Origin: a virus
DNA length: 64,000 bases
IMG/VR virus record: IMGVR_UViG_3300020159_001521
Location: 49,681-113,680 of that record
Strand: one strand, 5' to 3'
Position 1 is the first letter of the stretch. The number at the start of each line of letters is the position of its first letter. The notes below the pieces were generated by a model that saw only the letters and a list, made by a program, of their open reading frames with translations, made no database searches and was not told where the DNA came from. Shown here in pieces: positions 1 through 64,000 of this stretch. A program made the translations under genes and the position numbers.

Positions 1-2
1 AT

Positions 3-530
3 GTAAAACGTAATAGAGTTCAAATAACTTTGGCAAATGAGGATGCTTATATACTTCAAACTTTTGCTAATTGTATAGGATATAAAGGTAAGATGTATAT
101 TGATCGAGAAAAGTATAGCAAGTTAATATTACCAAGTAAAAAGATGTGTGAAGATTTAACTAACTTAGGATGTACACCTAATAAATCTTTAACTTTACAG
201 TTCCCAACAGAGGTTCCAGAAGAGCTAATGCATCATTTCATTAGAGGATGTTTTGATGGTGATGGTCATATTAGTAAAGATAAAAAACTAGTAAATCCAT
301 ATTACCATATAAACATTACTTCTAGCGAAGATTTTATAAAATCATTAAGAGATAAGTTAATAGAGAATGGAATCGTTCCTGCTGGAACATATAAAAGATA
401 TAAGTACAAAGAAGTTAGTGCACATACAATGATGGTAAAAAGTAAATCTGCAAAAGTTTTTCTAGATTATCTATACAAAGATGCCACTATCTTTTTAACA
501 CGAAAACATAAACTGCATGGAGAAATGTGA
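3..530 (+). CDS. LAGLIDADG-family homing endonuclease (5'-truncated by window edge)
   Basis: Motif HFIRGCFDGDGH. The frame is open upstream of the TTG at 30 to the window start (VKRNRVQITLANED...). The stop overlaps the start of the polymerase gene. Confidence 0.85.
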   Translation, partial: VKRNRVQITLANEDAYILQTFANCIGYKGKMYIDREKYSKLILPSKKMCEDLTNLGCTPNKSLTLQFPTEVPEELMHHFIRGCFDGDGHISKDKKLVNPYYHINITSSEDFIKSLRDKLIENGIVPAGTYKRYKYKEVSAHTMMVKSKSAKVFLDYLYKDATIFLTRKHKLHGEM

Positions 531-2490
531 AAAGGTTATATGTTACGACATAGAAACAATGAAAGAGTTCTTTCTTGTTGTTGTCTACAATCCCCAGAAG
601 GATTCTTATTATGAGTTTAGAATAAACAGGTGGAGAAATGACCTCGATAAATTTATCAGATTCACAGAGCAGCACAGTGACTTCTATTGGGTGGGTTACA
701 ACAATCTCAGATTTGACAGCCAAGTGGTTGAATGGATCCTCAGGAATTATGAAGAGTGGCACATTCTATCTAAACTGGATATATGTGCCAGAATAGCTCA
801 GAAAGCTGCTGACATCATCCATGATGCAAATTATGATGTGTTTCCTGATTATAGAGAATCTGATCTCAGTCTTAAACAAATAGACCTTTTCAGAATACAC
901 CACTTCGATAATAAGAACAGAAGAGTGAGCCTAAAAAGACTTGAGTTTGAGATGGATCTTGAGAACATTGAAGAGATGCCTGTTCATCATAGCAAGGAGA
1001 ATCTAAATGGTGATGATATCAAAACTACAGTGGATTACTGTTATAATGATGTAGATGCCACTTATCAATTCTATCTTGTCACTATAGGTGAAACAGACCA
1101 TCCTCTATACAAAGGAAACAACCAAATAGAACTCAGGAAAGACATTGAGCAAGAATTTGATATTCCCTGTTTAAACTATTCAGACAGTAAGATTGGGGAT
1201 GAGATGATTAAGAAGTATTATTGTGAAGAGAAGGATATACAATATGCTGCTCTTCCCAAGAAAGGAACATTCTCTAAGGTGCCTGTAAAAAAGTGTATTG
1301 CTGATTATGTGACATTTCAAACAGATGAGCTAAAGCAGTTCCTTGATAAGATTAAGAAGATAACGCTAGAAATCCAGGATGATTTTAAAGAGGAGATACA
1401 TTTCTACGGTAATGCATATTCATTCATGAAAGGTGGATTACACACAGAAAACAAGCCTGAAGTGTTTGAAGCTGATGATGAATATGAAATAATAGATTGG
1501 GACGTATCGAGTTACTATCCTGCCATCATCATCAACAATGGTCGTTATCCAAGGCATTTGGGTAAAGAGTTTCTATCTGGATACAAACGTATGTTTGAGA
1601 AGAGATTGGAACTCAAGCCTTTAGCTAAGAAGGATAAGCGTATAAAAGGTATTGTAGGTGCTCTAAAGCTTGCTGTAAACTCTGTTTACGGTAAGAGCTC
1701 AGACATGCAAAACTGGATATATGATAGGCAATTGACAATGTTCACCACTATTACAGGTGAATTATCATTGATGATGCTTATTGAGGCTTATGAACTCAGG
1801 GGTATACATGTAATTAGTGCTAACACAGATGGTGTTACAATCATGATTAAGAAAGACTTGATCTCCACTATGCATGAAATTAATGAGTGGTGGATGAATC
1901 TGACAAAATATGAACTGGAACGCACTGATTATCAGAAGATTATATTTAGCACAGTTAATGACTACTTAGCAATTAAAACAGATGGAGAAATTAAGAAGAA
2001 GGGAGATTTCCTCACAGATTTTGAGCTTCATAAAAACAAGTCTGCTCGCATTGTGCCTATTGCTCTTGAGGCTTATTATGTACATAATGTTCCTATTGAT
2101 ACTACTATCTGCAATCATAGTAATATCTTTGATTTTTGTTTACGACAAAAGTCTAGCAAAGATTTTCACTACGAAGGTTGGAACAGAGCAAGAGGAGAAA
2201 AAACCATCTACAACAAGCTAATTAGGTATTATGTCAGTAATACAGGAGAGAAGCTTCTTAAGGTCAAGAACCCTGAATGTACAACAAATGCTGTTGATGT
2301 AGCACAAGTTGAGGCAGGTGAATGGGTTTGTACAGTTTGTAACTTCCTCAGTAAGAAAACAGATGTAGCTACAGCAGGAATTAACCATCAGTATTACATA
2401 GAGAAAGCTGAACGTATTATACATAAGATACAATATCAGGGTAAGAAACGTAAAGTGGTTGTAAATCCAAATCAACTAAGTCTGTTCTAA
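517..2490 (+). CDS. polB: Family B DNA polymerase
   Basis: N-terminal exonuclease motifs (YDIE, GYNNLRFD, YCYNDV) and polymerase motifs DWDVSSYYP, KLAVNSVYGK, ANTDG. Confidence 0.93.
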   Translation: MEKCEKVICYDIETMKEFFLVVVYNPQKDSYYEFRINRWRNDLDKFIRFTEQHSDFYWVGYNNLRFDSQVVEWILRNYEEWHILSKLDICARIAQKAADIIHDANYDVFPDYRESDLSLKQIDLFRIHHFDNKNRRVSLKRLEFEMDLENIEEMPVHHSKENLNGDDIKTTVDYCYNDVDATYQFYLVTIGETDHPLYKGNNQIELRKDIEQEFDIPCLNYSDSKIGDEMIKKYYCEEKDIQYAALPKKGTFSKVPVKKCIADYVTFQTDELKQFLDKIKKITLEIQDDFKEEIHFYGNAYSFMKGGLHTENKPEVFEADDEYEIIDWDVSSYYPAIIINNGRYPRHLGKEFLSGYKRMFEKRLELKPLAKKDKRIKGIVGALKLAVNSVYGKSSDMQNWIYDRQLTMFTTITGELSLMMLIEAYELRGIHVISANTDGVTIMIKKDLISTMHEINEWWMNLTKYELERTDYQKIIFSTVNDYLAIKTDGEIKKKGDFLTDFELHKNKSARIVPIALEAYYVHNVPIDTTICNHSNIFDFCLRQKSSKDFHYEGWNRARGEKTIYNKLIRYYVSNTGEKLLKVKNPECTTNAVDVAQVEAGEWVCTVCNFLSKKTDVATAGINHQYYIEKAERIIHKIQYQGKKRKVVVNPNQLSLF

Positions 2491-2515
2491 CTTGTTATAA
2501 AAAGGACAAAATGCT

Positions 2516-2523
2516 TATATTTG
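2516..2523 (+). promoter_or_regulatory. Bacteroidota-type -7 promoter element TATATTTG
   Basis: Matches TAnnTTTG in the gap after polB, about 19 nt before the ATG at 2542. Confidence 0.65.
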
Positions 2524-2541
2524 TTCTTTATAATACAAGTT

Positions 2542-2850
2542 ATGGAAAAAGTAAACAGAAAGAACCTTACAGAACATTTAGTTAGATATCAACTGGAAAT
2601 GGTTGGTAGGACATGGGAAGATGCTCTTGCTGATGAGCAATGGTATTATAACATCACCATGACAAAAGAACAATTCGATGAGTTCATGGTGTATGCGCTT
2701 CCTCTAGTTAAGAAAATACTGAAATGTAACAAGTCACGAGCTGAAAAAACATTAGCGTGGTTCAATTTACAATTTGGACTACGTATATACCCATGTCCTT
2801 TTGAGCTTAATTCAAAACCAATAAATGATGTTGATAAGACGGACAGTTAG
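2542..2850 (+). CDS. hypothetical protein
   Basis: ORF in the operon; ATG at 2542 preferred over TTG at 2521. Confidence 0.7.
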   Translation: MEKVNRKNLTEHLVRYQLEMVGRTWEDALADEQWYYNITMTKEQFDEFMVYALPLVKKILKCNKSRAEKTLAWFNLQFGLRIYPCPFELNSKPINDVDKTDS

Positions 2851-3196
2851 AAAGATTAAGAATATTGTAAGATGGATCCCAATTCTCTGGCATGATGAGG
2901 ATTGGGATTATTTTTACATCTATAATCTACTTCAGAACAAGTTGTTACATGTTAAGAAGCACATAGTAGAACAGAACAGTCATTTAGACAGCAAACATGT
3001 AGCATCTAGAATTCAGACAGCTATCGACCTGATAGACAAGGTTAAAACGGAATATTACATAGATGATTTTATTGAAAAAAGGGAAATAGGAAGTCTTAGA
3101 GATGAAGAGCTAATGAAAGCCTTCAGAAAGCATGACAAAGCTAAGAAAGTGTTATTTCAATTTTTAAGTCACAATCTCCACCACTGGTGGGAGTAA
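2825..3196 (+). CDS. hypothetical phage protein (WIPILWHDEDWDY motif)
   Basis: ORF tightly packed in the operon. Confidence 0.7.
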   Translation: MMLIRRTVRKIKNIVRWIPILWHDEDWDYFYIYNLLQNKLLHVKKHIVEQNSHLDSKHVASRIQTAIDLIDKVKTEYYIDDFIEKREIGSLRDEELMKAFRKHDKAKKVLFQFLSHNLHHWWE

Positions 3197-3209
3197 AAAA
3201 ACAAATTTT

Positions 3210-3764
3210 ATGGGAGCAAGTTGGTTTAGGACTCAGTCCACAGGTAAAGACATTAAAGATGCTTACAACAAAGCTGTAGAGCGTGCTGATGATGAATATG
3301 GTCATCAAGAAGGATATAGCGGACAGATTAACTGTTCTTCAGGATTTAGAGATGTTACAAAGGAGTTTAAAGCTAGCAAGAAGAGCATGTCTCAGTTCAT
3401 GGATGAAGCTGCAGACAAGCTCAGTAAACATCAAGGAGCACAGGCTATTTGCATCGAGGAGCCTAAAGGTAATGACAACAAGGTGAAGAGTCAAGTGGAG
3501 CATGTTGTCACTCCTGGTACAAAGAAGTGGGTTCTTACATACATTGTCTATTGTGGAAGTGATAGGATTGCTAGTGCTTTAACAAAAGGAGATGCTGTTA
3601 AACGTGCTCGTGATTATTCAGAGAAGCACCAGTGCACCACTTGGATTAAAATGGAAAGAAGGCTTGAAAAAGACGCTCATGCTCTTGTAGCTAAAGTGAC
3701 ATATAAGAAATCATCTACAGAAAAAGAGGGTAAGTGGATATTCTTTGGTTGGGCTTCATATTAA
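3210..3764 (+). CDS. hypothetical phage protein
   Basis: 184-aa ORF with typical codon usage and an A-rich leader. Confidence 0.75.
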   Translation: MGASWFRTQSTGKDIKDAYNKAVERADDEYGHQEGYSGQINCSSGFRDVTKEFKASKKSMSQFMDEAADKLSKHQGAQAICIEEPKGNDNKVKSQVEHVVTPGTKKWVLTYIVYCGSDRIASALTKGDAVKRARDYSEKHQCTTWIKMERRLEKDAHALVAKVTYKKSSTEKEGKWIFFGWASY

Positions 3765-3775
3765 AAACTTTATCT

Positions 3776-4051
3776 ATGATTTTTGAAGATTTTGAGAGGG
3801 AGCATATCAAAGAAATGATATATTTGCAGGAGGAACAAGACATTATAGAAGCAGAAATTAAAGTGGTGACAAATGAATTTGAAGATAACGTTCAAGAAAT
3901 ACGAGAAATTAGTCCAGCGAGGATTTACGTTGGATATGATTTTCCTCCTGAAGCTAATTCAAGAGGATTTCGATGTGTGCCTTCTTTGCTCAGAAACTCC
4001 AAAACTATCTCTACTCTGTCAAACGATTCTCAGGAAACAGCTAATCACTGA
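3776..4051 (+). CDS. small acidic hypothetical protein overlapping the next gene
   Basis: ATG at 3776 follows an AT-rich leader and fills the gap after 3764; overlaps 3873..4499 by 179 nt. Confidence 0.45.
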   Translation: MIFEDFEREHIKEMIYLQEEQDIIEAEIKVVTNEFEDNVQEIREISPARIYVGYDFPPEANSRGFRCVPSLLRNSKTISTLSNDSQETANH

Positions 4052-4499
4052 GAATTACAAACTCACAATAGAAGGCAAGGAACTCCTTGCCTTTTTTGAC
4101 ACTCCTACAAGAGAAACTATTGTAAGGGTTAGACCTGCAGATGATTTGTTTGAAGCTTGGTGGAAACTCTATCCAGGCACTGACACATTCACACATGCTG
4201 GTGTAAGCTTTACAGGCTCTAGAGGACTAAGAGTGTACAAAGAGGAATGTAAGATTAAGTTTGACAAAATCCTTGGAGAAGGAGAACATACAGCTAATGA
4301 TTTAATAGAAGCTTTGAATTTTGATGTACTGCAGAAGAAAGAGAACTCTGTCAAATTGAAGACAAATAAGATGACATATATGCAGAACTCTCTAACCTAT
4401 CTGAACCAACGTACATTTGAACCATTTATAGAATTAATTAAAGAAGGAGTTAAGATTGAACAACAATCTAGCGCTCCTTCAGGAGGTGTAGACATATGA
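3873..4499 (+). CDS. putative replication initiator / helicase-loader-like protein
   Basis: FEAWWKLYP and TYLNQ motifs typical of phage replisome-organiser proteins; ATGA overlap with the helicase gene. Confidence 0.55.
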   Translation: MNLKITFKKYEKLVQRGFTLDMIFLLKLIQEDFDVCLLCSETPKLSLLCQTILRKQLITENYKLTIEGKELLAFFDTPTRETIVRVRPADDLFEAWWKLYPGTDTFTHAGVSFTGSRGLRVYKEECKIKFDKILGEGEHTANDLIEALNFDVLQKKENSVKLKTNKMTYMQNSLTYLNQRTFEPFIELIKEGVKIEQQSSAPSGGVDI

Positions 4500-5557
4500 G
4501 TTTTGAACAACTGAGAGCTGAAGTGGAAGCTGGTCTTATTGAAGGGAACAATGGCATACCTATGGGATTTAATAGACTGAATAAATACATTGGTATCAGG
4601 AAGTCTATGTATTTTCTTGTGGGTGGTTTAACAGGCTCAGGTAAAACATCGTTTATTGATGATGCGTTTGTACTCAATCCTTTTGATTGGTATGTTACGC
4701 AGAAAGACCCAAAGGTTAAACTGAAGATTATATATCGTTCTATGGAGCGTAGTAGGACGTATAAGCTTGCCAAATGGGTAAGTAGAAAAATCTTCCTTGA
4801 CCATGGATATGTAATTCCTGTAAGCAAGCTATTGGGCTGGACAGAGAAAATGACAAGTGATGAACATGATATGTTCCTTATGTATGAAGATTACATAAAT
4901 AGAATGAATGATGTAATTACAATCATTGATGGCCCAGAGAATGCTGTAGGTATAGCCAAGGAATTACGAGCACATGCATTAAATAATGGGCGTATTGAGC
5001 AGATTGATGAATTTAATAAGCGCTACATTCCTAACAATGAGAATGAGGTGACAATTGTAATCATCGATCACATTGGTTTATTGAAGACAACAAAAGACCA
5101 ATCTACTAAAAAGGAAGCTATTGACAAGATGAGTGATGAACTCAGGTTTGCCAGAGATTTCTACGGGTACACTCCAGTGGTTGTTAGTCAGTTTAACAGA
5201 TCCATATCTAACATTGTGAGACTTAAGAATGGTGATGTAGAGCCTCAATTGGAAGATTTTGCAGAATCATCCAGCACACAAAATGATGCTGATGTTGTTC
5301 TTGCATTATTTGACCCTATGAGGTATAAGGTGGCAGACACTTCTGGATATGAACTAGAAAGACTTAGAGATCAATTTGGTGCTAAGTATTTTAGGAGCTT
5401 GAGGCTTATTAAGAATTCCTATGGAGAAGATGATGTAAGGCTAGGTCTTGCGTTCTTTGGTTCTATAGGAATGTTCAAAGAGCTTCCTAAAAGGAAGGAT
5501 ATGACAGATGCGATTTATGATTCGATTTTACAAAAGTCTTTTTTCTTAAACAAGTGA
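4496..5557 (+). CDS. DnaB-like replicative helicase
   Basis: Walker A GLTGSGKT, IIDHIGL Walker B, SQFNR, QNDADVV, IKN motifs. Confidence 0.88.
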   Translation: MSFEQLRAEVEAGLIEGNNGIPMGFNRLNKYIGIRKSMYFLVGGLTGSGKTSFIDDAFVLNPFDWYVTQKDPKVKLKIIYRSMERSRTYKLAKWVSRKIFLDHGYVIPVSKLLGWTEKMTSDEHDMFLMYEDYINRMNDVITIIDGPENAVGIAKELRAHALNNGRIEQIDEFNKRYIPNNENEVTIVIIDHIGLLKTTKDQSTKKEAIDKMSDELRFARDFYGYTPVVVSQFNRSISNIVRLKNGDVEPQLEDFAESSSTQNDADVVLALFDPMRYKVADTSGYELERLRDQFGAKYFRSLRLIKNSYGEDDVRLGLAFFGSIGMFKELPKRKDMTDAIYDSILQKSFFLNK

Positions 5558-5558
5558 C

Positions 5559-5747
5559 ATGAAAATTAAACTACTAACAACAAACACACTACCCAGCAAT
5601 AGAGACAAGTTTTGGCAATTTGTAACAGTTCCTACAATAAGTGTATATAGGAGTTTCTGTAAAGAGAATCCATATACATCATTTATGTTTGAGCTGTTCT
5701 TTTGGTCATTTGTTGTCCTCATTAGCAAAAACAACGGTGATGACTAA
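5559..5747 (+). CDS. small hypothetical protein
   Basis: Starts 1 nt after the helicase stop. Confidence 0.5.
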   Translation: MKIKLLTTNTLPSNRDKFWQFVTVPTISVYRSFCKENPYTSFMFELFFWSFVVLISKNNGDD

Positions 5748-5988
5748 AAGCGAGTATATACACAGGAGAATAAACAATGACATAAACATTGTCTACGAGT
5801 ATTATTTGGAAAAGTTTGATAAGAACAGACATAAAGGGAACATATTAGGAATACAGGAATTCTTCATATATCTAAATATGTGGGGAGATATAAATCAGAT
5901 ATTTGAACGCATAAGGTCACATTACGACCAGAAGTTTAGTATTGTAATACTGTCTGATAAGAATAACAACATATTAGGATATTTATGA
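5740..5988 (+). CDS. hypothetical protein
   Basis: ATG at 5740 overlaps the previous stop; ATGA overlap with the next gene. Confidence 0.6.
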   Translation: MTKSEYIHRRINNDINIVYEYYLEKFDKNRHKGNILGIQEFFIYLNMWGDINQIFERIRSHYDQKFSIVILSDKNNNILGYL

Positions 5989-7064
5989 CACTAAGAGATA
6001 AAAGACAAGCTGAGTTTGCCAAACAATGGATTGATAAAGGTAAGTTTGGTATTCTCAATCTGTGTCCAAGGTTTGGTAAGATTCGCACTACAATTAACAT
6101 CCTGAAGAAATATCGCAAACATGCTACAGTGTTGATAGCCTATCCAGATAACAAGATTAAAGACTCCTGGATAGCAGACTTTGAGACTATGGGATATAAC
6201 AATCCTAACATCACATACACAACACATCTGTCTATAAAGAAGTATACAGACTACCAGTTTGATCTTGTTGTTATTGATGAGATACATTTGTTATCAGAAG
6301 CTCAAATAGAAACTTGTAAGTTACTACTTGAGAGTAATAGGCAAGTGTTAGGATTGACAGGAACACTCTCTAGATCTACAGAATCTACATTGTACAATGA
6401 GCTCGATATGAAAGTGATGGCTTCCTATCCCATCGAGACAGCGATTAAAGAAGGTGTAATTGTTGATTATGAAATCACTGTTGTAAAGGTGCCTCTAGAC
6501 AATGTTGTAGTTAATGACTACAAGGGTAAGAAAAGAACAGAGAAGAAACAGTTTGACAGTTACGGATGGGTGATAGATCAATTGGAAAGACAGGGTAAGA
6601 GCACAATGTTCTTACGTCTGGCAAGAATGAGAATCATCCAGAACAGTCTTGCTAAATTAGAACGCACAAAGAGAATATTAGAAAACTTCAAGCATGAACG
6701 TATTCTTGTATTCTGTGGTGTAACTAAAATAGCTGACTCTTTAGGAATTTCTTCCTATCATAGTAAGTCAGGTGAGAAACAAATGTTTACAGACTTTGCA
6801 TCAGGAGAAGGTAATCATATGGCTGTAGTGAAGATTGGTAACACGGGTGTTACGTATAAACCACTTAACAAAGTGATTATCAATTATTTTGACAGTAATG
6901 GTGAAAACCTTGCTCAGAAGATTAACAGATGTATGGCAATGGAGTATGATAATCCAGACAAGAAAGCAAACATTTACATCATTAGTAGTGATGAGGATGT
7001 AGAACTCAGATGGCTTAAAAAAGCATTAGAATTCTTTGATAAATCCAAAATTAAGTATATTTAA
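5985..7064 (+). CDS. superfamily 2 (DExH) helicase-like protein
   Basis: Degenerate motif I (PRFGKI), DEIH, GLTGT, QKINR motif VI. Confidence 0.8.
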   Translation: MTLRDKRQAEFAKQWIDKGKFGILNLCPRFGKIRTTINILKKYRKHATVLIAYPDNKIKDSWIADFETMGYNNPNITYTTHLSIKKYTDYQFDLVVIDEIHLLSEAQIETCKLLLESNRQVLGLTGTLSRSTESTLYNELDMKVMASYPIETAIKEGVIVDYEITVVKVPLDNVVVNDYKGKKRTEKKQFDSYGWVIDQLERQGKSTMFLRLARMRIIQNSLAKLERTKRILENFKHERILVFCGVTKIADSLGISSYHSKSGEKQMFTDFASGEGNHMAVVKIGNTGVTYKPLNKVIINYFDSNGENLAQKINRCMAMEYDNPDKKANIYIISSDEDVELRWLKKALEFFDKSKIKYI

Positions 7065-7114
7065 TTCAAAGAATTCTTCGTATCTTTATACACTAACTAA
7101 ATCAATATTTGAAC

Positions 7115-7786
7115 ATGGCAAGCAAATTAATCGGGATTGTTGGTGCTACAGGAACTGGTAAATCAACCAGTGTTAAGCACTTAGATCCAAAAGAAACCTA
7201 CATCATCAATGTAGCTAAGAAGGAACTCCCTTTCAAAGGCTCAGAGAAGTTGTATAACGCAGAAAACAGAAACTACAAGGAAGTGGATGATGCAAATGAA
7301 ATCACCAGGCTCCTTAAGACAATTTCAGAAAAAGCTCCTCACATCAAGAACATCATTATCGAGGACAGTAATTACATTATGGGCTTTAACATTGTATCTA
7401 AAGCTACAGAGGTGGGTTACACAAAGTTTAGCTTAATGGCTAAAGATATGGTGGAACTTATGAGAGAAGCTCGTAAACTCCGTGATGACATAAAAGTGTT
7501 CTATTTCTCACATCCTGAAACTATTGAAGATGGTGGTGATATCATAGGATATAAAATTAAGACAGCTGGTAAGTTAATTGACAATCAAGTGTTGTTGGAA
7601 GGACTGTTGACAGTGTGTTTATACACATATGTTGAAGAAAACAAAGATGGTTCTACAAGCTACAGTTTTGTGACTAACAGGTTCAAGAAGTTTCCTGCAA
7701 AGAGTCCAGATGGTATGTTTGATGAAATCAAGATTCCAAACGACCTGAGTTATGTATGTAAAAAGTTAGACGAATATTATAATTAA
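7115..7786 (+). CDS. P-loop AAA ATPase (Sak4/AAA_24-like)
   Basis: GATGTGKST Walker A, IIIED Walker B, AKSPDGMF C-terminal motif. Confidence 0.8.
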   Translation: MASKLIGIVGATGTGKSTSVKHLDPKETYIINVAKKELPFKGSEKLYNAENRNYKEVDDANEITRLLKTISEKAPHIKNIIIEDSNYIMGFNIVSKATEVGYTKFSLMAKDMVELMREARKLRDDIKVFYFSHPETIEDGGDIIGYKIKTAGKLIDNQVLLEGLLTVCLYTYVEENKDGSTSYSFVTNRFKKFPAKSPDGMFDEIKIPNDLSYVCKKLDEYYN

Positions 7787-7805
7787 TAATTAAAACAAGA
7801 AAACA

Positions 7806-8675
7806 ATGAGTAACATTGGCGGTAAAAAACGTGAAAGCGTACAACAGACAGATTATGCAAAGAAGGTGGGATTGTTTGAGGCTAAAGTGATAGCCATCAA
7901 TCCTGATGCTGAAGAGTACAAAGAGACACTTGGTGTTGAACTTAAAGAAGACAGCAAGGCGCTTGAGTATCTTGGTGAAAGCAGAGATGGTAACAAAACT
8001 TTGAGAGTTGACTTCTGGTTAGAAGAATCTAAGAAGAAGGATAAGTTTAAAGTGACATTCTTCCTTGAGAACAAAGAGAAGGTTAATAAGGACGGTACAA
8101 AGAAACAATACATTAACAATGTAGGAACTTGTTCTTGGGCTTCTGATGCTAATGACCTTCCTGAATGGTTTGCTAAGAGGGAATATCGTGTAGCATTCGT
8201 AGGAGAAGATGAGCTGTATACATTCTTACAAACATGGTTGGGTAATCTTGACTATCGTGATGTAGAAACAACATTACAACTTGACTGGAAATCTCTTATG
8301 AAGGGAAATCTTAAAGACATCAAATCTCAGATTGATGGAGAATATTCTGTAAACATACTTGCTCTTGCCACTGTTAAAAGTGTAGAGAAAGATGGTGAAT
8401 TCAAAGAGTATCAGGGTGTTTACAATAAAGCATTCCTTCCTGCATATGAAATTAAGCAGTTTAGGCTTGTAGATTATTCGAAGTCTGATGTTATTACATC
8501 ACTTAGGAACAAGAAGAGCAAAGATCTCAAACGTTATGAGAGGTTTGTTCTCAATGTTACAGGTGAATATGGTTGTAAAGATTTCTATGTTCTGAAGGAC
8601 TTGAAAGAATACAGTGCAGAGGATAACATTGTTTCTTCTGATGCTGTTATTTCTGATGAGGATGCCTCCTACTAG
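7806..8675 (+). CDS. putative single-stranded DNA-binding protein
   Basis: Lies between the Sak4-like ATPase and the primase; acidic aromatic-ending tail (SDEDASY). Function inferred from context. Confidence 0.45.
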   Translation: MSNIGGKKRESVQQTDYAKKVGLFEAKVIAINPDAEEYKETLGVELKEDSKALEYLGESRDGNKTLRVDFWLEESKKKDKFKVTFFLENKEKVNKDGTKKQYINNVGTCSWASDANDLPEWFAKREYRVAFVGEDELYTFLQTWLGNLDYRDVETTLQLDWKSLMKGNLKDIKSQIDGEYSVNILALATVKSVEKDGEFKEYQGVYNKAFLPAYEIKQFRLVDYSKSDVITSLRNKKSKDLKRYERFVLNVTGEYGCKDFYVLKDLKEYSAEDNIVSSDAVISDEDASY

Positions 8676-8694
8676 ATATTAAGACATGGTGTAT

Positions 8695-8729
8695 AAAAAC
8701 CCCTGTTTGAAATATAGCAGGGGTTTTTT
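8695..8729 (+). terminator. intrinsic terminator
   Basis: AAAAACCCCTG...CAGGGGTTTTTT hairpin with T-run. Confidence 0.8.
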
Positions 8730-8736
8730 ATATTTG
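8729..8736 (+). promoter_or_regulatory. -7 promoter element TATATTTG
   Basis: TAnnTTTG directly after the terminator T-run, 7 nt before the primase ATG. Confidence 0.6.
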
Positions 8737-8743
8737 TAACTCT

Positions 8744-9748
8744 ATGATACAAGGTAAAATCAAGACAACTCTAACTCCTGATGCTATACTGAACAAGATT
8801 AGTGACTATGACATATTCATGTATTACATGCCTGATAAATCATGGAAACTAAATCAAGTGACACTATCTCCCTTTAGAAAGGAGCGCAATCCTTCCTTCT
8901 TAATTGGAACAAGAAAAGGGTATATATCTTTTATAGATTTTGCAGATACAAGCTTACGTGGTGATTGTTTTACGTTTGTAAAACTTCTCTATGGCTATGC
9001 CAAACTGGATGATGTTCTTAGGCTTATTGATAAAGACTTTGATCTTGGTATTACAACAGGAACAAGTTCAGACAAGCATAAAGAAATAACATCACAGTAT
9101 AAGCAACCAGAGGTTGTTAAACGTAACTCTCTTATTCAGGTGGTTACAAGAAAGTTCACAAATAGAGAACTTGAATATTGGAACGAATATCATCAATCTG
9201 TAGATGATTTGAGAGAGAATAACATTTATGCAATCAAGAAGGTGTATTTGAACAAGAGCTTGTTCTATATGAAGGAAGAGGAGCTAGTATTTGGTTATTT
9301 ATACGAAGGAGGACATTGGAAGATATATAGACCATTTGCAGATAAGAAAAGCAAATGGGTGCCTAACTATGTTCCTATTACAGCAATGGACGGTAAAGAT
9401 GATATTAAGTATTGTAAAATGGCTTTCATCAACAAGAGTAAGAAAGACTACATGGTGATGAAAAAAGTGTTTCCAAATAGCTGTGCTGTGCAAAACGAAG
9501 GACTTGGATGTTTCTCTACAGAGAATGTGGAATACATGAAAAGATATTCCGACATACAAATTCTAAGTTTTGATAGTGACATCACTGGTGTTACAAATTC
9601 ACAACAGATAACAAAGCTATTTGATTTTGGCTATTGCAATGTGCCCAAAAAATACCTCAAAGAAGGAATTAAAGACTGGGCTGATTTAGGGAAAGTTCAT
9701 GGACTAAACGCTATCGAAGACTATTTAAAGCAAAAAGAATTGTTATGA
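8744..9748 (+). CDS. DNA primase-like protein (crAss-type)
   Basis: N-terminal SPFRKERNPSF...DF...GDCF degenerate Zn-finger region, TOPRIM-like FDSDITG, C-terminal KDWADL. Confidence 0.75.
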   Translation: MIQGKIKTTLTPDAILNKISDYDIFMYYMPDKSWKLNQVTLSPFRKERNPSFLIGTRKGYISFIDFADTSLRGDCFTFVKLLYGYAKLDDVLRLIDKDFDLGITTGTSSDKHKEITSQYKQPEVVKRNSLIQVVTRKFTNRELEYWNEYHQSVDDLRENNIYAIKKVYLNKSLFYMKEEELVFGYLYEGGHWKIYRPFADKKSKWVPNYVPITAMDGKDDIKYCKMAFINKSKKDYMVMKKVFPNSCAVQNEGLGCFSTENVEYMKRYSDIQILSFDSDITGVTNSQQITKLFDFGYCNVPKKYLKEGIKDWADLGKVHGLNAIEDYLKQKELL

Positions 9749-9903
9749 CTTTTGATGAACTAAAAGAATCCATTCAAGAAGAAATAGAATGGTTAGAAAC
9801 AACTGACAGAGATGTAATACAATGTATTAGTATAGAAAATCTGGAAGCTATATTATCAGTGTATTTCAACACAGAAATTAAATTAACAAAAGAAGAAAAC
9901 TAA
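9745..9903 (+). CDS. small hypothetical protein (52 aa, below the ORF-track cutoff)
   Basis: MTFDELKESIQEEIEW...; ATGA overlap with the primase stop. Confidence 0.6.
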   Translation: MTFDELKESIQEEIEWLETTDRDVIQCISIENLEAILSVYFNTEIKLTKEEN

Positions 9904-9908
9904 TTATT

Positions 9909-10709
9909 ATGAAAGTAGCAACTTACACAACAACAAAGAACATATTATTGGATGCTGAAATTCCAGCACAAACACGTACATATAAACCAATTACACACAA
10001 TCAGTTGATAGACCTCACCATGGAGTCTATATATGGAGCAGGATTCACTTTGGATAAAGAACTCTATTCAGCTTCTCCTGATGGTCAAGTGGCTAATGCT
10101 AATTTCACTATTAGCAATGTAGCAGATAAAGAAATGCAATTACAGATTGGTTGGCAGAATAGCTACAATAAGACACTCAGTCTGAAGTTTGCTATTGGTG
10201 CAAGTATATTCATTTGTCAAAATGGTGCTGTACATGGTGACATGGGTTCCTTTAAGAAGAAACACATGGGTGAAGTGCAACAGTTCACTCCCTCTGCTAT
10301 TACAGAATATATCAAACAAGCTGGTGATACATTCCAGACAATGCAGAAAGAGCGTGAGGCTATGAAGCAAATTGAAATGAGCAAACGTACACAAGCTGAG
10401 CTTGTAGGTAGATTGCTTCTTGAAGAGCAATTGATTAGCACTATGCAAGTGAATCAAATTGCTGCAGAACTTAGTAAGCCTACATATGACTATGGTGCTC
10501 CAGGTAGCTTGTGGGAACTCTATCAGTTTACAACACAGACAATGAGAGAGACACATCCTAGGTTTTGGATTAATGACCACATGAAAGCTCACAATTTCTT
10601 TGTGAACGAAAGTGGCGTAATTCTTTCTGCACCTCCTCAGGTGATTAATGTGTACGAAGAGCCAGCAGACACCCCTTTGGGATTTCTTCAACTAGCAATG
10701 GAATTTTAA
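9909..10709 (+). CDS. DUF932-like phage protein
   Basis: NSYNKT...FICQNG and SLWELYQ motifs. Confidence 0.65.
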   Translation: MKVATYTTTKNILLDAEIPAQTRTYKPITHNQLIDLTMESIYGAGFTLDKELYSASPDGQVANANFTISNVADKEMQLQIGWQNSYNKTLSLKFAIGASIFICQNGAVHGDMGSFKKKHMGEVQQFTPSAITEYIKQAGDTFQTMQKEREAMKQIEMSKRTQAELVGRLLLEEQLISTMQVNQIAAELSKPTYDYGAPGSLWELYQFTTQTMRETHPRFWINDHMKAHNFFVNESGVILSAPPQVINVYEEPADTPLGFLQLAMEF

Positions 10710-10710
10710 T

Positions 10711-11427
10711 ATGATTTGGGCAAACTTTAAAGATCAGTTTCACGAGAGCTGGCACAGTAAAATGCAACCTTTTATTGAAAGTGAAGAGTGCGACAACATC
10801 TATAAGTTTCTCAAGGCAGAAGGAAAGAGGGGCAAGAAAATTGCCCCTTCTTCTTCTGTAACTTACAGATGCTTCAAAGAAACTTCTCTTGACGATCTGA
10901 AGGTGGTAATGATTGGCATGTGCCCCTATCACACTTTCTACAATGGTGTCTCTGTAGCAGATGGACTGCTTATGGGATGTAGTGTAACAGACAGGTTACA
11001 ACCTTCTCTTGAGAAGTTCTATGAAGGACTAGAAGATGAATTAAGCAATGGACTCAATCTTAAATATAAACAGCTCACTGATGTTAGCTATTTGGCTAAT
11101 CAAGGAGTGCTTATGTTTAATGCTGCGCTCACTACAGAAGTAAACAAAGCAGGAAGTCATATTGAAATATGGGAACCCTTCACTAAGTATGTAATGGAAG
11201 AAATACTATCTGTTACAGGTGTGCCCACTATATTCCTTGGTAAAGATGCTGCTAAGTATGAGAAATACACAAATCCATTTGCTTGGAACTTTGTGTTAAG
11301 TCATCCAGCCTCAGCAGCGTACAAGCAGTCTAGTTGGGACACAGAAGGAACATTTACAAAGGTGAATAAGATACTCAAGGAAAACAATGGTTATGAAATC
11401 ATGTGGCTCTACAATGTGCCATTCTAA
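10711..11427 (+). CDS. ung: uracil-DNA glycosylase family 1
   Basis: KVVMIGMCPY (variant of GQDPY), QGVLMFNAALT, SHPAS. Confidence 0.85.
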   Translation: MIWANFKDQFHESWHSKMQPFIESEECDNIYKFLKAEGKRGKKIAPSSSVTYRCFKETSLDDLKVVMIGMCPYHTFYNGVSVADGLLMGCSVTDRLQPSLEKFYEGLEDELSNGLNLKYKQLTDVSYLANQGVLMFNAALTTEVNKAGSHIEIWEPFTKYVMEEILSVTGVPTIFLGKDAAKYEKYTNPFAWNFVLSHPASAAYKQSSWDTEGTFTKVNKILKENNGYEIMWLYNVPF

Positions 11428-11439
11428 AATCGAAAAACA

Positions 11440-11757
11440 ATGAAACTAAGATTTGGTGGTAGCTTACAAATAGGAGATCCTATTTTTATTAGTTATGGAA
11501 GCAGTGTAGACTTTGGACTATTTGCAGGATATGGAAAAGGAACTATACAATTTTATACTCCCACTGGTATAATATACCAATACGAAAACGCAATAGGAAA
11601 AGACAAAAAACCAAAGTTCTGGAAAGCATACATACATGGACAGAATATAGAATATAGAGTGGTGAAGGTGAATCCAGAAGTGCTATACAATCGTGAAGAC
11701 ATAGAAAACTACGAGAAAGCAATTGCAATTTTAAAACAAGAAAACATAATCAAATGA
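11440..11757 (+). CDS. hypothetical protein
   Basis: ORF in the operon. Confidence 0.65.
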   Translation: MKLRFGGSLQIGDPIFISYGSSVDFGLFAGYGKGTIQFYTPTGIIYQYENAIGKDKKPKFWKAYIHGQNIEYRVVKVNPEVLYNREDIENYEKAIAILKQENIIK

Positions 11758-14051
11758 TCTTAGAAAAACAAAAAGAGTCAGTTGTTCTACAAGAAGGAGA
11801 ACAAACACAGGAATCAATTGGAATGTCCTTAGACTTAGATTCTGCACAGATATTGATGCAGATGTTAAGTAAGAACTTATATTCAGATGCAATAGGTTCT
11901 ACAATTCGTGAGTGTGCTAGTAATGCTCTTGACAGTCACAGAAGAGCTGGTATAAAGGAAGCTATTGTTGTTTCCTTTGGATATACAAACAATAACACTT
12001 ATGAATTCACTGTAGAAGATTTTGGTATTGGTCTGGATGCAGACGATGTTAAAAACATCATCAGTAAATATGGTAAGAGTACAAAGCGTAATTCAGCTAA
12101 TGAGCTGGGTATGATGGGCTTGGGCTTCAAGGCTCCTCTTGCATATTGCTCAAGCTTCTATTTCGTTGCTCGTAAGAACGGAATTGAGCGTAAATATATG
12201 ATGTACGAAGGAGAAGATGTAAACACAATTGATTTGCTTTACGAAACTCCTACAGATGAGAGAAATGGTGTTAAGGTGATTGTTCCTGTTAAATCTGGTG
12301 ACAAGTGGTCTTTTACATCAAAGATTAAAGAGCAGCTTGCGTATTTTGAGGATGTTTATTTTAATGTAGATGGTGTAGATAATAATTTCACTATACACAG
12401 ACATGAGCACTTCCAGTTTTCTCCACTTGCTTCTGATAGCAGTTTGCACATCTGTTTAGATAATGTCTACTATCCTATTGATTTTCAGAAGATTGGCATT
12501 AATAATGTACAAATGCCTATAGCTCTTAAGTTTGGTTTGTCAGATGCAATATTCCCTACACCAAACAGAGAATCTATTCGCTATACACAAGAAGCAAAAG
12601 CAGCTATTCTTGACAAGATTCAAAAGGTGGCTAACTACTTTGTAGAGAAGTATAATGAATCTATACAAGAGTCAGAAGACATTAAGCAAATAATGGAGTA
12701 TTATGGTGATAGCGAAAGAGCTGTTAAGTTTGGTAGTTCTAAATGGAACATCAGTCCTCTGAAACAGTTTTCTACAATATCTTTTGCCACTCCTAAATAC
12801 AAACATTCTGATAATGTTGACTTTGAAAGGTTGTGGAAAATGAAAGATCAGTTGTTTGGTGAGTATTCTCTCAAGTATAGCGTGCATTCAGGAAGGATGT
12901 ATTCTGAAGAAAACAACAGATGGAATAACTTGAGCTGGTTCAATGTATTTGGTAATGACTGGAATAAGTGTATTATGATGGTGTATTCTGAGAAACTCAA
13001 AGGGTTGACAAAGGATTACATCAGAAGCACTTACGGTAGACAAAGAGTGAAGATTGTCAAGAAGGAAAAACAATTTGTTCTTGGTAAAATGAAAAGTGCT
13101 GGTAATGGCAATTTTGATAATTACATTAATCTTCTCAGACTAGACAAGTATCCAAAGAGTGAATGGAGAATCAGGATTAAGGACTTTCAGCTTGTTGTAA
13201 ATAAGCTCACTGAGAGTTTTATTAATCTAGATGAACTTGTTGTTCCTCAAACCTTTATTGACGCTAGGAAAAAGCAGAGAGTGAAAGCAATTGCTGCTTC
13301 ACCAAAGCGTAAGAAGCTTGAAGGAGAAATCAATGTTAAACTACTTTCTCCTCTGGAGAGGTTTGTTTATGGTAAGAACTCTAAGCTTGTTCCCACCATC
13401 ATCAATCTTGCAGATGCACATAAGCAACCATCACTAACTGTGTTTGGTAAGCAGGAACATGCAGATCTGATGGACAAATGGTTTGCTGTATTCCCTAGGC
13501 ACATTAAGTTTATTGTACTGTCTGAAAGAGAACTGAAAGCAATTAAGGATGTAAAAATTAGAAACTGGATTAGTATGGAAGAATTCATGGAAGGTGAACA
13601 CATTGTGTTCAGAAGAGCAGCCACTGCATATCTTATACAGAAGCTTATGAATGATTATGAGTATGTGTTCGTCACTAATTTAAGTGATGTATCTATTGAC
13701 CTCAATAACAAACTCAATGATCTGAAAAACTATAAGAAAAAGTATAGGCTTGATGGTGAAAACAAGTTGTATGACGAGATAATTTCTATCGCACAAGAGA
13801 AGAATTTATTTGACAATTCCATCTATTCTTCGTATCTTAACATGAAAGATTTCTTAGACAGGAATCGTTACATCAATAGTTTCTTGAGGCACATAGGTCG
13901 TTACAATGGATTGGCTAAGACGGAAAAAGAAATGCTTTGTGACCTTATGAAATATCATAAACAAAAGCTTAATTGGCAGAATTATAAACTTAATGAAGAG
14001 AAACTTGAAGTTCCTACAGAGGAAACAATTGAATCTCTTGTAACATCTTAG
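11754..14051 (+). CDS. rIIA: rIIA-like protein (N-terminal GHKL ATPase)
   Basis: NLYSD...IRECASNALDS, DFGIGL, GMMGLGFK, PNRESI motifs. Confidence 0.85.
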   Translation: MILEKQKESVVLQEGEQTQESIGMSLDLDSAQILMQMLSKNLYSDAIGSTIRECASNALDSHRRAGIKEAIVVSFGYTNNNTYEFTVEDFGIGLDADDVKNIISKYGKSTKRNSANELGMMGLGFKAPLAYCSSFYFVARKNGIERKYMMYEGEDVNTIDLLYETPTDERNGVKVIVPVKSGDKWSFTSKIKEQLAYFEDVYFNVDGVDNNFTIHRHEHFQFSPLASDSSLHICLDNVYYPIDFQKIGINNVQMPIALKFGLSDAIFPTPNRESIRYTQEAKAAILDKIQKVANYFVEKYNESIQESEDIKQIMEYYGDSERAVKFGSSKWNISPLKQFSTISFATPKYKHSDNVDFERLWKMKDQLFGEYSLKYSVHSGRMYSEENNRWNNLSWFNVFGNDWNKCIMMVYSEKLKGLTKDYIRSTYGRQRVKIVKKEKQFVLGKMKSAGNGNFDNYINLLRLDKYPKSEWRIRIKDFQLVVNKLTESFINLDELVVPQTFIDARKKQRVKAIAASPKRKKLEGEINVKLLSPLERFVYGKNSKLVPTIINLADAHKQPSLTVFGKQEHADLMDKWFAVFPRHIKFIVLSERELKAIKDVKIRNWISMEEFMEGEHIVFRRAATAYLIQKLMNDYEYVFVTNLSDVSIDLNNKLNDLKNYKKKYRLDGENKLYDEIISIAQEKNLFDNSIYSSYLNMKDFLDRNRYINSFLRHIGRYNGLAKTEKEMLCDLMKYHKQKLNWQNYKLNEEKLEVPTEETIESLVTS

Positions 14052-14053
14052 TT

Positions 14054-14245
14054 ATGACATTGATTATTTATTTAATAGTTGGGCTCCTGTATTGGGGGCT
14101 CAACTCTTTTGTTAGGAAATTGGAAACTGATGGTGATTGGTTGCTACCCATTGTATGGTTTTTAGCATGGCCCATTGGATTTATATCTTGGTCTTTCGTA
14201 TTTATGGACTATTTATTAAGCAAACAACGTAAGAAACACTTTTAA
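14054..14245 (+). CDS. small membrane protein between rIIA and rIIB
   Basis: Two hydrophobic segments, WFLAWP motif. Confidence 0.55.
   Translation: MTLIIYLIVGLLYWGLNSFVRKLETDGDWLLPIVWFLAWPIGFISWSFVFMDYLLSKQRKKHF
14077..14110 (+). terminator. terminator-like hairpin inside the small membrane ORF
   Basis: AGTTGGGCTCCT-gtatt-GGGGGCTCAACT followed by CTTTTGTT. Confidence 0.45.
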
Positions 14246-14256
14246 AAAACAAAACT

Positions 14257-15717
14257 ATGAGTAATTTCACACTTAACTGGTTTAAAAGACAAGCAGAACT
14301 AGAAAACCTCATCATCGAAGAACAAAGACTGAAGAACGAGATTCTTCGTACACAAGCTGGATTTACAACATCCATTGAAACAACACAAATCAATTATGGC
14401 AATCCTTACAAAGCTGTAAAGTTTGTAAACGGTGTAATAGTTGTTGTTATGCATGACGGTACAATCCTTACAAAGAATGGTGCTACAGAAGCTGATTTCA
14501 ATATAGTGACAAATGCTAAACTGGAATCAACAATATATGATGTTATGGGCTCTTCAGATATCAAAGCTGAAAAGGCTAAACATGATGCAGAAGTGGCAAG
14601 ACTTAAATCTCTTCAGGAAGGAATCAAGAAACTAGAAGGATTAGATGATTTTGAGATAGAAGGTAACTCTGTAAAGCTGGCTGGTACAGGCAGAACTATG
14701 CCTCAGCTCCTTGTTGAGAAGTTCATTGAGATTGTAGATCATTATGATGGAGATCCATATAATAATGTACAAGACGATGAAGAGTATCAAGCTCTTAAGA
14801 GATTCTTCATGTGGTGCTGCCTCAATCCTAGGGCTGAGGTTGCAAATGACCTTTATGATTTCCTTACGAAGAACAGCTTCAGGATTACCAAACAAGGTTT
14901 CTTTGCTGCTCTTAGGAATGTTGTTACATTACATGGAAGTAATAAACTTGTACAGTTTGTAAGCAATGTGTACACTAAGATGAAAGCTGTATGGAAGAAG
15001 AGTCCAAACAACTATGAAGTGTATCTGAAGGATGGTGAATATTCATTCATACACATTGACGACACAGTTACCACTGAAATCGTAGAAGGTGAAGAATGGT
15101 ATGATGAAGACCTTGAAGAGTATGTACAAGAAGAAGATGGAGAAGCGGAAGTGATGAGAACAGACCTTGGTGAGCACATTGGTAATCTTACAGAACTCTA
15201 TCTTGATTTGCCTAACAGACATGAGAACAGGTTTACAGATGAGTACACACGTACATTTGACATTCGTATTGGTCAAGTGGTGAACATGCCTCCAAATGAG
15301 TGTAGCTGGTCTACAGCTGATTGTGCTCATGCAGGATTACATTTCACTTCTGACGAGATTCATTATGTAGGATGTGGTGACCAGTCTGTTCTTGTACTCA
15401 TCAATCCTATGAAGGTGGTGGGTATTGGTGCACAAAAGGGTAGGTGTTATGAATATCTTCCTATTATGACTGTCAGCCGTGATGAGGCTACAGAACTTCT
15501 GCATGACCTGAATTTCAGCACTCTTGAGATTGACGATGCTTACGCAATTCGTGAATTGGAAAATCTTGCTGAGAAGGCTAAAGAAGGATTTGTGATAGAA
15601 ACTAAGAAGTATGAGTTCAATGTTCCTCAAATGAGTTCTCAAGACCTTGAGAATATTGTAGAATCATTGGAAGAAATGCGTAGCACTTTGTCCAGTCGTA
15701 TATCCATTATTGATTAA
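14257..15717 (+). CDS. rIIB: rIIB-like protein
   Basis: LNP..EV..DLYDFL, ITKQGFF, CAHAGLH, VLINP..VV, KGRCYEY motifs; follows rIIA. Confidence 0.8.
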   Translation: MSNFTLNWFKRQAELENLIIEEQRLKNEILRTQAGFTTSIETTQINYGNPYKAVKFVNGVIVVVMHDGTILTKNGATEADFNIVTNAKLESTIYDVMGSSDIKAEKAKHDAEVARLKSLQEGIKKLEGLDDFEIEGNSVKLAGTGRTMPQLLVEKFIEIVDHYDGDPYNNVQDDEEYQALKRFFMWCCLNPRAEVANDLYDFLTKNSFRITKQGFFAALRNVVTLHGSNKLVQFVSNVYTKMKAVWKKSPNNYEVYLKDGEYSFIHIDDTVTTEIVEGEEWYDEDLEEYVQEEDGEAEVMRTDLGEHIGNLTELYLDLPNRHENRFTDEYTRTFDIRIGQVVNMPPNECSWSTADCAHAGLHFTSDEIHYVGCGDQSVLVLINPMKVVGIGAQKGRCYEYLPIMTVSRDEATELLHDLNFSTLEIDDAYAIRELENLAEKAKEGFVIETKKYEFNVPQMSSQDLENIVESLEEMRSTLSSRISIID

Positions 15718-15725
15718 TGTATAAT

Positions 15726-15770
15726 ATAGGGGTTGTCACATTTATTTTCTATATTTGTGACAGCCTCTAT
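15726..15770 (+). promoter_or_regulatory. inverted repeat enclosing the -7 promoter element TATATTTG (15750-15757)
   Basis: ATAGGGGTTGTCACA ... TGTGACAGCCTCTAT, a 15-bp stem with two G-U pairs. Confidence 0.65.
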
Positions 15771-15787
15771 TATATAACTAATTGATT

Positions 15788-16174
15788 ATGAAGAAGAAAG
15801 CAGCAAAACCGAGAGTAGCGAAAACAAGAAACGCAGGCACAATGAGCGAGAGTGCCTTCTGGAGTTTTATACGAAGTGCTCTAAGACAGAAGAGCAGATG
15901 GTGGAAGCCTATTACACAATGTAAACTGAATGCCAAGAGACCGTATAAAGGTCCTCTCAAAAGGCAAAAGTTTGAATATCAATGTAATAGCTGTAAGAAA
16001 TGGTTTCCAGATAAGAACATTAATGTTGACCATGTAGTTCCAGCAGGCTCCTTGAATTGTGCTGCAGATCTCCCAGGTTTTGTTGAACGTTTATTTTGTG
16101 AAATAGACAACCTGCAAATATTATGTAGCGGTTGTCATGATGCTAAAACTAAAAAAGAAAGAAATGCAAATTGA
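15788..16174 (+). CDS. HNH endonuclease
   Basis: CNSC...VDHVVP...NLQILCSGCH. Confidence 0.85.
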   Translation: MKKKAAKPRVAKTRNAGTMSESAFWSFIRSALRQKSRWWKPITQCKLNAKRPYKGPLKRQKFEYQCNSCKKWFPDKNINVDHVVPAGSLNCAADLPGFVERLFCEIDNLQILCSGCHDAKTKKERNAN

Positions 16175-16409
16175 AATTAAGAAGCTTTACAAAGGAATGG
16201 TAGAAGTTCGTGATTACACTGTAGAAGAGTGTATAAAAAAGGGACATGCTTTAAGGATTAAGTTTGATGGAGAAGTGATGATACTCACACCTCATGAAAT
16301 GGAAAACAATATTAAGAGTAAATCTAAGCCTATTAAAAGCAGGTTTCACGATGGTTCAAGTTACATATTGTATGGATATAAGTGGAATCCTAATGAAATC
16401 TCTTACTAA
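16164..16409 (+). CDS. hypothetical protein
   Basis: ORF in the operon; ATG at 16164. Confidence 0.6.
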   Translation: MQIEIKKLYKGMVEVRDYTVEECIKKGHALRIKFDGEVMILTPHEMENNIKSKSKPIKSRFHDGSSYILYGYKWNPNEISY

Positions 16410-16672
16410 TGGAACAGATGACTATTAACATAAACAGAAACCCCTCTTGTACAGAAGTTTGGTATGAAGGATCTGTTGAACACAACGATGAGTTTCATAG
16501 ATTTTGGTTAGTTGACCCACAAGGTTCTGATTACGAACTAGAGGTGAGATGGTTTAATAAATCTGTACCAAGAGAAGTGAGAGCTATGTATGTTGAGATT
16601 ATAAACACGTTTAAACAAATACAAGATGATAGGAGGAAAAACCAAGACAGAAACAACTTACAGAGCTATTAA
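16409..16672 (+). CDS. hypothetical protein
   Basis: TAATG coupling with the previous gene. Confidence 0.65.
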   Translation: MEQMTININRNPSCTEVWYEGSVEHNDEFHRFWLVDPQGSDYELEVRWFNKSVPREVRAMYVEIINTFKQIQDDRRKNQDRNNLQSY

Positions 16673-17669
16673 TCTAGATAGTTCTAGTTCATTGAAAGAG
16701 TTTTCAATGGACAGGAAGAAGTATTATAAGAAATATATTCTAGGAGAGAAGCCTGAAGAAAAGGATACACAAGCCTCCATAACAGGTAGAGTGGTAGAAA
16801 CACTGCTATTAGAGCCTGAAGAGTTTGATGTAAGGTTTTATATGTCTGCTTGTATGACAGCTCCTACAGGGCTAATGATGGCCTTTGTAGATGCATTGTA
16901 TAAATTCACTGCAGAAGCAACTGACGAAGATGGAAACATAAGCAGAGCGTTTGAAGACATTGCAAAAGATGCATATGTTGAATCAGGGTTTAAGATTAAG
17001 TTCGATGCTGTAATATCTAAGTTTGTTGGAAGTGACGCAGAGCTTTATTACAATGAGATGCGTACAGTGAAATCAAAGGGATTGACAGTGATTACAACAG
17101 AGGATGTTACAAATGCTGAGAAGATTGTACAAGAGCTCAAAACAAATAGCTTTACAGCAGATGTTGTAAATCTTGTTAACAGTGCTAGATGGACAGTGTA
17201 CAATCAAATGCAAGTTGAAGGATATGTTGTAGGTGGACTGAAGTTCAAGAGCATGATGGACAAGGTGGTTATAGACCATGACAAGAAAACTATACAAGTG
17301 TATGACCTGAAATGTGTTTGGGCTGTAGAGAACTTCTATGAAGAATACTATCTCTACCGTAGAGCATACATTCAAGCCTATTTGTATTGGAGAGCTTGTT
17401 CAGAAGTTCAGAAACAGATGGAACTTGATGGTTATAAGGTGGAATATCCAAAGTTTATTGTTTGTGATAGCACCAACTATTACAGTCCGCTCATCTACCA
17501 ACTGTCAGGAGAAGACATTCTTGATGCATTTGAAGGATTTGAGCATAAAGGAAAAAACTATCCAGGTGTACAAGAATTGATTCAAGACTTGACATGGGCT
17601 GTAGAGAATGACAGGTGGAATGTATCAAGGAAGAATCATGTTTCCAATGGACTTGTAAACCTAAAATAG
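16626..17669 (+). CDS. PD-(D/E)xK exonuclease (RecE/ExoVIII-like)
   Basis: SSSSLK, G..V..LLLEPEEF, KSMMDKV...YDLK, Y..QAYLY motifs. Confidence 0.8.
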   Translation: MIGGKTKTETTYRAINLDSSSSLKEFSMDRKKYYKKYILGEKPEEKDTQASITGRVVETLLLEPEEFDVRFYMSACMTAPTGLMMAFVDALYKFTAEATDEDGNISRAFEDIAKDAYVESGFKIKFDAVISKFVGSDAELYYNEMRTVKSKGLTVITTEDVTNAEKIVQELKTNSFTADVVNLVNSARWTVYNQMQVEGYVVGGLKFKSMMDKVVIDHDKKTIQVYDLKCVWAVENFYEEYYLYRRAYIQAYLYWRACSEVQKQMELDGYKVEYPKFIVCDSTNYYSPLIYQLSGEDILDAFEGFEHKGKNYPGVQELIQDLTWAVENDRWNVSRKNHVSNGLVNLK

Positions 17670-17673
17670 ATGT

Positions 17674-18225
17674 ATGGAGTTAAAAAAGACAATAACAACA
17701 ATATTCATTGTACCTACATTAGGTATTGATAGAGAAAGGCTTAGAGACAATGGATTTATAAATGCCTTCATAAAGGATGGTGCAAAGGATGTACAGTATG
17801 AAAATTCTGTATATTTGCTATTCAATCCAAAGCATCCAGACAAGTTCAAATTGTTTCTCGATGATGAGTATGAGAGAACTAAGTCTGTATTGGATGATTA
17901 TGATTATGAAGATGGATTTATAGTGGTTGTCTATCAACTTAACCCAAAGTTTAAAAAAGACTTTGGGTTAATTAAAATGGGTAGGTATTCCAAAACCTCT
18001 CCAGAGTTCCAGAAGTTGTTTCCTAAGATAGTGAAGATTGTTAGGAACGGATTGCATAAAGATGAGATATCTTTGCAATACAGAGTGTTTAACAAGACAG
18101 AAGATCTTAAGAAGTATTGGGAAGATAAGATTGGTGTGGAGTTTGATGACAAGATGGAAGTTTGGCAAGGATGGGATGAGAATTTTGAGACACTTAACAT
18201 TCAAAAAGTTAAAGAAAATGTATAA
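17674..18225 (+). CDS. conserved crAss-like hypothetical protein
   Basis: 183-aa ORF with GRYSK motif following the exonuclease. Confidence 0.7.
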   Translation: MELKKTITTIFIVPTLGIDRERLRDNGFINAFIKDGAKDVQYENSVYLLFNPKHPDKFKLFLDDEYERTKSVLDDYDYEDGFIVVVYQLNPKFKKDFGLIKMGRYSKTSPEFQKLFPKIVKIVRNGLHKDEISLQYRVFNKTEDLKKYWEDKIGVEFDDKMEVWQGWDENFETLNIQKVKENV

Positions 18226-18439
18226 CGAAGACTTTGTACAGAAGATTATTTCAGAAAGAGGCAGAGAAGCAGCTCTTATTTATTGTGAATTAGAAGCAGA
18301 TAGGAACGATTTGATTGTAAGAGAGTATAAATACATGAAAACTCTTCCTTATGATCAGTATATGAACTGTGATTACGAAAGAACCTGGTGGAAATCTCGT
18401 GCTGAAAAACTTAAAAACCAATTAGAAAATGAACATTGA
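18218..18439 (+). CDS. hypothetical protein
   Basis: ATG at 18218 overlaps the previous stop. Confidence 0.6.
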   Translation: MYNEDFVQKIISERGREAALIYCELEADRNDLIVREYKYMKTLPYDQYMNCDYERTWWKSRAEKLKNQLENEH

Positions 18440-18821
18440 TCTATTAGAAGCCTATCCTATTGCCTCTGAAGCAATCAGAGTTTATTATTTAGAAATTCTT
18501 CTATCTACACTAAATGACAAAAATCTTCCTGAAGACTTCAAAGCTCATGTTAGAGAAAAGGGTGTGTCTAATGCAGATATTGTAAATGTCTACAAGAACT
18601 CTCCAAGACAGCTTATGGATGTTTTTGATGTCAACGGTGTGTATATTGAAATCCTCCTTAAAATGGATGATGGAAATGTACTGTTTGGCTGGAGGATTCT
18701 TCCTAGAGACGAGGATTTTATTGATATTCAATGGAGTGGTGATAGAAAGGAAGTGGAAAGATATGCTATAGCAGACGCTTTTAAACTACTAAATGATAAA
18801 TTATGCCCGACAAAATCGTAG
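18429..18821 (+). CDS. hypothetical protein
   Basis: ORF in the operon. Confidence 0.65.
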   Translation: MNIDLLEAYPIASEAIRVYYLEILLSTLNDKNLPEDFKAHVREKGVSNADIVNVYKNSPRQLMDVFDVNGVYIEILLKMDDGNVLFGWRILPRDEDFIDIQWSGDRKEVERYAIADAFKLLNDKLCPTKS

Positions 18822-19054
18822 AACAAGTTATTGCTAAGTTCCAAAAAAGAAGCGAAACAGGTTGTAGAAAGTATGGAACAACTCTCCATGCGAATAATAA
18901 AGACAACTACCTATTGCATCTTCAGGAGGAACTAATGGATGGTTGTAACTATCTTGAGAAGTTAATGACACAGAATCAAGAGATAATTGATTTAGTTAAA
19001 ACCACTCCAAATAACTACGATCTTGGAGAGAAAATAAGAAAATTGGTTAGCTAG
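18803..19054 (+). CDS. small all-alpha phage protein (possible nucleotide pyrophosphohydrolase fold)
   Basis: KYGTTL...HLQEELMD..Y motif common in phage nucleotide-metabolism regions. Confidence 0.55.
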   Translation: MPDKIVEQVIAKFQKRSETGCRKYGTTLHANNKDNYLLHLQEELMDGCNYLEKLMTQNQEIIDLVKTTPNNYDLGEKIRKLVS

Positions 19055-19082
19055 AATTTTAATAATGTGTTGGTTTATAACA

Positions 19083-19116
19083 ATGGGGACTGTATATTTG
19101 CAGTCCTCATTTTTTT
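19083..19116 (+). terminator. terminator hairpin containing the -7 element TATATTTG (19093-19100)
   Basis: ATGGGGACTGTA-TATT-TGCAGTCCTCAT followed by a T-run. Confidence 0.75.
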
Positions 19117-19137
19117 AACCAAAATAAACAGAAATTT

Positions 19138-20991
19138 ATGGACTTAGGATTAGACGCATTAAGTAAAATTACAGTGTTTAGTAAGTATGCAAAATACCTA
19201 CCTGAACAGAAAAGAAGAGAAACGTGGGATGAAATTGTGAACAGGTATGTTGCTATGATGATTAAGAAATATCCTAAGTTGGAAGATGCAATTCTTTCTA
19301 CATCAACAATGATTAGAGATAAGAAGGTGTTACCTTCTATGAGAGCACTTCAGTTTGCTGGTCCAGCTGCAGAAGTGAACAATTCTAGAATATACAACTG
19401 TTGTTTCCTTCCTATAGATAGCATACATAGCTTCAGTGAAACTATGTTTCTGTTATTAGGTGGAACAGGAGTGGGATATTCCGTACAGAAGCATCATGTG
19501 GAACAACTTCCTGCTATTACTAAGACAGGTAAGAAGCGTAACTATCTTATCGAGGACAGTATAATGGGCTGGGCAGACGCTGTAAAGGTGTTGATGAAAG
19601 CCTATTTAGAGGGAGGATTCATGCCTTCTTTTGACTTTAGAGCTATTAGGCACAAAGGTGCTAGGCTTATTACAGCTGGTGGTAAAGCACCTGGTCCTGA
19701 GCCTCTGAAGATATGTTTGGCACATGTACAGGCTATTTTAGACAGGAAACAAGAAGGAGAATTTCTATCTCCTTTAGAATGTCATGATATACTGTGTCAC
19801 ATTGCCAACTCTGTTCTTTCTGGAGGAATCAGAAGGTCAGCCATGATTGCTCTGTTCAGTGATGATGATGAGGAAATGATTACATGTAAGTATGGAACAT
19901 GGTATGAGCTGAACGAACAAAGAGGACGTGCAAATAATTCAGTTGTACTTGAAAGAGGAGTGGTTACAGAAGAAAAGTTCTATGACATTTGGAATAGAAT
20001 TGAAGCTTCTGGATCTGGTGAACCTGGTATTTATTGGACTAACAATAAAGATTGGGGAACCAACCCATGTTGCGAGATTGCACTCAGACCATATCAGTTC
20101 TGTAATCTGTGTGAGGTGAATGTAAGTGATGTAAGTAGTCAGGATGATTTGAATAATCGTGTAGCATCAGCTTCCTTCTTTGGAACTCTTCAGGCTGGAT
20201 TTACAGACTTCCATTATTTGAGACCTATTTGGCAGAAGACAACACAAAAGGATGCTCTGTTAGGAATTGGTATGACAGGAATAGGAAGTGGTGAGATTCT
20301 TAAATACAACCTGGACATTGCAGCTCATGTAGGAGTGGTGATGAATAGCATGATTAGTGCTGTAATTGGAACAAATGAAGCAGCTAGGGTGACATGTATT
20401 AAGCCAAGTGGTACAACCAGTTTAGTGTTGGGTACAGCTAGTGGTATACATGCATGGCACAATGACTACTATCTTAGGACAATGAGGTTTAACAAGAATG
20501 AAGACCTTGCAGCCTACCTGATGGTTAATCATCCTGAATTGTGTGAAGATGATGTTCTCAGACCTACAGACACAGTGTGTGTACGTATTCCTGTTAAAGC
20601 TCCAGAAGGATCTATTCTTAGAACAGAAACAGCTCTCGATACATTAGAACGTGTTAAGAGGTTTTCTCTTGAATGGATTAAAGCAGGACATGTTAATGGT
20701 GATAATACACATAATGTATCAGCTACAATTTCCATCCTTGAAGATGGTTGGAAAGAAGTGGGAGAGTGGATGTGGACCAATAGAGAGGTGTATAATGGCT
20801 TGTCAGTCTTGAACTACCATGGGGGCAGTTATCGCCAGGCCCCTTTCGAGGACATAACAAAGGAAGAATACGAGACCAGAGTGGACTTATTGAAATCTCT
20901 TGACCTCACTAAGGTGATAGAGCTAGATGATACAGTTGACTTCAGTCAAGTAGTAAGTTGTGCAGGTGGTGCATGTGAAGTTAATATATGA
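19138..20991 (+). CDS. nrdJ: class II (B12-dependent) ribonucleotide reductase
   Basis: RRETW, PSMRAL, YNCC, GTGVG, GGIRRSA, TNPCCEI, CNL, KPSGT, C-terminal CAGGAC; no small-subunit gene nearby. Confidence 0.92.
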   Translation: MDLGLDALSKITVFSKYAKYLPEQKRRETWDEIVNRYVAMMIKKYPKLEDAILSTSTMIRDKKVLPSMRALQFAGPAAEVNNSRIYNCCFLPIDSIHSFSETMFLLLGGTGVGYSVQKHHVEQLPAITKTGKKRNYLIEDSIMGWADAVKVLMKAYLEGGFMPSFDFRAIRHKGARLITAGGKAPGPEPLKICLAHVQAILDRKQEGEFLSPLECHDILCHIANSVLSGGIRRSAMIALFSDDDEEMITCKYGTWYELNEQRGRANNSVVLERGVVTEEKFYDIWNRIEASGSGEPGIYWTNNKDWGTNPCCEIALRPYQFCNLCEVNVSDVSSQDDLNNRVASASFFGTLQAGFTDFHYLRPIWQKTTQKDALLGIGMTGIGSGEILKYNLDIAAHVGVVMNSMISAVIGTNEAARVTCIKPSGTTSLVLGTASGIHAWHNDYYLRTMRFNKNEDLAAYLMVNHPELCEDDVLRPTDTVCVRIPVKAPEGSILRTETALDTLERVKRFSLEWIKAGHVNGDNTHNVSATISILEDGWKEVGEWMWTNREVYNGLSVLNYHGGSYRQAPFEDITKEEYETRVDLLKSLDLTKVIELDDTVDFSQVVSCAGGACEVNI

Positions 20992-21155
20992 AGAAAGAAT
21001 TCATAGAAGGAGTGCATTTCTATTTAGAAAATGGCAAGGTGGTGTTTACAGAAAAATACCATCTTGACAGAGGGCAATGTTGTGGATCTAAAGGAGGATG
21101 TAGACATTGTCCTTACATTCCTAAAGGTATTAAAGGTAATAAACAGAAGAAATAG
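20988..21155 (+). CDS. small Cys-rich protein (DUF5522-like, 55 aa)
   Basis: Translated manually: ...VFTEKYHLDRGQCCGSKGGCRHCPY...; ATGA overlap with nrdJ. Confidence 0.75.
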   Translation: MKKEFIEGVHFYLENGKVVFTEKYHLDRGQCCGSKGGCRHCPYIPKGIKGNKQKK

Positions 21156-21177
21156 TCCATTAGTTTTTCGATTTCAC

Positions 21178-21209
21178 GTCCTGGGATGTCCATCCTGGGA
21201 CTCTTTTTT
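21178..21209 (+). terminator. intrinsic terminator
   Basis: GTCCTGGGAT-gtcc-ATCCTGGGAC followed by TCTTTTTT. Confidence 0.65.
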
Positions 21210-21234
21210 GTTTGGCCCTTTAAACTAAATTTTG

Positions 21235-21242
21235 TATATTTG
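21235..21242 (+). promoter_or_regulatory. -7 promoter element TATATTTG
   Basis: TAnnTTTG 14 nt upstream of recA. Confidence 0.65.
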
Positions 21243-21256
21243 ATAAAATAAACTAT

Positions 21257-22282
21257 ATGGCGAAATCAACAAAAGAATCTTCAGGAAGCAAGATTCAGGA
21301 AGCATTAGACAAATTAAATAAGACGTATGGTGTAGGCACAGTGCTTACATTGGATAACAAAGGAAACAATAGCTATGATGTAATTAGCACAGGCTCTATT
21401 GGTTTTGATTGGGTTACATTGGGAACAGGAGGATTTGTTAAGGGTAAGATGTATGAACTGATGGGCTGGGAGGGCTCTGGTAAATCTACAATATGTGGTC
21501 ATGCTGTAGCTGAGTGTCAGAAGAAGGGTGGTACAGTGCTGTATATAGATGGCGAGCATGCTGTAGACAAGAACTATTTTGAGGCTCTTGGTGTAGACAC
21601 AAATAAGATGCTCATTGCTCAACCAAGCTGCGGTGAGGAAGGTTTTAACATTGCTATGGAGATGATTAAAACTGGAGACATCGATATGATTATCATCGAC
21701 TCAGACAGTAGTTTGATTCCTAAGAAGGTGTTAGATGGTGAGGTGGGTGATAGTGCTATTGGTAAGAAAGCTGTACTTAACAGCAGTGCCTATCCAAAAC
21801 TCAAGAGTGCTTTGTCTGAATTCAATGTATGTGTAATTGTAATCAGTCAATACAGAGAGAAGATTGGTGTTATGTTTGGCAATCCCACAACCACTCAGGG
21901 AGGACATGCTTTGAAATACTACACAGACTGTAGGATAGAGGTGAGCAAGAGTCTTGCTAAAGAGGGTGATGTAAATTACGGCAACATCACAAAGGTGAAG
22001 TCTGTAAAGAACAAAATGTCTCCTCCTTATAGACTAACTCAGTTTGAGATTGTTTATGGTGCAGGCATTGATAAGGTGAAAGAGATTATGGAATTGGGCA
22101 GTGAGTACGAAATTTTCAAAAAGTGGGGAAAAACCATTACATTTGGTGAAAATAAGTATGATCTTGATCAATTTTCTGAATTACTTTTACATAACGAAGA
22201 GTTCTACAATGACATTACAGAGAAAATCAAAACTAAAATAAATCAATCAGAACCTAAAATCGAAGAGAATGTTGAAGATTAA
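21257..22282 (+). CDS. recA: RecA-family recombinase
   Basis: ISTGS, GWEGSGKS, IDGEHA, IIIDS, QYREKIGVMFGNPTTTQGGHALKYY, KNKMSPP. Confidence 0.95.
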   Translation: MAKSTKESSGSKIQEALDKLNKTYGVGTVLTLDNKGNNSYDVISTGSIGFDWVTLGTGGFVKGKMYELMGWEGSGKSTICGHAVAECQKKGGTVLYIDGEHAVDKNYFEALGVDTNKMLIAQPSCGEEGFNIAMEMIKTGDIDMIIIDSDSSLIPKKVLDGEVGDSAIGKKAVLNSSAYPKLKSALSEFNVCVIVISQYREKIGVMFGNPTTTQGGHALKYYTDCRIEVSKSLAKEGDVNYGNITKVKSVKNKMSPPYRLTQFEIVYGAGIDKVKEIMELGSEYEIFKKWGKTITFGENKYDLDQFSELLLHNEEFYNDITEKIKTKINQSEPKIEENVED

Positions 22283-22697
22283 GTTTAGAAAACTCAAGGA
22301 GAATGTTAATATGCCTGTAAAAGGTAGTGAACATGCTGCTTGTTTTGATGTTTATGCTAATTCATTAAGTTATTCTGGTCAGAAAGTTATTGTAGGACTA
22401 GGATTTCAAACAGAAATTCCTAAAGGATACAGAGGAGTGATTGTTCCTCGTAGCAACCTCACAAAACACTACTGGTTAATGAACAACTCTATAGGAATAA
22501 TCGACAGTGATTATAGAGGAGAATGGATGTGCATCTTTACACCAATTGGAAACTATAGTCAGTTCCCTTACGCTGTAGGTGAAAGAGTTGCTCAGATATA
22601 TTTTGAGAAGGTGGAAGATGTAGAGTTTGTTGATGCTAATGAGTTGGAATCTTCTGAAAGAGGAACTGGTGGTTTTGGCAGTACAGGCGTAATTTAA
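22269..22697 (+). CDS. dut: dUTPase
   Basis: ACFD, PRS, GIIDSDYRGE, RVAQ, RGTGGFGSTG. Confidence 0.95.
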   Translation: MLKIKFRKLKENVNMPVKGSEHAACFDVYANSLSYSGQKVIVGLGFQTEIPKGYRGVIVPRSNLTKHYWLMNNSIGIIDSDYRGEWMCIFTPIGNYSQFPYAVGERVAQIYFEKVEDVEFVDANELESSERGTGGFGSTGVI

Positions 22698-22708
22698 AAC
22701 CAATATAC

Positions 22709-22846
22709 ATGAGAAAGACAAGAAACATTTACAAGACAGAGAATGGCACCTACAGAGTTAGAAAGTATGTGAACGGTGTAAGACTTAGTAGAAACTTTAC
22801 GAAGCTTAAGGATGCTAGAGAATGGTTATTGTCACTACTTAATTAA
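22709..22846 (+). CDS. small basic protein, possible beta-sheet (AP2/arm-type) DNA-binding domain (45 aa)
   Basis: Translated manually: MRKTRNIYKTENGTYRVRKYVNGVRLSRNFTKLKDAREWL... Confidence 0.55.
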   Translation: MRKTRNIYKTENGTYRVRKYVNGVRLSRNFTKLKDAREWLLSLLN

Positions 22847-22851
22847 TCCTT

Positions 22852-23247
22852 ATGAAAACAACCCTCATCTACAATGCTGTGTATTGTACTCTTTGCGAAG
22901 AAACAATACAAAGCTACCATAGGCATGACTATAAGCATTGTACTTGTAGGAATGCCATGGTGGATGGAGGATTAGATTACAATAGATGGGGATGGGAAAC
23001 AGAAGGTTCTGTTATTAACCATTCCCTCTATTTGGAATCTAATCCTTTTTCTGTTATAAGACAACACTTTTATAGGTGGAATCATAACACACAAACATAT
23101 GTCACTCTTGAGAACATAGATGATGCATGGTTGGAAAATATCCTTAAATGGTATATTCCTTCTGATGTATCAAGAGGAGACATGAATCCTGATTATCTAT
23201 TATTGTTTTTACAAGAAAAACTTTACAGAAGTGAGCAAGAAGACTAA
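22852..23247 (+). CDS. Zn-finger phage protein
   Basis: CTLC...HRHDY..CTC...VDGG motif. Confidence 0.7.
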   Translation: MKTTLIYNAVYCTLCEETIQSYHRHDYKHCTCRNAMVDGGLDYNRWGWETEGSVINHSLYLESNPFSVIRQHFYRWNHNTQTYVTLENIDDAWLENILKWYIPSDVSRGDMNPDYLLLFLQEKLYRSEQED

Positions 23248-23464
23248 GATTATTTTAGACATTGATGACAGTGAAATGAACCTCTTTAAGAAGCAGTATA
23301 TAAATGCTGGTGAGGTGAAAGATGAACTTGAGAAACTAGAATATGAAGAGGACAAGCTTGACAAACGCAAAAAGGAATACAAGCTATGGAAAGATAAAAT
23401 GAACTTTCTTATAGACATGTATAATATAAAAGTAGGTTGGAAAGCTTATAAAAAAGTAGAATGA
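23231..23464 (+). CDS. hypothetical protein
   Basis: ORF in the operon. Confidence 0.55.
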   Translation: MSKKTKIILDIDDSEMNLFKKQYINAGEVKDELEKLEYEEDKLDKRKKEYKLWKDKMNFLIDMYNIKVGWKAYKKVE

Positions 23465-23850
23465 AATCTAAATGTAAGACATGTGGAAACAATTGTGAAG
23501 GTGAGTATTGTTTTAAACATAAACCAAGAAAACCTTTAGCTCAAACTAAGAAACCTAAAACTGAAAATGCTTCTGAAATGAGAGAGTTCTTTTTAAAAAT
23601 CTGGAGAAAGCGATTGCACTACTCACAAGTGAGTTTAAACTATCTGGGAAACGAACCATTATCAACGTTCTTTCATCACATCCTTCCTAAAGAAAAATAT
23701 CCTGAGGCTAAATTCGATGAGGATAACATAATTTTACTAACTTTGGAGGAGCATGACCAAGTTGAACGTGATATTTATAGGTATGACATAATTAATACAA
23801 AGAGGGAAAAGCTTATTAAAAAGTATGAAAGATCCGAAGAGAGAGTATAA
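23461..23850 (+). CDS. HNH-like nuclease
   Basis: HHILPK...NIILL...EH motif and an N-terminal Cys cluster. Confidence 0.65.
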   Translation: MKSKCKTCGNNCEGEYCFKHKPRKPLAQTKKPKTENASEMREFFLKIWRKRLHYSQVSLNYLGNEPLSTFFHHILPKEKYPEAKFDEDNIILLTLEEHDQVERDIYRYDIINTKREKLIKKYERSEERV

Positions 23851-24481
23851 GAATGACATTAAGTTTCAAGTAGCTTTAACAGAAGAGCAGAAACAAGCAA
23901 AAGATGTTATATTGAAGAATGTAATAACTATTCTTAAAGGTTCTGCTGGAAGTGGAAAGTCTACAGTAGCAGCTCAAGTAGCTCTAGACTGTTTGTTTAA
24001 AAAGCAGATAGAGAAAGTAATTATTACTAGACCGATGGTAGTTTCTTCTGATGAGATGGAGTTAGGAATTCTTCCTGGAGGCATAAACGAAAAGCTAAGT
24101 TTGTACACTGCTCCTGTGTATGACAATATGTATAGGCTATATAATAAGGAGAAAATTGAAACACTTATAAGAGAGGCCAAGATAGAAGTTATACCTATGT
24201 CTATGTTAAGAGGTAGAAATTTTTCAAACACTCTCTTGATAGGTGACGAAATGCAAAACTGTACAGATAGAGCTCTAGAAATGCTATTAACTAGGATTTG
24301 CAATGGTACCAAAGTAATACTTTGTGGAGATTCTGCACAGATAGACTTGAAAGATAGAAAACAAAGCGGATTTGACTACCTGTGTAAAAATTTAACAAAC
24401 ATTGAAGGAGCTGCTGTTGTAAAACTTACAAGCAATCACAGACATCCTATAATAGAGGAAATAATAAAAATATATCAGTAA
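23825..24481 (+). CDS. phoH: PhoH-like ATPase
   Basis: GSAGSGKS, ITRP, LPG, RGRNF, DEMQN, GDSAQID, RHP. Confidence 0.92.
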   Translation: MKDPKREYKNDIKFQVALTEEQKQAKDVILKNVITILKGSAGSGKSTVAAQVALDCLFKKQIEKVIITRPMVVSSDEMELGILPGGINEKLSLYTAPVYDNMYRLYNKEKIETLIREAKIEVIPMSMLRGRNFSNTLLIGDEMQNCTDRALEMLLTRICNGTKVILCGDSAQIDLKDRKQSGFDYLCKNLTNIEGAAVVKLTSNHRHPIIEEIIKIYQ

Positions 24482-24788
24482 GGTGGGTATATCAAAAGAA
24501 GTCAATAAAAGACACAAGAATATCAAAGTAAAAAGTGGTTATAGTATAGAATCTATGTTAATTTTTCCTTGTACTTTTTATGAAAGTACTATTATTGAGA
24601 AAACAATATTATGTGATTTGCGTAAAACTTATAGATATTTACCTTCTGTAAAATTTCCAGGATACAAGGAGTGTTTGTCTATTGATGCAAAAGACAACAT
24701 ATTAGAAAAATTAAAAAACATATTAATAAGTAACTACAACAGATCGTCTATTATTGGAAAAATCCTTGACTATGAGTATGGTAAATGA
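24468..24788 (+). pseudogene. probable truncated GIY-YIG-type homing endonuclease remnant
   Basis: The frame opens at 24468 as KYISKVGISK...R and ends with a F.GYKEC motif. It is AT-richer than its neighbours and lacks an N-terminal part and an ATG. Confidence 0.45.
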
Positions 24789-25131
24789 TTTATACACTTA
24801 CAAAGCTACAGTTGTTAGAGTGGTAGATGGTGATACAGCAGAGCTGATTATTGATCTTGGCTTCACTGTTCAATGGAGATCTACATGTAGATTCTATGGA
24901 GTTAACACACCTGAACTAAAAAGCAAAGATGCTGATGAGAAAGCAAAAGCACTACTAGCTAAAGAGTTTACCAAAGCAAATTTAAATGAAGGAGCCATCG
25001 TTATTATCAAAAGCAAAGACCTGGATAAATATGGCAGACCCCTTGTTGACATATATTGTGGTGAAGATTATAGCCTTCATCTTAATGCTGCTCTTATTGA
25101 TGCAGGGTTAGCAAAATCTCTTAAATACTAA
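24778..25131 (+). CDS. thermonuclease (SNase) family nuclease
   Basis: VVRVVDGDT, RFYGVNTPE, DKYGR, N..L...GLA. Confidence 0.9.
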   Translation: MVNDLYTYKATVVRVVDGDTAELIIDLGFTVQWRSTCRFYGVNTPELKSKDADEKAKALLAKEFTKANLNEGAIVIIKSKDLDKYGRPLVDIYCGEDYSLHLNAALIDAGLAKSLKY

Positions 25132-25142
25132 ACCAAAATAAA

Positions 25143-25445
25143 ATGAAGAATCAGTTTTTCTACACGAGGAGAGAAGTTTCTGGTGGTACACCTGAAGCTC
25201 CTGAGTACAGGACATTTACAGACAGCTTTAACATGGACAAGGTTATTAGGAGTATATCTCTTGAGGACGACAGAGTGCTTGTTCTCTTGGATGATTTGCA
25301 CGAAAGAGCCCAGCTTGTTCCTGATGTAGATCCTAAAACCAATAAGGTGAGAGGACAGAAGAGAGAAAGGAATGTTTATCAATCAGAAATCTATCTTGAA
25401 CAATCAGACGCAAAACGTTTCTATGAGCTTACTTCCATCAATTAG
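25143..25445 (+). CDS. conserved hypothetical protein
   Basis: 100-aa ORF with an A-rich leader. Confidence 0.7.
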   Translation: MKNQFFYTRREVSGGTPEAPEYRTFTDSFNMDKVIRSISLEDDRVLVLLDDLHERAQLVPDVDPKTNKVRGQKRERNVYQSEIYLEQSDAKRFYELTSIN

Positions 25446-26181
25446 TTGTAAATGCATCACTTACGGACGTGTAGACTTTCTGGAGGAATCTATTTATAGC
25501 TTCCTTCAGCAAGACTACCAAGGAGAAAGAGAACTTGTTATTGTAAATGACTATCCTTTACAGAAGCTTGTATTTGACCATCCTGATGTAAGAATCTACA
25601 ATCTTGATACAACCTTTCCTACAATAGGAGAAAAGGAAAACTTCATCCTTGAGAAATGTAGATTTGATGTAATAGCTGTTTGGGATGATGATGATGTGGC
25701 TATGCCTAATCACCTGAACAATATTGCTAAACACTTCGTTCCAGGATCAAATCTATTACATTGGCAAAAAGGAGTGCTGTTCAACGGTGACAACATTGAA
25801 GCTATTACATCATTGGGTAATTCTGGTATTGTATATAGTAGAGATGCTTGGGAAGCTGTAGGAAGACATCCTCTTGAGAATGCTGGATATGATATGACTC
25901 TAGTGGTTAGAATACATGAACTTGGACGAGATAAGGTTGTATTAGCATCTCCTGCTGATGAGGAAGTGAGCTGGTTCTATATGTGGGGAGGAAGAGGCTA
26001 TCACATGAGTGGTCTTGGTACAGACGATGATACACGTCCAAATGCTATACAAAGGCATTCTGCTCACGTAGAAAGACTCAGACAAATGGGACAGATTCCT
26101 ACAGGAGAAGTGAAGCTCATTCCCAATTGGACAAGGAATTATAAACAAATATTAAAAGAGTTCACTAATGCACATAAATAG
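25423..26181 (+). CDS. glycosyltransferase family 2-like
   Basis: ISC.CITYGR, SFLQQDY, ELVIVND, WDDDD (DXD) motifs. Confidence 0.85.
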   Translation: MSLLPSISCKCITYGRVDFLEESIYSFLQQDYQGERELVIVNDYPLQKLVFDHPDVRIYNLDTTFPTIGEKENFILEKCRFDVIAVWDDDDVAMPNHLNNIAKHFVPGSNLLHWQKGVLFNGDNIEAITSLGNSGIVYSRDAWEAVGRHPLENAGYDMTLVVRIHELGRDKVVLASPADEEVSWFYMWGGRGYHMSGLGTDDDTRPNAIQRHSAHVERLRQMGQIPTGEVKLIPNWTRNYKQILKEFTNAHK

Positions 26182-26824
26182 TATAGAAATTGATTCTACT
26201 AACTCTAGAACAGACTTATGTAATTTAGGAACACTCTATCCTACAGATAAATCTCCATACAATGAGAATTCTGGATTACATAAACATGCATACACTTCTA
26301 TATATAATCTTCTTTTCTCACACATAAGGTATAATGATGTGAAACTAGGAGAAGCTGGTATATTAGATAACATGTCTATGTTGTCTTGGAGAAACTACTT
26401 TCCAAATGCTAAGTTGTATGGCTATGAATGGTTTGATGATAGATTACATAAAGCTTTGGGAGATCGTTTACATAACAGTGTGTACATGAAAATGAACATA
26501 GAAGATGTAAACTCAATAGAAGAATGTTTACGTTCATCAGGAAGTGAGTTTGATATATTGATAGATGACTCAACACATGTATTTAAAGATCAAATCAACT
26601 TCATCAATGTTGCTTATAAACATTTAAAGCCTGGAGGCTTCTTGATTATTGAGGATATATTCATCTCTGAAAGTGAGAAACGATATGAAGATGCTATCGA
26701 TCATCTAAAAGAGTATTTCTCATCAGCTACATTTATATTTGCAAATCATGCTTTGAAATACTCTCCAGGATGGAACAATGATAAACTATTGGTATTAAAC
26801 AGAAACGATAAACCATGTTCTTAA
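26168..26824 (+). CDS. SAM-dependent methyltransferase (sugar O-methyltransferase-like)
   Basis: TDK...H.Y...Y, E.GI, W..YFPNA, FDILIDDSTH, LKPGG..IIED; pattern recalls MycE/ElmMI-type sugar methyltransferases. Confidence 0.8.
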   Translation: MHINSIEIDSTNSRTDLCNLGTLYPTDKSPYNENSGLHKHAYTSIYNLLFSHIRYNDVKLGEAGILDNMSMLSWRNYFPNAKLYGYEWFDDRLHKALGDRLHNSVYMKMNIEDVNSIEECLRSSGSEFDILIDDSTHVFKDQINFINVAYKHLKPGGFLIIEDIFISESEKRYEDAIDHLKEYFSSATFIFANHALKYSPGWNNDKLLVLNRNDKPCS

Positions 26825-27351
26825 ATATAATCACGCCCTGTTCAAGACCTAACAATCTAGAGGCCATCTCTAATAGTATCAACATTCCACCTGATCATTA
26901 CAGGTGGATTGTTGTTTTTGATTCTACAGAAATACCAGAAAACATCCCTCATAACTGTGAACCTTACGCAATAAAGGTGAATGGTAGTGTATTTGGTAAC
27001 GGTCAACGTAACTATGGAATAGATTTAGTTAAACACGGACATATCTATTTCAATGATGATGACACAACAATTGTACCTGTTCTTTGGGAAAATATAAAAG
27101 ATTTAACTGAACACTTCATATCATTCAGTCAAATTGAGAAGGATGGGAGGATGCGACTAATTGGGAAAACAGTAGGTGTAGGAGCAATAGATAGTCACAA
27201 CTTCATTGTATCTAAAGAAACAGTAGGTGACATAAGGTGGGAATTAGACAAGTATGATTCTGATGGATTCTTTGCATACGAGTGTTATAGAAAAGCAAAT
27301 AGCATAATTCATATACCTAAGGTGCTCTCTGTGTACAATTCATTAAAATGA
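26815..27351 (+). CDS. short GT-A fold glycosyltransferase
   Basis: IITPCSR, WIVVFD, RNYG, YFNDDDT motifs. Confidence 0.75.
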   Translation: MFLNIITPCSRPNNLEAISNSINIPPDHYRWIVVFDSTEIPENIPHNCEPYAIKVNGSVFGNGQRNYGIDLVKHGHIYFNDDDTTIVPVLWENIKDLTEHFISFSQIEKDGRMRLIGKTVGVGAIDSHNFIVSKETVGDIRWELDKYDSDGFFAYECYRKANSIIHIPKVLSVYNSLK

Positions 27352-27375
27352 AAAAGCCCCGTAATTGGGGCTTTT
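27352..27375. terminator. bidirectional intrinsic terminator between the convergent genome arms
   Basis: AAAAGCCCC-gtaatt-GGGGCTTTT, located exactly at the strand switch. Confidence 0.85.
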
Positions 27376-27378
27376 CAG

Positions 27379-27516
27379 TTATTTAGAAAGACGCTTTTGC
27401 TTCATGGGCCACATAGGACTCTTGAGTCTGAGTTTTGTATCAGCTTCCTTCATATAGTTTCCCTTTGGATTGGGATTCTTCACTTTAGGAGCTTTCTTTG
27501 GCTTTCCTGATTTCAT
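27379..27516 (-). CDS. small Lys-rich protein (45 aa)
   Basis: Translated manually: MKSGKPKKAPKVKNPNPKGNYMKEADTKLRLKSPMWPMKQKRLSK; ATGA overlap with the upstream gene. Confidence 0.65.
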   Translation of the reverse strand: MKSGKPKKAPKVKNPNPKGNYMKEADTKLRLKSPMWPMKQKRLSK

Positions 27517-27860
27517 TTACAGCCGTATTTACATTTACCCATCTTAGCACCACTCTTTGCTTTCATCTTGCCACCATTCTTAATAACACCACGTCCTTTA
27601 AGAATGTCAGCTTTAGTGATTTTACCATCCTTATTCAGGTCAGGGAATGAAGAGGCTTTACCACCATCTTTCATTTTCTTCTTAGGCATAACAGCCTTAG
27701 GCTTAGCAACAGATGATTTAGCAGATGCTACTGACTTTGCCATATTACCACTTGCATAATTCGACTTAGCTTTTGGAATCATCTTACCAGGATACATTTC
27801 ACTTTCTACCATTCCTTTAGGAACGTTCTTGCCAGTTTGGGCTTTTTTAACTTTTGCCAT
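27513..27860 (-). CDS. Lys-rich protein with an EF-hand-like loop
   Basis: DLNKDGKITKAD loop; repeated xKxGG motifs. Confidence 0.75.
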   Translation of the reverse strand: MAKVKKAQTGKNVPKGMVESEMYPGKMIPKAKSNYASGNMAKSVASAKSSVAKPKAVMPKKKMKDGGKASSFPDLNKDGKITKADILKGRGVIKNGGKMKAKSGAKMGKCKYGCK

Positions 27861-27878
27861 TATGTTTAATTTAATTGA

Positions 27879-28169
27879 TTAGCAATTCCATTTTCTCAAA
27901 GACTTATTGATTCTGCTATTTGGATCATTGGCAGTTTTGGCAGATGTCAGTTTCTTCTTCATTCCTGACATTCTACTACAAAATGATTTACGTCTTTTAG
28001 CAGATTTGCTTCCCTTCTTAAGCTTAGAAGGCTTTGTTGTAACAGCTGTCTTTAATTTACTGCCAGGATTAGCAGCTCTATAGCTTGCAACACCTTTAGC
28101 ATTGAGACCTCCAGATTCAGATTTTCCTTCTTTCCTGGTCCAGGCTTCTGATTTTTTAACTGTAGCCAT
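27879..28169 (-). CDS. basic phage protein (DUF6321-like)
   Basis: AWTRKEGK..GGLN..G, RRKSFCSRM, SLRKWNC motifs. Confidence 0.75.
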   Translation of the reverse strand: MATVKKSEAWTRKEGKSESGGLNAKGVASYRAANPGSKLKTAVTTKPSKLKKGSKSAKRRKSFCSRMSGMKKKLTSAKTANDPNSRINKSLRKWNC

Positions 28170-28359
28170 GTCTTCCAAAGGTTATATTGTTCTTTACAAT
28201 AATGTCTTTATGCCTGAACTGCCACATTTCACCAGTGGTATTTATAATCACTGTATATATTGTGTCAGATTCATGTCCGTAGTCTGTAACTAACCAAATG
28301 ATTCCATCACCTTTAGGTGTTGTCACCTCTACACGGTTGGATGGTTCGAATATTATCAC
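28156..28359 (-). CDS. hypothetical protein
   Basis: V.TPKG.G...DYG...TGEMW; packed between neighbours. Confidence 0.7.
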   Translation of the reverse strand: MIIFEPSNRVEVTTPKGDGIIWLVTDYGHESDTIYTVIINTTGEMWQFRHKDIIVKNNITFGRHGYS

Positions 28360-28538
28360 TTCTTCTTCATCTTCTTGAGAGTCTGAGCAAGGCGTGCTCT
28401 TTGACCCATTTTACCAGGCTTCTTAGCAGCAGCTGCAAGTTTACCAGCAGGGATCTTTTCTCCCTTTTTAACACCAAGAGATGAGCGTAGGGCACCAGGC
28501 TTCTTAATAGCCTTCTGTATCCATTTCTTGTCAGCCAT
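28356..28538 (-). CDS. small Lys-rich protein
   Basis: WIQKAIKKPGAL...RARLAQTLKK. Confidence 0.75.
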   Translation of the reverse strand: MADKKWIQKAIKKPGALRSSLGVKKGEKIPAGKLAAAAKKPGKMGQRARLAQTLKKMKKK

Positions 28539-28540
28539 GG

Positions 28541-28873
28541 TTATTTCTTTTTAGCAGACTTCTTAACTATCTTACCACCCTTCTTCATATTACCAAGAGT
28601 TCTTTCCTGAACCTTTGTCCAAGCTCCTTTAGGATCAACCATAGGGGCTTTAACCTTCTTACTAGCTACACCACCAGCTTGCATTTTGCTTGCAAGACCT
28701 TTTACAAAAGCCTTACCACGCTCTAAACGTGTATCTCTTTCAATCATTCTGTTAGCAACACGTTCTGCTCTTTCAGGATTCTTATCTGAGATTCTACCAA
28801 GTCTTTTATATTGACCTTTCCTCAAAGATGGTGTGGCACTAATGCCAACTTGAGCTTTCTTTGCCTTTGCCAT
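28541..28873 (-). CDS. Lys/Arg-rich protein
   Basis: MAKAKKAQVG start; MQAGG and MKKGG motifs. Confidence 0.7.
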   Translation of the reverse strand: MAKAKKAQVGISATPSLRKGQYKRLGRISDKNPERAERVANRMIERDTRLERGKAFVKGLASKMQAGGVASKKVKAPMVDPKGAWTKVQERTLGNMKKGGKIVKKSAKKK

Positions 28874-28875
28874 AG

Positions 28876-29274
28876 TTATTTCTTTTTACCTTTGTATTTA
28901 TAATCAGGATTGTCCTTGTGCCATTTCTTTGTAGAAGCAACGCCTTGTTTAACTGTCTTAGCTCTACCAATTTTTGTGAGGTTGATGGTGTCCCATTTAC
29001 CTTTGTCTTTGGTAGGATGGTTTACAATTATGTCTCCTTTGGTAGCTTTAGTACTATTTTTCTTAGATTTATAAACTACGTGCTTCTCACCACCAGCATT
29101 TACTGTCACCTTACCACCACTCTTTAATGTACTTCCTTTAAATGGTCCTTTCTTTTTAACAAGAGGACCATCAGGAACAGGAGTGATGTTACCACCACGT
29201 TTAAGAACTCCCTTACCAACATAAGCTTCTGCTTTCTGTGGATTGTACACTTTGGTTTTAGGAATTCTAGGCAT
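28876..29274 (-). CDS. Lys-rich protein
   Basis: LKRGG and LKSGG motifs; 2-nt spacing to neighbours. Confidence 0.7.
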   Translation of the reverse strand: MPRIPKTKVYNPQKAEAYVGKGVLKRGGNITPVPDGPLVKKKGPFKGSTLKSGGKVTVNAGGEKHVVYKSKKNSTKATKGDIIVNHPTKDKGKWDTINLTKIGRAKTVKQGVASTKKWHKDNPDYKYKGKKK

Positions 29275-29276
29275 GG

Positions 29277-29420
29277 TTATTTACCTTTAGCTTTAATCTT
29301 CTTTTCTTGCTTGAGCATTGCCGAATTTGGCTTCTTTCCACTTCCTTTATTGGCACGAATATTGTCCCACAAACCACGTTGTGAAACACTTCCATCTTTA
29401 CGTTTAATCATTTGTTTCAT
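29277..29420 (-). CDS. small Lys-rich protein (47 aa)
   Basis: Translated manually: MKQMIKRKDGSVSQRGLWDNIRANKGSGKKPNSAMLKQEKKIKAKGK. Confidence 0.7.
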   Translation of the reverse strand: MKQMIKRKDGSVSQRGLWDNIRANKGSGKKPNSAMLKQEKKIKAKGK

Positions 29421-29659
29421 AAAGAACTATTGTCTTTTTGTTCTGTTTCTTCTGCTATTCCGTCTTCTACAGCTCTGGCAAGAATATTCTCCACCACTTT
29501 GTTTCCTTCGTTAACAAGAAGGATGCGTTGTGCTTCTTCTGTGCCAAGAACAGCTCTCATTGAATTAAGCAACAATCCAAACTCAGATCCTGTCAATTTA
29601 AACTCATCTGTAGGAGCCCATTTATAAGCTTTATTTGGATCAAATGTCTTCTTTTCCAT
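29417..29659 (-). CDS. hypothetical protein, first gene of the basic-protein cluster
   Basis: 80-aa ORF; candidate -7 element TACATTCG at 29684-29691 on the minus strand. Confidence 0.7.
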   Translation of the reverse strand: MEKKTFDPNKAYKWAPTDEFKLTGSEFGLLLNSMRAVLGTEEAQRILLVNEGNKVVENILARAVEDGIAEETEQKDNSSL

Positions 29660-29722
29660 ATATTTAATTTTTGGTTTTAGGGGCGAATGTAATAAATTAA
29701 AATGAATTTACCAAATTTATTT

Positions 29723-30304
29723 TTACCATGTTGCTATTGCTACACGCTTCCATGTATTGGTTGCTGTACAAACGTATATGTGGTTAGCATCAATTCTTAT
29801 TTCTCCAAGAGTTCCTGTTGCTGCTGCTGTTGCAGGAGCTGTGTTTAGTGCTGAGAGATTGTATTGTGTACCTCTTATTGTACCAGCTACATCTAATTTA
29901 TATCCAGTATTGCTATCACCTGTTCCTATACCTACATTACCATCAAGAAATATTCGTACATTCTCAGTGTTGTTTGTTCCAAACACCAATGGGTGATTAC
30001 TAAATGTACCTATTGCAAATGGTAAACCTTGTGTAAATATTAATGTAGCAGTGTTTCCAGCAAAACCAAATCTTGTATTTCCTGACTGACCAACATATGA
30101 AGTACTTGATGTGAAAGTACTTATTATTAGACTAGACGTTGCACTTATGTTGCTATTTCCTAAAGTGTTTGGTCCAACGTATTTTGGAATAAAATTAGTT
30201 GTTCCTGTTCCTATAGAACTACCAATTAAGTCATCAAGATTCAACCATCCTTTGTATCCTTTCTGTACCTTTTCCCAATAGCCTGTTTTAATAAACGTTG
30301 GCAT
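29723..30304 (-). CDS. short fibre/decoration-like virion protein
   Basis: GNVGIGT...KLDVAG and C-terminal GTLGEIR.D..HIYVC...NTWKR motifs; N-terminus shared with 39590..40555. Confidence 0.65.
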   Translation of the reverse strand: MPTFIKTGYWEKVQKGYKGWLNLDDLIGSSIGTGTTNFIPKYVGPNTLGNSNISATSSLIISTFTSSTSYVGQSGNTRFGFAGNTATLIFTQGLPFAIGTFSNHPLVFGTNNTENVRIFLDGNVGIGTGDSNTGYKLDVAGTIRGTQYNLSALNTAPATAAATGTLGEIRIDANHIYVCTATNTWKRVAIATW

Positions 30305-30309
30305 ATATA

Positions 30310-30594
30310 TTAATTTAATTCTATTTCAAAAACAATTGTTGCAGAACTCTTAATCGACTTGCTCAAATTGAGCTTTATGTGTAAGAGATTGTGGAATTTT
30401 AATATCTCCTCTAGAAGCATATCGTTGTACATGGGTACAGATGGTGCTAATCTGAAATGCAGAGAATTAGGATTTCTTGTCACTTCCAATGTACACAGCT
30501 CATCAACTGATTCAATTATTCCCTCTAGATGTGCCAGATAAGCTATTTCATTATCTGGCAACACCTTAGGAAAGAATCTTGTGTTAATTTGCAT
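30310..30594 (-). CDS. hypothetical protein
   Basis: TAATG coupling with the ferritin-like gene. Confidence 0.65.
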   Translation of the reverse strand: MQINTRFFPKVLPDNEIAYLAHLEGIIESVDELCTLEVTRNPNSLHFRLAPSVPMYNDMLLEEILKFHNLLHIKLNLSKSIKSSATIVFEIELN

Positions 30595-31007
30595 TAGCTC
30601 AGTGTTAGCAGATACTTTGTTTTAGCAGCTTCGCCAGATAGTGCATCAGCCAGATTTGCTATATCGTGATAGGAATTACCTTCAGCATAGCTCTTTAAAC
30701 TAGATGAAAAGCTAAGAAGTTCACTAACAACAGCATCTGGTGTAGAGCTTGTCAATTGTTCCATCTTAACTGTTCCAGGTCTTTTTCCTGTATATCCCAT
30801 AAGCTTCTCTATAACACCATCTTTAAAATCATGTACATAATCGTACAATCCTCCAAGAGCTTGATGCGTAGCGTAGCTGCTTGTCTGCCAATGCAATAAG
30901 TGTAGCTGCTCATGAAAATACGTAAGCTTGCTAGCAATTGCTTCCAGAGACATTTCTTGAGGAGAAGACTTAATCATCTCCTCAGGAAAAAGTGATTTTA
31001 ATGCCAT
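30594..31007 (-). CDS. ferritin/Dps-like four-helix protein
   Basis: LHLLHWQT.SYA.H.ALG.LYD...D..IE..MG...YLLTL pattern. Confidence 0.75.
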   Translation of the reverse strand: MALKSLFPEEMIKSSPQEMSLEAIASKLTYFHEQLHLLHWQTSSYATHQALGGLYDYVHDFKDGVIEKLMGYTGKRPGTVKMEQLTSSTPDAVVSELLSFSSSLKSYAEGNSYHDIANLADALSGEAAKTKYLLTLS

Positions 31008-31031
31008 TATGATAAGTTTTGTTATTTGCCA

Positions 31032-31427
31032 CTAAGCCTTCAAGATGTTGTCATACTTAACTCTCAAATAACCAATGTTGTGGTCAAACACTACAAAACT
31101 AGGATTGAGTTCCATTGCTTGTTGAGCAAGTACACCTTTTGTAGGATTGTTAGCAACACCAAGAGATACAGCTTTAGCATTCCATTCCCAAGTGTATTCA
31201 GGAAGGCTTCCTATAAAGTTACCTGTAGCTCTAATGTTTCTTTTCAGACGGATATCTGATACAGTGGTAGTTGTAGTGGTGGTAGGAGCACAGCACTCAT
31301 ATGCTTGTATCTCAATCCATTTACCCACCTTAGGCATCTTCTTCCTGAGAATAAGGCTCCCAGGCACCACTCGCCCAGAACCATCAAAGCGTACATACGC
31401 TTTCAAATCTTTACGATTGTTTCCCAT
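31032..31427 (-). CDS. small poly-Thr protein fused to a peptidase S74 (intramolecular chaperone) domain
   Basis: CCAP-T7-V followed by SDIRLKRNI...Y.W.WN...GVLAQ...GYLRV.Y. Confidence 0.75.
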   Translation of the reverse strand: MGNNRKDLKAYVRFDGSGRVVPGSLILRKKMPKVGKWIEIQAYECCAPTTTTTTTVSDIRLKRNIRATGNFIGSLPEYTWEWNAKAVSLGVANNPTKGVLAQQAMELNPSFVVFDHNIGYLRVKYDNILKA

Positions 31428-31445
31428 TTTACTTAATTTTTGCTT

Positions 31446-32465
31446 TTAATAATTGAAATTGTATTTCTGTTTGACATCAAACATTCGTGTTACGTAGTAG
31501 TGATTACAAAGTGTTTTACTGAGTTCACTATTCAGCACTTCCTCTAGATGAGGATCTTGGAAAGGGTTTTTTCCTGAATGATAGAGTCCTTTGTAGAATG
31601 TTGGAATTGCTCCTTGGTTATTAGCTACAATGCCTGCATTGTGTAATATACCCACCCTATCTAGTTTCTCTATTCCATCTGAACTCCATGCGAATTCCAT
31701 TTCAGGAATCACTCTTGTTTCTTTCTCTCTGAGCCACAGATTCCAAAGCACAGCCCACATATCAGCACACCAACTCTGGAACCCTTTGTTCTCATTCTCA
31801 AAGAACTGTCTATTTACGTTCATTAAATATGACCTAATCATCAGACAATGACTTGTCACATTATCCCAAAACCCTGCATCTATGTTCTTAAGGAGATATT
31901 GTGCTCCTCCAGAATGTAGATTGTTCTTTTCACATATCTCTCTTGTTATTCCAACTAAACTTGTGGTTTCAGAGAGAATATCTGTTTTCTCGTAGTCTTC
32001 CAGTTTTTCAGGAAGAACATCTTTTATCTTACTATCAAAATATGATGCACTTATGTAACTGTTTGTATCAGACAGATAACAAATATCATCATCTATATAA
32101 GCGTCTATGTTAAATCTTTCTGTGAATACGATGTCACAATCGCAATAGAAGATTGCCTTATTCACCATCTCTGGATGTTCTTTGAAGTATTTCATCAAAG
32201 TGTAAGGACGTAATACAGGAATGTAGAGGCTAAATGTTTTGCTTATACCATCTACATCTTTGTAATATGCAAATTCAGATTCTGGATAGAGAGCTTCCAG
32301 GTCTTTCCATTTCTCATTGAAGTCTCTGAAGTTTGGTGTGAAGACAAGAACAATAGCCTTGTCACTCTTACCAATCATCTTTAAACTCTCAAGCCATGTG
32401 TGCACTTGCCAAACGTAGTAATCATCATCTGGCTGTACGCAGACGAATTTAAGATCCTTTGCCAT
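31446..32465 (-). CDS. GT-A glycosyltransferase resembling plant protein O-glycosyltransferases (GT95/GT96-like)
   Basis: Y..WQ, LRPY.L..YF, YCDCDIVF (DXD), GGAQYL, W.ADMWA, ILHNAG motifs. Confidence 0.6.
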   Translation of the reverse strand: MAKDLKFVCVQPDDDYYVWQVHTWLESLKMIGKSDKAIVLVFTPNFRDFNEKWKDLEALYPESEFAYYKDVDGISKTFSLYIPVLRPYTLMKYFKEHPEMVNKAIFYCDCDIVFTERFNIDAYIDDDICYLSDTNSYISASYFDSKIKDVLPEKLEDYEKTDILSETTSLVGITREICEKNNLHSGGAQYLLKNIDAGFWDNVTSHCLMIRSYLMNVNRQFFENENKGFQSWCADMWAVLWNLWLREKETRVIPEMEFAWSSDGIEKLDRVGILHNAGIVANNQGAIPTFYKGLYHSGKNPFQDPHLEEVLNSELSKTLCNHYYVTRMFDVKQKYNFNY

Positions 32466-32492
32466 ATGTAATTTTGGTTTATTGTTTCCTTA

Positions 32493-32633
32493 TTAAGGAG
32501 CCACAGTTGTAGTGGTGGTAGTAGTGGTAGCAGGTCCTGCTGTTATTTGAATCAGTCTTTCTAACTTCTTAGAAATCTGCCAAAGCAAATTAGACTCGTT
32601 GCTCCAACCAATTTGTTTATTAGGAACTGCCAT
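32493..32633 (-). CDS. 46-aa poly-Thr peptide sharing its N-terminus with fibre protein 38118..39587
   Basis: Translated manually: MAVPNKQIGWSNESNLLWQISKKLERLIQITAGPA-T8-VAP. Confidence 0.8.
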   Translation of the reverse strand: MAVPNKQIGWSNESNLLWQISKKLERLIQITAGPATTTTTTTTVAP

Positions 32634-32668
32634 AATTAAAAGTTTTAACGAAGAGAAGAGGGAGGCTA

Positions 32669-32842
32669 TTAAGCCTCTCCTCCTTTGTCTTCTTCTTTGA
32701 GAATTTTCTCACTAACGGTGTTAAAAGCTGTGATAGCTGCAAGTGAGTCGTTTAAGGATTTAAACAGTCCTTTTTCACTTGCGAGGTCAAGAATCATTTT
32801 GATCACCTCAAGAGCTTGCTTTTCTGTCATTTGTGGATTCAT
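32669..32842 (-). CDS. small hypothetical protein (57 aa)
   Basis: Translated manually: MNPQMTEKQALEVIKMILDLASEKGLF...; preceded by TATATTTG. Confidence 0.65.
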   Translation of the reverse strand: MNPQMTEKQALEVIKMILDLASEKGLFKSLNDSLAAITAFNTVSEKILKEEDKGGEA

Positions 32843-32867
32843 ACTAGTTGATTTTTAATTGTTTACG

Positions 32868-32875
32868 CAAATATA
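32868..32875 (-). promoter_or_regulatory. -7 promoter element TATATTTG
   Basis: CAAATATA on the + strand, intergenic, upstream of the 32842-29723 gene run. Confidence 0.65.
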
Positions 32876-32881
32876 ATAACC

Positions 32882-33175
32882 TTATGGGACAATGACAACA
32901 TTAAGTTTAGCAGCTACAATTACGTAAGCTTCAGCATTAACATCACTACTAGCTCCCCAGTCAATATACTCTTGACCAGAAATACCTTCGTTACCTACGG
33001 ACAACACTTGTCCACCGATTACATTACCTTCTGCATCTGTAACATCTGCTGATTTAAGTTCATAATAGAACGTAGCTGCTGTAGCCAAATCATCATTAAT
33101 GATGCGAAGATTGAATTGTGTAGCTTCTTTCACTACACCATTTACCCAAATACTAACTGGTTCAATTTGTGCCAT
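32882..33175 (-). CDS. hypothetical virion-associated protein
   Basis: IEPVSIW.NG motif; lies downstream of the fibre genes. Confidence 0.65.
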   Translation of the reverse strand: MAQIEPVSIWVNGVVKEATQFNLRIINDDLATAATFYYELKSADVTDAEGNVIGGQVLSVGNEGISGQEYIDWGASSDVNAEAYVIVAAKLNVVIVP

Positions 33176-33194
33176 TTTGTTTGAATTTTAATTG

Positions 33195-33485
33195 TTAAAT
33201 AATTTCTGCTTGTATATCTTCTGTTACAACACCCTCTTCTACAGGAGCTGGTTGAACAAACCAACCGTTTGCTTCCATATAAGCTTGGTCTTGTAAAGAT
33301 GCTATTTCTTCTTCTGTAAGGAGATTTTCTTGGTCTTCAGGAATCTGAAGAGCGCCTTCAAGTGTGGTAGGATGAACTATCCATCCAAACCAATATTGTG
33401 TAACACCCGAGCAGCCTTGAGCTACAGCTATCTCGTGACTTCTGTCTTGTGCTTCTTGCTCTGTAGGGAAAATCAAATAAAGCAT
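33195..33485 (-). CDS. small acidic protein, possible fibre chaperone
   Basis: Starts 1 nt after the stop of the large lectin-like spike gene. Confidence 0.6.
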   Translation of the reverse strand: MLYLIFPTEQEAQDRSHEIAVAQGCSGVTQYWFGWIVHPTTLEGALQIPEDQENLLTEEEIASLQDQAYMEANGWFVQPAPVEEGVVTEDIQAEII

Positions 33486-33486
33486 A

Positions 33487-36400
33487 TTAGTATATTTTAT
33501 AATAGTTGTTTATGTTGGATTGTATAGGGATTCTAGAAGGTAATTGATTTGTGGTATACAATATAATCTCTTGCATTTCTCCATTGAATGTAAATGACCC
33601 ACCAACACCACCAAGAGTAGCAAATGAAGATGCCGTATTAGATGTAGTTCCGTCTGTCAAGAAAGATGTATTTGATCCGTCAATTACCCCATTAACATAT
33701 TGGAAACCATCGCTCGTTAAGTATTGAATAGCGGAATAAAGTAAAGCTTGAGCATTTATCGATATCGACCCAGTAAGAGCACTAACTGTATCTCCGTCTA
33801 ATCTTCTAGCATCTATTTTATATACAGATCCATCTATATACGGACCAAATCTAACAGTACCCGAAGAAGTACTGAAGAATATTATTACCTTAGCTATAGC
33901 AGCAGCTGGGTTATTGGTAACAACTGAGAACATATTAGCATATCCAACATTCTGAAGTGTATTCAATCCATTTGGAATATTGAAGTTGTCATTAGTTCCA
34001 TCAAAGAAAACAGCTGGTTTTCCGTTCTCCGTATCCACCACCCCAGCATTCACTATCCTCGGTTGGTTAGCAGCAGTTCCTTGAACAGCATTTCTAGCAT
34101 TACCACTCTGATCATACCACGTTGTTACAAATCCACTGTTAGCACCTACGAAGGCTACTAATGAGGCTATATCTAAATCACCCCCGAACGTGCCATATAT
34201 ATCCCTCTCTACGTTATCACTACTCCTCCTCACTCTGATCAATGGACCAGTGTAGGCAGAGCTGAGGTTGCGGAGAGAATATGCTGCACTAGCTCCACTG
34301 TAGTTATCAAGTAGTGCTGTTCCGTTTCCTTGCCAGTAGATTTGGTAGTAGGAATTGATGTTGGAAGATATGGTTGGTCTGTTGGATAATTGGTTTGACA
34401 TATATAACACAAGCTCAGAAGCTTCTGCGTTTGATCTTTCTAATGCAAGACCTCCTATTAAATTAAATGACGAAGAAAGAGATGTGTACGTTAATGGACC
34501 ACTAAGAGAAAGTTGAACTCCGTTTAGAAATGCATTTGCAGATGAGCCTCTAGAAAAACCGCTTGTCAGATTAAATGTAGTTGATAGTTCTGAAACTGTA
34601 TAATAATAGTCAGTACTACCATCATTTTGAAGATATAAATTACCATCAGAATATCTACCAAAGAATACTGATGGTGGTCCAGTAACTGAACCAACTCCAA
34701 ATCCTATAGCAGACGGACTGTTACTTCTTGCAGTATAAAACATAGACCAATCCAAATTGCTTGTTTCAATGTTCGGCATAGTAAAACTATCCGTCCCATC
34801 AAAGAACAAAGATGGTTTATTCCCCTCACTCTCCACTCCTCCACTGTTAACTATTCTTGGTTGAGAAGCTGCTGTGGCTTGAATGGCATCTCTTCTTTGA
34901 GAGACGGTGGTGGTGGTGGCTGTGTAGGGTTGTAAAGTACCTTCACTTAGTTGAGCGCCCCAAATGTATACTCCCGAACCAACAACTCCAAGATAGCTAA
35001 AAGTAGATCCGTTTGTCAATAGCCCACATTGAATAATGTGAGCACCAGTTTTGTTAGTGTTTCCAGTTACTGTACATCTGTACCATCCATCTCCAACTGG
35101 AGTTATCGAATTTCCCAAATTTACACTAGCTCCAGTGGCATTACTTGAAAATACGGTTCCATTAGATAGATTAAATACGCATCCAAAGTAATCAAATGGG
35201 GCACTACCTAAAAACATACCAACACTAGCAAAAGTTCTTTCTGCAGCTTTCAAATAAAAAGATACAGTAAATGTAGATGCTGTTGCTATGCTATATGTCT
35301 GCCCAATCCAGTGCTGGTCATTTACAGCAGTTTCATTAAGTTTATCAGCAGTTAGTGTTCCATCGGGAGCAGCTGTACTGTCTTGAGTGATAGATGAATT
35401 AGATTTACTCCAACTAGCATTCTCAAATGTTTGACTCTGCAACAACAGATTCTGATAGTTATTATCTTGTGTGTACCACTTAGTGACAAAAGCATTTGCG
35501 CCATTGACAGCTGTTGTGGTGGTTGGGATGTAGGGTTGGAGGATGCCCGTGTTTAGTTGTGCTCCCCATACATATATCCCCGAACCAGCGGTTCCAATAT
35601 AAAATCGTTGAAATGAATTATCAAGTATTTCTATTTGTACAGAATGATTTCCAATGGTGTTAGTGTTGCCAGTGACAGAACATCTGTACCAGCCATTCCC
35701 AACAGACTGAATAGATGAAGATATAAAAACTGCAGCTGCATCACTTCCATTTTTATATACAGTACCATTTGACAAATCAAAATAAGAGTTAAAGTTGCTA
35801 TATGTGCCGCTACTTAGATAAAAAACTACAAATATTTTTGACCTCTCTGCTGCTTTAGCATAAAATGACAATGTGTAAGTAGATGATGCAGGAACATTAG
35901 ATCCTTGATATGCAGCATGTTGCCCACCAACAGCAGTCTCCGTAATCTTATCAGCAGTAAGTGTACCATCGGGGGCTATAGTAGCATTTGCAGTTATAGT
36001 ACTACCAACTTTAGTCCAAACTGCATTCGTAAAATCCTCCGAGTTCGTCAAAAGATTCTGTCCACCCGTAAATGACAACAGAGAAGCTACATCCAAATCA
36101 CCACTGTATGTACCACCAATATCTGTCTCTGCGTTGTCAGAGCTTCTTCTCACTCTTATTAATGGTCCTCTGTATGAAGAGGATAGGTTTCTTAATGAAT
36201 AAGCAGCTGCTGCTCCCCCGAACTGATCCAATAACCCACTACTAGCACCAGTCCAATGGGTTTGGTAATAAGCTCCTATGTTACGTTCGATATCTGCTCT
36301 AGTGGATGTACGGTCTGAGTTGTATACAATGATCTCACCAATCTCACCGCCCATAAAAATTTCATTAGCATTTAGTGAACCTCTTGTTGCTCCAATTTGA

Positions 36401-38109
36401 GTAACTGGATTTACAGAACCAGCAACAGTAGTTGAAACAGATGCCCCAGCTATAGAATCAGCAAAAGCAGTTATTGAAGAACCCGTAAATATACCACTAG
36501 CAACAAGATAGTTTTGTAATGAAGTATAAGCAAAAGCAGTTGGAAATGTAGTTGCATCAGCTCTTTGGGCCTCAAATCTTTTATTCGAGTTATTCAAATA
36601 AAGCAGAGCATCTCTAGAGAAGTTAGAAGAAGAACCTCTACTATAAATAGTGTTTGTAACAACGGAAGGAATAGTGTTAACTGCTGTAGAGAATATAGAC
36701 CAAACTGGTAGAGCTATATCTGTAACACTTAAGAAATCATCCACACCATCAAACCTTATCGAAGCCTTCCCATTCTCTCTCTCTATAACTCCACCACCAA
36801 CAATTCTTGGTTGGTTGGCAGCTGTAGATTGAGAGGCGTCTCTTCTGAGGATGGCTGCAGTTGTGGTCACTTGATAGGGTTGTAGCCAACTAGATTGAGA
36901 GAGTTGAGCGCCCCAAATGAAAACGCTTTCTGAAGCAAAAAGTTGAAACGAAGCAACAGAAGCTACACCAACAGTTAAACATGTTGTACCAACATAAAGT
37001 CTAACCCACCCATTTGGCAATATTTGTCTACCAAAAAAAGCACAACTAGAAGAAATTGCATCTGTATCAAAGTTATAAGTGACTTGAGGATAACCAACAG
37101 AAGCACCCCATTTAGCGTTCATTTGAGCCAAATCGCCACTTAGATCTAAATGTAAAGATACAGTTGATGTAGATGTTTTCTTTATATAAGCAGAAAATGT
37201 GTAAAAGGATCCAGCTGTTTTAGTATAAGTCTGACCTAATCTAGAAACAACTCCCGAAGTATATGTTATAGTGTCTGCAGTTAGAGTGCTGTTTGGTGCT
37301 GTTGTAGAATTTGGAGTGACTGTAGCTATCGAACCAAACCCAGCATTATTAGCCCACGCAGCATTTTCAAATTGCTCAGAAAATGTCAACAAATTCTCTC
37401 CATTACTATCTTGTGTATACCATTTAGTAACAAATCCATCCCCCGAACGGGCAGCACTTATGGTCACTTGATATGGTTGAGCTGTGATGCCAGCGTTTAG
37501 TTGGGCGCCCCAAATTAATAAGTCAGCCGACGAAGTGCTGCTTCTTACTATTGATTGAAAGTTACCAGCAACAGCAACAAATGAAAATGTAAATCTTTGC
37601 CAGTCATTAGTAGCAGTAAAATTTCCGCTTACTATACTCCCATTACACGGAGCCATAGCAAACTGCTGGTTAACACCAGTGTTTGACTTAGCCCAAACAG
37701 ACATTGTGTAACTCTGCCCAACAGTTAACGCAATATTTTGATCTAACCAATAAGGTAAAGCTGTACTAAGAAGCCTAGAAGCTGTATTCCCACCTAATGG
37801 ATCTGTCCCAGCATTTGCGGTTATTGTAACACTTGCCTTACCCCAGCTAGCACTTGTAAATTCTTGACTAACCCTAAACAGATTCTCATAACCAACAAAG
37901 TTCATCAGAGCTGTTTCATCAATTGCACCTCCACTAAATCCAATATCTTGTTCTGCATTATCAAATGATCTTCTCACCCTAACAGCAGATCCACCGTATG
38001 CACTGCTTAAGAGCCTTGTAGAATAGGCTGCTGCAGCTCCTCCAAATGTATCAAGAGGAGGAACTATATTCCCACGAGAAGAAGCAATTATGCCTAATGT
38101 TAAACTCAT
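33487..38109 (-). CDS. large multi-domain lectin-like spike/receptor-binding protein (~1540 aa)
   Basis: Three repeats of AAAYS.R.L...Y.G...RVRRS.DN.E.DI ... W ... QPRIV (LamG/arabinofuranosidase-B-like) plus four NLL..S..F...W...WGAQL modules; likely start MSLTLGIIASS at 38109. Confidence 0.8.
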   Translation of the reverse strand: MSLTLGIIASSRGNIVPPLDTFGGAAAAYSTRLLSSAYGGSAVRVRRSFDNAEQDIGFSGGAIDETALMNFVGYENLFRVSQEFTSASWGKASVTITANAGTDPLGGNTASRLLSTALPYWLDQNIALTVGQSYTMSVWAKSNTGVNQQFAMAPCNGSIVSGNFTATNDWQRFTFSFVAVAGNFQSIVRSSTSSADLLIWGAQLNAGITAQPYQVTISAARSGDGFVTKWYTQDSNGENLLTFSEQFENAAWANNAGFGSIATVTPNSTTAPNSTLTADTITYTSGVVSRLGQTYTKTAGSFYTFSAYIKKTSTSTVSLHLDLSGDLAQMNAKWGASVGYPQVTYNFDTDAISSSCAFFGRQILPNGWVRLYVGTTCLTVGVASVASFQLFASESVFIWGAQLSQSSWLQPYQVTTTAAILRRDASQSTAANQPRIVGGGVIERENGKASIRFDGVDDFLSVTDIALPVWSIFSTAVNTIPSVVTNTIYSRGSSSNFSRDALLYLNNSNKRFEAQRADATTFPTAFAYTSLQNYLVASGIFTGSSITAFADSIAGASVSTTVAGSVNPVTQIGATRGSLNANEIFMGGEIGEIIVYNSDRTSTRADIERNIGAYYQTHWTGASSGLLDQFGGAAAAYSLRNLSSSYRGPLIRVRRSSDNAETDIGGTYSGDLDVASLLSFTGGQNLLTNSEDFTNAVWTKVGSTITANATIAPDGTLTADKITETAVGGQHAAYQGSNVPASSTYTLSFYAKAAERSKIFVVFYLSSGTYSNFNSYFDLSNGTVYKNGSDAAAVFISSSIQSVGNGWYRCSVTGNTNTIGNHSVQIEILDNSFQRFYIGTAGSGIYVWGAQLNTGILQPYIPTTTTAVNGANAFVTKWYTQDNNYQNLLLQSQTFENASWSKSNSSITQDSTAAPDGTLTADKLNETAVNDQHWIGQTYSIATASTFTVSFYLKAAERTFASVGMFLGSAPFDYFGCVFNLSNGTVFSSNATGASVNLGNSITPVGDGWYRCTVTGNTNKTGAHIIQCGLLTNGSTFSYLGVVGSGVYIWGAQLSEGTLQPYTATTTTVSQRRDAIQATAASQPRIVNSGGVESEGNKPSLFFDGTDSFTMPNIETSNLDWSMFYTARSNSPSAIGFGVGSVTGPPSVFFGRYSDGNLYLQNDGSTDYYYTVSELSTTFNLTSGFSRGSSANAFLNGVQLSLSGPLTYTSLSSSFNLIGGLALERSNAEASELVLYMSNQLSNRPTISSNINSYYQIYWQGNGTALLDNYSGASAAYSLRNLSSAYTGPLIRVRRSSDNVERDIYGTFGGDLDIASLVAFVGANSGFVTTWYDQSGNARNAVQGTAANQPRIVNAGVVDTENGKPAVFFDGTNDNFNIPNGLNTLQNVGYANMFSVVTNNPAAAIAKVIIFFSTSSGTVRFGPYIDGSVYKIDARRLDGDTVSALTGSISINAQALLYSAIQYLTSDGFQYVNGVIDGSNTSFLTDGTTSNTASSFATLGGVGGSFTFNGEMQEIILYTTNQLPSRIPIQSNINNYYKIY

Positions 38110-38117
38110 ATAATGAT

Positions 38118-39587
38118 TTATACAGTTATGTCTCCAAATAAATACCACTCATCTGTTCCTATCTTCACAAGAGAAGCACCGCTATATTGAGCAGCGAGTT
38201 TAAGAGCTCCAAGAGCACTTCTCACAGTTACACCTGCTCCTGGAACAATTGATGTTTGTCCTGCTCCATATTGAGCTATGTCTATTTTTGTTCCTATTGG
38301 GAATGTTATTGAGCTGTTTGGTGGAACAGTGAGAGTGTTTGCTGCTCCAACGTTTGTTTCAACCAACTTACCTCTATCAGCCAAAGCAAGTGTATATGAT
38401 GCAGTTTGTCTGTTTGTAGTGATGGTTTCTCGCAACACTCCATTTATTAACAATCCACCACCTAGAAAATTATCAGCTGTACCTTGTCCATATAATCCCC
38501 AGCCTGTGTTATTAGACCATTCAATACTCCTCCAATCTGCTGCAGCGGTCAATGTAGGTTGAACATATAAACCTCTTGTTATACCATTTGCCCCTCCTGC
38601 TTGATTAATAGTAGGATTAAGCAATGCCAAAATTGTAGTAGCGTTTCCACTTGTAGGAGCAAAAGTTTCAGTTCCCTGTATAACTATATTACCACCACTT
38701 GTTCTTACAACATTTGCACTATGGTTTGCAAGTAATACATTCGTTGCATTAAAATATGTTTGTAAAGTGATTACATTACTACTCGCCCAATTTGCTTCTA
38801 ATAAAATATTTTGATTTTGTTGTGCCCTTAAAGTATTTGAGTTAAGAGTAGGAGTTGTTAATGAACTTCTTGAAAATGCATCACCATTATTAGATATTTG
38901 AAATTGGGTAACTCCACCTAAATTTCTGGTAATAAAATGTAATGTATTTAAATTATCTGTTCCTGTAATATTTAAAATATCAGTAAAAAGACTTGTTCCA
39001 TTAACCTGCAATCTCTGACCACCGTCTAAGAATGTACCTCCGTTTTGAAGAACTACATTTCTTGTAATACCGAACATAGTCATTCCTACTGTGTCATTTG
39101 TACCGAATGTTAATGGTGCAGTTGTTCCTGTTAAGAATGTAAGACCGTTTACAAGTGATGAACTTGACCGAAACCTTGCTTGATTAGCTGATAATGTACT
39201 GTGATTTGAGCCGAATACTTGTAATGATAAACCTCCTACATTGCTTAATATAAGTATATCTGAGATAGCACTTGTTCCTGTCGATGGATTACTTATAAGC
39301 ATTCTTACAGTTCCATCAACTGTTTTTACTATACTTAAATCATTTGAAGGCGTATTAGTCCCAATCCCCAACCTCCCTTGAGCATTATCCCAAAACAGAT
39401 TATTAGATCCTGTAATGTTTGTAGCAGCATTCCAGAATGTCACTTGACCATTTGCACCACCACCTGTAATAGTGCCACCACCACCACCACCGCCTGAAGC
39501 AGCTGTTACAGCAGCGAGTCTATCAAGTTGCATTGATATATTGTATAGGAGATTAGATTCCTGACTCCAACCTATTTGTCTTGGCAT
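38118..39587 (-). CDS. fibre/adaptor protein
   Basis: GRLGIGT repeats; C-terminal QTASYTL..AD...FPIGT...QYGAG...W.LFGD module. Confidence 0.75.
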   Translation of the reverse strand: MPRQIGWSQESNLLYNISMQLDRLAAVTAASGGGGGGGTITGGGANGQVTFWNAATNITGSNNLFWDNAQGRLGIGTNTPSNDLSIVKTVDGTVRMLISNPSTGTSAISDILILSNVGGLSLQVFGSNHSTLSANQARFRSSSSLVNGLTFLTGTTAPLTFGTNDTVGMTMFGITRNVVLQNGGTFLDGGQRLQVNGTSLFTDILNITGTDNLNTLHFITRNLGGVTQFQISNNGDAFSRSSLTTPTLNSNTLRAQQNQNILLEANWASSNVITLQTYFNATNVLLANHSANVVRTSGGNIVIQGTETFAPTSGNATTILALLNPTINQAGGANGITRGLYVQPTLTAAADWRSIEWSNNTGWGLYGQGTADNFLGGGLLINGVLRETITTNRQTASYTLALADRGKLVETNVGAANTLTVPPNSSITFPIGTKIDIAQYGAGQTSIVPGAGVTVRSALGALKLAAQYSGASLVKIGTDEWYLFGDITV

Positions 39588-39589
39588 AA

Positions 39590-40555
39590 TTAATAAGTTT
39601 TATTTAATACAAAAATATCACTGTATATACTGTTTCCTGCATTGTTACTTCCCCACTGAACTGTGATGTTTAATGTATTACTGATTGTGGTGTTAAATGT
39701 TGTATTGTTAACTACGTTAAATGCAAATCCTTGAACTGATGCATTACTTGTTTTAGCGTAATGGAATGTTCCTAAAGAGACGATAGATGCTACGCCAGCT
39801 GTTCCTAGTTGTCTGATTGTGAAATCTACGTTTAAAGAAAACACATCATTTGTAATATTTGTAATTGGTTGAGCTCCACTGTCTAATAAAATGACAGATC
39901 CTGTTTTCACTCTAATTCTTATAGTTTGGTTGTTGGCAGCGTTTAACACTCCTCCCATAATAGCTCTGAAGCTATCTCCAACAGCAAATCCATTAGCTGG
40001 AACACTTAATGTTCCTACACCTCCATTTATTAATGATGTCTCTACTGTTGTTCCTGTTACGGGAGTGCTGTTAGCTGTCTCAGCAAATAGTCCACCACTA
40101 CTTATAGGACCTGGAGGACCTTGAATACCTTGCACACCCTGAACACCTTGTATTCCTTGAATACCTTGAATGCCTTGAGGACCCTGAGGTCCTTGCAGAT
40201 CACCTACATCATCCCAAGTGGTTGTTGCTGTATTCCATACATATAGAGAACCATCAGATTCAATAATCCAAGCTGTGCCTGCTGCACCAGGACTACCGCC
40301 AGCTCCTGCTAAGAATGCTGCAAGAGTGGGATAGGAACCAAGCACTGTAAGAGCAGCACCTGTTTCTCCTTGAGGTCCTTGCACACCTTGGATTCCTTGT
40401 ATACCTTGAGGACCAGGAACACCTTGAGGACCTTGTGGGCCTACAATAACAGATGCAACATCTTTTATGAGAAGGTCTAAATTAAGCCAGCCCTTGTAAC
40501 CGTTGCACGGTTTACAAACACTTTCCCAAAATCCAGTTTTGACGAACGTAGGCAT
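39590..40555 (-). CDS. collagen-like fibre protein
   Basis: Two G-X-Q triplet tracts (GPQ/GIQ/GVQ) and a C-terminal beta-rich domain. Confidence 0.85.
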   Translation of the reverse strand: MPTFVKTGFWESVCKPCNGYKGWLNLDLLIKDVASVIVGPQGPQGVPGPQGIQGIQGVQGPQGETGAALTVLGSYPTLAAFLAGAGGSPGAAGTAWIIESDGSLYVWNTATTTWDDVGDLQGPQGPQGIQGIQGIQGVQGVQGIQGPPGPISSGGLFAETANSTPVTGTTVETSLINGGVGTLSVPANGFAVGDSFRAIMGGVLNAANNQTIRIRVKTGSVILLDSGAQPITNITNDVFSLNVDFTIRQLGTAGVASIVSLGTFHYAKTSNASVQGFAFNVVNNTTFNTTISNTLNITVQWGSNNAGNSIYSDIFVLNKTY

Positions 40556-40638
40556 CTTAATTTATTAAAATGTTATAAAGGTATGATAATTGATATTATC
40601 TACAATGTCATTAATAAAATTTAGTTTAACCAAAAAGA

Positions 40639-40767
40639 TTAATTTCCCTGTCCTCTGTATTTGCTAACAGGTTTATCTTTTGGTCCTCTGCTCTTTTGAG
40701 CTTTTCCTTTCTTTCTTTTTCCAAAGGTGAGCTTCTTAGACTCTCCTGATGATTTTAACTTTGCCAT
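40639..40767 (-). CDS. small Lys-rich protein (42 aa)
   Basis: Translated manually: MAKLKSSGESKKLTFGKRKKGKAQKSRGPKDKPVSKYRGQGN. Confidence 0.65.
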   Translation of the reverse strand: MAKLKSSGESKKLTFGKRKKGKAQKSRGPKDKPVSKYRGQGN

Positions 40768-40785
40768 AACTTATTGATTTTCAAG

Positions 40786-41538
40786 TTAATTTTTTCTCTT
40801 ACCGTCATCTTGAGTGGCATATTTAATACCCATAATTGTTCCTACTATTGAAAAAGCATTTGTTAATAGTACACTAAACATGTTACTCCAAGTTGAACCA
40901 ATGATCTGTGTATCCTTACCAGTGATCATAGCCATCCAATATAAAGCGGTTGTTATAACACCCACCCCAACAATTACTATCAAAGCAACCACTACAATTG
41001 TCTTAATTAACTCGGATTGACTTTTCTTCATCAGTACATCCAAGTCATTTAACGCAGCATTCTTCTCTACTTCAATTGCATTTTTCAGTTGCTGTGATTT
41101 ATCTAACTCAGTTTGCAAATCTTTTGAAAGAGCGTCTATTTTATTTTTGCTATTGACAGTTTCTGTTATGTCAGTGGCAATCTTCATAACCTTAGTGATA
41201 GTACCGCTTTCATCAAATATTGGGTTGTAAGTTGCTTGTAGATAGATAGAACTTCCGTCAATTTTCTTTCTCTCAAACTCACCTTCATAGAACTTACCGT
41301 TCTTTAAGGTTTCCCAAAACTTTTTATACTCATCCGATTTTGAATATTCGTAGCTAACAAAAATGCTATGGTGTTTTCCAATGAGTTGTTTGTGGTCGCC
41401 CTCCTCATATCCCATCGCTGATAGGAATATAGAATTCATACCTAATATATAACCGTCAAGGTCAAAATATATAATGGCATTACTTCTATTGATTGCTTCA
41501 AGCCTACTTAATAACTCTTCTTTAGATAGGTTTTTCAT
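40786..41538 (-). CDS. PAS-PAC sensor domain + coiled coil + two transmembrane helices
   Basis: AINRSNAIIYFDLDG.I...N..FL..MGY...GKHHSIFV...FWETL..G....GEF.R...G..I.LQATYNPI.D..G...KVMKIATDIT, as in BdlA/chemoreceptor PAS domains; two hydrophobic C-terminal segments. Confidence 0.88.
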   Translation of the reverse strand: MKNLSKEELLSRLEAINRSNAIIYFDLDGYILGMNSIFLSAMGYEEGDHKQLIGKHHSIFVSYEYSKSDEYKKFWETLKNGKFYEGEFERKKIDGSSIYLQATYNPIFDESGTITKVMKIATDITETVNSKNKIDALSKDLQTELDKSQQLKNAIEVEKNAALNDLDVLMKKSQSELIKTIVVVALIVIVGVGVITTALYWMAMITGKDTQIIGSTWSNMFSVLLTNAFSIVGTIMGIKYATQDDGKRKN

Positions 41539-41814
41539 TTATTGAGCTGTTACGCTATCAATAACTACACTATCAACAATCTCAATATCTGTAATTTCTA
41601 CAGGAACAGCTACACTATCAGCAGGAGCAGTAGCAAAAGCATCGCTTACAAAGTTGATAATTGCTTCAAAGTTCAATGACTCTTCGCTAATATATCCTTT
41701 CTGAGTAGCAAATACTCCAGCAGCAATAACCACTGCAGATAGAATGATTACAATAGGCTTTTTACCTTTGAACTTACCGATTAAGGGCAACAGTTTACTT
41801 ATTAAATTTTTCAT
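41539..41814 (-). CDS. small membrane protein with acidic tail
   Basis: Basic N-terminus, one TM segment, DSV repeats; its stop abuts the PAS gene ATG. Confidence 0.7.
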   Translation of the reverse strand: MKNLISKLLPLIGKFKGKKPIVIILSAVVIAAGVFATQKGYISEESLNFEAIINFVSDAFATAPADSVAVPVEITDIEIVDSVVIDSVTAQ

Positions 41815-41818
41815 ACTT

Positions 41819-42076
41819 TTAATTTATGTTTTCGTTATTATCTTTTTTGTTAATGAACTTATCTACAGATGCTATACCAAAGGAACCTAAAGTTAACCAC
41901 AGGAATGAATTGAATATAAAGTCTTGCACTACTAATTCCTTACCTAAAGCACCAGTGATGATGTCAGCAAAAGCAAACCCAACCATCATTAGGAATGCTA
42001 AAAAACCAATGAATGATTTTTCATTTATGTTGTTGTCATCACTGAATAGCGATTCAAAGAACTTCTTCATTTTCAA
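41819..42076 (-). CDS. putative holin (2 TM)
   Basis: Two TM helices and a charged C-terminus; immediately after the endolysin. Confidence 0.65.
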   Translation of the reverse strand: MKMKKFFESLFSDDNNINEKSFIGFLAFLMMVGFAFADIITGALGKELVVQDFIFNSFLWLTLGSFGIASVDKFINKKDNNENIN

Positions 42077-42538
42077 TCATTTAAAGGGTACGTAAGATGT
42101 CTTTCCACCAGATTTAACAGCCTTCAAGATTTGCTTACGTTGCTTACCAGTTGATTCATAAGATACATGTACCCAGTCAGGATTATTGTCTGTACCAAAT
42201 TCCCAAATAAGTTGATCAAATACTAAGTTATTCTTAATAAAATCAAATATTTGTTTGTTAGTAATAGAGGTGCCATCCATATCCAGGTCAATCGCTTCGC
42301 CCGAACAATGTTGTGAACTTAAACTTCCCCCAATCGCAACATTGAGCTCTTTTGATCTGTAGCCAGAACTGATGTGGATGGGCACTTTAAAATGTTCTCT
42401 TATAGGCTCAAATATATTCTCAGCCAGCTTCTTAAAGTTCTCCAGATGTTCTCCAGAAGGAGTGTTGTTAATACCTTTACGTTTAGCAGTTTCACTTCTG
42501 CTCACCTCAGCTAGAGATAGATGTTTTGAAATTTGCAT
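42077..42538 (-). CDS. endolysin, peptidase M15 family
   Basis: ISSGYRS..LN..IGG..SSQH..GEAID, DQLIWEF, WVHVSY. Confidence 0.9.
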   Translation of the reverse strand: MQISKHLSLAEVSRSETAKRKGINNTPSGEHLENFKKLAENIFEPIREHFKVPIHISSGYRSKELNVAIGGSLSSQHCSGEAIDLDMDGTSITNKQIFDFIKNNLVFDQLIWEFGTDNNPDWVHVSYESTGKQRKQILKAVKSGGKTSYVPFK

Positions 42539-42544
42539 AGTTTA

Positions 42545-43156
42545 TTATTTTTTAAGTTTTATTTTCCAATAAGCTCCTGCACCATATTGTAGAGCACCTT
42601 GTGTATTTATTCCTAAAGAACCTCCAAACAGAAAATCATTTTTAGTTTTTAGAATTGCTCCCATACCTATTTGATTGATTTCAGGAGATGCTTGGATGGT
42701 TCCTCCTACATATAGTTGCGTTACTTTTTTTGCAGGTAGGGTGATAGTTTCTTTTATAATAGGATAGCGAATGTTCACCTGTGAAGACCTACCTGTAATA
42801 ATGTTCTTTTGAACAGTGTCTGTAATAAATACATACCCATTACTGTCTATACGTATACTATCTGAGTGGATGTTCTTGGCTAGTAGTGTATTTACTACCT
42901 CCTGATATTGAATAAGAAGTTTGGCGTAGTTAGTATCTGGTATATAATGGTTGATTATAGTGTCATGTGATTCCACCTGAATAGTGTTGATCACTTTTGG
43001 TTTACTAACTATCAAAGAATCCTTGACAACCCATGTAGTATCTCTCACCACTGTAGGCACTCCAGGATCTACAGATTGGGAACATTTCTGAAGAAGGATG
43101 GTTGCTAGTAATACAACTATTAGTATTTTAAAAAAGTTGTTCTTTATAAACTGCAT
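42545..43156 (-). CDS. putative spanin-like membrane protein
   Basis: N-terminal TM ending LLQKC, DT/DS-rich linker, C-terminal amphipathic beta strands; upstream of the endolysin. Confidence 0.55.
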   Translation of the reverse strand: MQFIKNNFFKILIVVLLATILLQKCSQSVDPGVPTVVRDTTWVVKDSLIVSKPKVINTIQVESHDTIINHYIPDTNYAKLLIQYQEVVNTLLAKNIHSDSIRIDSNGYVFITDTVQKNIITGRSSQVNIRYPIIKETITLPAKKVTQLYVGGTIQASPEINQIGMGAILKTKNDFLFGGSLGINTQGALQYGAGAYWKIKLKK

Positions 43157-43157
43157 A

Positions 43158-43469
43158 TTAACCTTTTAGATTATAATAAATAGTAGAGATGTACTGACCT
43201 AGAAGCAAAAGTGCACCTATGATGGATATAACCCAGTAAACCTTCTTTCTGAAGTATTCATCTCTTTGTTGCTTCTTCTCAAGAATATAAATCTTTTCTT
43301 TCAACACTTCAATATCATCCACAAAGCCTCCTCTCTTTGTTAAGGAGTTACCAAGGATTGCCTCAACCACTTGATTCAATTTTTTATCGATAGAATCTAT
43401 TTTCTCTTCCATCTCTGTGAGTCTAATTTCCATCTGAGAAAGTTCTGCTGTTATGTTGCTGTTTTCCAT
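43158..43469 (-). CDS. coiled-coil + C-terminal TM protein (holin/antiholin-like)
   Basis: Heptad-rich N-terminus and a single TM; first gene of the lysis cassette. Confidence 0.55.
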   Translation of the reverse strand: MENSNITAELSQMEIRLTEMEEKIDSIDKKLNQVVEAILGNSLTKRGGFVDDIEVLKEKIYILEKKQQRDEYFRKKVYWVISIIGALLLLGQYISTIYYNLKG

Positions 43470-43478
43470 GAGTAGTTA

Positions 43479-46400
43479 TTAGTAGAAAGCGTTCCAAGCG
43501 GTTCCGTTATATCCGTAGTGTCTATTAAGGTCTGTATCGTAAACTATCAACCCAGCTGCTGGCGTAACAATTGCATTGCGTTGAGTGGTGGTCATACGAG
43601 GAGGTAAGAAACCTTGTGTAGTTGAATCCACTTGAAGCTTAGCTGAAGCAACTGGTGTAGCAACACCCACACCAACACTTGCTGCAAAGTAATTCTTATC
43701 ATCAGCACCTGCTTGGTATATACCCCATCTATTTGTTAATACAACAGTTGTACCGCCCCACTCTTTCAAATCATTAATTCTTACAGCAGCATAATCAGTG
43801 AATGTCACTGTACCTGTCAAGCTTGCTGGGTAAACACCCTGTATAAAGAGTGTAGCACCTTTATCTACGGTTCCACTATTTGCTCCACTTGCTTGCATTT
43901 GAAGCTGCATAACAGACAATGGTCTGTACCCTGTTGTGGCACTGTTGGCCATTGTAACAGTACCAGTGGTGTCAAATTGTATGTTTGCTATATTAGCAGA
44001 GCCTGACCAAAGAGCATCTCCAAAAAGTGTAGTGGCTCCATTAAATCTGAAATAGTTAGCTCCTGTAACTGATGAGTAAACATTACCATCTGCACCACGG
44101 TTTCCTGCAGGAATATTCAAAACCTGTGAACCAAGAACACTTATTGTGTTAGCATTTGTAAAATTGGCTGCAAGTACTGTAGGACTCACTGTAAGCTTAC
44201 CGTTAAGTAAGTTCTGCGCACTACCTATGCCAAGCAATCCATATCCTCCATTATTACTCCATTCTACAGAGCGCCAATTACTTTCACTGACAACATTGTT
44301 TAGTACAGGGTTTATATAGAGACCTCTTGTAATAGCGTTTGCTGTTCCTGTCTGATTGATGTTTGGACTTAGTTCTAACGTATTGTATGCTATTGTTCCA
44401 GATACTGGAGCATATGATGCTGCTATTTGAATTGTTCTAGGCTTTGTAGCATGTGTTGCTCCAAAAAGATTAATTGATGTACCAAGGGAAGAGCATGATG
44501 ATACACTAAATGTTCCGTCTGTTGCATCAGTTTTATATATATATCTCTTAGAAGCACCTTGTACCCTAAACCAAGCACCATCTCCTGCATATACATCTCC
44601 AGAATCTGCAACTTTCAGACCTACGGATGCACTAGAGTTTTGTACAATAAGTGAGTTTGTTGTAGCGTCATTTCCTACACCAGAAATATGAAGTCTACTT
44701 GTTGGGGTTATTGCTATTCCTAAGTTTCCACCTAAGTAGTTATTAGCAGTTCCTGCTCCGTACAACCCCCAGCCTAAGCTATTTGACCACTCTATAGAAC
44801 GCCAATCTACAGCACTTGTTATCGTTGGATTAACATGCACACCTCTAGTAATTCCTGTTGCTGTTCCACCTTGAGCAATAGTTGGCTGAATTGAAAATGC
44901 CGTATACCTTATATCAGTTTGTGTTGGAGTGAATGACGATGCTGTTCTGATTCCAATTGCGTGCACACCAGTAGGAAGACCAGTTGTTGTGTACACTGGT
45001 GATAAATCAATACCAACCAAATCCTCACTATTTGCAAAAGAGCTTAATTGAGATGTTACATGAAATCCTCTTGCTACATTAGAGGCAGCTATGACGGTGT
45101 TGTTAAGGAATAGCTTATTGCCTGGACTAAATGTAAACCCAGCATTCCCTGCTTGCGATGATGCTCCTGTCCAATATGTCACCTGACCAGATACGCCAGT
45201 CCCTGTTATGTTTCCTCCAGGAATTGCTTGTGTAGAAAGAACACCATTTGCATCAGCAACCACCATTCTGCTTCCAGTGCCCTGCAGATTAGATAGAGTG
45301 TTCACTCCTGTAGTCTTAAATGTTCCTAAAATCTCAAAGAGATTTCCAGAGTTTGTAATTCCACCTACAGTGATGTTTCCACCAGAAAGAAAGTACATTC
45401 TAGAACCTGATCCACTTTCATTAATTGCTAAGTCGTTGTTGAACGGACTTATATCCCATGTTTTATTGGCTGAAGATGAGTTTACTATACCTATAGCTGA
45501 GGCAGTGTTTGTAGTACTGACAATCATTCCACCGCTAGTGTTAGCAAGTATTTGGAACGCATGACTGTATGTTCCTGTAGTTGGCGTTGGTATTGCTGTG
45601 TTAGTATTTACAAGAACACTTGTGCCGTTGTCATATACCAAGCTGTTAACTATTGAGCTTGTTCCTGTGGCTTTCGGAACATATCCTGATGTCAAAGCTC
45701 CTGTAATAAAATTTGTAGTGGCGCTTGATATCCTAAATTTAACATTTGTACCATCAAACCATAAGTCACCATTAGCTGGTGATGTTGGAGTAAAGCCAGA
45801 AGTGGCTAAGTTTAATTGAGCCTCTGCAACACTGTTTATACCTATGTTTACATAAGCACTAGTTCCAGAAGATGTACCTGACCTTACCTTTCCAGGTATT
45901 ACAGCATTACCTGTACCAAAATTAACCGTACCGTTGCTTCCAGTACTAAGATTTAATGTAGATGCATTTATCGTAAGAGCAGTGTACGCAGATGTTCCCC
46001 TGTTGTAGCTTATAATTAATCCTGTAGAGCTACCTGTTAAATATCCAAACTCTAAACCAGCGCCTGTTGTTGGTAGTGTTGAGTTGGTTGTTCTCATTGT
46101 ACCTGCAAACTCAGATGGTCCGCTTCCTGCAGATATTGCTCCAGTTATCTTTGCACTTCCTGCTACCTGAAGTCTATTAATACCATCGTCTGTTCTTGTT
46201 CCTAACAACAAGTTACCACCTAACCAAGTTGATACAGTGGATGTGTTTCCTATAAATGTTCTGTTAGAATCAGCAATTGCCTCTCCTATAGAATCAGAAC
46301 CAATGAATATGTTATTTGAGCCAGTAGTGTTAGCAATAGCACCTCCAGCATATCCAGCCCTATATCCTAGTGCGGTGTTGCTCGCCCCACTAGTGTTATC

Positions 46401-48035
46401 AAGTAGTGCACCTGTGCCTATAGCAGTGTTATTTCCAGCAGTAGTGTTGTCTAAAGCTTGAGCACCAAATGCAGCATTGTTACTTCCTGTAGTATTTACA
46501 CGTAGTGCGTCAATTCCAAATGCGGAGTTTGTTGAACCAGTTGTATTACCCCTAGATGCTCTGTAGCCAAATGCTGAATTCTGAAGACCTACTGTGTTTA
46601 ATAATAAAGCAAGGTTTCCTACAGAAGTGTTTTGAGCTCCAGAGGTGTTAGCATTAAGAGATGATGCTCCTAATGCAGTGTTTGTGACTACATTATTAGC
46701 ACCACGACCAACAGATACACCATTGACAGATATTACCTTGGTCGTGTCATTGTATGTAAAATCTGCACTACTTGAAATCGAAGAAGTTCCATTCCAAAAT
46801 GTTACCTGTCCTGCTGTTCCTGAACCAGTTGGAAAACTATGAGTGAAGAACTCATAAGCAGTGTTACTAGCATTCCTTCTTAATAACTGATTTGCTGTAC
46901 CAGCAACTCCTGTGAATGCTGATGTTGCGTTACCAACAAGTATTCCAGTTAATGTTGATGCTCCACTACCTCCACGACCTACAGCTAATTGTCCTGTCCA
47001 TCCTAATGTAAGAGATGTTGCTCTTAGTAATGATGTAGCTGGTGTACCACCCAAGGTGAGTGTTACGTTTGTGTCATCTGTTTTTGTTAATGCTGCACCA
47101 AGTGTTAGGTTATATGCAGTGTCCCAATTTGTTTGTAATAAGTTTGTTGGAAGAGAATAACCTGGTGCAAATGTTATTGCTATGTTTCCAGAAGATGTTA
47201 CAGCTGAACCTACAGCAAATCCTGTTGGTACAGTTGCATTTACGCTTGTAACAGTTCCTACAGACCAACTTCTGCTAGCACTCAAGTCGAACGAAGTGCC
47301 ATTTATACTCAATGTAGTGGTTGTAGGTACACCGCCTAATCCAGATAGTGTATAGTTTGGTATATTTAAAACTCCTCCAATATACGTTGCTACACCAGAA
47401 CCTCCTGTAGTAGTCAGGCTTATAGCGGCTCTAGATCTAGCGTCTGTATAGTATAGATTAGTTCCTTCTGTTATGTTTGTTGTAGTGAGGTTAACTGCAC
47501 CTGTAAGACCATTGACGGATGTTACTGAGTCAGTGTTGTCCACCTTCTGCCAAACAGTGCCATCAAATATAATCCAATCACCTACGTCCCATGAAGCTGT
47601 ACCATTAATGTTAGTAGTACCAGCTGTGCTCACTATGTAATAATCACCACCAGTACCAACACTACTTACAATAGTGGGGGTGTTAGTGGCAGCATTCCAT
47701 GTTCCTTTATAAGTTGATCCTCCAGCTAGACCATTTATCTGTCCTTGTATCTTACCCATTGCTGTGAGTATAGAATCGGCAGATGTGATAGCTCCAGAAG
47801 TTACAGAAAGTCCTGAAAGTGTTTTACTTATTACGGATAAATTTGACAAAGTTACATTCAGTAATCCACTACCAGTTGTGGTAACTTCTCCTGTTAGCCC
47901 AGTTACAGTTCCTGTTGTAGGAGTTGTCCATGCAAGTGTTGTTCCATTTGAACTTAACACTTGACCAGCTGTTGCTGCCACTGGAACACTTGCTGTTATT
48001 ATATTACCATCTACTAATCCTATGCTGTTTGCCAT
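43479..48035 (-). CDS. long tail-fibre-like protein (1518 aa)
   Basis: G/T/S-rich; YKGTWNA module; NTA.G..AL repeats; C-terminal DSTTQGFLPPRMT...GLIVY module. Confidence 0.8.
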   Translation of the reverse strand: MANSIGLVDGNIITASVPVAATAGQVLSSNGTTLAWTTPTTGTVTGLTGEVTTTGSGLLNVTLSNLSVISKTLSGLSVTSGAITSADSILTAMGKIQGQINGLAGGSTYKGTWNAATNTPTIVSSVGTGGDYYIVSTAGTTNINGTASWDVGDWIIFDGTVWQKVDNTDSVTSVNGLTGAVNLTTTNITEGTNLYYTDARSRAAISLTTTGGSGVATYIGGVLNIPNYTLSGLGGVPTTTTLSINGTSFDLSASRSWSVGTVTSVNATVPTGFAVGSAVTSSGNIAITFAPGYSLPTNLLQTNWDTAYNLTLGAALTKTDDTNVTLTLGGTPATSLLRATSLTLGWTGQLAVGRGGSGASTLTGILVGNATSAFTGVAGTANQLLRRNASNTAYEFFTHSFPTGSGTAGQVTFWNGTSSISSSADFTYNDTTKVISVNGVSVGRGANNVVTNTALGASSLNANTSGAQNTSVGNLALLLNTVGLQNSAFGYRASRGNTTGSTNSAFGIDALRVNTTGSNNAAFGAQALDNTTAGNNTAIGTGALLDNTSGASNTALGYRAGYAGGAIANTTGSNNIFIGSDSIGEAIADSNRTFIGNTSTVSTWLGGNLLLGTRTDDGINRLQVAGSAKITGAISAGSGPSEFAGTMRTTNSTLPTTGAGLEFGYLTGSSTGLIISYNRGTSAYTALTINASTLNLSTGSNGTVNFGTGNAVIPGKVRSGTSSGTSAYVNIGINSVAEAQLNLATSGFTPTSPANGDLWFDGTNVKFRISSATTNFITGALTSGYVPKATGTSSIVNSLVYDNGTSVLVNTNTAIPTPTTGTYSHAFQILANTSGGMIVSTTNTASAIGIVNSSSANKTWDISPFNNDLAINESGSGSRMYFLSGGNITVGGITNSGNLFEILGTFKTTGVNTLSNLQGTGSRMVVADANGVLSTQAIPGGNITGTGVSGQVTYWTGASSQAGNAGFTFSPGNKLFLNNTVIAASNVARGFHVTSQLSSFANSEDLVGIDLSPVYTTTGLPTGVHAIGIRTASSFTPTQTDIRYTAFSIQPTIAQGGTATGITRGVHVNPTITSAVDWRSIEWSNSLGWGLYGAGTANNYLGGNLGIAITPTSRLHISGVGNDATTNSLIVQNSSASVGLKVADSGDVYAGDGAWFRVQGASKRYIYKTDATDGTFSVSSCSSLGTSINLFGATHATKPRTIQIAASYAPVSGTIAYNTLELSPNINQTGTANAITRGLYINPVLNNVVSESNWRSVEWSNNGGYGLLGIGSAQNLLNGKLTVSPTVLAANFTNANTISVLGSQVLNIPAGNRGADGNVYSSVTGANYFRFNGATTLFGDALWSGSANIANIQFDTTGTVTMANSATTGYRPLSVMQLQMQASGANSGTVDKGATLFIQGVYPASLTGTVTFTDYAAVRINDLKEWGGTTVVLTNRWGIYQAGADDKNYFAASVGVGVATPVASAKLQVDSTTQGFLPPRMTTTQRNAIVTPAAGLIVYDTDLNRHYGYNGTAWNAFY

Positions 48036-48038
48036 GTT

Positions 48039-49478
48039 TTATATTATTGTTATTGCTCTCCAGGAAGCACCGTCATATAAATATAATCCTTTTGTTCCAT
48101 CAGTTTGATATACAATAAGACCTTCAGCTGGTGTTGATATTAAGTTCTTTTGGGCAAGAGTCATTCTTGGGGGAAGAAAACCTTGTGTTGTAGAATCTAT
48201 TTGCACCTTTGCTGACAAATTTGGTGTAGCTGTTCCTATTGTAACAACTCCATTGAAATAAATAGGCGCTGTTCCAGCCATAAACATATTCCAAACTCCT
48301 ACTGCTGATGCAAGATTTCCATAAAAACCGTAATTATTTGTAGCACTAGTGAGTGTAGATGTTACAAAAAATCCTGCTTGAAATGCAAGTGATGCTCCTG
48401 CTCCAAGAGCTGATTGTTCTGCTCTAAAGTGATGATATGCATTTGCTGCAACACCTGCACCAATGTTTGCTGCATTAGAGAATCCAATAGCAAGTGTTGA
48501 AGCATCACTTTGAACTGCACCTGATTGATACACTCCAGCTGATATAGCTGCTCCTGTTATGTTTCTTGCAGCTCTAATTCCATATCCTGTTAGAGAGTTT
48601 GTTCCAACACCAAGACTACCTCCAGTAATATCCCAGAATAAACTATTATTACCTGTTATTGAATTTGCACTGTTCCAATATGCCACTTGACCTATTGAAG
48701 CTGTCCCTGTAACAGGATTAGTTAATGCAGACTGATATTGAGGAATGTTTAATACACTACCAATAAGTGTAGAAACACCACTTGTTCCTGTTGTTGTTAA
48801 GGATAGAGCGTTCTGTTTATTATTGAATATATTCCAATCTGTTAAACTTAGATAACCATCTGTAGAGATTGTTGCTTGTGTTATACCTATTGTACCAGTG
48901 GCAGTGATTGGACCTCCTGTTATAGGAGCTGTTGTATTTATATTTGTTACACCACTTGCAGGGATTGGTTGTGTGAGTAATGTACCACTAGAATTTGATA
49001 TCACCATCCTATCCCCAACACCACTCAAACTGTTAACCTCTAATGTACTTGATATACGTACTGTTCCAACAACATCAAGTTTATATGAAGGAGTGACTGT
49101 TCCCAATCCTAATCTATTGGTGCTATTATTCCAAAATAATTGAGAATTGTTCTGACTTATTGTTCCTCCTGAACCTGCAAAGAAAATAGACCCTTGTGTA
49201 ATTGTGCTTATTGCAGGGGCTGCTGTAAATGTTGTGACAGGTTGTATTGCTAATGTAAATCCTCCAGAAGTTATTGTTCTATTTCCTGTTAATGTTCCAT
49301 CTGAGTTATAAATATTCACTACGGTTGTTACACCAAGTGCAGCATCAATCTTTTGAAGCGCCACTTGAAGACTATCGTTAGTGTTTATACCTGTATAAAT
49401 AAGACTCTCTCCTTCGTAGAACACGCAGGAGGAGTTTAATATTACAGGGCAGACGGGTGCTGAACAAGTTACGTTCAT
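48039..49478 (-). CDS. fibre/decoration protein
   Basis: Cys-rich N-terminus, RLGLGT repeats; C-terminal DSTTQGFLPPRMT module shared with the downstream gene. Confidence 0.75.
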   Translation of the reverse strand: MNVTCSAPVCPVILNSSCVFYEGESLIYTGINTNDSLQVALQKIDAALGVTTVVNIYNSDGTLTGNRTITSGGFTLAIQPVTTFTAAPAISTITQGSIFFAGSGGTISQNNSQLFWNNSTNRLGLGTVTPSYKLDVVGTVRISSTLEVNSLSGVGDRMVISNSSGTLLTQPIPASGVTNINTTAPITGGPITATGTIGITQATISTDGYLSLTDWNIFNNKQNALSLTTTGTSGVSTLIGSVLNIPQYQSALTNPVTGTASIGQVAYWNSANSITGNNSLFWDITGGSLGVGTNSLTGYGIRAARNITGAAISAGVYQSGAVQSDASTLAIGFSNAANIGAGVAANAYHHFRAEQSALGAGASLAFQAGFFVTSTLTSATNNYGFYGNLASAVGVWNMFMAGTAPIYFNGVVTIGTATPNLSAKVQIDSTTQGFLPPRMTLAQKNLISTPAEGLIVYQTDGTKGLYLYDGASWRAITII

Positions 49479-49523
49479 GACTTATTATAAAAAAGGATTA
49501 TACGTATAGAATTGAAATGGAAC

Positions 49524-49531
49524 CAAATGTA
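49524..49531 (-). promoter_or_regulatory. -7 promoter element TACATTTG
   Basis: CAAATGTA on the + strand in the gap upstream of the fibre/lysis operon. Confidence 0.55.
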
Positions 49532-49626
49532 CAAAATGTGCAAATTTTGTAGACTATATCTACAAAAATAGTCATTCTGTATAATTTACAATGAGTTACG
49601 AAAAACTCGTTGACATAATATAGCTA

Positions 49627-52600
49627 TCACCTACCGCTTTCTTTCTGTATAGTTACATCAAACTCTCTAGCAAAATCTTCATTGAATATAGCAAGATAGG
49701 TTACCAAAGATTTAGTTACAGGAGCCACCTTCATCAGATTCTTAATTGGCTGAGCTTTTTTTCTAACATCCTCTATAGATGTTTGGGGATCTAGATCCAT
49801 GCCTGTAGTTTCCATGGCAAAGTGTTTAGTGAACCTACCAATGTCCTCAGTAAGACCTAGTGCTGGAAATATTCCACCACTTAAGGTTCCAGATATGCCA
49901 CTTGGGGTGTAGAAGAATAGAAGTTCATCAGCAAACTTACCAAACACCTTTTGAGAATATCTGTGAAAGTTTTTAGTTGCTTTATCCTCATCATCATCAG
50001 GAGCAACAAATCCTAGAGAAAGCAACACACCCATAAGAGAAACCAGTATAGCAAGTTCCTTCACCTGATTCCTAAGATTGGTTCTAATGAGATCAATGAA
50101 ATCTTCTCTGGACATATTTAACTTTTCTCCAGTTTCAAGTTCATATTTTTCTCTAAACTCTTCAAACATCTGATCAAGTCTTTCCAAACCAGCATCATTT
50201 AGATAAAGTATATTTTTTAGATTGGCTGCACCTGTAATTATACCATCACCTAACACATGGGTTAGAAGCCTAATTCTACCAATATCATATTTCTGACCTT
50301 CAATAGATCCATCGTCTGTAACTCTTACAGAGAAATCATCTACCACTTTTCTAAACTCTCCAAATCTTGTATCAATAAGTTTAGGAATCCAGTTTTTGAA
50401 CACCATCATGGACTTTGTCCATACAGACATTGACATTCTATTGATATTCTCTTTAGTCATTGAACCTGTAGCATTTGCTGCCATACGTCTGGACAGGTTT
50501 GTAAGACGTTGAAGTTCTTCTATATTATTTAAATCAAGTCCAGGTATTTCAAGTTTTCCATCAACAAGTTTCTTTGTCTTATCTATAGATTTTGTTTTTT
50601 TGAGCTCCTCTATTTCATTTTCAATATCATCTTTTACAGCATTATAACTTGCCGCTGAGTCATATCTGCTTTTATACTTATTCCTCACATACTCTCTGAT
50701 ATTTACAATCTGACCATTTACTACCATGGAGTTTTGCAACAAGGTTAGGAATACAGACTTTTCAATCAGTATTTCAGGCTGTCTCATAAAGAACATCAAT
50801 GTATCACTTAGATTTCCCTGAGTGAGTTTTGACATACCTGCTTGTTTGTACATTTCATAAGAAGGATCATCTTTTAGAGGCATGAAGGTGTTTATAAGTT
50901 GTACAAACATTTCTTTGTCCTCATTATTATCAAATCTCTGAAATGTAAGTTTTGCCTCATTTTTGGCAAACTCCCTAGCTTTAAAATAGTTTCCTGCTTG
51001 GGTACTTAACTGAATGTTACCACCAAACATATTTACAGCTCCAGATATAAACTCAAATCCCAAGGTTTTTAGTTGGAACGCCCTATTAGCAGCATCTATT
51101 GTTTTAATCAGTGAACTTGGTTTAGGATCTTCATCTTTTTTCCAAATCTCTTTACCAGCCACTTTGTTAACACCATCTTTAACAAAGTTTAACACCTTTC
51201 CAATATTAAATGGTAAATCAGAATCATCAATTACATATTTCTGATCATACAACATTACTCTCAAGAAGTCATCATATATTTTTGTATTACGTTCATTACC
51301 CTCAATTTCTTTAGGTTTTCCATTTTCATAAACAACATTACCAATTCTGTCAGTATTGAGATGGCTCTTGAATTCTTCAATTGTTTTAACAAGTTTAAGT
51401 TGACCCTCAACATCTGTTAAGTATTTATACTTATTAACTTGTTGAATATACAATATAAGATTTTTAAACAAATCTTCACTTACATCAGAATAATCATTCA
51501 CTCCATCCTTAAATGTAAAGTCTTTTGTGTAGTATTTAGGGATACTGTTCTCAAGGGCACCAGTAACTTCATTAAATTCCCCATATCCTGTATCATCAGG
51601 ATTGAGTTGTATACTCTTATAAAAATTGTCCATAACAGACAATCTATTATCCCAAACTAGCTCTTCAGCCATAGACTTCCTTACAAAAGGAAGGAATATC
51701 TTTGACATCTGATTACTTATGTATCCAGTATCTTCAGCCTTATTGTTAAACTTTACAATAAAGTTATAAAGCTCCATCAGTTCAGGATCTTTCTGAAGAT
51801 TTTTATATTCTTCAGAATACCATTTTGCAAGAGGGTGTCTTTTTATGATATGGTTTTTCCATCCATCAAAGTCAATCCTATCTATATCCCACTTACGTTT
51901 AGCCTCTTCTATAAGCCTTTCTCTTGTAGCCTTTTCTTCTTCTGGTGTACCTGCATACCTATTTCCTTGTATCTTCTTTATTTGATCCTTCAGCTTTTCT
52001 TCAGCCTCTTTCTTATATGCTTCAACATCAATATTTTGTAAAATCCAGTTTTTATCTCCACCATCTTCAGCTTTTTCATCCACTTCACTAAAGAATTCTC
52101 TTTTGTATTTATATATCAGTTTGTTTACAATCTTACCCTTGTCATCTTTCTGATACACTTGTTGAACAAGTTTTCTAAGATCTCCTCCTCTTTTAGCAAG
52201 CTTCTCTCTAATAGACATAAGTTGACCTACTTCACTTAATGCATTCTTGGCAGCTAAACTTTGAGCATTATTTACAAGTTTTGTAAGAATCTCTACAGAT
52301 CTAAGTGATATATCTGCAGCACCTCTAAACATAGAGGCCAATCCTTTTAATACCTTTTCTGGTTTAAGAAGTCCGAAGGTTAAGTTTCTTTCACCAATAT
52401 GCTTGTCAGCAAATGCCATGGAGGCTTTATTGATTGCCTCTCTAGAATCATAAATAGCATCAGATTCTTCTCTTAGTTTTCTTAAAACTTCCTTTCTTTG
52501 AGCAACATTAGCTTTTTCTTCCTCTGTAGTGGCTTCAGCTTCCATTTGAGGAGTGTATACAAGCGTTCCTATTTTTCTACCAATGTTTACAAATATGTCA

Positions 52601-55600
52601 GAAAGCTTGATATAGTTATTCATGTCATCTGCAAAATCAGATAATTCATCATTCTTAGAATCACTAGATCTAGCAGATCTGTTCTTGTATATTGTATTAT
52701 AATCCTCAAGAATCCTATCGCCCTCTTTTCTCATCACCTCAATCACATCAATAAGAGGAGCAATGTTCATTGTTGTTTGGGCCAAACGAATTGCTTTTCT
52801 AAGTGTGTTCAAACGCTCTATCTTAAACTCACGCTCTTCTTCATCCCCTACCTCCTCTTTACCAATCTGAGCAAGAAGACCGTTCATCTTTCTAAGAATC
52901 TCATCCAATGCTTCAAATCCTGTGGATTCTGTTTCTTCAGATATAGGAACTAGTCTCAGGTCTTCAATCTTGCTAACATCCACTGAACCAATAGCTATAC
53001 CTCCAAGGTATGAGCCAGACTTAGGATCTCTGGGATTTTTGAGTTTAAACTCCATAGCTATTGGAATAGCTCTTGTCATTCCAAACTCTTTAATGCCATA
53101 GTTCTCACGAAGCATCTTCTTGTATGTACCAAGCTGAATGTTAAATGCTCCCTGCTTGAACCACGCAACATCATCTCCCTTAATATGCATAAACTTCCAG
53201 TCAAGGATGTGTGCTTTACCTGAAGGTTCAATAGCAAGAAAGTCTATAGTACCAGCTTCTTTATTTTTCTTGTCATAAACAATCACCTCGGAAAGAACAA
53301 TTGTTTTTGGATCAAGTGTATCTAGAAGATCTGTAAAATACTTTTCAAGCTTGTCATACATTTCCTCAGACAGATTACTGAACTTAGTAGGTCTTGGTTC
53401 TGGAGAAGTTCTTCTTGTTCCATCCTTATGGAAATATCTAGCATGTATATTTTCTAAATCTTTATGTCCTTGTATACCAAGATCTCTCTTTAGCTCATTA
53501 AACTTCTTCTCTTCAGGAGTGAATTGTTTGTCACCAAACTTACGCTTATACCAAGCCTTCACCCTATCTGTAACCCTCTTCTCAATTGTTTCAAAGGTAC
53601 CATCTGGTTTCTTTCTTCTGTAATAGTTACGTGCTTCTTCTGAATCAAGTAATACAGGTTCTACCTTAGTCTCATCTTCCACCACCTTTTCAATTTCATC
53701 CTGTGTAGCAAAAATCTTTTCTTGTATAGTTTTTTGATTATCAGAGAGTTGAAACATTAAACCACCTTCTGTTATGTCAGCAACTGTACCAATCTCACCA
53801 GCAACAATCTGAGCAGCAGCTTCTTCAAACAGGGAGATGTTAGATTTTCTATATATTCCTCTAATCCAATCAAGGATGGTATTCCACCAGCTTCTTATAA
53901 GAGATTGATTAATCTCCTCTCTCAGTTCTGGGTATTGTTCAATGTTCTCATTATCATTAATAATCACCTCAGCAATAAGCTTATCAACGGCTTCCATCTT
54001 AATCTTACGAATGTCTGGCTTACCATTAGGAAGTTGATAGTTCTTATTGTTCTTATACTTATCAAGTGTTTCTTTATAGATTTTAAACCTATCAATCTTG
54101 CTTATCATTTCTGTGACAAGCTTAGGATTGGTTTGCTGTAAGATTGATCTAGCTATGTGAACCAGCTCCTCTGTAAGAGCCACTCCCTCTTTTCCTTCAG
54201 CTAGAGCAATCACACCTCTGGTAAGATCTGCCAAACCATTAACACCCTTAGTGTCCATATCTGGATTACCTTTGGCATAGTCTGCAAGTTCCTGAATATC
54301 AACACCCATTTTCCTAGCAGCCTCTTTCACCTTGTTCAAGGTTTCTGTAGAAGCTTTAGACATAGGCATTTCTTCTTTCTGAAGAAGAACAGATTGCTGT
54401 TCTCTTTCAGAAACTATCTCCACCTCATTCCACGTATTACCATATTCATCTGTAACCTGCTTAGGAGCATATCCCTGCTTCTTAAGAACATTGGCTACAG
54501 TTGTTTCATAGAAGTTGTAGATGGGTTTAAGAGCACCAAACCCTTCTGTCTCAACTCTTTCAAGTTCTTGTTCTAAAGCTTTCTTTTCAATTAAGTTATT
54601 TTGGTAAATATTTAATTCATCTTCTGTAAGATTTATTTTAATTTCATAAGTAGGATTACCTTTATCATCTATCCATTTTTGAGCTTCCTCTTTTGTTTTA
54701 AATTCTGTAGAGATATAAGTTCCTGTTTTTGTGTTTTCTATCCTAACAGTATATCTTAAATCTCTAATATCATATAATTCTCTTTGTTCTATTTTAAAGT
54801 TTTCTTTAACTTCACCTTTGGTAAGTTGTTCATTTATTTGTTTTAATCTAGCTTCTTTCTGTTTCTTAAACTCTTCTAATGTTGAATGACCTTCTATCTT
54901 ACTGGCTGTATTACCAGAAGGGAATAACACTTTCTCATATCCTTTCTTAGCAGAGTCTTGTATAATAGATTTAACAAAGAATGTCACCCAGTTAGATCCT
55001 TGGTTTAATAGTTGAAGAAATTGATTTTCTTTTGATGTAGGATTTAACCAAACATCAGCTTCTTCTTGTGTTTTAAATCCAGACTCTATAATACCTACTT
55101 GTGTATTTACAACTGCCCATGTACCATCTGATTGTTTTTCTATCTTATCAGTACTATTGTCTGGTTTTTTAGAAATTAAATCTTTTCTATCTCTGCCTTT
55201 CTGAAATAAATCAGATTGTACTTCTAGTATTCTACGAGTTTTAGGTTCTTCTTTTAATACTGCATCTTCAATTCCCCATTCTGAAGGGGCTTCTTTATTC
55301 TCAGCAAAACCTTCTACTATTGGAGCCTTATCATCACTTCTAAACCAACCAATACCTTTATCTGTAGCAAACTGAGCATGACCTTTAATAGATGGGGTGA
55401 TAGCTGGTGTAGCTATTTCATTCTCTGTATAATTAGTTCCTCCTGGAACTGTTAAATTAGCATAGTATTGAGATGGTTTTTCAACATAAACTTCTCCTTT
55501 TGATTCTAAATAATTTTTTACAAAATCTTCAAATTCTTTTGTACCATATTTTAAACCAGCAGCTCTAGCTTCACCAATAGCTTTCCCTTGATTTTTACCA

Positions 55601-55983
55601 ACATTGCCACCTTCTGTACTTAAATTAATCTCAACAGCAAAGCTATAGTCAGCTAACATATTGGTAATCAACTGTTCTCTGTCTGTAGTGTTGTATTGCT
55701 TGAGAAGCTCTACTTGTTCTTTAGGAATACCAAGATCAGCCTGCATCTTCTTCCAGAAGAAATCACCAGATATTTTATTCTTAATTACGCTGTTAAAGAA
55801 TTGATCTGCTTTAGGAGATTGCAAGATGCTTGTAGCTTTTAATCCAGATTTTACAATGGATTCCCTACTTTCACTCTCAGGAACATTACCATCATACTTA
55901 TCCCACAAGGCGTATGCCACATCTTCACCTCTAGCAGTTACAAGATTTTTCCAAGAATCAAGATTTATGTTAGGACATGCCAT
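49627..55983 (-). CDS. giant virion cargo/ejection protein (2118 aa) with a PD-(D/E)xK nuclease-like domain
   Basis: Adjacent to the virion RNAP; AGTIDFL......HILDWK motif, degenerate zincin-like EELVH, EVQSD-containing N-terminal domain. Confidence 0.75.
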   Translation of the reverse strand: MACPNINLDSWKNLVTARGEDVAYALWDKYDGNVPESESRESIVKSGLKATSILQSPKADQFFNSVIKNKISGDFFWKKMQADLGIPKEQVELLKQYNTTDREQLITNMLADYSFAVEINLSTEGGNVGKNQGKAIGEARAAGLKYGTKEFEDFVKNYLESKGEVYVEKPSQYYANLTVPGGTNYTENEIATPAITPSIKGHAQFATDKGIGWFRSDDKAPIVEGFAENKEAPSEWGIEDAVLKEEPKTRRILEVQSDLFQKGRDRKDLISKKPDNSTDKIEKQSDGTWAVVNTQVGIIESGFKTQEEADVWLNPTSKENQFLQLLNQGSNWVTFFVKSIIQDSAKKGYEKVLFPSGNTASKIEGHSTLEEFKKQKEARLKQINEQLTKGEVKENFKIEQRELYDIRDLRYTVRIENTKTGTYISTEFKTKEEAQKWIDDKGNPTYEIKINLTEDELNIYQNNLIEKKALEQELERVETEGFGALKPIYNFYETTVANVLKKQGYAPKQVTDEYGNTWNEVEIVSEREQQSVLLQKEEMPMSKASTETLNKVKEAARKMGVDIQELADYAKGNPDMDTKGVNGLADLTRGVIALAEGKEGVALTEELVHIARSILQQTNPKLVTEMISKIDRFKIYKETLDKYKNNKNYQLPNGKPDIRKIKMEAVDKLIAEVIINDNENIEQYPELREEINQSLIRSWWNTILDWIRGIYRKSNISLFEEAAAQIVAGEIGTVADITEGGLMFQLSDNQKTIQEKIFATQDEIEKVVEDETKVEPVLLDSEEARNYYRRKKPDGTFETIEKRVTDRVKAWYKRKFGDKQFTPEEKKFNELKRDLGIQGHKDLENIHARYFHKDGTRRTSPEPRPTKFSNLSEEMYDKLEKYFTDLLDTLDPKTIVLSEVIVYDKKNKEAGTIDFLAIEPSGKAHILDWKFMHIKGDDVAWFKQGAFNIQLGTYKKMLRENYGIKEFGMTRAIPIAMEFKLKNPRDPKSGSYLGGIAIGSVDVSKIEDLRLVPISEETESTGFEALDEILRKMNGLLAQIGKEEVGDEEEREFKIERLNTLRKAIRLAQTTMNIAPLIDVIEVMRKEGDRILEDYNTIYKNRSARSSDSKNDELSDFADDMNNYIKLSDIFVNIGRKIGTLVYTPQMEAEATTEEEKANVAQRKEVLRKLREESDAIYDSREAINKASMAFADKHIGERNLTFGLLKPEKVLKGLASMFRGAADISLRSVEILTKLVNNAQSLAAKNALSEVGQLMSIREKLAKRGGDLRKLVQQVYQKDDKGKIVNKLIYKYKREFFSEVDEKAEDGGDKNWILQNIDVEAYKKEAEEKLKDQIKKIQGNRYAGTPEEEKATRERLIEEAKRKWDIDRIDFDGWKNHIIKRHPLAKWYSEEYKNLQKDPELMELYNFIVKFNNKAEDTGYISNQMSKIFLPFVRKSMAEELVWDNRLSVMDNFYKSIQLNPDDTGYGEFNEVTGALENSIPKYYTKDFTFKDGVNDYSDVSEDLFKNLILYIQQVNKYKYLTDVEGQLKLVKTIEEFKSHLNTDRIGNVVYENGKPKEIEGNERNTKIYDDFLRVMLYDQKYVIDDSDLPFNIGKVLNFVKDGVNKVAGKEIWKKDEDPKPSSLIKTIDAANRAFQLKTLGFEFISGAVNMFGGNIQLSTQAGNYFKAREFAKNEAKLTFQRFDNNEDKEMFVQLINTFMPLKDDPSYEMYKQAGMSKLTQGNLSDTLMFFMRQPEILIEKSVFLTLLQNSMVVNGQIVNIREYVRNKYKSRYDSAASYNAVKDDIENEIEELKKTKSIDKTKKLVDGKLEIPGLDLNNIEELQRLTNLSRRMAANATGSMTKENINRMSMSVWTKSMMVFKNWIPKLIDTRFGEFRKVVDDFSVRVTDDGSIEGQKYDIGRIRLLTHVLGDGIITGAANLKNILYLNDAGLERLDQMFEEFREKYELETGEKLNMSREDFIDLIRTNLRNQVKELAILVSLMGVLLSLGFVAPDDDEDKATKNFHRYSQKVFGKFADELLFFYTPSGISGTLSGGIFPALGLTEDIGRFTKHFAMETTGMDLDPQTSIEDVRKKAQPIKNLMKVAPVTKSLVTYLAIFNEDFAREFDVTIQKESGR

Positions 55984-55986
55984 GTT

Positions 55987-58900
55987 TTAACATTTGTATT
56001 TTTTAATTAGTATACCAGCTTCAGCTAAAGAGTAACCCATTTTCTGTAACATAGCTGTATTTATAGAAGAACCATCATATGCCTTACCATCTTTTAATAT
56101 TACTTTTTCACCACTTACACCTTTAGAAGTTTCTTCCTTACCTGTACTAAATGGTCCAGCTGTTCCTTCAAAGAATGCCACCACTGTTGTATCATCCACC
56201 TCATTTTCTACAGGGATGAATCCGTTGTTTATCTTGCTTTTTTTTGCATGATCATAGAACTCATTAGCACTGAAGTATCTACCCTCTTCCTGATGACTGT
56301 CTCCCCAGGCATTTATCATCTTGTATACAAACTGAGGATTACCAAAGAAGTCTTCAATCATATAAGGTTGACCTCCATTGTAAACCTTCTTGAATAGTCC
56401 TTTTTGAATGTAAGACAAATCACCTCTAGCCCTAGCTTCTTGCTTATCTTTCTTTGTACCTACCTCCCAAGAGAATACAATTACATCATCTCCTGCTTGT
56501 TTAGAACGACTGTCAAGTCTGATGAGCTGTGGGATTTTACCATCTGTCATTGCTTTTTTGACATCACCAAATCCTCTACCCCACTTAAGTTCACTGTAAT
56601 AAGGAGGTCCAGTGTATATAGTTTTTCCCTCTGGTGTAATTTCTTTAGGAAACTTCATCTTACCTTTTCTATATGGTACTATATCATCATCGTTCCAGTT
56701 GTTTCTTTGGAAAACATCCAGGTCTGCAAAGTCCTCTAAGTTAGTAATTTTTTCTAATTTAGATAGAACTTCGTTGTATTCTTCTTTAAAATCCTGATAA
56801 GGAAGAAGAGATGTGAATGATATAGGAGAGTTTGACAAACCACTCTGAAGAACAGCCAGTTTTACAATCTTCTTATAGAGAGGACTATTAATACCATTTA
56901 GGTATTTTCTGAGCTCCTCAAAAGAATAGATTACCTGGTTCTGATCATAAACTTTGTTTGTCTTATTATTCAGTTTCAGATTCTGTACACTATTATCCCT
57001 ACTAGAGAAGTGAGGAGTGAACATGTTTATCACTTGATTGTTGTACAGAGGATGTTTGCTGTTAGCTTTCACCTCTTTAACAAACTTATCCACTTCTTTA
57101 GCAGCATTATTATCAGACAGCAATATTGACTCAATCTGAGCATTTGATCCTCCTTTTACCTGCACAGCCCAATCAAATAGGTCGTTTACAATCTTTTGTG
57201 CTATCTTAACAAACTCTCTATCTGGCATATCCACATATGGATCAAGCACCTTCTGAACTACATTTCTAACAGTTGGATGATCAGACTTAAGAATTTCTGC
57301 AAAAGCACCTCTTATATTGTCTAGCTTCTCACGAAGATCACCTATGAAAGAATTGTCCAATATTTTATCTACAGAAGAAATTATTGTGTTCTGAGCTTTT
57401 TCGTATTGTCTTAACTTCTTGAAGATCAGGTATGGGTCATTGAATGTTGAGGTGTCAAAGTTTGATCCTTGTGTCACCTGGAACATTTGATTAGCCATCG
57501 TGGCATATTTCAAGAACTCATTCAGTACAAAGTGCTGGTTGATTCTTTCATCTTGGTCAAGCTTTTCCTTACCTATGGTTTCGTACATCTTTGTTGCTGA
57601 CGGTAAGGTTCTAACATCATTGATAGACCTAGATGTTCTATATTTATCAGACTCTTTGATGTTCTTTACAAATTCATCAATAAACAACCATGAATATCCC
57701 TCATTCTCAATCATGCGCAGATAATCACGAATAATGGGTTGGTTCATGAAATAAGCCACAGTTTTGATAGGAACACCAGCCTTAACCAAGAACAACCATG
57801 TAGAAGCTACATTTGGTGTAGCACCAAGTTCCATGATCCATGGACCTTTGGATATATCCACATATCCATCGATGAACATACCAATGATATCAGAGATGTT
57901 CTCATTAGCTTTGTTCTTAATCATAGACAAAGTGGTAACTGATTTACCATCTACATCAATCTGATTAAATTCATTGTCCTTAAATTTAAGAATAGCATCT
58001 CTTCTATCTTTAGTTCCTCCAGTTATCCAGAACTTATCTGTCTCACTGAGGTTGTCAAATCTGTCAAGATCAATATAAATAGGCACTCTCTGGTTCAAAG
58101 AATGGTTTGTTTGGTTCACAGCAGCAATACCAATTGCATACTTACCTGTAACAAATGCATGTCTCAACCTTGTCATATAATCCCTACTAATCAAACTACT
58201 AGTGGAGGAAGAATCAAGTTTTTGCAAACCAAGCTTTTTGGTAATATCACCAGCAAGGTCCTTCAGAGGATCTGCTGAGTTTGGTTTGATGAGGTTGTCA
58301 AAGTTGAGAGGATGAGAAATAAGATTCTGCATAGATTGGATGTACTCATTCTCAAGAGATTTCTTGTACATTCTGTCCATAAATTCATCAAGAAGCATTT
58401 CCTGAACATCATAATCAGTGAGCTTGTCTAGTTTCTTTCCAAGCTTCTGAAGCCTCATCATGAATATGTCCTCAACGTTCCTAACATTCAATTTACCATC
58501 TATCACTTCTTCAGAGAAGAACTGTTTGAATAAAGGAACCCACTTAGCTGTGGTTTTTTCTTTTGCTTGTCCTAAGGCAATGTCTCCAAACATTGCTTGA
58601 AGGTTTGTTTGAGAAAGTTTCTTAGCTTCAGCTCTGTCAATTTTGCTTTGAAGAATATCATAGAATATGGGTTCATATTTACTTCTTGCATCATCCCCAA
58701 TTCCAAAATAAGGAATCAATTTGAGCTGACCCTTTGCATCTATATATGTATTCTTCAGATAGATGAAGAGTTTATCTATATCAAAGTCAGATCCTACCTT
58801 TTTAACAAGCTCTGAAGGAATCACAACAGAGTCACCAAATTCTTTAGGAAGGAACTTTTTGATTACAAAGCTATCGATAGAGTTTTGCTTTTGTGTAGGA

Positions 58901-61900
58901 ATACGAAAAGCCACACCAGATAGTATTTTCTTTCCTTCTTCTGTTAGTTTTGTACTTCTTGTGCCATCCTCATTTTTTTCATACCACATATCAAGAAGCT
59001 CTTCATCAGACAAAGGACTACTAAACCATCTACCAATCATTATTTCACATACACGCTCACCGTCTTTCTCATAAAACTTAAGACCGTTCTCTGTAGAGAA
59101 AACCTTACCGTCTTTACCTTCAGCCTTCAAGCGATTGGATTCCATGAATGTAGAAGGAATCTGTACCTTCTGACCACCACTGATTTTAGGACTAATTACA
59201 TTTTTATCAGCAATAGAATAAAGAATATTTCTTATCTGCTGATATGCAGGGGTAGCTTCAAGAACAGCATCGCCTGCTAAGAATCCAGCCAGAGAATCAG
59301 AAACATTATCGTTCACTTCTCTTTTAAGAATCTCATCACGTAGGGTTTCAGCAACTTTTGAGAAATCTTTAATTTCAAATCTACGTTGACCATCTACAAT
59401 AGTTTCCTCAATACCCATCTTCTTCAGGAGGGTTTTGTATCCAAAATCTGTAAGGGCTTTAAGTAGTTTTTCGTTAGTTTTTATTTCATTATAAAGATTG
59501 TCACCACCATTATAAGAAGTTTTATCAGCAAGAGCATTCCAAGCTATATACCTCTTTGTAAAGTCTTTCTCTTCAGACATAAAGTCAACAGGCACACCTG
59601 CTTGCATGAAGTCCATAGTAACAAGTTTGGTCACCTGAGAACCTCTTGTTACAACAGCTTCTTCTTTAGAAGGAACCTCTGATTGTACAGATATGATGTT
59701 GAACGGAACATTTACAATTCCTTCAAACTCAGACTCATTGAATGATCCATCTTCATTATATACATCGTTAGTTCCCTCAGCTCCCACCTTTCTACCACTC
59801 TGGAACACACTATAGTCAATCTTTTCATTCTGCATTTTCTCATAGAGCTTAACACCATTTGAAGAGTTGTTAATCTCTTTCATGATTCTATAAGACAGAG
59901 GATAAAGAGCAAACTTGTCAAGCACCACATCATTAAAACTTTGACCATTAGCTTTATCACCAGCCACAATAGGCTTATATGGAGTGTATGCACTCATCAC
60001 TTCTGGATTACCAGCATTTAGAAGCTTTTGCTCTTCAGGAGAAACAGATAAGCCTTTATCTCTTTTCATCCAAGCTATATCATATCTATATTGCTTTTCC
60101 TCATTATCATTCCAGTCAGCAGCCCTAATTCTGAGAACACGGTATGCCTTATCTTTTATAATACCACTACCGTCTGTCTCATCATAGATTCCATAATCCT
60201 TCAGAGCACTTGTTGCTTTTACATCGGTAAGGGTGGTTGTGCGGAAGAACTCCTGAGTCATGTCTGTATATCCAACATCATCCTTTTCATATCCCTTGTT
60301 CCAAATCCTATCGAATACCTTGTTCATTTCTTCTGAACTATGAACAATAGCTTGGCGTGGTGAAAGAAAACTCTTGATACGTTTGAGCTCATCTGAATAT
60401 TGATATGGATCAGAATACAGAAGTTTATGCAATTCAATATTATTGATCACATAGTTGATTGTCAGTGAGTTAAGTTGTCTATTCAACGCTTCATCTGAAA
60501 CATTGTCAGTTTCCTGAAAACCAATATTTTCTACAGAATATCCTTCAGGAGATACACTAATAATATTATAGTCTGTGAGAGTCTTTTTCAAATTTGCGGA
60601 CTCAGTCTTAATAAACTGTTGTACAGCAGCATTTATCTTTTTCTCAAAAGAATTATAAACCTCTAATGCGGACCTCTTATCCTTCAATATATCTTTGTGC
60701 AGGGAAGGATCGTATGCATCAAGAATAGGTTTAAGGAACCTCAAGTCTTTATTGTTCCTATCTTTTGCCACCCTTCTATCAGATCTAGAGAGTTCCAACT
60801 CAGATATGAAATAACCTTTGAATATGTTATTAAGTGTATTGTATCCAGTGGTCAACAGTTCATCTGGGTTAATATGATTACCCATAAATGTCATGTGCTG
60901 AATAGAAGCATCTCCAGGTACAAGGTTGTAATAGTATCCTTTTAGATTCAGATTAATCTCTTGTATAAGACGTTCTCTGAAATTCAACTTAGAAGACTCT
61001 TTCTTTTTACCATTGCTACGATTGATGGTACCATCAGCATAACCAGGCTTCATAATATTCTCTGTCTTACCCTTACGTTCTCCAGATTTATAGTTGAAAA
61101 TCTTAGAAAGGATTACAGATGTTGGAACTTGATTTCCTTCAGCATCTGTATATGACTTAGAAAATGCATCAGTGACTAGGTATTCATATGGGGTACCAAT
61201 TAGATCATCGAGACTTTCCACCTTGGATAAATAGTCAAACAGATCGGAGGATGGGTTAGTTCCTATGAAGGTTTGTGTGCGCTCACCCTTAACATTAAAG
61301 AATGTGCTATCAAACTCAGGATTATCAATCGTGGCTTTAATTGTAGCAAGAGACATAAGCCTACCATCAATCTTCAGCACCTTACCACCCATTGTAACAA
61401 TCATGTCAGTCTTCTCAATACTTCTCTTGATACCTTTTACAGCATCTTTGAATGTATCTTGTACATTTCCAGGGAGCTTAGCTATATCTTCTGCTTTAAA
61501 TTCAATGCCTAAAGTTTTGAGAAAAGCCACCATCTTATCAATTTCTGTAAGGGCTCCCTCTGGTTTGAATTCACCAAACTTAGCAACACCAGCAGGATTA
61601 CCTATATATGCTTTTCTATCCTGAGAGTATACAAAGTATGGATTCTTTCTTTTTACAAGATCAATGAGTTCATTAACATATCCACTCTTCACTTGTCTGG
61701 CTGCTGTAGCAAGATTGGAATCACCCACCTCAACAGCCCCATCTTCAAATATAAATACGTTCTTTACATCTGGATTATATTTCTTGAATGTTCTCCAGAA
61801 GGAAGCCAAGAGTTGACCATCATGCACCTCTGTGATACCATCAAGACTATCTGTGTTTGCAGAATAATCCACCTTTGTCAAACGCCTATACAGTGTACGA

Positions 61901-64000
61901 TAGTTCGGATCATTTTCAGCCATCTCACGAAGCCTTTCTAACATTTCATCAGGGGTGCGAGATGTATGAACATTATTCATGACAGATATAAATGCCTGAC
62001 TTGCAGGAACCAACTTATATCCATTTATAGAAGAATAAACAGGTTTGTTATCAGAACCCATCACTGGAAGTGTAGAGAACAAAAGTTTAATAGCAGAATT
62101 AGCCTTTTTGAAAGTGTCAATCTTTCTAGCATCTACATAATCGCTCTCTTTCACCTTATCCTCATCCTTGAATTGTAATTCATCATTCTCATCAAACTCA
62201 ACGGAATATACCTTAAGGTATTCCTGATGTTTGTCTACAAGGTCTTTCCAATTCTTAGTTACATCTTTCCATAGCTGTACCGATCTATTAATCTGTTCGT
62301 TAGCAGCAGCTTCAGTGATCTTCTTAAGCTCTAAGTTTTTCGTTGCTTCTTTCCTACCCTTCAATACAGTTTTTTGGATGGCTGGCAGAAGTCTATTGTA
62401 CAACTCAGTTTTACTCATTGTTGGAATATTGAACAAACTTTCATTATCTTCAATGATTCCCCTGAGAGTCTGATAGGTCATTTCCTGCATAATATCATGC
62501 ACAGTATCTGCTGGCATTTTTACACGAAGTTCACTGTCTGCTGTAATATATGCTTCTTCAATATCAATAAATCCTTGTTTAGCAAAAGCTAAAGCTCCTG
62601 CTTCTGGAACATATTGCTTATAATATCCTGTGCCTATTTTTTCAAATAGGTTTGCAGTGTTAACCTGTGCTTTGTTTCCAGTAAAGAAGGTTTTGATAAA
62701 GTTTACAAGATCTGCAAATAGTCTGAGGATGAAAGGTTTACCTTCTGTGGGTTTAGCAGGAATTTTCTTATACAATACATAGTCCCTGAATTCCTCAGCT
62801 AGTTGTTCTTTTATTTGCTCATTTGTAGCTTCTGAAAACTTAACCTTTTGTCCTGTTGGTCTGTCTACAAACTCACCTTTTCTCTCTCTGAATTCTTTCA
62901 GAATTGCTTCTTTCTCAGCAGGATCAGCAAACAATTTCCATACACCTTCGAACACCTCATGATAGATTGTTCCCACCTCAGCATTCTCATATACATAGAT
63001 GGCACCATTCTTTAACATACCCCAGGCTTGCAAACCATTTGCACCCTTGAGAATATTCTTCACTCTATAGACAGGAATATTAGGAAAGTTTGCCTTGAGC
63101 CAAGCTTCGATTTTTTTCCAATCTTCTCTTTCAAATTCATTAGCTTGTTCTTCAATAATCTTACGCAACACAACATCATCGTCTGTCTCATCCATTTGTT
63201 GTTGCATAAGTGCTTCTTCCTCAGCAGTCACAGTAATGGTTGCTGGAAGTCTTTCTTCTTTCGCAGGAGCTTCTTCTTCCACCACTAATTCCTCTTCTTC
63301 TGGAACTTGCATTGCTTCCTCTTCTACAACTAATGTTGTTTCTTCTTCTTCCTCTGCTGGAACAAAAAGTTCTTCTTCACCTTCTGTCTCCTTAATTTTT
63401 GTAGCAATATATTGTTTAACAGCGTTTCTGATAGCTTCTTTTGCTTCATCCAGGGTTTTACCACTGTCTGTAAGTTCTTTCAAAACAGTTTCCAAATCTC
63501 CACCTTGGAGTATACCCAAAGCTTTAGGATTCTTTAAAGCTGCTCTTGTAGCTACAAACTTAATCTTTTTTCCTTTTGGAGAAGTGTATGTGTTTATAGT
63601 TTTACCATCTAGATCAACAGTTCCTTTAGGAGCTTCTTGAGCTGCTGGTTTAGGTGTAGCAGCAACTCTTGACCTGTTTAGTAAATCATCTACTGCTTTT
63701 ACTAATGCAGGATTACCTTTTTGATAAAGTTCAGAAAGTTCTTTAGCGTTTTTAAGATTATTACTTTTAAGCAGGTCGTAATAATCGTCCATCACTTTTC
63801 TTTCTTCAGGGGACAATTCTTTAATACGTGCTACATTCTTATGAATAACATCTAACTCTTTCTGTATTCCTCCTTCTAAAGCAGCTAGTTTAAATACTTT
63901 ATTTTCAAAATCAGCTCTATCAAATGTTTCTGTGAACTTCTCGCCATCAGGATAAGTTACTTGAGCTTCTACTGCATTAGCTGTAGCACTCAACACCTTA
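55987..64000 (-). CDS. crAss-like virion RNA polymerase (>2669 aa; true start probably outside the window)
   Basis: Catalytic GSDFDIDK (DFDID at 58774-58788), RIPTQ, ETDG, K.AIGIAA, VDISK motifs typical of phi14:2 gp66-like RNAPs; upstream zincin-like HEVFE. Confidence 0.9.
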   Translation of the reverse strand, partial: KVLSATANAVEAQVTYPDGEKFTETFDRADFENKVFKLAALEGGIQKELDVIHKNVARIKELSPEERKVMDDYYDLLKSNNLKNAKELSELYQKGNPALVKAVDDLLNRSRVAATPKPAAQEAPKGTVDLDGKTINTYTSPKGKKIKFVATRAALKNPKALGILQGGDLETVLKELTDSGKTLDEAKEAIRNAVKQYIATKIKETEGEEELFVPAEEEEETTLVVEEEAMQVPEEEELVVEEEAPAKEERLPATITVTAEEEALMQQQMDETDDDVVLRKIIEEQANEFEREDWKKIEAWLKANFPNIPVYRVKNILKGANGLQAWGMLKNGAIYVYENAEVGTIYHEVFEGVWKLFADPAEKEAILKEFRERKGEFVDRPTGQKVKFSEATNEQIKEQLAEEFRDYVLYKKIPAKPTEGKPFILRLFADLVNFIKTFFTGNKAQVNTANLFEKIGTGYYKQYVPEAGALAFAKQGFIDIEEAYITADSELRVKMPADTVHDIMQEMTYQTLRGIIEDNESLFNIPTMSKTELYNRLLPAIQKTVLKGRKEATKNLELKKITEAAANEQINRSVQLWKDVTKNWKDLVDKHQEYLKVYSVEFDENDELQFKDEDKVKESDYVDARKIDTFKKANSAIKLLFSTLPVMGSDNKPVYSSINGYKLVPASQAFISVMNNVHTSRTPDEMLERLREMAENDPNYRTLYRRLTKVDYSANTDSLDGITEVHDGQLLASFWRTFKKYNPDVKNVFIFEDGAVEVGDSNLATAARQVKSGYVNELIDLVKRKNPYFVYSQDRKAYIGNPAGVAKFGEFKPEGALTEIDKMVAFLKTLGIEFKAEDIAKLPGNVQDTFKDAVKGIKRSIEKTDMIVTMGGKVLKIDGRLMSLATIKATIDNPEFDSTFFNVKGERTQTFIGTNPSSDLFDYLSKVESLDDLIGTPYEYLVTDAFSKSYTDAEGNQVPTSVILSKIFNYKSGERKGKTENIMKPGYADGTINRSNGKKKESSKLNFRERLIQEINLNLKGYYYNLVPGDASIQHMTFMGNHINPDELLTTGYNTLNNIFKGYFISELELSRSDRRVAKDRNNKDLRFLKPILDAYDPSLHKDILKDKRSALEVYNSFEKKINAAVQQFIKTESANLKKTLTDYNIISVSPEGYSVENIGFQETDNVSDEALNRQLNSLTINYVINNIELHKLLYSDPYQYSDELKRIKSFLSPRQAIVHSSEEMNKVFDRIWNKGYEKDDVGYTDMTQEFFRTTTLTDVKATSALKDYGIYDETDGSGIIKDKAYRVLRIRAADWNDNEEKQYRYDIAWMKRDKGLSVSPEEQKLLNAGNPEVMSAYTPYKPIVAGDKANGQSFNDVVLDKFALYPLSYRIMKEINNSSNGVKLYEKMQNEKIDYSVFQSGRKVGAEGTNDVYNEDGSFNESEFEGIVNVPFNIISVQSEVPSKEEAVVTRGSQVTKLVTMDFMQAGVPVDFMSEEKDFTKRYIAWNALADKTSYNGGDNLYNEIKTNEKLLKALTDFGYKTLLKKMGIEETIVDGQRRFEIKDFSKVAETLRDEILKREVNDNVSDSLAGFLAGDAVLEATPAYQQIRNILYSIADKNVISPKISGGQKVQIPSTFMESNRLKAEGKDGKVFSTENGLKFYEKDGERVCEIMIGRWFSSPLSDEELLDMWYEKNEDGTRSTKLTEEGKKILSGVAFRIPTQKQNSIDSFVIKKFLPKEFGDSVVIPSELVKKVGSDFDIDKLFIYLKNTYIDAKGQLKLIPYFGIGDDARSKYEPIFYDILQSKIDRAEAKKLSQTNLQAMFGDIALGQAKEKTTAKWVPLFKQFFSEEVIDGKLNVRNVEDIFMMRLQKLGKKLDKLTDYDVQEMLLDEFMDRMYKKSLENEYIQSMQNLISHPLNFDNLIKPNSADPLKDLAGDITKKLGLQKLDSSSTSSLISRDYMTRLRHAFVTGKYAIGIAAVNQTNHSLNQRVPIYIDLDRFDNLSETDKFWITGGTKDRRDAILKFKDNEFNQIDVDGKSVTTLSMIKNKANENISDIIGMFIDGYVDISKGPWIMELGATPNVASTWLFLVKAGVPIKTVAYFMNQPIIRDYLRMIENEGYSWLFIDEFVKNIKESDKYRTSRSINDVRTLPSATKMYETIGKEKLDQDERINQHFVLNEFLKYATMANQMFQVTQGSNFDTSTFNDPYLIFKKLRQYEKAQNTIISSVDKILDNSFIGDLREKLDNIRGAFAEILKSDHPTVRNVVQKVLDPYVDMPDREFVKIAQKIVNDLFDWAVQVKGGSNAQIESILLSDNNAAKEVDKFVKEVKANSKHPLYNNQVINMFTPHFSSRDNSVQNLKLNNKTNKVYDQNQVIYSFEELRKYLNGINSPLYKKIVKLAVLQSGLSNSPISFTSLLPYQDFKEEYNEVLSKLEKITNLEDFADLDVFQRNNWNDDDIVPYRKGKMKFPKEITPEGKTIYTGPPYYSELKWGRGFGDVKKAMTDGKIPQLIRLDSRSKQAGDDVIVFSWEVGTKKDKQEARARGDLSYIQKGLFKKVYNGGQPYMIEDFFGNPQFVYKMINAWGDSHQEEGRYFSANEFYDHAKKSKINNGFIPVENEVDDTTVVAFFEGTAGPFSTGKEETSKGVSGEKVILKDGKAYDGSSINTAMLQKMGYSLAEAGILIKKYKC

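Follow-up and report, generated by a model that had tools for sequence, protein, structure and literature searches.

The phage that carries this locus very probably makes sugar-coated, mucin-like peptides, since the pairing of its glycosyltransferase-like enzyme with poly-Thr sequences recurs in phages of three phyla. In the explanation we favor, and consider likely, a 339-aa enzyme glycosylates the poly-Thr microproteins encoded beside it and the mucin-like products are docked on the virion; both the glycosylation and the display we infer. The phage is uncultured and its genome (113,680 bp, ∼114 kb) is complete; the stretch analysed here, referred to as the window, covers 64,000 nucleotides of it. 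When 24 kb of the window was compared with the phage collection by megablast, no match was returned. The host probably belongs to the phylum Bacteroidota, as indicated by an enriched −7 promoter element and by the related loci.

Organization of the Locus

Three adjacent, co-oriented genes on the minus strand, verified at 32493–32633, 31446–32465, and 31032–31427, encode a 46-aa peptide with a T8 tract, a 339-aa enzyme with a DCD motif, and a protein in which T7 precedes an S74 domain, exactly as originally predicted. The neighborhood consists of tail and fiber genes, and the enzyme gene lies in a late structural operon, with the replication module on the opposite strand. The original prediction had also placed the three genes downstream of TATATTTG. 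The element, a Bacteroidota-type −7 promoter motif, is indeed present at 32868..32875 (minus strand), but a 57-aa ORF (32669..32842, minus strand) and a hairpin intervene, so that the element is followed first by another gene. The ORF, which starts ∼26 nt from the element and is the first gene past it, has no significant family match and its function is unassigned; a 60-aa homolog occupies the same position in one relative (L006). The GC-rich hairpin (32662..32677, minus strand; 6-bp stem, 4-nt loop, and pyrimidine-rich tail) is terminator- or attenuator-like and separates the 57-aa ORF from the 46-aa gene. In the window, TATATTTG occurs 13 times against 5.3 expected, a count reached in 0 of 100 shuffles, and comparison with the ORF table showed at least six other copies 8–47 nt upstream of same-strand ORF starts. 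A promoter-like TTGTCA-17-TATATT is present at 32898–32870. The bipartite Bacteroidota promoter pattern TTG-N19-TAnnTTTG was not enriched; enrichment was confined to the −7 element.

Predicted Fold and Family of the 339-aa Enzyme

The AF2 model of the 339-aa protein (31446..32465, minus strand; pLDDT 97.1, pTM 0.94) shows a compact, globular protein that begins with a beta strand at residue 5 and has no membrane segment. VIA-align placed it closest to glycogenin (Z 14.0), Skp1 Gat1 (13.9), UGGT (13.6), LgtC (13.6), and GlyE (13.0), with Z values of 12.7–14.0 against the GT8 members 1zcu, 6mw8, 1g9r, 5gvv, and 3tzt, and Foldseek concurred (E ∼1e-6 to glycogenin and WbbM). The DxD motif of the enzyme is D109-C110-D111, and in the aligned sequences of 72 homologs (30–98% identity) D109, D111, H275, and K292 showed no variation. 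The predicted GT-A fold with a DxD motif was thus borne out by a high-confidence model with GT8-type structural matches. Judged from the model, the protein is a metal-dependent, soluble, GT8-like GT-A glycosyltransferase, and its mechanism is probably retaining.

Sequence searches gave the family little by way of a name. The protein matches phrog_4417, a PHROG without a name (E 1.5e-50), and belongs to a family of 2166 homologs, none of the best 120 of which carries a Pfam domain. Pfam assigned no family to the protein itself at E up to 1 and no significant family to the 72 relatives and 10 cultured-phage homologs; Glyco_transf_8 (PF01501) was matched neither by the protein nor anywhere else in the genome. 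A PDB sequence search, with the single protein or with the 72-sequence profile, returned nothing useful.

The proposed likeness to plant hydroxyproline arabinosyltransferases (HPAT, GT95) gained no significant support from Pfam. The Pfam HPAT family (PF23452) matched neither the window enzyme nor the 10 cultured-phage homologs, the nearest solved folds are GT8-type, and GT95 or GT96 structures were absent from the fold-search matches listed. HPAT was matched by one of the 72 relatives (E 0.013) and by 10% of the members of an ESM Atlas language-model neighbor cluster; both are leads only. HPAT (GT95) and the peptidyl-serine galactosyltransferase SGT1 (GT96) are plant enzymes that glycosylate hydroxy-amino-acid-rich repeats, but they are membrane-bound in the Golgi or ER and have Hyp or Ser as their acceptors, whereas the window enzyme is modeled as soluble rather than membrane-anchored and is paired with tracts of Thr, not Pro/Hyp. 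Reviews describe HPAT/GT95 as GT8-related (PMC4082320, PMC4908140), which makes a resemblance of the window enzyme plausible but indirect.

It had further been expected that the best structural matches would tell a protein-glycosylating enzyme from one acting on lipopolysaccharide (LPS) or DNA. At the top of the matches, however, protein-glycosylating enzymes (glycogenin, Skp1 Gat1, UGGT, and GlyE) were tied with the LPS enzymes LgtC and WbbM, and with such a tie the acceptor is not named by the fold alone. The third possibility, that the enzyme glycosylates phage DNA bases and adjoins Thr tracts by coincidence, is very improbable: phages do encode DNA glycosyltransferases, and this genome has a large nucleotide-metabolism module, but DNA glycosyltransferases are absent from the 90 fold matches listed, the gene belongs to the late structural operon, whose strand is opposite to that of the replication module, and the coupling to poly-Thr across phyla would be left unexplained.

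Threonine Tracts and the 46-aa Microprotein

Candidate acceptor 1, the 46-aa microprotein (32493..32633, minus strand), consists of an N-terminal module A (consensus QIGWS..SNLLWQISK..E.L) and the ending GPA-T8-VAP. Its T8 tract (32505..32528, minus strand) is encoded by ACC ACT ACT ACC ACC ACT ACA ACT and lies 39 nt upstream of the enzyme start; the T7 tract of the 131-aa protein (31263..31283, minus strand) lies 162 nt downstream of the enzyme stop codon. The mixing of ACC, ACT, and ACA codons reported earlier was seen in both tracts. Across the whole 113,680-bp genome, read in six frames, only four runs of at least five Thr were found, the two longest of which flank the enzyme gene, and the arrangement thus exceeds chance.

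Of the 80 related loci, 65 retained the 46-aa ORF, with a tract upstream of the enzyme gene. The N-terminus of the microprotein is 68% identical over 22 aa (E 1e-9) to that of a 489-aa fiber-like virion protein (38118..39587, minus strand; PHROG “virion structural protein” and “minor tail protein”), in which module A is followed by a G7 linker where the microprotein has poly-Thr. The conservation and the N-terminal match together indicate a real gene family. Among relatives, module A occurred in 108 distinct proteins of 42–996 aa and was directly followed by poly-Thr in 49 of them (median length 52 aa). Thr-run lengths showed a sharp mode at T7 (170 of 283 runs), and in 94 of 138 proteins no more than 5 aa separated the final tract from the C-terminus. 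The mixed codons, the T7 mode, and the C-terminal position suggest, at the level of sequence, that the tracts are under protein-level selection.

The 131-aa Protein and Its S74 Domain

The 131-aa protein (31032..31427, minus strand), candidate acceptor 2, has module B at residues 1–48 (ending YECC), T7 at 49–55, and a C-terminal S74 domain at 57–131, the tract reading CCAP-T7-V before the domain. The Peptidase_S74 domain (31035..31259, minus strand), a predicted self-cleaving intramolecular chaperone, matched Pfam PF13884 (E 8.2e-7); the score of 29.7 bits exceeds the cut-off of 22, and the match pairs residues 57–112 with model positions 1–57 of 58. Across 20 homologs, V56, S57, D58, R60, L61, K62, N64, and I65 were invariant (motif VSD.RLK.NI), and by analogy with endosialidase we take S57/K62 to be the catalytic dyad. 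The likeness to the S74 domains of endosialidase tailspikes and tail fibers extends to the Ser and Lys five residues apart and the C-terminal position; the passenger, however, is a 56-residue segment (a small beta module plus T7) and not a long triple-beta-helix fiber. In known tail fibers and spikes, S74 promotes trimer folding and then removes itself by cleavage.

The architecture of module B, a T-rich linker, and S74 was found in 41 of 120 homologue clusters among the matches listed. In the AF2 model both flanking domains are folded and linker residues 44–52 have pLDDT below 50; a three-copy complex prediction scored 0.02, which speaks neither for nor against a trimer. A Foldseek search with the monomer model had no matches at an E value of 0.001 or lower and yielded no recognized fold for module B, the only suggestive rows being those of the MyRF intramolecular-chaperone domain (probability 0.35).

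Coupling of the Enzyme to Poly-Thr Across Phages

The survey of co-occurrence that the original prediction proposed showed enzyme homologs nearly always beside poly-Thr ORFs. In a clade comparison of 80 related viral loci, in which runs of at least six Thr were counted and those within 1.2 kb of the enzyme gene were taken as near, 75 loci had a near run. Run density was 1.35 per kb near the gene vs. 0.033 per kb beyond, a ∼40-fold difference, and no run of at least six was found on the opposite strand near the gene in the 80 loci. The enzyme was present with no such run nearby in the other five, at least one of which has a Thr-rich, non-homopolymeric ORF. Among cultured phages of Enterococcus, Lactococcus, Lactobacillus, Clostridium, Staphylococcus, Arcanobacterium, and Chryseobacterium, 10 of 12 sampled loci showed the pairing, mostly with capsid or tail-tube C-termini; examples are phiFL1A (capsid and tail tube), phage 1706, bIL285, VPE25, phiCTP1, and Chryseobacterium MA9V-3. 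The other two, SAC12B and LP65, had no tract within 3 kb of the enzyme gene. On a 5.18-Mb Chitinophagaceae contig, the gene before an enzyme homolog encodes a 1044-aa protein that contains T13 and T20 runs. The coupling thus spans phages of Bacteroidota, Bacillota, and Actinomycetota.

The sole syntenic relative found without the enzyme gene (a 70.5-kb record, 61% complete) has no poly-Thr; it keeps the module A and module B proteins, with a linker that is poly-Pro or absent. A supposed second enzyme-minus locus, L124, proved to be a flank-size artefact, the gene lying farther along the same contig.

These data bear on a reading in which the poly-Thr tracts are unmodified flexible linkers or tails and the enzyme, which merely shares a variable fiber locus with them, acts on a target such as a host envelope glycan, in receptor masking or superinfection exclusion. 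Poly-Gly and poly-Pro fill the same linker position in paralogs and relatives, so that a spacer role is real, and the LPS enzymes LgtC and WbbM are among the best fold matches. We nevertheless hold this reading to be unlikely, as the coupling persists in unrelated genome architectures and in three host phyla, and elsewhere the enzyme gene is wedged among capsid or tail genes and not in a fiber locus. The far greater tract density beside the gene, the replacement of poly-Thr by poly-Pro in the enzyme-less relative, the lack of a membrane segment in the enzyme model, and the occurrence of most tracts as terminal tails rather than inter-domain linkers speak against it as well.

Candidate Accessory Sugar Genes and Domain Fusions

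In homologs, the GT8-like domain is fused to GT2, GT6, GT32-like, GT60-like, O-FucT, and methyltransferase domains, and relatives carry additional GT32-like, GT2, and GT31 genes at the same locus, which fits a glycan-building pathway. In the window, a GT2-family glycosyltransferase (25372..26181, plus strand) is a candidate second-step enzyme, with a weaker association: it aligned over 261 columns (E 1e-12) with the GT2 portion of a naturally fused protein that includes the GT8-like domain, and the GT2 gene is present in three of four complete relatives possessing the GT8-like gene. Overlapping its end is a methyltransferase gene (26168..26824, plus strand; PHROG methyltransferase, E 4.7e-12), a possible but weakly indicated sugar methylase. 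Its Pfam match was below the cut-off, and its comparison with the methyltransferase domains fused to the glycosyltransferase family was not significant (E 0.025 and 0.63).

Comparison With Known Glycosylation Systems

A search of the literature found no published description of the enzyme family or of poly-Thr tags on phage proteins. Experimental demonstration of sugar-coated phage particles is, to our knowledge, limited to actinobacteriophages, whose sugar coat reportedly alters antibody recognition. Phage glycosyltransferases of Che8 and other actinobacteriophages are described as modifying the phages' own structural proteins (PMC12582341, PMC13313380, citing Freeman et al. 2023, Cell Host Microbe 31:1216), and the Che8 system resembles the one proposed here in that phage-encoded enzymes do this in the cytoplasm, ahead of phage release. 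The enzymes are of a different family, as Che8 gp108, gp109, and gp110 gave hhalign probabilities of 0.9%, 0.2%, and 0.1% against the 72-sequence enzyme profile, and Mycobacterium phages were absent from the 77 tblastn matches of the window enzyme. In Che8, poly-Thr is absent from the capsid and tail-tube proteins, whose last residues are ...TGS and ...DGS, and the enzyme genes are far from the structural genes, whereas the window enzyme adjoins its candidate acceptors.

The phrog_4417 homologs in Enterococcus, Lactococcus, Lactobacillus, Clostridium, Staphylococcus, and Arcanobacterium phages share 23–30% identity over at least 78% of the length. Their tags are on major capsid or tail-tube subunits; those of the window phage are on dedicated 46-aa and 131-aa microproteins, which differ further by their fiber-type N-terminal modules and, in one of them, by the S74 chaperone. 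The GT8-type protein-acting enzymes (glycogenin, Gat1 6mw8, GlyE 5gvv, and UGGT of GT24) align with the window enzyme at Z 13–14 over 212–245 residues and share with it the DxD motif, the downstream His and Lys, and solubility; their acceptors are proteins or glycoproteins. GlyE takes part in the glycosylation of the pneumococcal serine-rich-repeat protein, an adhesin, and several top matches glycosylate their protein acceptors within the cytoplasm. The window protein, however, is only 8–11% identical to these enzymes, is ∼80 residues longer, and lacks a Pfam GT8 match. Chlorovirus PBCV-1 A64R (2p6w) is likewise a viral GT-A enzyme that glycosylates a virion protein, but its Z of 10.6 is below the GT8 group, the virus is eukaryotic, and no poly-Thr tag is present. 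The glycans of PBCV-1 are N-linked and atypical.

Proposed Mechanism and Its Significance

Late in infection, the 339-aa enzyme would move a sugar from a nucleotide-sugar to the Thr hydroxyls of the runs encoded by its neighbors. The acceptors would be the two microproteins, each made of a small N-terminal module that heads long fibers in this lineage followed by 7–8 Thr. Were S74 to cut ahead of Ser57, the remaining 56 residues would end in T7-V and resemble the 46-aa protein with its T8-VAP ending; the Thr run would then lie near the C-terminus. The products would probably be short anchored stalks with a dense, mucin-like sugar brush, docking on the virion where fibers with the same modules dock, and the brush could serve in shielding, stiffening, or adhesion. 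We infer Thr as the acceptor, the S74 cleavage, the virion location, and the role of the brush; virion display is suggested by the fiber-type N-terminal modules and the tail-fiber gene neighborhood. The capsid and tail genes of the window phage are without Thr tracts, and a whole-particle “shield” is therefore unlikely here.

Glycosylated microproteins that are not virion parts, acting in the infected cell or after lysis, are about as improbable as unmodified linkers, if marginally less so. Such products could cap fiber-docking sites during assembly, serve as decoys for host defenses or proteases, or be soluble glycopeptides at lysis. In keeping with this, the acceptors are tiny, at 46 aa and, by prediction, 56 aa, and lack a distal domain, and the capsid and tail genes of the window phage bear no tracts. 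Modules A and B, however, also head long fiber-like proteins of the same lineage, the S74 domain is typical of virion fibers, and the tracts of Firmicutes phages are carried by the major capsid and tail-tube subunits, certain components of the virion.

Display on the virion being the preferred reading, a more general scheme may be put forward tentatively, as one we find possible but doubtful. Phages would share a portable O-glycosylation “tag plus enzyme,” in which ∼7 Thr, usually C-terminal, suffice for the GT8-like enzyme, the T7 preference reflecting the enzyme's measuring of its substrate. In the window phage, the tag would have shifted from capsid and tail subunits to fiber-anchored microproteins as glyco-whiskers, and S74 would assemble the trimer, cleave, and expose the glycosylated tail.

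If the favored explanation is true, virion glycosylation would be widespread, given a family of more than 2000 homologs coupled to a poly-Thr tag in three phyla. The enzyme and its tag may offer a compact pair for cytoplasmic O-glycosylation of recombinant proteins. Such a system would bear on phage stability, on adhesion to polysaccharide-rich surfaces, and on how therapeutic phages are recognized by the immune system; the same enzyme family is encoded by Enterococcus phages, VPE25 among them. The microprotein acceptors, together with the S74-processed form, would represent a new way to mount glycans on the phage particle.

Organization of the locus

The record is a complete genome of 113,680 bp with direct terminal repeats, of which the window forms the right-hand 64 kb; the GC content is 36.7%. 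Five successive genes on the minus strand, separated by gaps of 18-35 nt, were found in the order 57-aa ORF (32669-32842), 46-aa ORF (32493-32633), 339-aa ORF (31446-32465), 131-aa ORF (31032-31427) and a gene for a Dps/ferritin-like DUF5856 protein (30594-31007; PHROG label 'starvation-inducible transcriptional regulator'). A hairpin is located after the 57-aa ORF, and in almost every relative the DUF5856 gene likewise comes right after those of the candidate acceptors. The 46-aa protein ends in GPA-T8-VAP, the 339-aa protein contains D109-C110-D111, and the 131-aa protein carries CCAP-T7-V immediately ahead of a Peptidase_S74 domain (Pfam E 8.2e-7, above cut-off). Only four runs of at least five Thr were detected in six frames of the whole genome, the longest two flanking the 339-aa gene. 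The three-gene arrangement with poly-Thr on either side of the enzyme gene, described in the original prediction, is real, and the mixed codon usage it had noted (ACC, ACT and ACA) was recovered in both tracts.

A TATATTTG element (32868-32875, minus strand) lies ∼26 nt ahead of the 57-aa ORF. The window contains 13 copies against 5.3 expected (2.4-fold enrichment), and comparison with the ORF table showed at least seven of the 13 to precede the start of an ORF on their own strand by 8-47 nt, in keeping with a putative Bacteroidota-type -7 promoter element. The TTG half lying upstream in the bipartite consensus showed no enrichment in the window. From the TATATTTG enrichment, the closest cultured relative (Chryseobacterium phage MA9V-3) and genome-collection matches confined to Sediminibacterium, Cytophagales, Saprospiraceae and Chitinophagaceae assemblies, we infer a Bacteroidota host.

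Downstream of the enzyme locus, a series of small, highly lysine-rich proteins of 47-132 aa, many ending in KKK, is encoded at 27879-29420 (minus strand) and kept in relatives; these may be virion proteins that lie inside the particle or associate with DNA. The giant minus-strand ORFs at 49627-55983 (2118 aa) and 55987-63996 (∼2669 aa) gave no PHROG match.

Association of the enzyme with poly-Thr tracts

Same-strand Thr runs of at least six residues were counted in 80 related IMG/VR loci of 62-98% identity. Up to 1.2 kb from the enzyme gene their density was 1.35 per kb; farther away it was 0.033 per kb, and the opposite strand of these loci contained none. A tract was present upstream of the enzyme gene in 65 of 80 loci, downstream in 62 of 79 and on at least one side in 75 of 80. 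When loci were drawn via an independent marker gene (94-aa ORF at 30310-30594), enzyme and tracts were both present in 57 of 59 and both absent in two, one of which was a flank artefact. In the other relative, whose 70.5-kb record was judged 61% complete and has no enzyme homologue anywhere, the neighbouring protein families are kept, but their linker is poly-Pro or missing and poly-Thr is absent; this is a single case.

The enzyme family was detected by tblastn in 77 cultured-phage records, and adjoining genes ended in poly-Thr in 10 of the 12 loci inspected. In Enterococcus phage phiFL1A these were the genes for the capsid-region protein and for the major tail protein; in Lactococcus phage 1706, those for the capsid/protease and major structural proteins; and in bIL285, VPE25, phiCTP1 and Arcanobacterium phage TPWB06, tail protein genes. 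Staphylococcus phage PT94 showed a T14 run and Chryseobacterium phage MA9V-3 two Thr-rich proteins; no tract was found within 3 kb of the enzyme homologue in phages SAC12B and LP65. The co-occurrence that the original prediction proposed to survey is seen among the related loci and, well outside this clade, among cultured-phage homologues. The core reading, an enzyme with its putative substrates encoded next door, is well supported by this gene content and position.

A homologue with 35% identity to the enzyme is also encoded on a Chitinophagaceae contig of 5.18 Mb. At this MAG locus (L176:850-5002), the gene for a 1044-aa protein containing T13 and T20 runs is followed after 16 nt by that for the 333-aa homologue and then by one for a 771-aa protein. 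Neither flanking protein had a Pfam match, and the locus is probably a prophage or bacterial copy of the enzyme/poly-Thr system.

In several relatives, ORFs of ∼195-250 aa that by eye resemble homing endonucleases abut the glycosyltransferase gene (L008:3399-4001, L017:3406-3999, L032:3406-3999, L068:3411-4004, L005:873-1460 and 2451-3194). Four of the abutting ORFs start with M(K/R)DLKFIC, nearly equal to the enzyme N-terminus MAKDLKFVC, which suggests an insertion that copied the start of the enzyme gene.

Modular architecture of the candidate acceptors

In this phage the candidate acceptors are not capsid or tail-tube proteins; two small modules, A and B, form their N-terminal parts. Module A, spanning approximately residues 5-30 in the 46-aa protein, recurs at the head of a 489-aa fibre-like protein (38118-39587, minus strand; 68% identity over 22 aa, E 1e-9). 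The PHROG matches of this longer protein are to virion proteins and minor tail proteins, and a G7 linker in it occupies the position of the microprotein T8. In the enzyme-minus relative, the linker after module A is P7 within GPAPGPPPPPPPA (L096:3207-3848). Module B covers residues 1-48 in the 131-aa protein and ends in YECC; in relatives it stands at the N-terminus of proteins ranging from 58 to ∼1300 aa. Among the fetched loci, poly-Thr directly followed module A in 49 of 108 distinct proteins (median length 52 aa) and module B in 68 of 133 (median 80 aa). The final tract lay within five residues of the C-terminus in 94 of 138 poly-Thr proteins, the usual endings being AAP, ATP, VAP and EPR.

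Near the enzyme gene in the IMG/VR relatives L005-L168, 170 of 283 Thr runs were seven residues long, with 40, 21, 43, 8 and 1 runs of length 5, 6, 8, 9 and 10, respectively. Tandem units such as T7-AAP or T7-VAP are repeated two to four times in relatives. Owing to this sharp peak and the recurring units, run length looks constrained rather than freely slipping.

Of the 120 homologue clusters listed, 41 combine module B, a T-rich linker and S74. Residues V56, S57, D58, R60, L61, K62, N64 and I65 of the 131-aa protein are invariant in homologues, and Ser57/Lys62 are presumably a cleavage pair acting before Ser57, by likeness to endosialidase-type chaperones. Such a cut would release a 56-residue product ending in T7-V, resembling the 46-aa microprotein. 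The monomer model shows a disordered Thr linker between two folded domains.

The sole other in-gene run of at least five Thr in the genome, PTTTTTSTTT, lies ∼60 residues from the C-terminus of a protein of 1554 aa that PHROG labels 'virion structural protein' (E 3e-107). This protein, encoded outside the window (locus L171, G000:C1:15468-20132), is a possible third acceptor.

Fold and family of the enzyme

The 339-aa protein had no Pfam match and no PDB sequence relative, either as a single sequence or as a 72-sequence profile, and matched phrog_4417 (E 1.5e-50), annotated 'unknown function'. A 5.8-billion-protein collection contained 2166 homologues, the best 120 of which carried no Pfam domain; the family comprises 755 cluster representatives at 50% identity. 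The AlphaFold2 model built on the 72-sequence alignment (pLDDT 97.1, pTM 0.94) is a compact soluble domain beginning at residue 5. Foldseek and VIA-align 2 placed it among GT-A glycosyltransferases, closest to GT8-type retaining enzymes and their kin: glycogenin (Z 14.0), Skp1 alpha-galactosyltransferase (6mw8, 13.9), the UGGT catalytic domain (13.6), LgtC (13.6), WbbM (13.2), LARGE1 (13.1) and GlyE of serine-rich-repeat adhesin glycosylation (13.0). D109, D111, H275 and K292 are invariant in the alignment and fit the DxD...H...K pattern of GT8 enzymes.

The GT95/GT96 label originally given to the enzyme was not confirmed, the Pfam HPAT model giving no match; HPAT on 10% of the members of one language-model neighbour cluster is a lead only. 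Since two reviews describe HPAT/GT95 as GT8-related (PMC4082320, PMC4908140), a GT95 resemblance is compatible with the GT8-like result, though indirect.

Possible glycan pathway and comparison with known phage glycosylation

Natural fusions join the enzyme domain to methyltransferases and to domains of the GT2, GT6, GT32-like, GT60-like and O-fucosyltransferase types, and in relatives the locus contains additional GT32-like, GT2 and GT31 genes, 2-3 kb downstream. In this phage, a GT2 gene (25372-26181, plus strand) followed by a methyltransferase lies 5 kb from the enzyme locus; it aligns with the GT2 part of one fusion (261 columns, E 1e-12) and was found in three of four complete relatives. 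The fusions, extra genes and alignment suggest that an oligosaccharide may be built in some phages, a weaker tie than the main enzyme/poly-Thr coupling. The GT2, overlapping methyltransferase and a 178-aa unknown ORF (25372-27351, plus strand) lie last in the replication module on the plus strand, which converges with the structural operon.

In actinobacteriophages, virion proteins are reported to be glycosylated by enzymes that the phage encodes (Freeman et al., 2023, as cited in PMC12582341 and PMC13313380). Che8 gp108-110 are not homologous to the enzyme family at profile level, and the Che8 capsid and tail-tube proteins lack poly-Thr. Literature searches turned up neither an account of the enzyme family nor one of poly-Thr tagging in phage proteins. 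Phage self-glycosylation is known; what would be added here, judging from sequence, is an undescribed enzyme family and tag, to which this lineage would add an equally undescribed mode of mounting by a microprotein and S74.

Follow-up and report, generated by a model that had tools for sequence, protein, structure and literature searches.

The last gene of the lysis cassette of an uncultured phage encodes a protein of 250 amino acids (aa) with a PAS domain, one continuous helix, a hairpin of two transmembrane (TM) segments and a short charged tail. The hairpin belongs to a family found almost exclusively on viral contigs, and the genes encoding it recur beside endolysin genes. We propose, with about even confidence, that the protein is an accessory, signal-gated module of lysis timing and that the primary holin is a separate protein.

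Gene context and anatomy of the protein

The gene was studied in a window of 64,000 nucleotides (positions 49,681 to 113,680 of IMG/VR record IMGVR_UViG_3300020159_001521) from a complete 114-kb phage genome (113,680 bp), where it sits among the cell-bursting genes:

43158..43469, minus strand: XhlA-like protein with a coiled coil and a C-terminal TM segment (103 aa; phrog_937 'hemolysin', E 7.6e-5); first gene of the cassette
42545..43156, minus strand: 203-aa protein with an N-terminal TM segment or signal by hydropathy; the 'spanin-like' gene of the first-pass annotation
42077..42538, minus strand: endolysin, Peptidase_M15_3 (Pfam E 2.8e-19; phrog_894 endolysin, E 3.8e-37)
41819..42076, minus strand: 85-aa holin-like protein with a charged tail (hydropathy peak at 22-40 and a weaker second hydrophobic stretch)
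41539..41814, minus strand: 91-aa protein with one TM segment, acidic in its C-terminal half, its stop abutting the start of the PAS gene
40786..41538, minus strand: PAS / long helix / two-TM hairpin gene (250 aa, ATG start, from the list of open reading frames)

The gene order and zero-gap junctions described in the first-pass annotation were confirmed, the PAS gene coming last after the XhlA-like, 203-aa, M15, two-TM and one-TM genes. The 203-aa protein matches no Pfam or NCBIfam family, and the 91-aa protein has a weak match to Phage_holin_10 that falls under the cut-off (E 0.029). A scan of positions 39400-43700 found no terminator, and promoter-like sites were no more numerous there than in shuffled sequences; this outcome would be in keeping with a transcript shared with the late genes on either side.

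The 250-aa protein divides into four parts:

41161..41475, minus strand: PAS domain, residues 22-126 (PAS_9, E 3.8e-12)
41011..41160, minus strand: heptad-rich cytoplasmic connector helix, residues 127-176, continuous in the model
40816..41010, minus strand: two-TM hairpin, residues 177-241 (hydropathy and invariant alignment columns)
40789..40815, minus strand: charged C-terminal tail, predicted to be cytoplasmic, residues 242-250 (end of the model, low pLDDT)

The two C-terminal TM helices noted in the first pass were seen again in a hydropathy scan, where the membrane segments peak at 181-199 and 220-238. In an AlphaFold model (pLDDT 76.8), a PAS fold at 21-123 leads into a helix that runs without a break over 125-206, and a turn (207-209) joins this to a second helix (210-247). 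The connector helix ends in a conserved juxtamembrane motif, D165 L166 ... K172 Q174 E176, whose columns are invariant in alignments A4 and A1. In the hairpin, TM1 is followed by a loop of about 14 residues with WSN at its end, by TM2 and then by KYA; TM2 carries T226, N227, F229 and S230 together with G233xxxG237, likewise in invariant columns. Pfam found no kinase, MCPsignal, GGDEF, cyclase or other output family in the protein, in agreement with the earlier reading that it lacks a classical output domain.

A similarity search with the 250-aa protein yielded thousands of matches and hundreds of relatives, among them a metagenomic homologue of 370 aa with 79% identity over 238 residues. Comparison with 58 orthologues gave dN/dS values of about 0.02-0.09 across the three protein parts, with dS saturated, and of about 0.02 for the PAS domain; all three parts are under strong purifying selection. 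The invariant columns of the family alignment concentrate in residues 159-241.

Nature of the PAS domain

A PAS domain, likened to the type found in BdlA and chemoreceptors, had been placed at about residues 10-125. Pfam returned PAS_9 at residues 22-126 (46.8 bits against a cut-off of 27), with PAS_3, PAS_4 and PAS also above their cut-offs, and the motifs cited for it (AINRS, GKHHSIF, YNP and VMKIATDIT) are all present in the translation. The sole NCBIfam family assigned to the 250-aa protein is the generic PAS S-box TIGR00229 (54.1 bits, cut-off 22.9); all NCBIfam equivalogs score far under their cut-offs, that for NifL reaching 29.7 bits against 242. The model shows five PAS strands (21-25, 30-34, 84-91, 97-108 and 114-123), and Foldseek matched it with probability 1.00 to many PAS and LOV entries. 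The nearest solved structures are the FAD-binding PAS domain of MmoS (3EWK; E 1e-9, 26% identity, rmsd 2.6 Å), NifL (2GJ3) and LOV domains; an 'Aerotaxis receptor' entry is matched weakly (8DIK, E 6.9e-5). On sequence and model, the domain appears nearest to flavin-type PAS domains, with a NifL/MmoS/LOV-like fold. That the signal sensed is redox state or oxygen is a guess. The domain does not qualify as a LOV photoreceptor: in an alignment with phototropin LOV, Ser58 occupies the position of the adduct cysteine and GKHHSIF replaces GXNCRFLQ. We also read the alignment as showing that the arginine, asparagine and glutamine of LOV domains are not retained.

The fused PAS domain shares 35% identity with its counterpart in a phage histidine kinase of the kind encoded upstream of short-form hairpin genes (see below). 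Since BLAST matched both repeats of the 370-aa form, the single PAS was considered as a recombinant of PAS1 and PAS2. This was rejected, as a quick unrooted tree grouped it with PAS1, apart from PAS2 (SH-aLRT 97-98).

Linkage to endolysin genes

The first-pass annotation had asked whether genes combining PAS and two TM segments are linked to endolysins across phage genomes. An endolysin gene was found within 2 kb and on the same strand in 81 of 86 family loci (84 of them PAS-fused), the sampled loci coming from related phages and hence not being independent. The linkage persists despite altered gene order and endolysin class: the hairpin gene, co-oriented with the lysis genes, directly adjoins the endolysin gene in at least 55 of the 86 loci, either upstream or downstream, and the endolysins of the 81 linked loci belong to the M15 (42), GH19 (25), GH24 (10) and PG_binding_1 (4) classes. 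In loci L008, L010, L024-L026 and L036, the gene immediately upstream of the hairpin gene encodes a homologue of the 103-aa XhlA-like protein, and homologues of the 91-aa protein adjoin the hairpin gene in L006, L020, L063 and L071-L073. The persistent linkage to endolysin genes supports a genuine and conserved place for the gene in the lysis cassettes of phages. Accessory late genes are known to insert into such cassettes, and hairpin and endolysin genes could be neighbours because they share their timing and not their function.

A viral hairpin family with interchangeable inputs

The hairpin family was defined by our own alignments (A1, A2 and A4), as no library model exists for it. Its signature comprises a C-terminal coiled coil, D-L...K-K-x-Q-x-E-L-I, TM1, W-S-N at the end of the loop, T-N-x-F-S-I-x-G-T-I-x-G in TM2, and K-Y-A; all of these invariant or nearly invariant columns are present in the 250-aa protein. 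A phmmer search with residues 128-250 gathered 99 representative clusters, 70 of them at E <= 1e-10, and the module is C-terminal in every one of the 99. No Pfam family covers the hairpin of the protein or of 60 relatives. The sole library family touched by the coiled coil and hairpin is phrog_1544, of unknown function, matched by 16 of the 60 family members (best E 3e-5) and by the 250-aa protein at E 0.0084, with no single stretch passing alone.

According to the first-pass annotation, a predominance of bacterial homologues away from lysis genes would count against its proposal; the family proved to be almost wholly viral. In IMG/VR, two forms of the hairpin protein occur on more than 282 and more than 544 contigs, respectively, and the nearest Atlas clusters are 100% viral, whereas a scan of 185,579 species genomes turned up just 6 true members. 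Two loci from the genome scan (L086 and L088) were left out as ordinary PAS proteins without the hairpin. One kinase-receiver-hairpin unit lies on an apparently cellular Bdellovibrionota contig, beside prkA-yeaH-spoVR and with no lysis gene near; because the gene occurs in 1 of 91 genomes of that Bdellovibrionota order, this copy looks like a sporadic acquisition. A tblastn search of 50,697 deposited phage genomes with the 250-aa protein and two short-form members detected no hairpin and three PAS-only matches. We found no characterised homologue of the hairpin protein, nor any description in the literature of such a phage PAS-holin protein or of a phage kinase-regulator lysis system.

The hairpin is fed by different inputs. 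It is fused to a GAF domain or to a single or double PAS, or occurs as a form with a short N-terminal domain of roughly 60 residues behind a histidine kinase (HK) and a receiver (REC), the latter two genes lying directly upstream in 58 of 69 short-form loci. Fusions to SOUL and TsaD fragments, each a single sequence on a contig of about 1 kb, are candidate fusions. The phage receivers, of about 143 aa, match the receiver family alone; since the tally contains no output-domain family for them, they would have to act protein to protein. Neither GAF fusions nor three-gene units are strangers to lysis genes: GAF-hairpin fusions lie within about 0.5 kb of a GH19 endolysin gene in 2 of 3 loci, endolysin families are the commonest annotated function in the flanks of 61 kinase-receiver-hairpin operons, and in one case (L260) the operon lies between a GH19/PG-binding endolysin gene and an M15 gene. 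BLAST detected an endolysin within 1.5 kb of at least 25 of 64 such units and none within that distance for 39; QueF, dUTPase and nucleotide kinases are among the other neighbours. The 113,680-bp genome itself contains no receiver domain and a lone HATPase_c match, in an rIIA-like gene; lacking a receiver, it seems to have the sensor wired directly to the hairpin. These findings support the view that the membrane part works as an output module for signals, served by PAS, PAS-PAS, GAF or a kinase-receiver pair.

A model for the protein and its alternatives

Domain anatomy, viral distribution, linkage to lysis cassettes, interchangeable sensor inputs, optional presence and purifying selection are observed, whereas the model below is inferred in every functional step (ligand, direction of the effect, target and topology). 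The cytoplasmic PAS domain would read an intracellular cue; the most plausible one is redox or metabolic state, sensed by way of a cofactor or small ligand that the domain binds. Its state would travel along the continuous helix, which turns into TM1 of a near-invariant inner-membrane hairpin of N-in/C-in topology. The conformation or oligomeric state of the hairpin would then hasten or delay the triggering of a separate holin and hence the release of the M15 endolysin. Because the hairpin is found together with holin candidates of unrelated kinds and with endolysins of four classes, we favour a holin-independent route, for example an altered membrane energisation to which all holins respond, over sequence-specific antiholin binding.

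The first-pass annotation saw in the gene a possible gated holin or lysis-timing regulator. Membership of the lysis cassette is upheld by the linkage described above, whereas identity with the holin fared poorly. A protein with two TM segments, a short charged tail and a gene directly adjoining the endolysin gene could itself be a class II holin (N-in/C-in hairpin, charged tail) whose hole formation is gated by PAS, albeit one with an atypically large cytoplasmic part of 175 residues. The small and polar residues and the GxxxG of TM2, both invariant, are as in helix-packing holins, and in two loci (L038 and L041) the hairpin protein is the sole one with two clear TM segments beside M15, although these loci also carry small single-TM proteins that may be holins. 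What makes this reading quite improbable is that, among 50 sister M15 cassettes, the hairpin gene is present in 26 and absent from 24, most of which keep the 85-aa two-TM gene next to M15 and presumably lyse by means of it. Moreover, Pfam Phage_holin_4_1 holins adjoin the hairpin gene in L022 and L083, no holin family of Pfam, PHROGs or NCBIfam matches the protein (nor, in Pfam and PHROGs, its 60 relatives), and near-invariance of the hairpin across divergent phages is atypical of holins. The best candidate for the cassette's holin is the 85-aa protein, which has 56 distinct homologues in related loci and matches no holin family of Pfam or NCBIfam. An accessory role agrees with the optional presence of the hairpin gene in sister M15 cassettes, an antiholin-type feature. 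The variety of companion holin candidates (the 85-aa family, Phage_holin_4_1 and others) argues against one specific partner. The hairpin was also considered as a paralogue of the neighbouring two-TM protein, and this was rejected (hhalign probability 2%). A complex prediction for residues 150-250 (A4) with the 85-aa protein (A5), run with no controls and neutral on binding, scored 0.00.

The same optional presence would also suit a sensor-driven membrane effector unrelated to lysis, acting for example in superinfection exclusion, in manipulation of the host membrane or as a signalling anchor, and carried as a moron in cassettes that tolerate late insertions. The majority of kinase-receiver-hairpin units have no detectable endolysin neighbour, one copy lies in the cellular context described above, and the hairpin is unlike known lysis proteins. 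We nonetheless regard this explanation as rather unlikely, since the close relatives stay near endolysin genes through rearrangement and endolysin replacement, since the association recurs for GAF fusions and three-gene units, and since the cellular copy seems sporadic. Far less credible is the idea that the gene comes from a chemoreceptor-like or Aer-like gene of the host, has lost its output domain and is now decaying without a function in the phage. It is suggested by the JGI label of homologues ('methyl-accepting chemotaxis protein', a source annotation only), by the weak 8DIK match and by the order of PAS, linker and two TM segments, which recalls the N-terminal half of Aer; yet purifying selection acts strongly on each of the three parts, intact viral orthologues of constant length number in the hundreds, and the hairpin family, with a conserved motif of its own, is all but missing from cellular genomes. 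Nor is there any MCPsignal or HAMP remnant, the reading frame stopping 9 residues past the KYA that closes TM2.

Comparison with known systems

An accessory, signal-gated module of lysis timing would have a functional parallel in the lysis inhibition of T4 (holin T, periplasmic antiholin RI, cytoplasmic antiholin RIII), in which an accessory non-essential protein encoded in or near the lysis genes turns a signal into a change in holin timing. RI differs in being a periplasmic sensor of superinfection that binds to the periplasmic domain of the holin, whereas the sensor of the hairpin protein is a cytoplasmic PAS. One source describes RI as able to act while anchored in the membrane (PMC11413866). 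The hairpin protein has no sequence or fold relation to RI or RIII, and its companion holin varies between phages. The dual-start antiholins of lambda (S107/S105) and phage 21 (S68/S71) are small inner-membrane proteins of two or three TM segments that respond to energisation and set the lysis clock. They are N-terminal variants of the holin, whereas the hairpin is unrelated to the neighbouring two-TM protein and bears a sensor of 125 residues.

Other likenesses lie in bacterial signalling. In Staphylococcus LytSR, a sensor kinase and a regulator are coupled to the holin/antiholin-like CidAB and LrgAB, which parallels the phage HK-REC-hairpin operons; however, LytR binds DNA and acts on transcription, whereas the phage receivers consist of the receiver domain only and the 250-aa protein has no relay at all. 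NifL, MmoS and LOV proteins, LOV-histidine kinases included, give the best sequence and structure matches and share a PAS core followed by a long signalling helix, but their output is a kinase or a NifA-binding domain and not a membrane hairpin. Aer lacks a periplasmic sensing domain and consists of an N-terminal cytoplasmic PAS, a linker, a two-TM hairpin, HAMP and the MCP kinase-control domain. The first three elements come in the same order in the 250-aa protein, which stops 9 residues after its hairpin and has no MCPsignal or HAMP match. The hairpin of Aer is an anchor, whereas that of the phage protein is its most conserved part.

Significance

Lysis timing sets phage fitness. To our knowledge, T4 RI and RIII together with the dual-start antiholins make up the short list of known regulators of lysis timing; none has a recognised sensor domain, and a response to an outside cue (superinfection) is confined to T4 lysis inhibition. 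We suggest, tentatively and somewhat short of even confidence, that lake and sea phages have a private pathway for timing their burst, with a virus-specific hairpin as output, with fused sensors or a phage HK and stand-alone phospho-receiver as input, and with a generic action compatible with any holin and endolysin. If so, this would be the first lysis clock gated by a cytoplasmic sensor, and also the first case of a phage two-component system whose output lies in the membrane and not in transcription. The hairpin would constitute a new family of membrane effectors with hundreds of members, and could offer synthetic biology a compact modular switch from sensor to membrane. Many environmental phages would then read the internal state of their host, by classical sensor domains or by a kinase-receiver relay of their own, and couple it to the membrane step of lysis, with a bearing on models of burst size and timing in lakes and oceans.

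A PAS sensor joined to a membrane hairpin

The ATG-initiated ORF at 40786-41538 (-) codes for a protein of 250 aa. Residues 19-128 scored above the cut-offs of four Pfam PAS families, whereas Pfam returned no output family of any kind for the protein, kinase, MCP and cyclase included; NCBIfam added the generic PAS S-box model alone. A hydropathy scan placed two membrane segments. In the AlphaFold model (alignment of 51 relatives; pLDDT 76.8), a PAS fold (21-123) is followed by a helix (125-206) that runs without a break and takes in TM1; a turn of three residues then leads to a second helix (210-247). Together these results bear out the first-pass annotation, which had described a PAS protein with two transmembrane segments and no kinase, MCP or cyclase output. 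Its topology is likely N-in/C-in, as suggested by the cytoplasmic PAS, the basic residues before TM1 and the K/R-rich tail after TM2.

The IMG/VR record (113,680 bp, direct terminal repeats, completeness rating 100%), of which the window covers bases 49681-113680, carries genes for DNA polymerase, helicases, ribonucleotide reductase, a UvsX-like recombinase and rIIA/rIIB-like proteins. Very large tail-fibre genes flank the lysis genes, which are on the minus strand. ORF, Pfam, PHROGs and hydropathy analyses reproduced the cassette order and abutting gene junctions originally described, with the following genes upstream of the PAS-hairpin gene:

XhlA-like coiled-coil/TM gene (phrog_937), upstream in the direction of transcription
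42545-43156 (-), 203-aa protein with an N-terminal TM
endolysin, Peptidase_M15_3 / phrog_894
85-aa two-TM gene
91-aa one-TM gene

The N-terminal hydrophobic segment of the 203-aa protein ends near a cysteine, a possible lipoprotein signal, and its C-terminal third is rich in glycine and aromatics. It matched no Pfam or NCBIfam family and, in PHROGs, gave a weak match to a function-unknown entry; it may be a lysis component of the outer membrane or of the spanin type. Homologues (30-66% identity) occur in L002, L015, L031, L037 and L074, loci retrieved for comparison. Eighteen nt downstream of the PAS-hairpin gene lies an extremely basic 42-aa ORF rich in K, R and G (40639-40767, minus strand), without any family match; its homologues, 48-78% identical, are found close to the hairpin gene in L002, L031, L036, L037, L040, L059 and L076. 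The cassette is bracketed by a 1518-aa ORF (43479-48035) and a collagen-repeat fibre (39590-40555). In a giant tail-fibre-like ORF of 1553 aa (33487-38148, minus strand), a long internal repeat occurs at least three times, and each copy starts with a G-G-A-A-A-A-Y-S ... R-V-R-R-S-x-D-N motif. On the replication-side arm, the rIIA-like (11754-14051, plus strand; phrog_612, E 1.6e-58) and rIIB-like genes (14257-15717, plus strand; phrog_609, E 1.6e-15) provide this phage with a second group of membrane-associated "lysis inhibitor" family genes.

One hairpin, several inputs

A search of 5.8 billion proteins with the 250-aa protein returned 4,903 matches. The best 120 of these are 367-377 aa long and 70-79% identical to it, and the four inspected among them have the order PAS-PAS-helix-hairpin. 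At least 282 IMG/VR contigs encode close relatives, some of the 250-aa and some of the 370-aa form. Residues 128-250 only, searched against 1.84 billion representatives, yielded 99 clusters (70 at E <= 1e-10) of proteins from ~100 to 371 aa, the match being C-terminal in every one. Their alignment revealed a conserved order (coiled-coil end, juxtamembrane motif, TM1, short loop ending in WSN, TM2), with TM2 nearly invariant on all faces, GxxxG included. The module has no Pfam model, and phrog_1544 (unknown function) matched weakly. Ahead of it lie one PAS, two PAS, a GAF domain (a cluster of 7 sequences from several independent contigs) or, most commonly, a conserved ~60-residue N-domain; this last, short form was found on more than 544 viral contigs in IMG/VR. 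Within a large viral family, apparently undescribed, the 250-aa protein is the member with one PAS; a full-text literature search returned no description of such a protein.

Pfam tallies of the genes neighbouring the short form were dominated by HATPase_c, PAS and Response_reg. BLAST placed genes for a histidine kinase and a ~143-aa receiver directly upstream of it in 58 of the 69 loci with enough upstream sequence, with frequent 4-nt overlaps. The receiver family was the sole family matched by these receivers, and some of the kinases combine GAF and PAS. The short form closes a phage two-component operon (L090-L169, e.g. L090:4692-6561, L260:4992-7936; some contigs exceed 200 kb). No receiver was found in any of the 84 PAS-fused loci, and no receiver domain in the window's whole genome, where the single HATPase_c match sits in the rIIA-like gene. 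The input is built either as a single piece, a fused PAS or GAF, or as three (kinase, receiver, docking domain). Since the hairpin is the same with both, these findings indicate that it is the output of a sensory pathway.

The best match of the PAS among solved structures was the FAD-binding PAS of MmoS (3EWK; E 1e-9, 26% identity, rmsd 2.6 A), others being NifL (2GJ3) and LOV domains; with LOV-kinase chimeras, the match extends through the long helix. Alignment put Ser58 at the LOV cysteine position and, read by eye, indicated that the contacts made in LOV by arginine, asparagine and glutamine are absent. Two histidines, H56 and H57, are nearly invariant. "Redox or O2" is a plausible guess for the signal. 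Of the two PAS domains in the two-PAS form, a quick tree placed the window's PAS with the first and apart from the second; the window's PAS shares 35% identity, over 120 residues, with that of one phage kinase upstream of a short-form hairpin. Related PAS domains also occur in phage-labelled contigs outside the hairpin family. An 8.2-kb "Bacteriophage sp." record from a human faecal sample (MT836939.1) matches residues 4-136 with 44% identity at two places and has no hairpin match.

Association with endolysin genes

An endolysin homologue lay within 2 kb, on the same strand, in 81 of the 86 loci with close relatives. It was directly adjacent in at least 55 of the 86, and overlapped by a few bases in about a dozen more; the hairpin gene may come before or after it. 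Pfam analysis of sampled loci identified three unrelated endolysin types (M15, GH19 and Phage_lysozyme) and PG_binding_1 proteins. A Phage_holin_4_1 holin adjoins the hairpin gene in L022 and L083, and two of three GAF-hairpin fusions have a GH19 endolysin within ~0.5 kb. A set of 61 kinase-receiver-hairpin units is flanked by 141 distinct genes, among which endolysin families were the commonest annotated function; for 25 of 64 units BLAST detected an endolysin within 1.5 kb, a lower bound. As the loci come from related phages and the counts are non-independent events, the weight of the linkage rests on rearrangements and endolysin replacements. In L260 a multi-TM protein comes first, followed in turn by GH19/PG-binding endolysin, GAF/PAS kinase, receiver, hairpin and M15, so that endolysin genes of different types flank the signalling operon. 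Tandem Phage_lysozyme and M15 endolysins lie just downstream of a PAS-hairpin gene at L026:8983-9906.

Scanning 185,579 species genomes for a pattern returned eight loci, of which two are unrelated PAS proteins. The six true members are all in metagenome-assembled genomes, from six different phyla or classes. The two-PAS members have an endolysin homologue within 2 kb in four cases of four, and gene-by-gene inspection of two (L082, L083) placed them in lysis cassettes. A kinase-receiver-hairpin unit (L087:6242-8348) lies among cellular genes (prkA, DUF444, spoVR, fpg, NUDIX, GDSL lipase) on an 89-kb Bdellovibrionota MAG contig; such a unit was present in 1 of 91 genomes of that order, which suggests that it was acquired sporadically. 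In the ESM Atlas, the nearest clusters are 100% viral. The homologues are therefore not mostly bacterial and unlinked to lysis, the pattern that would have spoken against the original proposal.

A predicted role in lysis timing

That proposal, an environmentally gated holin or lysis-timing regulator, stands in part: the protein is a conserved member of lysis cassettes, and its being the holin itself ranks lower. We consider it an even call that the 250-aa protein is an accessory, signal-gated lysis-timing module. The state of the PAS would be passed through the continuous helix to the hairpin, whose conformation or oligomerisation within the inner membrane would bring holin triggering forward or delay it. 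Several unrelated holin candidates and endolysin classes are found with a single hairpin that hardly varies, so generic action through membrane energisation would be more likely than specific antiholin binding.

That the protein is itself a gated holin is improbable. It has the two membrane segments; tests against every holin family in the library were negative. Among 50 loci with an M15 endolysin at least 80% identical to the window's and at least 2.5 kb on both sides, the hairpin gene was present in 26 and absent from 24, most of which retain the 85-aa two-TM gene beside the endolysin. The hairpin gene is accessory, not core. No homology between the hairpin and the 85-aa family was detected (hhalign probability 2%). 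A membrane effector foreign to lysis, parked in a permissive late-gene region, is unlikely, if less so; optional presence is to be weighed here with the recurrence beside unrelated endolysins. A dead chemoreceptor remnant, which the architecture might recall, is scarcely credible and is contradicted by the selection data: dN/dS is ~0.02 for the PAS and 0.08-0.09 for helix and hairpin (dS saturated), and all three are under strong purifying selection.

For the timing module, the closest system in function is T4 lysis inhibition (PMC11413866); sensor, compartment and fold differ here. In architecture, the protein is like an Aer truncated behind its membrane hairpin, and like PAS sensors of the LOV/NifL type with helical output; the defining tests for LOV and for MCP were negative. 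The operon version can be likened to LytSR-LrgAB, except that the phage regulator is a receiver only; it would have to act on protein, not DNA. There is a substantial chance that the hairpin family constitutes a new kind of phage signalling pathway. With the function predicted here, it would represent a new form of signal-regulated lysis control.
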